A stretch of 32,000 nt of DNA from Erysipelotrichaceae bacterium (GTDB lineage Bacteria; Bacillota_I; Bacilli_A; Erysipelotrichales; Erysipelotrichaceae): NCBI GenBank assembly GCA_963676105.1, contig OY781039.1:1410001-1442000 (forward strand), given 5' to 3'. A program made the translations under genes and the position numbers. Below, piece after piece: positions 1-32,000 of the stretch (its first letter is position 1; each line of letters opens with the position of its first letter). The notes beneath the pieces are model-generated. The model was not told the DNA's origin, did not search any database, and was given only the letters and a program-made list of their open reading frames with translations.

Positions 1-520
1 CCATCGCAATGACAACTCTTTGTTTCATACCACCTGAAAATTGATGTGGATAATCATCAGCTCTATCTGCCGGTATACCAACAAGTCTTAGCATTTCAAC
101 AGCTTGTTTATATGCTTGTTCTTTTGTATATGGATTATGTAAAAGCAAACCTTCTGATATTTGCTTTACAACTGTTATAACTGGGTTAAGGGCAGTCATA
201 GGATCTTGGAAAATCATAGAGACTTTCTTGCCTCTTATTTTCCGCTTTTCATTCTCACTAAGTTTAAGAATATCTACACCATCTATGAATATTTCACCAT
301 TTGTAATACGTGATGGTGGTTCAGGAAGTACTTGAATAATTGATTTCGCAATTGATGTCTTTCCCGCTCCTGTTTCTCCAACTAAGCCAAGTGTTCTGCC
401 TTTTTTTATATCAAAAGATACACCATTTACGGCTTTAATAATGCTTCCTTCTGATGTGTATTCAACATATAAATCCTTCAAGGATAAAAATACATTTGAA
501 TCAATATTTTTTTCTGTCAT
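1..520 (-). CDS. ABC transporter ATP-binding protein, Opp/Dpp type (first ATPase); C-terminal part lies outside the window
   Basis: The reverse-strand frame starts at ATG 520-518. It is absent from the ORF track because it runs off the window. My translation gives MTEKNIDSNVF...GRTLGLVGETGAGKTS (Walker A) and FSGGMKQRVVIAM (ABC signature) at the window edge. It lies immediately downstream of the two permease genes. Confidence 0.85.
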   Translation of the reverse strand, partial: MTEKNIDSNVFLSLKDLYVEYTSEGSIIKAVNGVSFDIKKGRTLGLVGETGAGKTSIAKSIIQVLPEPPSRITNGEIFIDGVDILKLSENEKRKIRGKKVSMIFQDPMTALNPVITVVKQISEGLLLHNPYTKEQAYKQAVEMLRLVGIPADRADDYPHQFSGGMKQRVVIAM

Positions 521-535
521 ATCTTTTCCTCTTTA

Positions 536-1411
536 TCACTTTTTCAATTTAGGATCTAACGCATCTCTTAAAGCATCACCGATTAAATTCAATGAAAGTA
601 CAGATAACATAATGGCAAATCCTGGGAATAAAACTAAATGCGGATAATCTCTAATAAAGTTTCTTCCAGCTGATAACATCGCGCCCCATTCTGGCGTTGG
701 TGGTTGTACACCCAATCCAATAAAACTAAGTGCTGATGCAGCTAACCCAGAAGTCGCAATTGATAATGTAATTTGAACAATTAATGGTGAAATCGCGTTA
801 GGAATAACATGTTTTGTAATGATTCTTAGATGACTCCCATTAATTGAAGTAGCAGCTTCAACATATTCCATTCCTCTTACAGTTAAAATACTAGCTCTCA
901 TCAGTCTTGCAAACGCCGGTATCCCAGCAACACCTAATGCCAAAATTGCTTTATCAAAACCAACACCAAATACGGCTGATAAGGCGATAGCAAGCAACAT
1001 ATTTGGAAACGCTTGAATAATATCCAATAGTCTCATGAAAATACTGTCAAACAATCCACCAAAATATCCGGCAATTGCTCCAATAACAATCCCGACACTT
1101 GCTGCAATAGCTGTCGAGAATATACCAATACTTAAGGTATATCTTGTTCCATATAATAATCGTGTAAGAATATCTCTACCGAGATCATCTGTACCAAACA
1201 AATGTTCCATTGAAGGTGATGCAAATGCATTCATAATATCAATTTTATCGATGCTATAACCCGTTATTTGTGTTGAAAAAATTGAAAGAATTATTAAGGC
1301 AGTTAAAGCAACTGCACCAATAATTGCGCCTTGGTGATGAGACATTCTTTTCATCACAGTTGCAAGTTGGGAATTCTTCCAGTTATTGAAAGTACTATTT
1401 TCCTTATGCAT
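536..1411 (-). CDS. ABC transporter permease, OppC/DppC-like
   Basis: 291 aa polytopic membrane protein. The C-terminal IGDALRDALDPKLK tail is typical of OppC/DppC. It overlaps the upstream permease gene by 8 nt. Confidence 0.85.
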   Translation of the reverse strand: MHKENSTFNNWKNSQLATVMKRMSHHQGAIIGAVALTALIILSIFSTQITGYSIDKIDIMNAFASPSMEHLFGTDDLGRDILTRLLYGTRYTLSIGIFSTAIAASVGIVIGAIAGYFGGLFDSIFMRLLDIIQAFPNMLLAIALSAVFGVGFDKAILALGVAGIPAFARLMRASILTVRGMEYVEAATSINGSHLRIITKHVIPNAISPLIVQITLSIATSGLAASALSFIGLGVQPPTPEWGAMLSAGRNFIRDYPHLVLFPGFAIMLSVLSLNLIGDALRDALDPKLKK

Positions 1412-2357
1412 TAGCTTTCTTCTCCTTTTTCACATAACTAGCTCTAATTCTTGGATCTACAAACGCATAAAGTAAATCTACTAAAAGCATGACCATACTA
1501 AATGTAAAAGCTACAAATATAATTGAACCTTGAACAGCTGCGTAATCTCGAGCATTAATACTTTTAAGTAAATATGAGCCAATTCCAGGAATCGAAAAGA
1601 CTGTTTCAAGAACTAATGTTCCACCTAAAAGTAAACCAAATCTTGTGCCAATAACGGTAATAATTGGAATCAAAGCATTAGGCAAAGCGTGCGCATATAA
1701 AACTACTCGCTCTTTAACACCTTTTGCTCTAGCTGTTGTAATATAATCCGAGCGTATGACATCTAACATACTTGCACGCGTTTGTCTTGTCATCCCCGCA
1801 ACACCGTTTAGTGAGTTTGCAAACGCTGGTAAAATGTAATATTCAATACCACCAATACCCGCTGATGGAAACCACTTTAATTTTAGTGAAAATACAATTA
1901 CCATCATTAGTGCTAACCAGAATCCTGGCATAGAAACGCCAAACATCGAGAACAGCATGGAGCCTCTATCTTTCCAAGAATTTTCATTAACTGCTGAATA
2001 TATACCTAAAGGAATACCAATTAACATCGATAAGCCAATACTCATAGATGCAATTAAAAGGGTTCTAGGAAATCTAGCAATTAATTCACTTGTAACGGAA
2101 GTTCCATAAACATAAGATATCCCAAAATCAAAGTGAAAAAAGACATCTGTTAAGTAATTAACTAATTGTGTAAAGTAAGGTTGATCCACTCCTAGTTGCG
2201 CTTTTGCTGCAGCTATTTCTGCCGGTGTAGCATTGCTTCCTAACATAATTGTTACTGGATCGCCAGGCACAAAATACATTAATGTGTATATTAAAACCGC
2301 AACACCTACTAGAATTGGAATCATCCATAATAATCTTTTAGCTATATATCTGACCAT
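1404..2357 (-). CDS. ABC transporter permease, OppB/DppB-like
   Basis: 317 aa. The N-terminus MVRYIAKRLLWMIPIL...FVPGDP and the C-terminus VDLLYAFVDPRIR are hallmark OppB/DppB sequences. GGAG sits upstream of the ATG. Confidence 0.85.
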   Translation of the reverse strand: MVRYIAKRLLWMIPILVGVAVLIYTLMYFVPGDPVTIMLGSNATPAEIAAAKAQLGVDQPYFTQLVNYLTDVFFHFDFGISYVYGTSVTSELIARFPRTLLIASMSIGLSMLIGIPLGIYSAVNENSWKDRGSMLFSMFGVSMPGFWLALMMVIVFSLKLKWFPSAGIGGIEYYILPAFANSLNGVAGMTRQTRASMLDVIRSDYITTARAKGVKERVVLYAHALPNALIPIITVIGTRFGLLLGGTLVLETVFSIPGIGSYLLKSINARDYAAVQGSIIFVAFTFSMVMLLVDLLYAFVDPRIRASYVKKEKKANA

Positions 2358-2377
2358 TAAAATTTCTCCGAAAATAT

Positions 2378-2414
2378 AGGATATGAAGAGTTTAATCTCT
2401 ACTCTTCATATCCT
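2378..2414 (-). terminator. Perfect 13-bp hairpin between the SBP and permease genes (attenuator or mRNA-stabilising stem-loop)
   Basis: AGGATATGAAGAG (2378-2390) pairs perfectly with CTCTTCATATCCT (2402-2414) across an 11-nt loop. On the minus strand it is followed by ATATTTTCGGAG, which contains the SD of the next gene. Confidence 0.55.
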
Positions 2415-2426
2415 TAGTAAATAAAA

Positions 2427-4046
2427 CTATTTAACTACTGATTGATAATCATCTGCAAATTCTGATGCGCCAACAATTAATTGACCTTTAGGATGAATAA
2501 CAATATCAGTTATTCCATCAACACCAACTACATAAGTGTAGGTAATAAATAACCCCATTGCATACGCTTGATCATACATATAATCGTGGAATGCTTCAAC
2601 AGTCTCTGCACTGTGTGTTTCAACACCTGCCGCTTGGGCTAATAGATCTTGGAAAGTATCATCATGAATAAAGTTTGCTGTTCCTTGATCGCCGAATCCA
2701 TTAGCATCAAATGCTAATTTCCATGCATTAATAACAAAATCAGTTGTACCTTTACGGTCTAGGATAATATCCCATTGAGTTGAATCATTCTTGTAACTTG
2801 AGAATAATGCATTGTCATAAGATAGAATTTCAGTTTCAATACCAATTTCACTTAAATTAGCTTGAATAATTTGAGCTGCTTGTTGATGTCCAGGGACAGT
2901 TGCTCCAACCATAATTCTGATACTTAATTCACCTGGTTCATAACCAGCTTCTACTAATAAAGTTTTTGCTTTATCTAAATCGTAGTCATAATAATCTTCT
3001 GAATCCCATGCTTCGTTGTAATCACCAGCATAACTAGTAGCAAAATCATGAATGATTTCACCAGCACCATTTAATGCACCTTGAAGAATAGCTTCTTGAT
3101 CAATTGCATAAGCAACTGCTTGTCTTAATTCTAAGTTATCGAAAACATTACCAGTTTCAACATTAAACATAAGAACATTTGATAAACCACCAACGGTAGT
3201 TGCAACATTGTAACCCTCAACTGCAGTTCCATCAGCATTTAAGAAATGGCTAATTTCACTTGCAGAAATTGAAGTAACAATATCAGCACCTTGAGTTTCT
3301 AATGCGATAGTTCTTTGAGCTGCTTCAGTAACAACATTAAATGTAATCTTATCTACTGGTTGTTTTGCTGTATAAGCTACACTAGCAGCATCTGTTTGCC
3401 AGTAATTTGTATTCTTTTCAAGAACAATACGTGAACCTGATACTAAATCTGTAACAACATATGGTCCAGTCGCAATTGGATTTGTTGCTAATTCTTCAGC
3501 ACTACTTGCTTCATAAGCAGCTTGAGATACAATTGGAACTTGATTTAACATATATTCCATCATACCTAATGCATCAGTTGTTAAACCGATTTCAACTGTG
3601 TAATCGTCTACTGCAGTAATATAATCTAAATTACCTCTAACTTTAGCGTAGTTACCAGAGTTAGCTGTTGATTCATATGAGAACACAACATCACTTGCAG
3701 TGATTGGATTTCCTTGTGAATCTTGAACGTAATCATAGATGGTAACTCGCATTGTTTTACCATCAATTTTTTCTACACTTTTTGCGATAATAAGTGGCAT
3801 AGTGTCAATTGTTTGACCTAATGCGGTTACTTCACCTAATGTTTCATAAAGTTCAAATCTAATGTAATTTCTACCTGCTCCAGTAGCACCAAATGGTGAA
3901 ATATCACCAATGTCGCTCTCCATAACTGCTACAACTGTTTTTTCAGCTGTTCCTTCACTTTGATCAGTTTGATCATCTGAAGACGAACAAGCAGTTACTG
4001 TAAATACTAATAATAATGCTAATAATATTCTCCCTATTTTTTTCAT
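2427..4046 (-). CDS. ABC transporter substrate-binding lipoprotein, family 5 (OppA/DppA-like); ligand unknown
   Basis: 539 aa. Signal peptide with lipobox LLVFTVTAC-SS. The size and position ahead of OppB/C/D-type genes fit. AGGAGG sits upstream of the ATG. Confidence 0.8.
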   Translation of the reverse strand: MKKIGRILLALLLVFTVTACSSSDDQTDQSEGTAEKTVVAVMESDIGDISPFGATGAGRNYIRFELYETLGEVTALGQTIDTMPLIIAKSVEKIDGKTMRVTIYDYVQDSQGNPITASDVVFSYESTANSGNYAKVRGNLDYITAVDDYTVEIGLTTDALGMMEYMLNQVPIVSQAAYEASSAEELATNPIATGPYVVTDLVSGSRIVLEKNTNYWQTDAASVAYTAKQPVDKITFNVVTEAAQRTIALETQGADIVTSISASEISHFLNADGTAVEGYNVATTVGGLSNVLMFNVETGNVFDNLELRQAVAYAIDQEAILQGALNGAGEIIHDFATSYAGDYNEAWDSEDYYDYDLDKAKTLLVEAGYEPGELSIRIMVGATVPGHQQAAQIIQANLSEIGIETEILSYDNALFSSYKNDSTQWDIILDRKGTTDFVINAWKLAFDANGFGDQGTANFIHDDTFQDLLAQAAGVETHSAETVEAFHDYMYDQAYAMGLFITYTYVVGVDGITDIVIHPKGQLIVGASEFADDYQSVVK

Positions 4047-4095
4047 AATTGCCTCCTATTGCAATTTTTAAACTTATCGAATAATGTTAAATATT

Positions 4096-4932
4096 CTATG
4101 ATTCAAATATATGTCTCACATCATATATAATCGTGCTATCTTTCCAACAACTTTTTCTTAAATTTTCATTTTCAAATAGCTTAGTGATGGTTCCGATATC
4201 TCTTGAATCATCTTCATTCAGAAAGTTTGCGGTTGTTATATCTTTACTTCCAAGATAACCGTCTATTATCCTTTTACAATTCTCTAATAAATCGTCTACT
4301 ACATTATCAATTGGTGACCCATTTTGAGATGGACAAATATTTTGGATATCCCAATCACTTGTCTTTAAGTTACTCAGTAACTCTTTATATCTCTCAATAC
4401 TCACACTGCTTTTACTTAAATGATCTAGCAATACAACTTGATCAGATTCAATTGCATCTCCTGTAAACAATATCTTTGTATTAACATCGAATAATATAAC
4501 TCCTCCATCTAACTGAACATCAAATTCCCTTAGATAAATCTTTCTGTTTCCTAAATCAAGTTGTTTCGTTTCATTTGCTTTTATAAACTTAAATTCAATA
4601 TTTTCATAAATTTCTATTGTTTTTTTGTTTATGCATAAATAATCTGAAGCATTTTGACTTATATAAACGAAACAGCCAGTGAAGTATCTATTAGCCTTTA
4701 AACAAGACTCATCATATTTAGTGTTAACTACTATGATTGGAACATCTACTATATTTTCTATGGTTTCTCTTAATTCATATCCATCAAAACATGGATTAAT
4801 AACTAGTGCACTCTCCTTTCCTTTGAGAACATAGGTATATGTATGACTTTCATTGTGTATAACTATCCAAGTATCTTTTGCGATTCTTCTTATCTGTAAA
4901 TTTTTTGGTTTGTATTCATCTTTGACTAACAC
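4096..4932 (-). CDS. MBL-fold-like protein with a degenerate metal site (probable pseudoenzyme paralogue of the upstream gene)
   Basis: 278 aa with a GTG start and GAAGG upstream. It aligns by eye with the 4944-5819 product (ACLIDTG.../ALVINPC..., PIIVLITHGHRDH/PIIVVNTKYDES, LMLGDAV/ILFTGDAI), but the HxHxDH motif reads TKYDES and the later GHSEG His is absent. Confidence 0.6.
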   Translation of the reverse strand: MLVKDEYKPKNLQIRRIAKDTWIVIHNESHTYTYVLKGKESALVINPCFDGYELRETIENIVDVPIIVVNTKYDESCLKANRYFTGCFVYISQNASDYLCINKKTIEIYENIEFKFIKANETKQLDLGNRKIYLREFDVQLDGGVILFDVNTKILFTGDAIESDQVVLLDHLSKSSVSIERYKELLSNLKTSDWDIQNICPSQNGSPIDNVVDDLLENCKRIIDGYLGSKDITTANFLNEDDSRDIGTITKLFENENLRKSCWKDSTIIYDVRHIFES

Positions 4933-4943
4933 TCTTTTACCTT

Positions 4944-5819
4944 CTATTTCACTACGAGATCAATGTCATAAATCAAATTACCAATTCCACCATCTTCTCT
5001 TGCTAATGGGCCGTTTTCAGGTGCCTGTTTTTTTGCTAATCGCATATCTCTTCCAGCAAATACCGCTAAGTTATTCCCTACAAATGGTATTTTGTCATCT
5101 GTGCCATTTATAATTTCGTCACATAACTCAAGCACACCTTTAATCGTGTCTATTGGTCCTTCACCACCTTCATGTTGATAAAGAACTCGATTATATCTAC
5201 CAATTGTTTTTTCATTTAGTCTCATCAACATTTCTTTATATTCGTTTACCGAATTCCAAATTCGAGTATTGCAATTTACTGCATCCCCTAACATCAACAT
5301 TTTTAGTTCAACGAATAATAATGTAATGTTCCCTTCAGAATGTCCAGCACCTTCATGTACTTCTACAGTTAGGTTGCCTAGGTCAAACACGTCGCCTGGG
5401 TTTAATGGTTTAATTTCTTCAAATGGCTTAGCTTCATGCCAATCTGAATCTTCAATATACTGCCATAATCCATTGTTAACTTTTCGACTTGGAACTTTAG
5501 AAATACTTTCTTTTCTAATTGACAGTGGGCTATCTTCTGCATATTTTTCTTTATCAAGATAACTCATATATACATCTTCAAATGCAGCAGTTCCCATTGC
5601 GTGATCTCTATGACCATGCGTAATTAGAACTATAATTGGTTTTTCAGTGAACTTACGAACATAGCCTAACAAATCACCACATCCGTACCCTGTATCAATA
5701 AGACAAGCTTTTTCATCTCCAATTAAAAGGTACATAATCGTACTAGATACATCTTCAATTCTTATAAGATTTTCAGTTAACTTTTCTGAGATAAAAAGAT
5801 CTTTGTTATCAATGCTCAT
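4944..5819 (-). CDS. MBL-fold metallo-hydrolase
   Basis: 291 aa. Intact HxHxDH motif (VLITHGHRDHAMG), downstream EGAGHSEGN and LGDA motifs. GAAGGT sits upstream of the ATG. Confidence 0.8.
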   Translation of the reverse strand: MSIDNKDLFISEKLTENLIRIEDVSSTIMYLLIGDEKACLIDTGYGCGDLLGYVRKFTEKPIIVLITHGHRDHAMGTAAFEDVYMSYLDKEKYAEDSPLSIRKESISKVPSRKVNNGLWQYIEDSDWHEAKPFEEIKPLNPGDVFDLGNLTVEVHEGAGHSEGNITLLFVELKMLMLGDAVNCNTRIWNSVNEYKEMLMRLNEKTIGRYNRVLYQHEGGEGPIDTIKGVLELCDEIINGTDDKIPFVGNNLAVFAGRDMRLAKKQAPENGPLAREDGGIGNLIYDIDLVVK

Positions 5820-5988
5820 TTCGATACCTTCTGTGCCTTTTGCAATTTCAATATATCATGTAAGCAGTTACAAACCATGTGATACATTTTTTTGATTTTG
5901 TGTGAATTTTTATGATTTTAAAAAATATTATAATATGATATACGTAAGCAAATATTATTAGTTATATTAAATCTAAGGTGGTGATATT

Positions 5989-7551
5989 TTGAATATTCTC
6001 GTAATAGGAAATTTTTCATGGTTAGAAAATTTAGACAGAAAACATACAAGTTTCTTTCATCATGAAGATTCTATTTCATGTAATAATCTCTATCTTGAAA
6101 TTCAAAAAAATATACCTGATTTAATCATTTTGCGAACTCAAAATTTTGAAGATTCAAATTATCTTGAATGTATTAATATTTTTCGTACATCCTATCCTCA
6201 AACAAAGTTTTTATTGATTAGTTCAGAAAAAAACTATGATGAGTTATACGCTGCGATGAAAGCAAATATTGAGTTTTTCTTTGTGGAACCTATTGATTTG
6301 AATGAAATAAATAAAGTTATATCCGAATTAAGGAATACAGATATCAATGAACAAGAAAATAATTTTGCGCAGACTCATAAGCAAGCTGTTCGTGACCTGT
6401 TCTTCTCAAAAACCATATTTGAATTAGACTCAAACCATAATCTTGATTCAATAAATGAAACCTATTGGACCCATTTTGACGAAGGATTATTTAGAGTCTT
6501 TGATATTAAAATTGATTTTGAAAATAGAACATCAAAAGAGATTGAATTAAAGGATTTTCAAATAAAATTACAAAACTCAGTAGGTGAAGTATTTCAAGAA
6601 TATTGTTTTGATATACTTTATCAAAATCGATTTACTGGCATTATGGTCTTATTAAATTATTCAGAAACTGCTGATTCAAAAATCATTGAAAAATTCAACG
6701 ATCTTTATACACTCATAAACAAAAATCATTTAATTGGTACTGATAATGTTTTGACTTTATCTGCTGGCGGTGCCTATCGTCATATTTATGATATTTTACA
6801 ATCACAGAAAGAAGCACTTCATAAATCATGGTCTCGCATTATTGAAGGAAGCGGAAAAGTTCTGATTTGGGAAAGTGAAAAAGAATTATCAACTGATGAC
6901 CTTGAGTTATTTAATGTAATCAGACGACAAGCAATGATAGCCTGTGAAACTTTAAATCTCGATATGTTTAAGGAAACCATGGAATCCTATTTTAAACTTA
7001 AACCAGAAATTCTTAATAAAAATGAAGTGCATTCTTTTACCCGTGAAATGAAAGATTATCTTTTTGAAACGAATTCTAAAAGAATAAAAGAGATTGGCGA
7101 TATTGACGAAATCTATATCGGAACTAGAAAAGCACTAAATGCTTCTAGTACTTTAGACGAATACAAAGATACCTATATAACTCAATGTTCTTGGATATTT
7201 ACCAATATTTTACAATCACCTGAAAGCAAGCACTTAGTATCAATAAGAGATGCAATTTCATTTATAAAACAACACTACAGTGAAGACATTGGTGCTAATG
7301 ATGTCGCAGAACATGTTGGTCTAACATCAACCTATTTTTCTTTTCTATTTAAAAAAGAAACAGGAGAAAATTTCATTTCATATTTATTGAATTATCGTTT
7401 AAATGTAGCCAAAAATCTTCTTCAAGAGAGTGAGTTATCAATAAAAGAAATCTCTGAAGTTACTGGATTCAATGATCAACGTTATTTTAGTAAAAAATTC
7501 AAACTAGTTATTGGCTTAACACCGACGTTATATAGAGCTTATTATAATTAA
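5989..7551 (+). CDS. AraC-family transcriptional regulator with an N-terminal pseudo-receiver domain
   Basis: 520 aa with a TTG start preceded by AAGGTGGTG. The C-terminus is a dual HTH of AraC type (DVAEHVGLTSTYFSFLFKKETGENF...ISEVTGFNDQRYFSKKFKLVIGLTP). The N-terminal 120 aa look like a CheY fold, but the conserved acidic and lysine positions are substituted (see findings). Confidence 0.8.
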   Translation: MNILVIGNFSWLENLDRKHTSFFHHEDSISCNNLYLEIQKNIPDLIILRTQNFEDSNYLECINIFRTSYPQTKFLLISSEKNYDELYAAMKANIEFFFVEPIDLNEINKVISELRNTDINEQENNFAQTHKQAVRDLFFSKTIFELDSNHNLDSINETYWTHFDEGLFRVFDIKIDFENRTSKEIELKDFQIKLQNSVGEVFQEYCFDILYQNRFTGIMVLLNYSETADSKIIEKFNDLYTLINKNHLIGTDNVLTLSAGGAYRHIYDILQSQKEALHKSWSRIIEGSGKVLIWESEKELSTDDLELFNVIRRQAMIACETLNLDMFKETMESYFKLKPEILNKNEVHSFTREMKDYLFETNSKRIKEIGDIDEIYIGTRKALNASSTLDEYKDTYITQCSWIFTNILQSPESKHLVSIRDAISFIKQHYSEDIGANDVAEHVGLTSTYFSFLFKKETGENFISYLLNYRLNVAKNLLQESELSIKEISEVTGFNDQRYFSKKFKLVIGLTPTLYRAYYN

Positions 7552-7561
7552 TCAAAAATAC

Positions 7562-7585
7562 AAAAAAAGAAGCTGTAACGCTTCT
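7562..7585 (-). terminator. Rho-independent terminator downstream of the PTS EIIC gene
   Basis: AGAAGC (7568-7573) pairs with GCTTCT (7580-7585) across a 6-nt loop. On the plus strand an A7 run precedes it, which becomes a U-run after the hairpin on the minus-strand transcript. Confidence 0.55.
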
Positions 7586-7649
7586 AGATGTGCACTCAAC
7601 CACTTGCTGGTTTCGTACTATTCTATTTCGTACAACCTCTTTTTTTATA

Positions 7650-8930
7650 CTAAGCTTCTACGCCTTGTTCTTCTTCGTATTTCTTTTTATCCCATGCAGC
7701 AATGAATGGGTAATAGATTGCAGCGGTAACTACAAAGTTAACGATTTGAAGTAATACAACACGTACATCACCATTACCGATATAGAAACCGGATAAAATT
7801 ATTGGTGAAGTCCATGGTGCCGCTAGACCTGGTAATGCGCCAACAATGCCAGATGAAATTGCAGCGTATGAAATAAGAATTGAGCTCAGTGGAGCTAGTA
7901 AGAAAGGAATCATCATCATTGGGTTCATAATAATTGGTAAACCGAATGTGACTGTTTCATTAATATTGAATAGACCAGGGCCAATTGATAATCGACCGAT
8001 ATACTTAACTTGTTCTGATTTAGCTAAGAAAGCCATAATGAATACAAGTGATAATGTTGAACCAGAACCACCAACACGTACCAATAACATCATAAATTCA
8101 TATGTAACTACGTGAGGAATTGCAGTACCTGCTTGGAAGGCTGCTAAGTTATCTAAAGTAGCTGCTTGCCAAATTGGTTGGAAAACAGAACCAACAACGT
8201 TAGCACCATGGATTCCCACAAACCAAAAGATTTGTACGAATGTTTCTGCAATTAATGTTCCCCATAAGCCAGTACCTAGATGTAGTAAAGGTATTTGGAA
8301 GAATAAACGAATGAAATCAAAGAATGTACCATAACTTGTATGATCAAATCCGAATCGTACAGCTGTCCAGAATACAATCGCAATTGCAGCAGGTGTTAAA
8401 GCCATAAATTGGTTAGAGATTGCAGGTGGAACTTGTTCTGGTAGTTTAATTGTCCAACCTCTTTCAATAACAAAGTTATAAATCTCAGCTGTTACAATCG
8501 CAACAATCATCCCTGCAAATAGACCTTGAGATGTTAGATATTGACGTGCATAGCCTCCTCCATCTAATTGATGCATAAGAATGAAAAAACTTGATAGTGA
8601 AATAACAGCAGCAGGCAATGCAGGTTTTTCATATGATTTAGCTAAAGCATATGAGACACCTAAAGTAGCAATTAAGCCAACCATTCCCATTGTAGCGGCG
8701 AATATTACACCCCAGTTGAACCATTTCCAATTTTCTCCAAAAATTGATAACATCATGTTTTGATATGGATCAACAGGTAATTCAGCAATAACAATTACGA
8801 ATGAACCAACAATCATAATTGGTAAGCTGGATACGATACCATCACGAAGTGCTCTTAGGTAGCGATTACCTTGCATCTTCGCAGCTATAGGTAAGAAATT
8901 CTCTTCTAAAAATAATGTAAACTTATCCAT
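7650..8930 (-). CDS. PTS sugar transporter subunit EIIC, lactose/cellobiose (Lac) family
   Basis: 426 aa polytopic protein. The N-terminus MDKFTLFLEENFLPIAAKMQGNRYLRALRDGIVSSLPIMIVGSF is characteristic of CelB/LicC-type EIIC. It lies next to GH1 6-phospho-beta-glucosidase genes. Confidence 0.85.
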   Translation of the reverse strand: MDKFTLFLEENFLPIAAKMQGNRYLRALRDGIVSSLPIMIVGSFVIVIAELPVDPYQNMMLSIFGENWKWFNWGVIFAATMGMVGLIATLGVSYALAKSYEKPALPAAVISLSSFFILMHQLDGGGYARQYLTSQGLFAGMIVAIVTAEIYNFVIERGWTIKLPEQVPPAISNQFMALTPAAIAIVFWTAVRFGFDHTSYGTFFDFIRLFFQIPLLHLGTGLWGTLIAETFVQIFWFVGIHGANVVGSVFQPIWQAATLDNLAAFQAGTAIPHVVTYEFMMLLVRVGGSGSTLSLVFIMAFLAKSEQVKYIGRLSIGPGLFNINETVTFGLPIIMNPMMMIPFLLAPLSSILISYAAISSGIVGALPGLAAPWTSPIILSGFYIGNGDVRVVLLQIVNFVVTAAIYYPFIAAWDKKKYEEEQGVEA

Positions 8931-9060
8931 AGATTAATACCCCTTTTCTTAAAGTGGTCTTATAGAATTTAGAAAGAAAATCAAGTGAAACAGGTCTGGT
9001 CTATAATCTATTCCGAAAGGGTAGATTTCTTTCTAAATCTATCGACACACACAGTATCAA

Positions 9061-9075
9061 TTAAAACGCTTTCAT
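9061..9075 (-). promoter_or_regulatory. cre-like (CcpA) operator candidate in the EIIC leader
   Basis: The minus strand reads ATGAAAGCGTTTTAA. Against the cre consensus WTGNAANCGNWNNCW it has one mismatch (A instead of C at position 14). Confidence 0.35.
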
Positions 9076-9175
9076 TGAAAAGAGCATTCTCTTGCCTTGC
9101 ATAACAACTTCAAAATTACAAAAATTACTGTCTGTTTTTTGAAGTTTTACTTCAGAAAATGATGATATTTTACAT

Positions 9176-9195
9176 AAAAAGAGCTTTCGCTCCTT
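9176..9195 (-). terminator. Weak terminator-like hairpin after the GH1 gene
   Basis: The minus strand reads AAGGAGC-GAAA-GCTCTTT followed by TTAT. This is a 7-bp stem (one G-U pair) with a GNRA loop and only a short free U tract. Confidence 0.35.
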
Positions 9196-11102
<1,907 letters not shown>

Positions 11103-11181
11103 AATAAATTCCTCCGTCTTCACTATTCTAATAAAGTTGAAACATTTTATGTTTAAACTTTACAATATTGAAAGAATACTT

Positions 11182-11213
11182 CAAAAAAGAGTCCTTGTTT
11201 ACACAAGAACTCT
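11182..11213 (-). terminator. Rho-independent terminator after the upstream GH1 gene
   Basis: The minus-strand RNA is AGAGUUCUUG-UGUAAA-CAAGGACUCU (10-bp stem including one U-G pair) followed by UUUUUU. Confidence 0.75.
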
Positions 11214-11219
11214 TCATAA

Positions 11220-12650
<1,431 letters not shown>

Positions 12651-12702
12651 TTAATTCTCCTTTTTTCTTATTATAACAAGTTCTTTTGAAAAGTTTTTCC
12701 AA

Positions 12703-12731
12703 TTGTTTTGTGACAAATATCACATTAATAT
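12703..12731 (+). promoter_or_regulatory. Candidate flavodoxin promoter with an embedded TGTGA-N6-TCACA operator
   Basis: TTGTTT (12703-12708), a 17-nt spacer, then TAATAT (12726-12731). The spacer contains the perfect palindrome TGTGACAAATATCACA (12709-12724). Confidence 0.4.
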
Positions 12732-12779
12732 TTTAAAAGTTAACCTAGACTAACTTTATAGAAAGGACACTAAACTGAA

Positions 12780-13202
12780 ATGAAAGTTGCTGTTATCTAT
12801 AGTAGTCAAAGTGGAAACACTGAAATGATGGCTCAAGCCATCAATGAAGGCTTATTAGCTGAAGGAGCTGAAAGCGTATTGTTCTCCGCATCAAATTTTG
12901 ATGTGAAAAAAGCCAATGATTATGATCGCTTAGTCTTTGGATCACCCTCCATGGGAGATGAGGAAATAGATCAAGATTTTATGGATCCTCTATTCTCTAA
13001 TCTAGAACCCAACTTAGGAGGTAAAGAAATTGCGATGTTTGGTTCTTATGGTTGGGGAGATGGACAATTCTTAAGGTCATGGATGCAAAGAGCACAAGAC
13101 TCAAATGCTATAGTCTTAAATGAAGGTCTACTTATTAACTACACCCCTGATAGTGATGGACTTACTGAATGTCAAAACTTTGGTAAATCACTAGCGCATT
13201 AA
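12780..13202 (+). CDS. Flavodoxin (short-chain)
   Basis: 140 aa. N-terminal FMN phosphate-binding loop MKVAVIYSSQSGNTE and a GSYGWGDG loop, with size typical of short-chain flavodoxins. Confidence 0.85.
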   Translation: MKVAVIYSSQSGNTEMMAQAINEGLLAEGAESVLFSASNFDVKKANDYDRLVFGSPSMGDEEIDQDFMDPLFSNLEPNLGGKEIAMFGSYGWGDGQFLRSWMQRAQDSNAIVLNEGLLINYTPDSDGLTECQNFGKSLAH

Positions 13203-13221
13203 AAAAGCCTCAATGAGGCTT
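13203..13221. terminator. Bidirectional terminator between convergent genes
   Basis: AAAGCCTC-AAT-GAGGCTTT forms a perfect 8-bp stem, flanked by A-rich sequence 5' and TATTTAT 3'. Confidence 0.65.
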
Positions 13222-13234
13222 TATTTATGATTCA

Positions 13235-15010
13235 TTACAGGACTTTTAAACTTCCATCAGCATTTCTTGCATATTTCTTCAAGAAATCCCAAGCAATTTC
13301 TAACTGTCTGTGATCAAGTCCATGAGGCATTCTTTTAGCGAATACTAATTCATAAAGTGATAATTTTTCACTATCATTGCTATTCCAAACATGGTGAATA
13401 AAACGTTTATCATCTCCTTGAACTAAAACTTCATCTGATGTCATGCCTGTTTCAATTTCAGGATTCATGACATACGGTACAACAGTAATATTATTGTAAT
13501 TCTTCCAGTAATCAAAAGTTTTTATCCAGTCTGCTTCTGGATCTTCAATTGGCCATTTACCATCAATTAATCCAGTTTGTTGAATGACAGGCATTCTATA
13601 ATCATATTTTGCTTTTTTACTGTCTGCCATTTTCTTAGTTTTAGATTCATTCTCATCCTTTGATAAATCTAGATCAAGAATAACAGTCTTTGGATTAAAC
13701 ATTTTCATTAATGGCTGTGATTGCAGTAATGTTTGTAGATAACCCCAATGTGGTGCATTATTAGGTGCTGCTGCTGCGAAAACTTCAGGGAATGCGCATG
13801 CTAATGCATTCGTAAACATTGAACCCATTGAGAACCCTGATACATAGATACGACTTTCGTCTATTTCGTAAGTTTCTTTCATATGGTCAATCAATGCCAT
13901 CACAAAATCAAAATCACTTGGCAATGCATAATGATCCCAAACGTTCCATCTATTTTCAATGGCTGGTTTTGGATAAACAACAATAAAGCCTTCTTTTTCT
14001 GCGATTTCATGCCAGTTACTTTGTTCAGCACCATATAGCGGAATACAGTTAATTCCATGGAAGAAGAACAATAGCGGTGCTTTTTCTTTGGAGTTTTTCA
14101 ATCTCTCTGGAACAAATTCATACCATGTATGTTTAAAGTTGTCATTTACCCCTAAACTTGAATCAGCAACGTGTGGAATAAATCCCTTTTTATAAAAATC
14201 CGTTCGATCTTGATATTGACCATGTGTATCAATTTGCCATCTTCTTGTTTCAGAGAGCAGTAAATCCCATGCTTTTTTAATTTCACTTTCGCTTAATTTT
14301 TCTTTTGAAACCATTAATTTAATATTCTTATTATTTGCATTCACAAAAACATCAAGATTATCAATTTCATAAGATATTGATACCTCATTTGCTTCCTTAA
14401 GTTCTTCTGAAGCTACTAAGTTATCACAAACATAAGAAACAACAGGTGCCTTAAAACTTAATTTTTCTACGTTGTAATCTTGGGCAAAACTTCCAAGCAA
14501 CATTCCTGAAACATGTTTAGGTGTCTCTTTAGCCATTGTATAAATCATTGAAGATGAAGATTTAGTTGCACCAACATAGAAAATCATTCCATTAAATCCA
14601 GCTACATGTCCTTTACTTAATGGTAACGAGGCAAAACATCTAATTAGATATTGAATATCATCTTCTTTGCTATTTTCTTGGTTATAGTTCCAACCATCGT
14701 CCGTTGGGTTTGGGAACAAAAGAACAAAGTGTTTTTCTTCTGCTAACTCGTCGAGTTTCAAATCTTTCATTAATTTTTGAGCTGATGCTTCATCATTTTC
14801 ATCTCTAAGCACCATCAAAACTTGCGCTTGTTTTGGATGATAACAGCCTGACTTTGGAATGTAAGTATACATCGTTCTGTCAGTACCTTTTTGAGTGTCT
14901 ACTGAGTTTTCAGGTATCCAATCAATCTTTAAATCACCTTTTACTTCGTCTAATACTAAGCTTCCACCATATGGCGAAAATTTTTCAATTTCATTCATTC
15001 TATCGATCAT
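13235..15010 (-). CDS. Two-domain alpha/beta-hydrolase esterase (PHB-depolymerase/feruloyl-esterase-like C-terminal half; degenerate N-terminal half)
   Basis: 591 aa. The C-terminal half has APLLFFFHGINC...GFIVVYPK...RIYVSGFSMGSMF (GxSxG nucleophile elbow)...FAAAAPNNAP. The N-terminal half repeats the fold pattern (VLMVLRDEND...FVLLFPNP...MIFYVGATKSS), but the elbow reads GATKS. No signal peptide. AAGGGAG sits upstream of the ATG. Confidence 0.65.
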   Translation of the reverse strand: MIDRMNEIEKFSPYGGSLVLDEVKGDLKIDWIPENSVDTQKGTDRTMYTYIPKSGCYHPKQAQVLMVLRDENDEASAQKLMKDLKLDELAEEKHFVLLFPNPTDDGWNYNQENSKEDDIQYLIRCFASLPLSKGHVAGFNGMIFYVGATKSSSSMIYTMAKETPKHVSGMLLGSFAQDYNVEKLSFKAPVVSYVCDNLVASEELKEANEVSISYEIDNLDVFVNANNKNIKLMVSKEKLSESEIKKAWDLLLSETRRWQIDTHGQYQDRTDFYKKGFIPHVADSSLGVNDNFKHTWYEFVPERLKNSKEKAPLLFFFHGINCIPLYGAEQSNWHEIAEKEGFIVVYPKPAIENRWNVWDHYALPSDFDFVMALIDHMKETYEIDESRIYVSGFSMGSMFTNALACAFPEVFAAAAPNNAPHWGYLQTLLQSQPLMKMFNPKTVILDLDLSKDENESKTKKMADSKKAKYDYRMPVIQQTGLIDGKWPIEDPEADWIKTFDYWKNYNNITVVPYVMNPEIETGMTSDEVLVQGDDKRFIHHVWNSNDSEKLSLYELVFAKRMPHGLDHRQLEIAWDFLKKYARNADGSLKVL

Positions 15011-15024
15011 ATAAATTCTCCCTT

Positions 15025-16185
15025 CTAAGAAACTTTTGCAGAAGTTGGATTATAGAGACCGATTGTTTCGCGTTTTTCTCCCATAATATCCTCTTCGCTA
15101 AATTTCATATATTTAATTCCTAATCGATTATTATAAGCAAATACTAAATTCAAGTTATCGTTTGTATCTTGCATCAAATATGGATATTCATATTGTTTAT
15201 TATTTGTTCTATTCTCAGAACCAATAAAACCTTCCCCTAGCTCAACTACTCTAATCATTGGCCAAGTTTTTCCACCATCTTCTGACAACGCTATTGCAAC
15301 GGGACATCTTAAGCCTGGCCATGCAACTTTCCCAAAAGTTGGATCTGTTAAACTTGACGGATTATAAGCAATCGCCAGTCTTCCGCTATTTAATTTAATA
15401 GTACTAATACTTGAGTTATTATTTGGCAAGTCTGTTTTGATTGGTTCAGACCACGTATCCCCATTATCTTTTGATTCTGATTTGTACACATTATCAGCAT
15501 ATCTACTTCTCATAAATGCAACTAAATGTTTAGGCTCTAATTCAATAACATTGGCGTGAACACGTCCATTACTATTAGGCATTTCAACTGTTTTCCATGT
15601 ACTGCCTTTATCATCTGAAATTCTAAACGCTGTTGGATCGCCTTCTAATCCTGATTCTGAATCAGTGCAAATCCAATTTCCAAAAATCCATCGACCACTA
15701 GATAAAACTTGGATTTCTTGTCGACAAAAACTACCTGGCTCATCAATTAATACCTCAGCTTCACTCCATGTTTTTCCATAGTCATAAGATTTTTGATACT
15801 TAATGACTGAAGTGAATTGCATATTATCTTTACCTTCAACACGACTTTCTTGTGAAGTGTACATAAGCCATACTGCTTTATCAGGTGCAATGAAGAATGA
15901 TGGATTCTGTTCACTTCTAGTGTCATCATTAGAAACTTTTACTGGAACTTCCCATTTATTGGAATCTTTTTCTAATCGTGCACAAACAATACTAATATCT
16001 GCACTACCTTCAAATGATCCTGCAAACCACGCACACAATGTATCTCCATTATCTAATTCAATTAATGTAGGAGCATGTGCAGTTGCGAATTCACCTGGTG
16101 GGATGATTGCTTCCAGTAAATCCATATGTTTATTCTTATAAATCTGACCATCAATCGTTAATCCTTCTAATTCTTTATATTTCAC
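15025..16185 (-). CDS. BNR/Asp-box repeat protein, sialidase-fold (putative cytoplasmic glycoside hydrolase; specificity unknown)
   Basis: 386 aa with four Asp-boxes (SxDxGxTW): SYDYGKTW, SDDKGSTW, SKDNGDTW, SEDGGKTW. GTG start with AAAGGAG 6 nt upstream. No signal peptide. Confidence 0.75.
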   Translation of the reverse strand: MKYKELEGLTIDGQIYKNKHMDLLEAIIPPGEFATAHAPTLIELDNGDTLCAWFAGSFEGSADISIVCARLEKDSNKWEVPVKVSNDDTRSEQNPSFFIAPDKAVWLMYTSQESRVEGKDNMQFTSVIKYQKSYDYGKTWSEAEVLIDEPGSFCRQEIQVLSSGRWIFGNWICTDSESGLEGDPTAFRISDDKGSTWKTVEMPNSNGRVHANVIELEPKHLVAFMRSRYADNVYKSESKDNGDTWSEPIKTDLPNNNSSISTIKLNSGRLAIAYNPSSLTDPTFGKVAWPGLRCPVAIALSEDGGKTWPMIRVVELGEGFIGSENRTNNKQYEYPYLMQDTNDNLNLVFAYNNRLGIKYMKFSEEDIMGEKRETIGLYNPTSAKVS

Positions 16186-16187
16186 GT

Positions 16188-17237
16188 TTAACTCCTTTCA
16201 TTCGCTAATTGAATTGCGTAGTCAATTGCATTCACTAAACTTAATTCATTTGCAGTACCTTTACCTGCTTGATCAAAGGCAGTTCCATGATCAACAGATG
16301 CTCTAATAATGGGTAATCCCAAAGTAATATTTACACCTGCAACTGCATCCCACTTTTGAGTTTCTTGATTATAAACAAAGCCAATTAGTTTCATTGGAAT
16401 GTGGCCTTGATCGTGATACATGGCAACAACAATGTCATACCAACCACCTCTTGCTTTAGAGAAGATTGTATCTGGTGGAACTGGCCCCTCTACATTTAAA
16501 CCAAGATTTTGAGCTTCCTTAATTGCTGGTTCAATCTCGTTTATTTCTTCTTGACCAAACATTCCGTTTTCTCCACTGTGTGGATTTAATCCAGCAACAC
16601 CAATTTTTGGATTTTCTATACCTAAAGATTTACACGCTTGATGCGCAATATTGATAACATCAAGCACACGATCCTTTTTAACTCGATCACATGCTTCTCT
16701 TAGTGAACAATGGGTAGAAACATGAACGACTCTCATATTTTCATGCGCCAACATCATGGTATATTTTTTGGTATTTGTCATTTGCGCATAAATCTCAGTG
16801 TGTCCATCAAAATGATGACCTGCCAAATTCATTGCTTCTTTATTTAATGCATTTGTTACAGTCGCATCGACCTCATTGTTATTAGCTAATTCAATGACTT
16901 TTTTGACATATTGAAATGCAGCGTTACCGGCTTCTTTTGAGACAACACCTTTTTTTAAAGTTTCAATATTTATTAAATTCATGTCGTAAACATCAATTGT
17001 TCCGTAATCAAATTTTGCATCTGAAACTTTTTGAACTGGATTAATTTTAAGTTTTCCATTTAATCCCACATATTGTAGTGCGTTTTCTAATACTTTAGCG
17101 TCACCTACAATTATTGGTTTGCATCGATCATATAAATCTTTTTTAGCTAATGCCTTCAAAGTGATTTCAGGACCTATACTAGATGGATCTCCTAATGTGA
17201 TACCTATTATCTTTTTTTCAATCATATTAGTACCCAA
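16188..17237 (-). CDS. PdxA-family NAD-dependent 4-phospho-hydroxyacid dehydrogenase (PdxA2-like)
   Basis: 349 aa. ITLGDPSSIGPEI N-terminal motif, HHFDGHTE metal-binding motif and YHDQGHIP motif, all PdxA hallmarks. The TTG start directly abuts the upstream stop (TAATTG). An alternative ATG at 17225 is possible. Confidence 0.8.
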   Translation of the reverse strand: MGTNMIEKKIIGITLGDPSSIGPEITLKALAKKDLYDRCKPIIVGDAKVLENALQYVGLNGKLKINPVQKVSDAKFDYGTIDVYDMNLINIETLKKGVVSKEAGNAAFQYVKKVIELANNNEVDATVTNALNKEAMNLAGHHFDGHTEIYAQMTNTKKYTMMLAHENMRVVHVSTHCSLREACDRVKKDRVLDVINIAHQACKSLGIENPKIGVAGLNPHSGENGMFGQEEINEIEPAIKEAQNLGLNVEGPVPPDTIFSKARGGWYDIVVAMYHDQGHIPMKLIGFVYNQETQKWDAVAGVNITLGLPIIRASVDHGTAFDQAGKGTANELSLVNAIDYAIQLANERS

Positions 17238-18140
17238 TTATTTCATTCCTTTTGCTTTGTTTTCTTTTAAAACAAGCTCTAACGCTTTAAGCCCTTCATC
17301 AGACAATTTATTAAATGGCGCTCGACATTCACCTACAGGTTGACCGAGTTTTGATACTGCCTTTTTAACGATTGTATTAGCATTCCCAAACTTAAACACA
17401 TTTCTAAATGATCTAATACTATCTTGATAGTCTCTAGCTTTATCAATATTCCCTGCTAAAAATTCTTTATAAATAGAAACCATTACTTCTGGATACACAT
17501 TTGCACAGCCAGCAACTCCACCTTGTCCGCCAGCTAATAAATTCCACAATATCAGTGAGTCATTTCCAGATAGGACAACAAAGTCTTCACGATCTCGAGT
17601 CTGTTCAATATATTGAAGCATGTTGTCAAAGTTACCTGAACTGTCTTTAACCCCCACAATATTTTTGATTTTTGATAGTCTTTTTACAGTAGCTGGTGCA
17701 ATTGCATTATTTGTTCTAGCAGGAATGTTATATAGCAAAATTGGAATATCTACTTCCTCTGCAATTCTTTTAAAATGTTCATAGATTTCATCTTGAGATG
17801 CAGATGCAAAGGATGGAGTAATAATGGACAAAGCATCTGCTCCTATTTTCTTTGCCATTTTAGATACTTTAATTGTGTCTAAAGTTCCAATACATCCAGT
17901 ACCCGCAATAACAGGCACTCTATGATTTACTTCTTTAACAATGATATCTAAGGCATCATATTTTTCTTTATCAGATAGAATATATCCTTCACCATTCGTT
18001 CCAAATGGGAAAAGTCCTTGAACACCTGCGTCTATTAATCGATTTACTTGATTCTTAAGTTCCGCTTCATTGATGGATTCATCCTCATTCATCGGTGTTA
18101 ACATAGGCACAATAATTCCATTAAAATTAATCATATACAC
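17238..18140 (-). CDS. DapA/N-acetylneuraminate-lyase family class I aldolase (pyruvate-dependent); substrate unknown
   Basis: 300 aa. GTNGEG motif (GxxGE), LLYNIPARTN (catalytic Tyr region), and IVGVKDSSGN (Schiff-base Lys). Confidence 0.8.
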   Translation of the reverse strand: MYMINFNGIIVPMLTPMNEDESINEAELKNQVNRLIDAGVQGLFPFGTNGEGYILSDKEKYDALDIIVKEVNHRVPVIAGTGCIGTLDTIKVSKMAKKIGADALSIITPSFASASQDEIYEHFKRIAEEVDIPILLYNIPARTNNAIAPATVKRLSKIKNIVGVKDSSGNFDNMLQYIEQTRDREDFVVLSGNDSLILWNLLAGGQGGVAGCANVYPEVMVSIYKEFLAGNIDKARDYQDSIRSFRNVFKFGNANTIVKKAVSKLGQPVGECRAPFNKLSDEGLKALELVLKENKAKGMK

Positions 18141-18147
18141 TTCCTCC

Positions 18148-19296
18148 TTACATTATTTCTAAAAACAATTTTCTAGCATCTTCCGCTGAGACTTCTCGAT
18201 AGTTATTAACAAGTAATCGTTTGACATCTAATCCACCCTCAATAAGAGCATCTAGATCTTCATCACCGATTCCGAACGCGCGTAAACTATTAGGTATTTC
18301 TAGTTTATTAATAAAGTAATCTAACTTGTTAATTACCCAATCTGCTTTTTCTTCAAGACTTAGTTCTTTACGCTCATCACTTACGCGATCATATACTTTT
18401 GCTAACTGAGGTAATATCGTTGGTGCATTAAATCGCATTACCGGTACCATCATCATGGCTGTAGATACACCATGAGGGATATGATATTTACCTCCAAGAG
18501 GATAAGCTAAAGCATGGATGGCTGTTGTACCAGAAGCTGTAATGGCTACTCCTGCATAGAATGCAGCTAACATCATTGCATTCTTCTCAGTCATCGCATC
18601 GATATCAGTACATGCTTTTTCAATATTATTAAAAATCAAATCTAGCGCTTCTAAAGCATACATATCACTAAAAGGTGTTGCCTTTTTAGATGTATAACAT
18701 TCAATCGCATGAGTAAGCGCATCGATCCCAGTAGATGCTGCAATTTTTAATGGCAGTTTCTTGATCATATCAGGATCCAAAATGACATAATCTGCAATCA
18801 TTGCATTACTTACAATACCCACTTTAAGTTCTTTTTCAGGAACTAAGACAATACTGTTTGGGGTTGCTTCCGAACCTGTTCCTGCGGTTGTTGGTATCAT
18901 AAGCGTTTTAATATTTTTCACAGCTTGACTTGGATCATCAATTAAATCACGAACCGTGTATTTATCAGTTGCTGCTACAGAAGCTAATTTCGCAATATCC
19001 ATAACACTTCCGCCGCCAATCGCAATAATTAGATCGGCATTATGATTTTTAAAATCGTCGATAACCTCTTGAGCTTGATCACATGATGGCTCTACTGGAA
19101 GACTATTGAAAATAGTGTATTCCTTATTTGCTTCTTTAAGACTATTCAAAACTGTGTCAATAAGACCTAAACTTTGAATCGATTTATCTGTAAAGACCGC
19201 AACTTTATTGACTGCCTTTACAATCTCATCTACATTCTCTAATGCATTTTCGCCACTGTAGATTAAACCTGGCATTTTAAGATTAAATTGTTTCAT
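18148..19296 (-). CDS. Iron-containing (group III) alcohol dehydrogenase
   Basis: GGGSVMDIAK nucleotide-binding motif, with metal-ligand His motifs ALTHAIE and HALAYPLGGKYHIPHG. I placed the start at ATG 19296, which has GGGAGG 7 nt upstream. The track start at 19311 would translate through that SD. Confidence 0.85.
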   Translation of the reverse strand: MKQFNLKMPGLIYSGENALENVDEIVKAVNKVAVFTDKSIQSLGLIDTVLNSLKEANKEYTIFNSLPVEPSCDQAQEVIDDFKNHNADLIIAIGGGSVMDIAKLASVAATDKYTVRDLIDDPSQAVKNIKTLMIPTTAGTGSEATPNSIVLVPEKELKVGIVSNAMIADYVILDPDMIKKLPLKIAASTGIDALTHAIECYTSKKATPFSDMYALEALDLIFNNIEKACTDIDAMTEKNAMMLAAFYAGVAITASGTTAIHALAYPLGGKYHIPHGVSTAMMMVPVMRFNAPTILPQLAKVYDRVSDERKELSLEEKADWVINKLDYFINKLEIPNSLRAFGIGDEDLDALIEGGLDVKRLLVNNYREVSAEDARKLFLEIM

Positions 19297-19315
19297 GAAT
19301 GTACCTCCCAATTTA

Positions 19316-19762
19316 TTAATCTTTCTTTATTTTAAATACTATTTTTTCACAATTATTTACTGGATCAGATTTCGCACAAAGGTGTGCTTCGTTAGGATAA
19401 AAGACAACAAACTCATTTTCTTTCACCACGATATCCTCACCTTCACCACTATAGTATTGTGCATCCTTCTCACTAATGTAATCAGTAATCGGATCCAATG
19501 AAGTGTTCATACTGAATTCAAATCCTTCTAATCCTTTTAGAATTAAATGAACATCAATATAATTTTGATGTGATTCAAATCTTTCAGTTCCATTAACTCT
19601 AGTCTCAATACTTTGGCAGAAATAGAAATTTTCCTGATCTTCTGTCCACTTTTTACCATCAAATAGACTAAAGTCATTTGCTAAAACAAAATCACAAAAC
19701 GGTTTTAATTCAGGATTGTCATTTAAAACTTCCTGAATATTTTCTATATTATTCTTAATCAA
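19316..19762 (-). CDS. YhcH/YjgK/YiaL (DUF386) family protein, cupin-like; possible sugar-acid anomerase
   Basis: 148 aa. The size and sequence pattern (MIKNNIENIQ...FESHQNYIDVHLILKGLE...VVFYPNEAH) match the DUF386 beta-sandwich family. It overlaps the upstream esterase gene by 8 nt. Confidence 0.6.
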   Translation of the reverse strand: MIKNNIENIQEVLNDNPELKPFCDFVLANDFSLFDGKKWTEDQENFYFCQSIETRVNGTERFESHQNYIDVHLILKGLEGFEFSMNTSLDPITDYISEKDAQYYSGEGEDIVVKENEFVVFYPNEAHLCAKSDPVNNCEKIVFKIKKD

Positions 19763-21371
19763 TTATTGTCACCTCTTTATGTTTGTTTTTTCGTTTAAAT
19801 TTTTTCATAAACTCCCATGCTGCTCTACTTTCATCCCATATAGCTCCATGGGGCATGTCTTTCATTATGATAAATTCAACTAGCTTATCTTCATTTGAGT
19901 TAGTATAGACTTTGGTCTTAAATCGATTACCCTCAGTATATGATTTGTCTTGAGTATAGAATTGACTTGGATCAATCTTATCTTCTTTAACACAGTGATT
20001 TATTTCATATAAAACTTTTAATTCTTTATCACGTAATAGACCTGCTTTGACATCATTGTCACCAATAATTAATTGGAAAGGCATTTTATATCCACTATGA
20101 ATAAATTCTGGATGAAACACATAACTAGCAATATCTAGTTTTTCACACTCAATAATTGATGGTCCATTCCATGCAGAGGCTGCTGCAAATAAATGTGGTT
20201 TTAATGAAGCTTGTTGGCAAGTATATATGGCTCCATTAGAGAATCCACTAAGATATACTCGCTCTACATCATATGAATACTTTTCTTTCATATCATTTAG
20301 AATCGATTCAATGACTTCTGCATCTCTTTCAATCAGCCAGATGTTATCAATTGAATCAGGAATAACTAGAATGAAAGCTTTTGTCTCATCTGCTAATTTG
20401 TCCCAGCCATTCTTCTCAGCAAATACCCAACTTGGTTCGCCTCGACCGTGTATGCTAAATACCAATGGTAAACCTTTAACATCCTGTTCATTTAAACCTT
20501 TAGGCAAATAAACTGTGTAAGGGTATTTTTTATTATTAAGCACCACATGATGATGTTTAAAATATTTAGTTTTGTAGTAATCAATTTTCCCCGTATAAAG
20601 TTTTATTGTTCCATCAGGACTATTTTTCCAACGAATAATTTTATTGAAGAATTGTTCAACTATTAGTTTAGGAACGATTCTCTCATAGCCTGTGTGACTA
20701 TAAGAAGTACGTATTTGTTGTGCAGGTTCATCTATATTATGATGTTTAACCCACGTAATTTCATGATTTTGTTCAATCGTTTCAATCATGCATTTATTGA
20801 TCTTTGAAAAATATTTGTAAGTCTTATTAGAATATTTTGTTTTATCAAATAACCAAATTGCTGAAGGTAGTTCATTATTCTTAACTTTATAATCTATCGA
20901 AGGATTTTTAACTAACCAGTGATCACTGAATAGTTCAGCAGAATCGAAATCATTTGCTCCACCTTTTACCAGTGCTGATGCAGCGAATAGATTTGAGTGT
21001 TTTACTAGAACATTCCCAAGATAATCTGCCCCTTCTTCATACCCAACCGCATAAATCATCGTCTCCCATAACCATAAGTATCCATTTCTTCCCGGGATAC
21101 TTTTACCACTAACAGACTTAAAATTATTTTTTTCTTTTTTATAGGTTTCTTTTAGTCTATCTATCGAACAATCTTTCCATTTATTTTTAATAATTGGTGC
21201 AATTATGACTGCCCCATTATTTTCCACAACATCCTTCCAACCTGTTGTTTCAACAAATGATTCTAGATCTAAAGAACTTTTTGCATATGCCTCTGGAGCA
21301 CAAATAAAAATTGTTTGTACACAATCGATATCGCACTTTGTTGAAACATATGAATAGAAAGTCTGTTCCAT
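19755..21371 (-). CDS. Two-domain alpha/beta-hydrolase esterase, paralogue of 13235-15010
   Basis: The C-terminal half has LPLVFSIHGRGE...AFILVIPD...RVYLSGFSNGAIY (GxSxG)...FAAASAWNGP. In the N-terminal half the equivalent elbow reads GYEEG. I placed the start at ATG 21371, which has GGAGG 7 nt upstream. The track start at 21383 is a TTG lying within that SD. No signal peptide. Confidence 0.65.
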   Translation of the reverse strand: MEQTFYSYVSTKCDIDCVQTIFICAPEAYAKSSLDLESFVETTGWKDVVENNGAVIIAPIIKNKWKDCSIDRLKETYKKEKNNFKSVSGKSIPGRNGYLWLWETMIYAVGYEEGADYLGNVLVKHSNLFAASALVKGGANDFDSAELFSDHWLVKNPSIDYKVKNNELPSAIWLFDKTKYSNKTYKYFSKINKCMIETIEQNHEITWVKHHNIDEPAQQIRTSYSHTGYERIVPKLIVEQFFNKIIRWKNSPDGTIKLYTGKIDYYKTKYFKHHHVVLNNKKYPYTVYLPKGLNEQDVKGLPLVFSIHGRGEPSWVFAEKNGWDKLADETKAFILVIPDSIDNIWLIERDAEVIESILNDMKEKYSYDVERVYLSGFSNGAIYTCQQASLKPHLFAAASAWNGPSIIECEKLDIASYVFHPEFIHSGYKMPFQLIIGDNDVKAGLLRDKELKVLYEINHCVKEDKIDPSQFYTQDKSYTEGNRFKTKVYTNSNEDKLVEFIIMKDMPHGAIWDESRAAWEFMKKFKRKNKHKEVTIID

Positions 21372-21389
21372 AGATACCTCCAAAAATAT

Positions 21390-21419
21390 ATGCTAGGGTC
21401 CTTTTGTGAACCCTAGCAT
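21390..21419 (-). terminator. Intra-operon terminator or attenuator hairpin
   Basis: ATGCTAGGGT (21390-21399) pairs perfectly with ACCCTAGCAT (21410-21419) across a 10-nt loop. On the minus strand it is followed by ATATTTTTGGAGG, a U-tract running into the SD of the esterase gene. Confidence 0.55.
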
Positions 21420-21437
21420 GAAAAATTAAATTATTTA

Positions 21438-22715
21438 TTAACCAAAGAAAGCAACTGCTAAAACACTAAATAATACAATTTTGCCAAACCAAACTGGGAT
21501 TGTAAATTTCCAGAATTCGGTAAGTTTATATTTACCCATACCAAATGTAAGTGCAGGCATACCATCAATAGGCATAATGAAATTAATCCATGCAGATAAT
21601 GTACATACAATAGCTACTGGAACTGGACTAAATCCATATTGCATACTTAGCGCAATACCAATTGGTGCTGTAACAAATAATGAACCAAAACTTGCGCCTG
21701 TGAATGTAGCTAAAATACTTGTTAAGAATGCAAACACTAATACAATAGTTAATAAGCTAGGACTTGCCCCAAGCATACCAGCTACTTGTGCGCCAATATA
21801 TGCAGATAGACCAGAATTATTCATAGCTGCAGCAACACCAATAACAGATGCCATCATGATCATTAATGGTGAGAACATATTTCCTAAGAATTCTTTAAAT
21901 GAAATTACTTTAGCAACTAAGAACACACCAGCTAAAACCATAGGAATTGAATAACCAATTTCTCCTGGAAATCTTGATAAGAAAATCATTGAACCAAGAA
22001 GAATTGCATAACCTAAGTAAACTAAATTTTGTTGAGAACTAGAAAGAACTGGTGTAAATCCTTCTTCCTTAACTTCAGTTGTAGCTGCTTTTTCAACATT
22101 GCGAGCTGGCAATAATCTATGCCCAACAAATACCCAAACTAAATAAAGGGCAGAGAAGATTAAATTCATATAAACAATATTCATTGTGCTAATCGGACCA
22201 CCAGTGTAACCTGCTGACTCAACAAGACCACCAGCGATAGAAGCGAAGATTACTACCGAAGTAGGTAGCCACATACTTGCTTGTGTTGCAATAGCTGCAG
22301 GTAAGATAATACGAGCAGTTGGTAGTTTATCATTTGCAGGAATTGTTGCTACGATCCCTAATACCAATACATAAAATGCTGTACCAGTAATAAAGTTACC
22401 AACAACCATAACTCCAAAAATTAAAACAAGTAAGCCTTTCACGCCACCTTTTGTGGCAAACTTGGCTAAAGCTTCTTTAATATCATAAATAAGCTTTGTT
22501 TTATTCAGAGCTGCCATTGCAACCATAAATCCCATAATCAATATAACGTTTTTGTCTACAAAACCACTAAACGCTGTAGCAACATCTACTTGGTTAGTTA
22601 GAACAAGAAGTGCAGCCGCAATTAGTGGAGGCGCACCAAATGGAAGCTTATCACTGATAATAACAGCTACCATTCCAACAACAATTAATAATGTAATAAT
22701 CATTGAACTAGTCAT
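21438..22715 (-). CDS. Ion-transporter-superfamily anion permease (SLC13/DASS- or CitMHS/ArsB-like)
   Basis: 425 aa, highly hydrophobic, roughly 11-13 predicted helices, with a hydrophilic central loop (ARNVEKAATTEVKEEGF) typical of the two-repeat IT-superfamily architecture. AAAGGAG sits 6 nt upstream of the ATG. Confidence 0.6.
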   Translation of the reverse strand: MTSSMIITLLIVVGMVAVIISDKLPFGAPPLIAAALLVLTNQVDVATAFSGFVDKNVILIMGFMVAMAALNKTKLIYDIKEALAKFATKGGVKGLLVLIFGVMVVGNFITGTAFYVLVLGIVATIPANDKLPTARIILPAAIATQASMWLPTSVVIFASIAGGLVESAGYTGGPISTMNIVYMNLIFSALYLVWVFVGHRLLPARNVEKAATTEVKEEGFTPVLSSSQQNLVYLGYAILLGSMIFLSRFPGEIGYSIPMVLAGVFLVAKVISFKEFLGNMFSPLMIMMASVIGVAAAMNNSGLSAYIGAQVAGMLGASPSLLTIVLVFAFLTSILATFTGASFGSLFVTAPIGIALSMQYGFSPVPVAIVCTLSAWINFIMPIDGMPALTFGMGKYKLTEFWKFTIPVWFGKIVLFSVLAVAFFG

Positions 22716-22914
22716 AAATTTCTCCTTTCAAATTTAAATTTTGACTTTTATAAAACCATTTATATATTTCTTTATCATTCAAAATAGCTTTATTCTTTTC
22801 ACAATCGTAAGTTATATAATCGTGATGTATGCAACTACTTAAACTAATGTTTTTATGACCTATATATTCATCCTCCTCTTTCCTCTTTTGTGTATTTGAA
22901 GGGCTAAAGCCCAT
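22708..22914 (-). CDS. Hypothetical small protein (68 aa); may be non-coding spacer
   Basis: The ORF fills the kinase-permease gap almost exactly: it starts 6 nt after the kinase stop and ends 8 nt inside the permease gene. An open frame of this length is unusual in such AT-rich sequence. However, there is no SD and I recognise no motif. Confidence 0.3.
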   Translation of the reverse strand: MGFSPSNTQKRKEEDEYIGHKNISLSSCIHHDYITYDCEKNKAILNDKEIYKWFYKSQNLNLKGEIYD

Positions 22915-22920
22915 ATCAAT

Positions 22921-24177
22921 TTATTTAGATTCTTCTCGAATTAAGTCAGCTATTTTAATGAAAATATCTTCACTTCCAAATCCACCAGATTTAGAGATAA
23001 TATTTAAGCTTCTTCCTTTATAACTGATTTCAGAAACCACAATGCCTTCGTCAATTTCTCTATATGGTGTAATCGTCGATAATTGACATTCTTTTAAGAA
23101 TTGAAAGAGGACATCTCCACCCATCAAGAACACATTCCCCTCAAAACCTTCATCAATTATCTGTTTTCCAATTTTCCCAATTGTTCCAGCAATTCGCTCT
23201 CTTGTTTCTTCAATATTTAAACCTAGTTCTTTTGCATGTTTTTTGGTTGCATTTGGTTCCTGCACACCATTCGCATTAATAATCGTCAAATCATTTTTAT
23301 CAAGATCATCAAGTACAGTTGTTTTTAGGTCTAAAAATTCTGAGCTATTTGTCCAATTTAAATCTAATTTTTGAATAGGACTTATGATGAACTCTCTAAT
23401 CCCTTTTCCCCTAGCATATTCACATTGTTTTAGAGAAATTGGATTTATACTTCCACAAATAATGATTGTTTTCTCTTTTAATTTTTTTTCATTTTTCTTA
23501 TGCTCATTAAACTTAATAAATGTAGGTAATATATTTGCTAAACCTGAGCAACCAGCAATGAATTCCATTTCACTTTGTTTACTAAGCATTTCTACAGTAT
23601 TTCTAATATCACTACTTGTTCTAGAATCATAAACAATTATTCCTGATTCATCCGAATTTGGTTTTGAATCAGTAGGAACAGTTTTGACTTTAGTTTTATA
23701 GGAATCATTTAGAATATCTGATACTAACGAATGTTTAACTGGATCAAACGGGTCATTTGCAAATACCGATTCTGCAACTTCAACTCCATCGATATAATGT
23801 ATTCCATTTATGGTTAGTCGATTCATCTGTGGGTAAGAAGGAATAAAGTGAATTCTAGACTTGTTACTTGCATCTAACATTGCTTGTAATTCTGCTCCAA
23901 CATTTCCACGCATCGCAGAATCTGTTTTTTTGAATATAGTTTTTATTCCTAATTCTCTCGCCTTTTTTGTTATTTCATAAACAATTGAATAAGCTTGTTC
24001 TGGCTCAGCATGCCTTGTCTCAGTATCGATAACCATAACTTCTATATCAGAAGTAAAATTATCTAGTCCATTATCAACATCAAAGGATATTTTAGTCACC
24101 GCACCAATTTTTGATAATTGAACACTTGTATCAAGAGCTCCTGTAAGATCATCAGAGATAATAAGTAGTTTTTTCAT
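22921..24177 (-). CDS. Four-carbon acid-sugar kinase family protein (DUF1537; OtnK/DtnK/DenK-like)
   Basis: The N-terminus MKKLLIISDDLTGALDTSVQLSK is the family signature (xxDDxTGAxD). The length of about 420 aa fits the two-domain DUF1537 architecture. I placed the start at ATG 24177 with AAAGGTG upstream. The track start at 24183 is a GTG inside that SD. Confidence 0.75.
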   Translation of the reverse strand: MKKLLIISDDLTGALDTSVQLSKIGAVTKISFDVDNGLDNFTSDIEVMVIDTETRHAEPEQAYSIVYEITKKARELGIKTIFKKTDSAMRGNVGAELQAMLDASNKSRIHFIPSYPQMNRLTINGIHYIDGVEVAESVFANDPFDPVKHSLVSDILNDSYKTKVKTVPTDSKPNSDESGIIVYDSRTSSDIRNTVEMLSKQSEMEFIAGCSGLANILPTFIKFNEHKKNEKKLKEKTIIICGSINPISLKQCEYARGKGIREFIISPIQKLDLNWTNSSEFLDLKTTVLDDLDKNDLTIINANGVQEPNATKKHAKELGLNIEETRERIAGTIGKIGKQIIDEGFEGNVFLMGGDVLFQFLKECQLSTITPYREIDEGIVVSEISYKGRSLNIISKSGGFGSEDIFIKIADLIREESK

Positions 24178-24282
24178 AATCACCTTTCATTAAACAAAAA
24201 TGTATGCGGTTTCTTTTCTACATCGAAAATACCATGAACTTAATCGATTAAAAATTTTGTTTGTATAAAAAAGTGTTTATAT

Positions 24283-24300
24283 TTGAAACAATTGTTTAAA
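24283..24300. promoter_or_regulatory. Palindromic operator candidate in the divergent kinase-operon/regulator intergenic region
   Basis: TTGAAACA-AT-TGTTTAAA contains the perfect 12-bp palindrome AAACAATTGTTT (24286-24297). It lies just upstream of the putative -35 element of the regulator promoter. Confidence 0.4.
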
Positions 24301-24305
24301 TAATG

Positions 24306-24335
24306 TTCATAATTCATTATTTTTATGTTTATAAT
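24306..24335 (+). promoter_or_regulatory. Candidate sigma-A-type promoter of the regulator gene
   Basis: TTCATA (24306-24311), an 18-nt spacer, then a perfect TATAAT (24330-24335), about 80 nt upstream of ATG 24418. Confidence 0.4.
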
Positions 24336-24417
24336 GTGTTCGTAACCAAAATCAAACCGCTTACATTTTATAGAATTACTTATATATCGTTCATTTTTGA
24401 AACAGTTGGAGAAAAAT

Positions 24418-26199
24418 ATGATTAATAGCATTCGAATTTTAACAATTGCTCCCTATGAAGGCATGAAAACATTATTCTCAAAACTCGCAAATGATTATAA
24501 AAATGTTGAACTTGATGTTTTTGTTGGAGACTTAGACAAAGGTGTGGAAGCAACTCAACAAAATTTTCATTCAAATTACGATATTGTCATTTCTCGTGGT
24601 GGAACTGCTAAATTACTCAAGGAGCATATATCGTTACCCGTTGTTGAAATACAAACAACTGCCTTCGATATTTTAAGAACTATAAAACTTTCAAATGCAA
24701 GTAGTGATAAAGTTGCGATCGTTGGATTCCCAAATATTACGGATCAAAGCATCTTTTTAAAAGATGTTTTACCTATTGAAATTGACGTATTTCCAATTAA
24801 CTCGCAAGAAGAAACTGTTGAGATTTTGGAAAAGCTAAAAATCGAAAAATATGATTCTGTTATTTGCGATATGATTACTTACACTACCGCTTTAAGTCTG
24901 GGCTTAGATGCTTTTTTAATTACTTCGGGAATCGAAAGTATTAAGAGTGCTTTGGATACAGCTGTTCAATATTGTTCAAACAATGCTGAGTTACGTAGTC
25001 AAAATCATTTCTTCAGGCAGCTTACAAGTATTCGAGGAATAAAAACTGTCGTTTTTGATACAAATGGAAAGCTATTTTACTCAACTGTTTCAAAAGATGA
25101 TTTACCAATTTTTCAAACTTTAGAAAATTTGGTTGAAAACATAAATCTCGGTGACAAACATATCTTCCAATATCGTGTTGATAACTTGATTTACTCAGTT
25201 AATGCAGAAAGTTTTGTTTCCGATGAAAGCCAGTATATTGCCTTCTACATTCGTATTAGCAAAGCACCACTATCTGGTACAAAAATTGGAATCGAGTATT
25301 TAAACAAAAACGACATTGAAAAAAGCTTAAACGATACAGTCTACGCTTCAATTAACTTCTTCTCGCCTTATCAAAAAAACATTGATCTTGTAAATCAGTA
25401 TGAAAGACCTATTTTAATTACTGGTGAGGAAGGTACAGGTAAAGCAATACTAGCTAAAAAAATATACTTACAAAGCAACGTAAATAATCGACCCTTTATA
25501 CAAATTGATTGTGGTGTTTTAACAGATAAAGTTTGGGATTATCTTATCAATAACTCAAATTCACCCTTGTGTCACTACGATTCAACTATCTTTATAAAAA
25601 ACATGAATATGTTAAACGAGAAAAGACAGGTTGAGTTATGGGACTCTATTTCTATTATGGATGTCGCTAGGGGAAACAGGTTGATTATTTCAACAATTAA
25701 TAACTCCTCTCTAGCGCTTGATAAAGAATGGATAAATTATATAAATCAACTAAACTTCTATATATTTGATTTGCCTTCACTCCAAAAAGAAAATGGCAGA
25801 ATCCCAAATATTATAAATTTATTTCTAAATCAATTAAATCTAATGAATGAAAAACATGTTCTTGGATTCTCGAGAGAAGCAATTCTACAGATGCAAAACT
25901 TTGAATGGCCATATAATTACCTTCAATTTATTAGAGTTATGAATAATATATTCATGATAACTGAACAAACCATAATATCTTCTGATGAAGTAAAGAAGAT
26001 CTTAGAAAAGGAAAAATCTATCTTACATGTAGAATCAAAATCAACCTATAATTCACTAAATCTATCAAGGTCATTAAATGATATCAATAAAGAAATTATT
26101 CAAATCGTTTTAGATACTAACAATGGAAACCAAACTAGAACTTCAGAGAGTCTTCAAATTAGTAGAACGACTTTGTGGAGAATTATTAATCAAGATTAA
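24418..26199 (+). CDS. PrpR_N-domain / AAA+ (sigma-54-activator-like, degenerate) / Fis-type HTH transcriptional regulator
   Basis: The N-terminus ILTIAPYEGMK...YDIVISRGGTAKLLKEHISLPVVEIQTTAFDILRTI is the PrpR N-terminal sensor pattern. The central part ILITGEEGTGKAILAKKIY carries Walker A. The C-terminus GNQTRTSESLQISRTTLWRII is an HTH_8/Fis-type helix-turn-helix. I placed the start at ATG 24418, which has GGAG 7 nt upstream. The track start at 24397 is a TTG. Confidence 0.75.
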   Translation: MINSIRILTIAPYEGMKTLFSKLANDYKNVELDVFVGDLDKGVEATQQNFHSNYDIVISRGGTAKLLKEHISLPVVEIQTTAFDILRTIKLSNASSDKVAIVGFPNITDQSIFLKDVLPIEIDVFPINSQEETVEILEKLKIEKYDSVICDMITYTTALSLGLDAFLITSGIESIKSALDTAVQYCSNNAELRSQNHFFRQLTSIRGIKTVVFDTNGKLFYSTVSKDDLPIFQTLENLVENINLGDKHIFQYRVDNLIYSVNAESFVSDESQYIAFYIRISKAPLSGTKIGIEYLNKNDIEKSLNDTVYASINFFSPYQKNIDLVNQYERPILITGEEGTGKAILAKKIYLQSNVNNRPFIQIDCGVLTDKVWDYLINNSNSPLCHYDSTIFIKNMNMLNEKRQVELWDSISIMDVARGNRLIISTINNSSLALDKEWINYINQLNFYIFDLPSLQKENGRIPNIINLFLNQLNLMNEKHVLGFSREAILQMQNFEWPYNYLQFIRVMNNIFMITEQTIISSDEVKKILEKEKSILHVESKSTYNSLNLSRSLNDINKEIIQIVLDTNNGNQTRTSESLQISRTTLWRIINQD

Positions 26200-26210
26200 C
26201 GGAGAAAAAT

Positions 26211-27479
26211 ATGAAATCAATTGCTATTAGTTTATTTGCGGTAACTTATGTCGCCTTGCTAGCTTTACCAAAATATAGATCATATATCGCTTTTGCATCT
26301 GCTACACTTTTTGTATCATTTGGATTATTACCGATATCTGAAATTATTCCTTCTATCGACTTTAATGTATTAATGATGATTGGTGGAACAATGGGAATTG
26401 TTTCGTTATTTATCGATTCAAAAATGCCATCACTCATGGCTGATTGGATTCTTGATAAAACCCCTAATGTAAAGTGGGCTATTATTTGGCTATCCATTTT
26501 TTCTGGGTTTATTTCAGCATTTATGGATAATGTCGCAACTGTTTTAATGCTTGCGCCAGTTACACTTCAAATTACTAAGAAATTAAAAATTAATCCAGTT
26601 CCTGCGATTATCGCAATCGCTGTTGCGAGTAATCTACAAGGTGCAGCTACACTTGTTGGAGATACAACATCCATTTTATTAGGTAGTTATGCAAATATGG
26701 ACTTTATGGACTTTTTCTTTATGGATGGTAAGATTGGGATTTTCTGGGTCGTTCAACTAGGAGCGGTTGCTTCTACTTTGGTTTTAATGTATTTCTTTAG
26801 AAAAGATACCCAACCTGTCCATATTACAGAAAAGACAAAAGTGACTGATATGTTCCCAACTTATCTTTTATTAACTATGATTTTATTACTTATACTTGCA
26901 TCCTTTGTACCTAATAAATTAGATATCACGAACGGATTAATTTGTGTATCATTATTAGCGATTGGTTTAATTAGGGATTATATGCCGGACCATAAAGTTG
27001 GTCGTATCGTTAGAACGATTTTAGAAATAGATTTTGATACATTACTTTTATTAGCGAGTTTGTTTGTCGTTATAGGAAGTATTACATATGTCGGATTAAT
27101 TGATGACATCGCAAATGTATTCGCATCAATTGCTGGTAACAACGTTTTCCTAATCTATACAATCCTTGTTTGGTTTTCTGTTATCGTCTCAGCCTTTGTT
27201 GATAATATCCCATACATCGCAACAATGCTTCCTGTTGTATCAGGTATTTCTGTTTCCATGGGAGTTGATCCAATGATCCTTTATTTAGGATTATTATCAG
27301 GTGCAACTTTAGGTGGTAATTTAACTCCACTCGGCGCGAGCGCAAACATTACTGCCTTAGGTATTTTAAGAAAAGAGAAACATCATGTTTCAACTCTCGA
27401 ATTTATGAAGATTGGTGTACCATTTACACTCGCTGCAGTTATCACGGGCTATGTCTTAATTTGGTTTATTTGGATGTAA
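26211..27479 (+). CDS. ArsB/NhaD-type (IT superfamily) anion permease
   Basis: 422 aa polytopic protein. FMDNVATVLMLAPV and AVASNLQGAATLVGDTTSILLGS are typical ArsB/NhaD/YbiR-type motifs. It starts 11 nt after the regulator stop, with GGAG upstream. Confidence 0.65.
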   Translation: MKSIAISLFAVTYVALLALPKYRSYIAFASATLFVSFGLLPISEIIPSIDFNVLMMIGGTMGIVSLFIDSKMPSLMADWILDKTPNVKWAIIWLSIFSGFISAFMDNVATVLMLAPVTLQITKKLKINPVPAIIAIAVASNLQGAATLVGDTTSILLGSYANMDFMDFFFMDGKIGIFWVVQLGAVASTLVLMYFFRKDTQPVHITEKTKVTDMFPTYLLLTMILLLILASFVPNKLDITNGLICVSLLAIGLIRDYMPDHKVGRIVRTILEIDFDTLLLLASLFVVIGSITYVGLIDDIANVFASIAGNNVFLIYTILVWFSVIVSAFVDNIPYIATMLPVVSGISVSMGVDPMILYLGLLSGATLGGNLTPLGASANITALGILRKEKHHVSTLEFMKIGVPFTLAAVITGYVLIWFIWM

Positions 27480-27495
27480 ATAATAACCATTAAAA

Positions 27496-27515
27496 AACGC
27501 GAATTAATTCGCGTT
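27496..27515. terminator. Bidirectional rho-independent terminator
   Basis: Perfect 20-nt palindrome AACGCGAATTAATTCGCGTT, flanked by AAAA 5' and ATTTTTTT 3'. It sits between convergent genes and overlaps the stop codon of the minus-strand gene. Confidence 0.8.
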
Positions 27516-27816
27516 ATTTTTTTGATTTTTTAGCAGTTATTGGCTTTGAATCAGATTTATCTCTAAGTCTTAGATATGAATCTGTTAAGCTCTCATCCCA
27601 CCAAGCAAGATAAGCTAAGATAGCGATGATTAAAATTGAGACAGGAAATTGTAGCCAAATCATAAAGGCAGAACCACTACCATCCACAAATTCAGACATC
27701 GACATATTTGAAGCAGACGCCAAATTTGATAAAGTAGAATAATTACCTAACATTGCATAAAATAAAATCGCAAAGAGTGCTAGCGTAATGTATAAAATCA
27801 TTTTTCTTAAGTTCAT
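27514..27816 (-). CDS. Hypothetical small membrane protein (two predicted TM helices, Lys-rich tail)
   Basis: 100 aa with two hydrophobic segments (ILYITLALFAILFYAML and FPVSILIIAILAYLAWW). It is separated by 3 nt from the upstream phosphatase gene. Confidence 0.5.
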   Translation of the reverse strand: MNLRKMILYITLALFAILFYAMLGNYSTLSNLASASNMSMSEFVDGSGSAFMIWLQFPVSILIIAILAYLAWWDESLTDSYLRLRDKSDSKPITAKKSKK

Positions 27817-27819
27817 AAA

Positions 27820-28521
27820 TTAAATCCTTTCAATAAACTTCAAACGTATTTGTTCAATTTGTTTATCACTAATTCCTTTTGAATTAAGGTATGCTTCGAT
27901 ACTATCATATTTCTCATCCAAATAGTTTAAAAACTCAAACATTGTTTCGGGTTTAGAATCATAGAGTGATGCATACATTATGCTGGGATTATTCAACATA
28001 TCATTGTACTTAGGATGTAGGTAGGTTTTCGACACTTGATAATCCGCAATAATGTCGTAAGGATCAACACCAACAAGTTTTAATAAGATAGATGCGATAA
28101 CACCGGTTCTGTCCTTCCCTGCTGAACAGTGAAATAAAACGGTTCCATTCTCTTCTGCTAAACTTTTAAAAATTGGTTGTATAAAATCTTCTTTCTCACT
28201 CATTAAAATATAAAGTTTACTTAGCTGCCATTCATTTAACTCATCAATAGTATGTGTTTGTAGCGCATCATAAGTGGTGTTTTGATAAATGACATCTTCA
28301 TCAAATTCAAATGGATCTCTCTCTTTTTCTATTTCATCCATATGTCTTAAGTCAATGACACGTGTTAATCCATAATCCTTAAGTGTCTTTATTTCATCAC
28401 TGGTAAGGAAAGTGATATTATCACTTCGTAAAAAGACATTATGTTTAGTTATCCCATCACTTGTTTGATAACCACCTAATTCTCTTAAATTAAATACTTT
28501 TTCAAATTTAAACCGTCTCAT
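27820..28521 (-). CDS. Protein-tyrosine-phosphatase-like (CX5R) phosphatase
   Basis: 233 aa. Active-site loop HCSAGKDRTG (C-x5-R followed by T/S). N-terminal NLRELGG pattern of the bacterial Y_phosphatase3-type family. Confidence 0.75.
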   Translation of the reverse strand: MRRFKFEKVFNLRELGGYQTSDGITKHNVFLRSDNITFLTSDEIKTLKDYGLTRVIDLRHMDEIEKERDPFEFDEDVIYQNTTYDALQTHTIDELNEWQLSKLYILMSEKEDFIQPIFKSLAEENGTVLFHCSAGKDRTGVIASILLKLVGVDPYDIIADYQVSKTYLHPKYNDMLNNPSIMYASLYDSKPETMFEFLNYLDEKYDSIEAYLNSKGISDKQIEQIRLKFIERI

Positions 28522-28525
28522 ATAA

Positions 28526-28567
28526 AAACCTCTATTTGTGAAATTATCTTATCACAAGTAGAGGTTT
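28526..28567 (-). terminator. Long hairpin between the DegV and phosphatase genes (terminator-like; sequesters the phosphatase SD)
   Basis: The minus-strand RNA is AAACCUCUA-C-UUGUGA [10-nt loop] UCACAA-A-UAGAGGUUU followed by UUAUAUG. This gives 15 paired positions. The only SD-like element for ATG 28521 (AGAGG) lies in the 3' arm. Confidence 0.55.
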
Positions 28568-28571
28568 GTGT

Positions 28572-29423
28572 TTATTTCAATACAACTTGAACACCAAAGG
28601 TTCCAAGCCCAACGTGGGCTGCAATGCCTGCTGGTAAAACCATTGTTTCCATTTCAATGTTTGGTTCTTTGTCTAAAATAAATTTACGGTATTGTTCAAC
28701 ACGATTTTTTCCATCACAATCAGGAACATAAATCATATACTCATCTGTGTTGAATCCACGTTTAATCATGTCATCATAAATAGTTTGGTATAAACGTCTT
28801 TCATTACGATCTGTTCCAAATTTCTCAATTTGATCTGTATCCCAAGCAAGATAAACACATAGTTTAATTTTTAATAAATTACTCAATGCGGCAACTGCAC
28901 CAGTCACACGACCATTCTTACGCAATTGATCTAAGGTTTCAGGTAGTACATACGTAATACTTGTTTCACTCGCTTTTTTCGCATACGCTGAAATCTCTTC
29001 GATTGACTTGCCTTCTTTCGCAAGTTCTTGAGTTCTCATCGCAATATGACGAACAACCCCTGCCGCACTCTTTGTATCAACAAAGGTGATGTTTTCAATT
29101 TCATTATTATTAGCCGCAAGTTGTAAAGCATTGAATGTTCCTGATAAATATCCCGCTAAAGTATAAACAAAGATATGATCATAGTTTTCACTTTTAATTC
29201 TCGCAAATAATTCTTCTAAAAATCCTAAATTAGGTTGAGATGTTGATACATCTTTCCCTGCTTTTAAAGCTGCTTCAACTTCTTGAGGTGATACCTCAAA
29301 TAAATCAACACCCGATTTGCCATCAATAATGACATTTAGTGGTGCTAACTCAATCCCCATTTTTTTCGCATCATCTGGCATTAAAGCGATCGATGAATCC
29401 GCCACAACACATATTTTAGCCAT
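28572..29423 (-). CDS. DegV-family fatty-acid-binding protein
   Basis: 283 aa. N-terminus MAKICVVADSSIAL...TSQP pattern typical of DegV. AAGGAG sits upstream of the ATG. Confidence 0.8.
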   Translation of the reverse strand: MAKICVVADSSIALMPDDAKKMGIELAPLNVIIDGKSGVDLFEVSPQEVEAALKAGKDVSTSQPNLGFLEELFARIKSENYDHIFVYTLAGYLSGTFNALQLAANNNEIENITFVDTKSAAGVVRHIAMRTQELAKEGKSIEEISAYAKKASETSITYVLPETLDQLRKNGRVTGAVAALSNLLKIKLCVYLAWDTDQIEKFGTDRNERRLYQTIYDDMIKRGFNTDEYMIYVPDCDGKNRVEQYRKFILDKEPNIEMETMVLPAGIAAHVGLGTFGVQVVLK

Positions 29424-29448
29424 AGTGTAGTCTCCTTGTATTGCTTAA

Positions 29449-29478
29449 ATTTTGACAAATTAATATCCTATTGTCAAA
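29449..29478 (-). promoter_or_regulatory. Candidate degV promoter overlapping an 8-bp inverted repeat
   Basis: On the minus strand: TTGACA (29477-29472), a 17-nt spacer, then CAAAAT (29454-29449). The inverted repeat is TTTGACAA (29451-29458) / TTGTCAAA (29471-29478) with a 12-nt spacer. Confidence 0.4.
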
Positions 29479-29525
29479 TAGCATAATCCGTTATTTTTTA
29501 GTTTTTTTGGTGTAAAATAGTTTTC

Positions 29526-29909
29526 ATGAATCCAAAAGAAATATTAAGAGATGCTAATACGATAGCTGTCATTGGTATGACGGTACGTGAAGAGTCTTAC
29601 GCCAACAAAATTGTCCACAAAATACGCAGCCTAAACAAAACAGCTTATCCCGTTAATCCACGCTATGATTTTCTCTTTGGCGAAGAGATCTTTGAGTCTG
29701 TTGAAAAATGTCCAAGTATCCCTGATTTAGTTGTCTTTGTGGTTAATCCTAAAGCAGGTATTGAATATCTTCCACACATAAAGGACTTAGGCATTAAAAA
29801 CATTTGGTTACAACCTGGAACTTTCGATGTTGAGTTCTTAGAGGAAGCAAAAGACTTAGGATTAAATGCAATTGAAGCTTGTGTGCTTGTTGTTGGTAAT
29901 TATTTATAA
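29526..29909 (+). CDS. CoA-binding domain protein (YccU/YneT-like)
   Basis: 127 aa. IAVIGMT...YANKI...YPVNP pattern of the small CoA-binding Rossmann family. No recognisable SD upstream of the ATG. Confidence 0.7.
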   Translation: MNPKEILRDANTIAVIGMTVREESYANKIVHKIRSLNKTAYPVNPRYDFLFGEEIFESVEKCPSIPDLVVFVVNPKAGIEYLPHIKDLGIKNIWLQPGTFDVEFLEEAKDLGLNAIEACVLVVGNYL

Positions 29910-29931
29910 GAGATGAAAATCTCTTTTTTTA
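29908..29931 (+). terminator. Rho-independent terminator
   Basis: AAGAGAT-GAAA-ATCTCTT followed by TTTTTT. It overlaps the stop codon. Confidence 0.75.
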
Positions 29932-29979
29932 TTAAGCACATTTAACGATTTGATTTTTTATATTTGTTATAGTGTGGCT

Positions 29980-31035
29980 ATGAAAGAACTCTTATTTTTA
30001 TTTTTACGCTTAGGCTTCTTTGCATTTGGTGGTCCTGCCGCTCATATTGCCATGTTGGAAAGAGAATGTGTTGAAAAAAGACAATGGCTATCTGAAGAAG
30101 AATTCTTAGATTTAATTTCACTTACAAACTTAATCCCTGGTCCTAACTCGACTGAAATGGTTTTACACATGGGTTATTTAAAAGCTAAAGGTAAGGGTAT
30201 GCTTGTTGCAGGTGCAGCCTTTATCTTACCTGCTATGTCAATGGTCTTGGCTTTAGCCTATATCTTAAAAACCTATGGTACTTTACCTGAAGTTGAAGCA
30301 ATTTTACTTGCGATTACACCGGTTATTGTAGCGCTTATCGCATCCGTCGGTTATAAACTATCTGCTAAACAGTTGAAGGATACTAAGACAATATTAGTCT
30401 TTGTATCTATATTTATTATTTCATTCTTAGGTATACAAGAGTTATTAATTCTGGCGATTGCAGGATTACTCTATTTCATATTTGATCGATATAGTAAACA
30501 AACATTAGTCGTTGAACCATTGTCACTCATTGGTTTATTCTTAGTCTTCTTAAAAATAGGTTCTGTTTTATATGGAAGTGGTTATGTATTACTATCCTTC
30601 TTAAATTCAGAGTTACTTGTTCCAGGTTACTTGGATGCGCAAACCATTATTGATGCCTTAACCATTGGGCAGCTCACCCCTGGTCCAGTCTTTACAACCT
30701 CTACAGCGATTGGTTATTTTATGCATGATTTACCAGGTGCAATTGTCGCAACCATCGGTATCTTCTTGCCTTCATTCCTATTTGTTTATTTCTTACATCC
30801 TCTATTTCCTAAGATGAGACAGAACAAATATCTTAGTTTAATTCTTGATGGTGTTCGTTTAGGTTCATTGGCTTTGATTTTCAAAGTTGTCTTTGATTTA
30901 GGTTTAAATCTAGATATGACACAAATTGTTGTTAGTCTATTTGCCTTTATCATTTTAATAAAAACAAAACTCAATCCTACCTGGTTAATTCTATCAATGG
31001 GACTGTTTGGATATATATCTAGCTTAGTCATATAA
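29980..31035 (+). CDS. chrA: Chromate transporter (CHR family, fused two-domain form)
   Basis: LGFFAFGGPAAHIAMLERECVEKRQWLSEEEFLDLISLTNLIPGPNSTE is the CHR signature. A second repeat follows with LTPGPVFTTSTAIGY. I placed the start at ATG 29980 (MKELLFLF). The track start at 29950 is a TTG. Confidence 0.85.
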   Translation: MKELLFLFLRLGFFAFGGPAAHIAMLERECVEKRQWLSEEEFLDLISLTNLIPGPNSTEMVLHMGYLKAKGKGMLVAGAAFILPAMSMVLALAYILKTYGTLPEVEAILLAITPVIVALIASVGYKLSAKQLKDTKTILVFVSIFIISFLGIQELLILAIAGLLYFIFDRYSKQTLVVEPLSLIGLFLVFLKIGSVLYGSGYVLLSFLNSELLVPGYLDAQTIIDALTIGQLTPGPVFTTSTAIGYFMHDLPGAIVATIGIFLPSFLFVYFLHPLFPKMRQNKYLSLILDGVRLGSLALIFKVVFDLGLNLDMTQIVVSLFAFIILIKTKLNPTWLILSMGLFGYISSLVI

Positions 31036-31072
31036 ACTTGGAACTTTGTTTCAAAAAATTTCTATATAATAA

Positions 31073-32000
<928 letters not shown>

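Follow-up and report, generated by a model that had tools for sequence, protein, structure and literature searches.

Which compound would a bacterium degrade with a set of genes that brings together a sialidase-fold protein, a DHDPS/NAL-family aldolase, an iron-containing alcohol dehydrogenase (Fe-ADH), a DUF1537 kinase and a PdxA protein? This is the question raised by the locus studied here, which lies in a stretch of 32,000 nt (the window). We lean, with modest confidence, towards an operon that degrades a 3-deoxy-2-ulosaric acid of seven carbons (a dicarboxylic keto-deoxy acid), both free and bound.

Gene Content and Organization of the Locus

The ORF list of the window holds ten co-directional minus-strand ORFs where the sequence-only reading had placed them (Table 1), and every family assignment of that reading proved correct in the profile searches (Pfam and NCBIfam). 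Its list of ten genes was reduced to nine co-directional genes between 13235 and 24183, the 68-codon ORF being rejected: it matches no Pfam, NCBIfam or Rfam family, tblastn against 80 related loci gave no homolog, and its ATG lacks a preceding Shine-Dalgarno sequence. The kinase and permease genes are probably separated here by a non-coding spacer of 200 nt. The probable start of the kinase is the ATG at 24177, with AAAGGTG just 5' of it.

Table 1. Features of the locus, with positions in the window and profile evidence.
Feature	Position	Strand	Description
DUF1537 kinase	22921-24183	-	420 aa; SBD_N 150 bits, NBD_C 65 bits
68-codon ORF	22708-22914	-	68 aa; no profile match
Anion permease, IT-superfamily	21438-22715	-	425 aa; CitMHS 58 bits, weak DASS
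Hairpin, terminator-like	21390-21419	-	12-bp stem, 6 G-C pairs, T-rich tail
Esterase 1	19755-21383	-	542 aa; esterase
DUF386 (YhcH/YjgK/YiaL) protein	19316-19762	-	148 aa; PF04074 97 bits
Fe-ADH	18148-19311	-	387 aa; Fe-ADH 151 bits, ADH_Fe_C 156 bits
DHDPS/NAL-family aldolase	17238-18140	-	300 aa; PF00701 256 bits
PdxA	16188-17237	-	349 aa; PF04166 364 bits
Sialidase-fold protein	15025-16185	-	386 aa; BNR_2 195 bits
Esterase 2	13235-15010	-	591 aa; esterase
Palindromic terminator-like hairpin	13204-13222	.	between esterase 2 and convergent flavodoxin gene
PrpR_N-type regulator, divergent	24397-26199	+	PrpR_N 157 bits, partial sigma-54 AAA, HTH_8
Second permease	26211-27479	+	CitMHS 182 bits
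Hairpin, terminator-like	27496-27515		after second permease

From esterase 1 to esterase 2, the ORF coordinates give intergenic spacings of -8, 4, 7, 0, 2 and 14 nt, in agreement with the earlier statement that the distal seven genes overlap or lie at most 14 nt apart. The gap between the permease and esterase 1 genes measures 54 nt and contains a hairpin, so that transcription as a single operon is not certain; this predicted structure may serve as an attenuator, stop part of the transcription or stabilise the mRNA. The palindromic hairpin downstream of esterase 2 is the probable 3' end of the operon. In agreement with the sequence-only reading, the ORFs scanned in the window include no member of the nanE, nanK, nagA and nagB families of canonical Neu5Ac catabolism.

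A Conserved Four-Gene Core

Conservation was counted in 34 loci that had been retrieved with the sialidase-fold gene as seed and are flanked by at least 7 kb on each side. The kinase is present in 32 of them, PdxA in 33 and Fe-ADH in 30, and these three genes occur together with the DapA-like aldolase in 29, the remaining five loci carrying one to three of the four; the expectation that the gene set is conserved as a unit is thus borne out. The unit seeded in this way spans Firmicutes families, Succinivibrio and Brachyspira. E. coli E2348/69 also carries the set, which was found in 1048 of 5426 complete E. coli genomes, and it is present as well in Ralstonia solanacearum and Pantoea stewartii, on S. 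meliloti pSymB and on Agrobacterium pAtC58. Plasmid-borne homologs belong mostly to Rhizobium, Sinorhizobium, Pantoea, Ralstonia and Agrobacterium, and the other loci come mostly from herbivore or omnivore gut or rumen samples. The operon is, in short, conserved in gut Clostridia, E. coli, plant pathogens and rhizobia, and since the same gene set is found again across phyla, its arrangement lies far beyond chance.

[Clostridium] symbiosum, a Fusobacterium-like genome and one further lineage have the four-gene core with its transporter, and often a DUF386 gene, but no sialidase-fold gene. The “front end” that this gene was taken to form is therefore not an integral part of the pathway; like the esterases and the second permease, it is an accessory.

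The Aldolase and the Proposed Semialdehyde Reductase

That the aldolase is a NanA is excluded by its score of 138 on the nanA model TIGR00683, against a cut-off of 382. The protein does pass the dapA model TIGR00674 (222.7, cut-off 206), and its closest solved structures are true DHDPS. Among its orthologs, K165, Y137, T48 and N49 do not vary, the catalytic Tyr and the Schiff-base Lys being invariant. The residue R142, at the DHDPS R138 position (where DHDPS binds aspartate semialdehyde, a C4 aldehyde, by its carboxylate), is kept in 45 of 47 orthologs, and across phyla the position holds either R or K; the aldolase shares with DHDPS a positive residue at this position but differs from it at the Y107 position, which is Phe in 45 of the 47. 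The protein belongs to a distinct class I subfamily of the DHDPS/NAL family, neither NanA nor true DapA, and we propose a 3-deoxy-2-ulosarate aldolase, which would release pyruvate and a C4 semialdehyde-acid. Fe-ADH belongs to group III; its nearest NCBIfam models are lactaldehyde, 4-hydroxybutyrate and sulfoacetaldehyde reductases, all under their cut-offs, and its proposed role is that of a semialdehyde reductase.

The Kinase and PdxA

The top NCBIfam match of the window kinase is D-threonate kinase, at 181 bits and under the cut-off of 450 of a model named for gammaproteobacterial sequences, and its PDB matches are DUF1537 structures only. The window PdxA likewise falls below the D-threonate-4-P dehydrogenase equivalog (349, cut-off 583), but it is a dehydrogenase of the PdxA2 type: structures of PdxA2 and D-threonate-4-P dehydrogenase (2hi1, 3e-88; 6e85, 1e-83) match it better than E. 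coli PdxA does (1e-51). In the E. coli cluster, the kinase, only 22% identical to that of the window, passes the DtnK (D-threonate kinase) equivalog (533 vs. 450), and PdxA passes that of D-threonate-4-P dehydrogenase (680 vs. 583). Gene fusions are found as well: kinase to Fe-ADH in one related locus (L036), kinase to PdxA in another (L043), and a Ralstonia CDS of 766 aa that matches PdxA in full and the kinase in part. The roles that we propose are a D-threonate (tetronate) 4-kinase and a decarboxylating 4-phospho-D-threonate 3-dehydrogenase that would yield DHAP.

Accessory Proteins and the DUF386 Protein

The AF2 model of the BNR_2 protein (pLDDT 84.5, pTM 0.87) finds its best Foldseek PDB matches in GH33 sialidases, with a TM-score of about 0.65-0.70 and 17-18% identity. 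Orthologs with 62-71% identity were found in 433 species, those of the proteobacterial clusters are 33-40% identical, and comparison across phyla leaves 72 residues unchanged, H37, D63, R226, R228, R293 and Y334 among them. By motif reading, H37 occupies the place of the FRIP Arg of GH33; there, GH33 enzymes have the first Arg of the carboxylate-binding triad, whereas the BNR_2 protein has a His, so that it is perhaps no glycosidase at all. No signal peptide is visible. As an accessory, the protein would feed the core pathway; we propose a cytoplasmic ketosidase that would release ulosaric acid held in a glycoside or bound in some other form. The DUF386 protein scores 58.6 bits on the N-acetylneuraminate anomerase equivalog, under the cut-off of 160, and shares 26% identity with its counterpart in the E. 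coli cluster; about 30 related loci contain DUF386 genes, as do clusters devoid of BNR genes. We propose that it assists the conversion of the 2-keto acid, either as an anomerase or in ring opening.

The two esterases are paralogs (25% identical) that match PHB-depolymerase/CE1-type enzymes only in their C-terminal halves. That of esterase 1 is an alpha/beta-hydrolase with a GFSNG motif (NCBIfam PHA-depolymerase-type esterase, 89 bits, residues 284-520), that of esterase 2 has GFSMG (127 bits on the same model, and Esterase_PHB), both scores being below the cut-off, and PDB matches of esterase 2 to feruloyl and acetyl-xylan esterases cover only residues 290-440 or so. As the N-terminal halves resemble degenerate copies lacking the GxSxG serine, the term “double esterase” used earlier is only half right. 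Homologs of esterase 2 (48-49% identity) lie in Ruthenibacterium, Christensenellaceae and Oscillospiraceae loci, and the family occurs in 18 of the clustered related loci. No signal-like hydrophobic N-terminal stretch is visible in the esterase 1 translation; both proteins are predicted to be cytoplasmic and are lineage-specific accessories.

Transporters and Regulator

The operon permease (DASS 44 bits, below cut-off) has homologs with 36-55% identity in related loci, 18 of the 34 well-flanked ones among them, and aligns over its full length, at 40% identity, with the permease of the E. coli cluster, which is annotated as SLC13 family; this permease is the system's conserved importer. Transporters differ between loci (IT/SLC13-like and SLC13/DASS-like permeases, KdgT, TRAP, TAXI-TRAP and TctABC), all being carboxylate types. 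The second CitMHS permease, co-directional with the regulator, has no counterpart in the 80 related loci and is specific to the lineage of the window.

Regulator orthologs are divergent from the kinase in 44 clustered loci and in two BNR-less ones (L086 and L090). The regulator has a Fis-type HTH and a degenerate AAA+ domain, its Sigma54_activat match spanning only profile positions 12-64 of 168. A working sigma-54 activator was rejected: the GAFTGA loop is missing in the regulator and in all 44 orthologs, and no -24/-12 promoter was found in 24184-24396.

Proposed Pathway and Its Substrate

What the sequences show is the families, how far the set is conserved and how modular it is, the residues diagnostic of the aldolase, the fused genes and the kinds of transporter; in the following scheme, all reactions, their order and the substrate are our inference. 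The anion permease would bring in the acid or a small conjugate, from which, in the lineage of the window, the two cytoplasmic esterases would strip acyl or ester groups; the cytoplasmic sialidase-fold protein would then free the keto-acid from its ketoside, and the DUF386 protein would accelerate anomer or ring opening. Cleavage by the class I aldolase would give pyruvate and tartrate semialdehyde (D-threo-tetruronate), a C4 semialdehyde-acid that Fe-ADH would reduce to D-threonate; the DUF1537 kinase would convert this into 4-phospho-D-threonate, to be oxidised and decarboxylated to DHAP by the PdxA2-type enzyme. The order aldolase, reductase, kinase and PdxA, put forward in the sequence-only reading, gains support from the PdxA2-type similarity, the E. 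coli D-threonate equivalog scores, the aldolase residue at the R138 position, both kinds of fusion and the carboxylate transporters. We found no description of such a pathway in the literature, as the same reading had supposed.

Several points weigh against this explanation, with Dha of RG-II as the substrate. The window kinase and PdxA both stay under the D-threonate cut-offs. The core is present in the amino-acid-fermenting [Clostridium] symbiosum and in the Fusobacterium-like genome, neither organism being, to our knowledge, a pectin user, so that cross-feeding on free Dha would be required; and if the acid enters the cell in its free form (KdgT, TRAP), there is no evident need for the cytoplasmic ketosidase, highly conserved though it is. 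We know of no ester groups on the Dha of RG-II, which leaves the esterases with no obvious RG-II substrate, and Dha is a minor plant-wall component.

On the other side, stereochemistry worked out by hand leads from D-lyxo Dha, through aldol cleavage and then reduction, to D-threonate, on which the DtnK/PdxA2 pathway acts. This and the plant-associated and gut distribution of the loci, which fits a plant-wall compound, make Dha more plausible, and the candidate substrate is probably Dha of pectin RG-II. The operon would, most likely, supply its bearers with pyruvate and DHAP from a seven-carbon dicarboxylic keto-sugar.

Organization of the Operon and Its Surroundings

The gene set carried by the operon is probably an uncharacterised and widespread extension of the D-threonate pathway. 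Ten co-directional ORFs occupy the minus strand of the locus, in the order DUF1537 kinase, 68-codon ORF, permease, first esterase (est1), DUF386 protein, Fe-ADH, DapA-like aldolase, PdxA protein, sialidase-fold (BNR) protein, and second esterase (est2). Pfam and NCBIfam searches returned the families proposed in the sequence-only reading for the kinase (DUF1537), the permease, and the DUF386, Fe-ADH, DHDPS-family, PdxA, and BNR_2 proteins; in Pfam, the kinase has the SBD_N plus NBD_C architecture of DtnK, and the permease matches CitMHS and DASS models (Pfam/NCBIfam), weakly in both cases. The description of the two esterases as “double” enzymes stands for their C-terminal halves, which match PHB-depolymerase/CE1-type esterases, but not for their N-terminal halves, which look degenerate and lack the GxSxG serine. 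From est1 to est2, the ORF coordinates agree with the tight packing seen earlier, with overlaps or gaps of at most 14 nt. The 68-codon ORF had to be abandoned as a gene, since it matches no family, has no homolog among 80 related loci, and lacks a Shine-Dalgarno sequence; we treated the region as a 200-nt spacer, and neither there nor elsewhere did Rfam match a riboswitch or other known RNA.

A 12-bp terminator-like hairpin between the permease and est1 could split the operon. Palindromic terminator-like hairpins also flank the whole locus. Divergently, on the opposite strand, lie the regulator (PrpR_N, partial AAA+, and HTH_8 domains) and the CitMHS-type second permease, as first read, and the ORFs scanned in the window likewise include no nanE, nanK, nagA, or nagB.

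The other genes of the window are unrelated: an Opp-type ABC transporter, an MBL-fold protein, an AraC regulator, a PTS EIIC, GH1 enzymes, a flavodoxin, a tyrosine phosphatase, DegV, and a chromate transporter. Among them, the PTS EIIC, GH1, and cupin genes probably serve beta-glucoside utilisation. Because the clusters of Hungatella hathewayi, S. meliloti, and Agrobacterium have Opp/Dpp-type transporters directly beside them, the window Opp-type transporter was considered as a possible member of the system; its binding protein shares only 28% identity with that of Hungatella, and its genes are separated from the operon by unrelated ones, so that a link would be tentative.

Coordinates and gene orders of the features discussed in the text (L numbers designate fetched related loci; MAG, metagenome-assembled genome)
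Feature	Location	Description
Operon	window 13235-24183	minus strand, ten ORFs
BNR gene	window 15025-16185	
Regulator gene	window 24397-26199	
Internal hairpin	window 21390-21419	between permease and est1
Flanking hairpin	window 27496-27515	3' of second permease
Flanking hairpin	window 13204-13222	3' of est2; convergent flavodoxin gene
Opp/Dpp-type ABC transporter	window 1-4046	SBP_bac_5, two permeases, ATPase
PTS EIIC, two GH1 genes, cupin gene	window 7650-12647	
Third GH1 paralog	window 31097-31999	cut by window end
Kinase-Fe-ADH fusion	L036:1725-4139	804 aa, Lacrimispora MAG
Kinase-PdxA fusion	L043:1382-3730	782 aa, Succinivibrio MAG
Ralstonia solanacearum fusion CDS	L093:6076-8376	766 aa; kinase match partial, PdxA match full
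E. coli E2348/69 island	L097, NC_011601.1 627456-636435	between glnS and nagE; locus tags E2348C_RS02980-03020
S. meliloti 1021 cluster	L096, pSymB about 153.9-163.5 kb	
D-isomer-specific 2-hydroxyacid dehydrogenase	L085/L088 10922-11899	Fusobacterium-like BNR-less cluster, between aldolase and TctBAC
[Clostridium] symbiosum, BNR-less cluster		PrpR, then divergently kinase-FeADH-DapA-PdxA-TAXI-DUF386
Fusobacterium-like chromosome and plasmid, BNR-less cluster		GntR-FeADH-DapA-2-hydroxyacid dehydrogenase-TctBAC-PdxA-kinase
Third lineage, BNR-less cluster		PrpR, then divergently kinase-FeADH-DapA-PdxA-DUF386

Conservation and Distribution of the Gene Set

Full-length relatives of the BNR protein, at 64-71% identity, are found in Lachnospiraceae, Hungatella, and other Clostridia, and when each species was represented by a single genome, relatives turned up in 433 species. 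When the window proteins were compared with 80 fetched loci, the kinase, Fe-ADH, DapA-like, and PdxA genes adjoined the BNR gene in nearly every locus with sufficient flanks. The set is conserved as a unit: counting the BNR-seeded loci with at least 7 kb on both sides of the BNR gene, all four core genes are present in 29 of 34, and none of the 34 lacks all four. Gene order is shuffled from lineage to lineage. Carriers include Romboutsia, Holdemanella, Hungatella, Enterocloster, Ruthenibacterium, Faecalibacterium prausnitzii, Oscillospiraceae, Christensenellaceae, Caloramator, Succinivibrio, and Brachyspira. Around the core, the accessories vary: DUF386 (about 30 loci), transporters (CitMHS-like, TRAP DctQM, TAXI-TRAP, KdgT, or Opp-ABC), “double” or BD-FAE type esterases, a small VOC-like protein, and an SDR. 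The window esterases and second permease are lineage-specific, and the second permease has no counterpart in the 80 related loci.

The same set lies on the Ralstonia solanacearum megaplasmid, a Pantoea stewartii plasmid, S. meliloti pSymB, and Agrobacterium pAtC58; BNR homologs in plasmid records come mostly from Rhizobium (128), Sinorhizobium (78), Pantoea (27), Ralstonia (21), and Agrobacterium (17). Contigs (L009, L027, L071) from MAGs labelled Prevotella, Bacteroides thetaiotaomicron, and Collinsella carry BNR genes 64-70% identical to those of Firmicutes, with Firmicutes-like neighbours, which points to mis-binning or recent transfer. Concerning the S. meliloti 1021 cluster, a passage in a paper citing Mauchline 2006 gives SMb20144 as an ABC transporter for “organic acids/alcohols”; if this is the binding protein of the cluster, an inducer may already be on record.

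In E. coli E2348/69, the same set forms an island, and matches to it occur in 1048 of 5426 complete E. coli genomes (19%), always chromosomal and single-copy. Its genes bear RefSeq names such as D-threonate kinase, D-threonate 4-phosphate dehydrogenase, and sialidase family protein, and are arranged as a regulator-PdxA2-DtnK unit divergent from an ADH-aldolase-BNR-DUF386-permease unit. The E. coli permease (SLC13 family in RefSeq) and that of the window are 40% identical over their full length. The E. coli cluster also includes a TerC-family membrane protein that has no counterpart in the window. The nag genes beside the island are core genes flanking the insertion site and lie outside it.

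Relatives of the aldolase, at 70-74% identity, also occur in clusters that lack a BNR gene (table), and the core of the pathway is therefore the kinase, Fe-ADH, aldolase, and PdxA, together with a carboxylate importer. The picture of the BNR protein as part of a sialic-acid-style front end holds in so far as it accompanies the core in the loci examined, but it is not a fixed member, and it is presumably an accessory feeder of the four-gene core. In the Fusobacterium-like cluster, the additional 2-hydroxyacid dehydrogenase hints that the imported compound may be a 2-hydroxy (reduced) form of the acid.

Kinase, PdxA, and Their Fusions

The window PdxA is much nearer to PdxA2/D-threonate-4-phosphate dehydrogenase structures (2hi1, 3e-88; 6e85, 1e-83) than to biosynthetic PdxA (1ps6, 1e-51). 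Both window proteins fall short of the D-threonate equivalog models, which the E. coli copies pass: for the kinase model NF047819, named for gammaproteobacterial sequences, the scores are 181 (window) and 533.5 (E. coli) against a cut-off of 450, and for the D-threonate-4-P dehydrogenase model NF002891 they are 349 and 680 against 583. Since, in addition, the window kinase is only 22% identical to that of the E. coli cluster, the assignment of the two proteins rests on context: they share an operon in the window, and PdxA and kinase are fused in the Succinivibrio MAG and in Ralstonia. Taken together with the Lacrimispora fusion, these proteins tie the kinase to both of its neighbours in the proposed order of steps. 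Errors of assembly or frameshifts could account for both MAG fusions; the Ralstonia fusion comes from a complete genome, where it is annotated as a CDS.

A DHDPS-Family Aldolase in a Catabolic Setting

The aldolase is not a NanA, as had been suspected: it scores 138 against a cut-off of 382 for the equivalog model TIGR00683 and 160.8 against 281 for NF003164. It just passes the DapA model TIGR00674 (222.7 for 206.15), which the E. coli cluster copy fails (189.9), and its nearest solved structures are true DHDPS. In all clusters examined, however, its setting is catabolic (transporter, kinase, ADH, PdxA2), with no lysine/diaminopimelate biosynthetic context.

DapA relies on the catalytic triad Thr44-Tyr107-Tyr133 together with Lys161 and Arg138 (E. 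coli numbering). Our alignment shows no variation at the Schiff-base Lys, at the catalytic Tyr, or within a GTNGE motif; the equivalents of Lys, Tyr133, Thr44, and Arg138 are kept, Thr45 is replaced by an invariant Asn, and Tyr107 by Phe (45 of 47 orthologs and all 8 cross-phylum sequences). In DHDPS, Arg138 is the residue that binds the carboxylate of its C4 aldehyde-acid, aspartate semialdehyde; the corresponding residue of E. coli NanA is Leu142, and an L142R change shifts NanA towards DHDPS activity. The window protein has Arg142 at that position, 45 of 47 orthologs have R, and the 8 sequences from several phyla have R or K, which fits a four-carbon acid as the aldehyde product.

BNR Protein, DUF386, Transporters, and Regulator

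The AF2 model of the BNR protein is a confident six-bladed sialidase propeller (pLDDT 84.5, pTM 0.87), and the best 50 Foldseek matches of this model in the PDB are nearly all GH33 sialidases (TM about 0.65-0.70, 17-18% identity). Sequence comparisons are less generous: a profile search against the PDB reached only an E-value of about 1e-11, over residues 125-291, and the single NCBIfam match is to a glycosylhydrolase model, at 20 bits for a cut-off of 175. The protein does pass Pfam BNR_2 (195 bits), a family broader than GH33. As modelled, it has the GH33 fold, and its sequence shows no clear kinship with characterised sialidases. Its 72 invariant residues extend from Firmicutes through alpha-, beta-, and gamma-Proteobacteria, and by motif reading an invariant His stands at the site of the Arg in the GH33 FRIP motif (F/Y-R-I-P), the first Arg of the carboxylate-binding triad; given this change, the protein may not be a glycosidase. 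No signal peptide was found in it.

The DUF386 protein fails the N-acetylneuraminate anomerase (NanQ/YhcH) equivalog (58.6 for 160) and passes DUF386/TIGR00022 (78.5 for 45.5). The cluster transporters all belong to carboxylate families, including KdgT, a 2-keto-3-deoxy-acid permease, and di-/tricarboxylate types.

The window regulator has a PrpR_N sensor domain and HTH_8, with a Sigma54_activat match restricted to profile positions 12-64 of 168. Neither this protein nor its 44 orthologs contain a GAFTGA-like motif, and the intergenic region 24184-24396 has no match to the -24/-12 promoter TGGCAC-N5-TTGCW with up to 2 mismatches; sigma-54 control of the operon was ruled out on these two grounds. 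All these regulators retain a Walker A motif, and they seem to have branched off from the enhancer-binding proteins as a sigma-54-independent line. Proteobacterial clusters carry DeoR or GntR regulators instead of the PrpR type.

Proposed Pathway and Candidate Substrate

The proposed route can be read backwards from its end. If a PdxA2-type oxidative decarboxylation yields DHAP, the substrate of that enzyme must be 4-phospho-2,3-dihydroxybutanoate; going back through the kinase and the reductase, the aldehyde released by the aldolase, alongside pyruvate, would be 2,3-dihydroxy-4-oxobutanoate, and by the same reasoning the aldolase would act on a 3-deoxy-2-heptulosaric acid. The one natural compound of this type that we know of is Dha, a seven-carbon dicarboxylic keto-deoxy sugar of the pectin RG-II; we are aware of no other, and of no amino analogue. 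According to Fischer projections drawn by hand, cleavage and reduction of D-lyxo Dha would give D-threonate, the substrate of the known DtnK/PdxA2 pathway. Plant-associated and gut carriers also fit a plant-wall compound. Glucarate-type C6 keto-deoxy-aldarates, Kdo, Neu5Ac, KDN, and DAH were set aside by reasoning only, either for their number of carbons or because a beta-hydroxy acid that bears a terminal phosphate is needed. Our literature search gave no description of Dha catabolism or of this gene set as a pathway; the initial reading likewise knew of no such description of the combined gene set.

This reading has its weak points. The part of a cytoplasmic ketosidase is not easily explained beside monomer-type transporters, and the invariant His that, by motif reading, replaces the expected Arg may mean that the BNR protein is no glycosidase; on Dha, no ester group is known to us for the esterases to cleave; and for amino-acid fermenters to carry the core, there would have to be either cross-feeding with the free acid or a different, commoner substrate. 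For these reasons, we lean only slightly towards the general scheme with Dha as its leading candidate, hold Dha specifically as a tentative choice of substrate, and keep three rival explanations. It is possible, though we would sooner doubt it than count on it, that everything comes together: the operon as a Dha catabolic pathway, D-threonate as its C4 remnant, a new ketosidase family, and a cross-feeding trait. D-threonate as the remnant of Dha would then explain why a dedicated D-threonate kinase/PdxA2 pathway exists, the cytoplasmic BNR protein with its invariant His would found a new family of ulosaric-acid ketosidases, and the cross-feeders would be Faecalibacterium, Lachnospiraceae, about one fifth of complete E. 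coli genomes, Ralstonia, Pantoea, and rhizobia.

Comparison with Known Systems

The closest known system is the D-threonate catabolic pathway, which reportedly consists of DtnK, a DUF1537 kinase, and PdxA2. The same two families are adjacent or fused here, and the product would again be DHAP; in our clusters, however, a DHDPS-family aldolase and an Fe-ADH invariably accompany the pair, which would make D-threonate an intermediate rather than the imported substrate. The pair usually also comes with DUF386, a carboxylate transporter, and a sialidase-fold protein. The logic of the route has a precedent in the E. coli D-glucarate/galactarate pathway (GarL aldolase, GarR tartronate-semialdehyde reductase, GarK glycerate kinase), where a keto-deoxy aldaric acid is cleaved into pyruvate and a semialdehyde-acid before reduction and phosphorylation. 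The substrate there is one carbon shorter (C6 to C3 + C3), no decarboxylating step is needed, and the enzymes, respectively a class II aldolase, a beta-hydroxyacid dehydrogenase, and a glycerate kinase, are unrelated to those of the window. With the nan operon (sialidase, NanA, NanQ/YhcH), the window shares three folds, namely the sialidase propeller, the DHDPS/NAL TIM barrel, and DUF386, but it differs in having none of the four nan and nag genes searched for, in an aldolase that fails NanA models and whose specificity position is occupied by Arg, and in a cytoplasmic BNR protein that is 17-18% identical to GH33 and, by motif reading, devoid of the FRIP Arg.

Upstream of such a route, the table of a review places the Bacteroides thetaiotaomicron GH143 Dha hydrolase in the N-terminus of BT1020 and the Kdo hydrolase in the C-terminus of BT1013. 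Compared by description, these glycosidases, which free 3-deoxy-2-ulosonic/ulosaric acids from pectin, would supply or parallel the front-end step; they sit in polysaccharide-utilisation loci with no described downstream Dha catabolism. The gene set itself also corresponds to the genomic region GR 6 in BEN2908, an avian pathogenic E. coli strain (PLoS One 2026, PMC12928451); this region contains a CitT-like permease, EbgC/NanQ-like, COG4692 sialidase-like, DapA-like, and Fe-ADH proteins, a DtnK-like kinase, PdxA2, and a DeoR regulator. Its authors treat the genes as uncharacterised, connect the kinase/PdxA2 pair with vitamin B6, and put forward no pathway; they also point to a similar cluster in S. 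meliloti. The window differs in its two esterases and second permease, and in a PrpR-type regulator that replaces DeoR.

Alternative Explanations

The same chemistry could serve another substrate: a stereoisomer of 3-deoxy-heptulosaric acid giving D-erythronate, an amino analogue giving 4-hydroxy-L-threonine, or an uncatalogued acid of microbial or host origin. The module logic supports this equally; the nearest relatives of the aldolase, true DHDPS, have an amino acid semialdehyde as aldehyde partner, and DUF1537/PdxA2 pairs are said to handle 4-hydroxy-L-threonine as well. The BNR-less cores of [Clostridium] symbiosum and of the Fusobacterium-like genome, the latter with its 2-hydroxyacid dehydrogenase and TctABC, also hint at a commonly available free acid. 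Still, beyond Dha we know of no natural acid of the 3-deoxy-heptulosaric type, nor of an amino analogue, the E. coli copies match the D-threonate models specifically, and the plant-associated distribution indicates a plant product, so that we regard another substrate as rather unlikely, yet as an explanation to be reckoned with. Less probable still, and in our opinion improbable, is that two modules are merely juxtaposed with no shared intermediate, a tetronate pair (kinase, PdxA2, and regulator) sitting beside an ulosonic-acid unit (BNR, DUF386, aldolase, and ADH). The divergent arrangement in E. coli would suit such a division, as would the hairpin that could split the window operon and the situation in Salmonella, where DtnK/PdxA2 are not known to be accompanied by the other cluster genes. 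Against it, the four genes are found together in several phyla, in varying order and whether or not BNR is present, and kinase-Fe-ADH fusions bridge the two supposed modules; moreover, aldolase and ADH alone would lead to a dead-end alcohol, and none of the clusters examined offers a second catabolic route for the aldehyde.

A variant operon for sialic acid (Neu5Ac, KDN) or Kdo, with the BNR protein as sialidase or Kdo hydrolase, the aldolase as a NanA-like lyase, and the remaining genes salvaging side products, has in its favour the sialidase-like BNR fold, the relatedness of the DUF386 protein to the Neu5Ac anomerase, and the proximity of the E. coli island to nagE-nagBACD. These nag genes, however, are core flanks of the insertion site rather than part of the island, and none of nanE, nanK, nagA, or nagB was found in the window. 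The aldolase scores far under the NanA cut-offs (138 for 382; 161 for 281) and has Arg where NanA has Leu142, the FRIP Arg of the BNR protein is replaced by an invariant His (motif reading), and ManNAc, mannose, or arabinose would not feed the kinase/PdxA2 pair. Many carriers, finally, are soil and plant bacteria, and we consider this explanation very improbable.

Significance

RG-II is eaten daily and degraded by Bacteroides, and to our knowledge the fate of its rare acid sugars is not known; according to a 2026 preprint, pathways by which other gut microbes would use Kdo and other secreted products of RG-II are still unconfirmed. If true, a defined route by which a C7 ulosaric acid becomes pyruvate and DHAP would close this gap, give D-threonate catabolism a natural source, and correct the names “4-hydroxy-tetrahydrodipicolinate synthase”, “PdxA”, and “exo-alpha-sialidase” under which the homologs appear in public sources. 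It is readily testable in E. coli, S. meliloti, or Ralstonia. An island that 19% of complete E. coli genomes, among them that of EPEC E2348/69, share with major plant pathogens and symbionts would also gain a function; and even with a substrate other than Dha, the gene set would represent a widespread, self-contained, and uncharacterised pathway, tractable by experiment.
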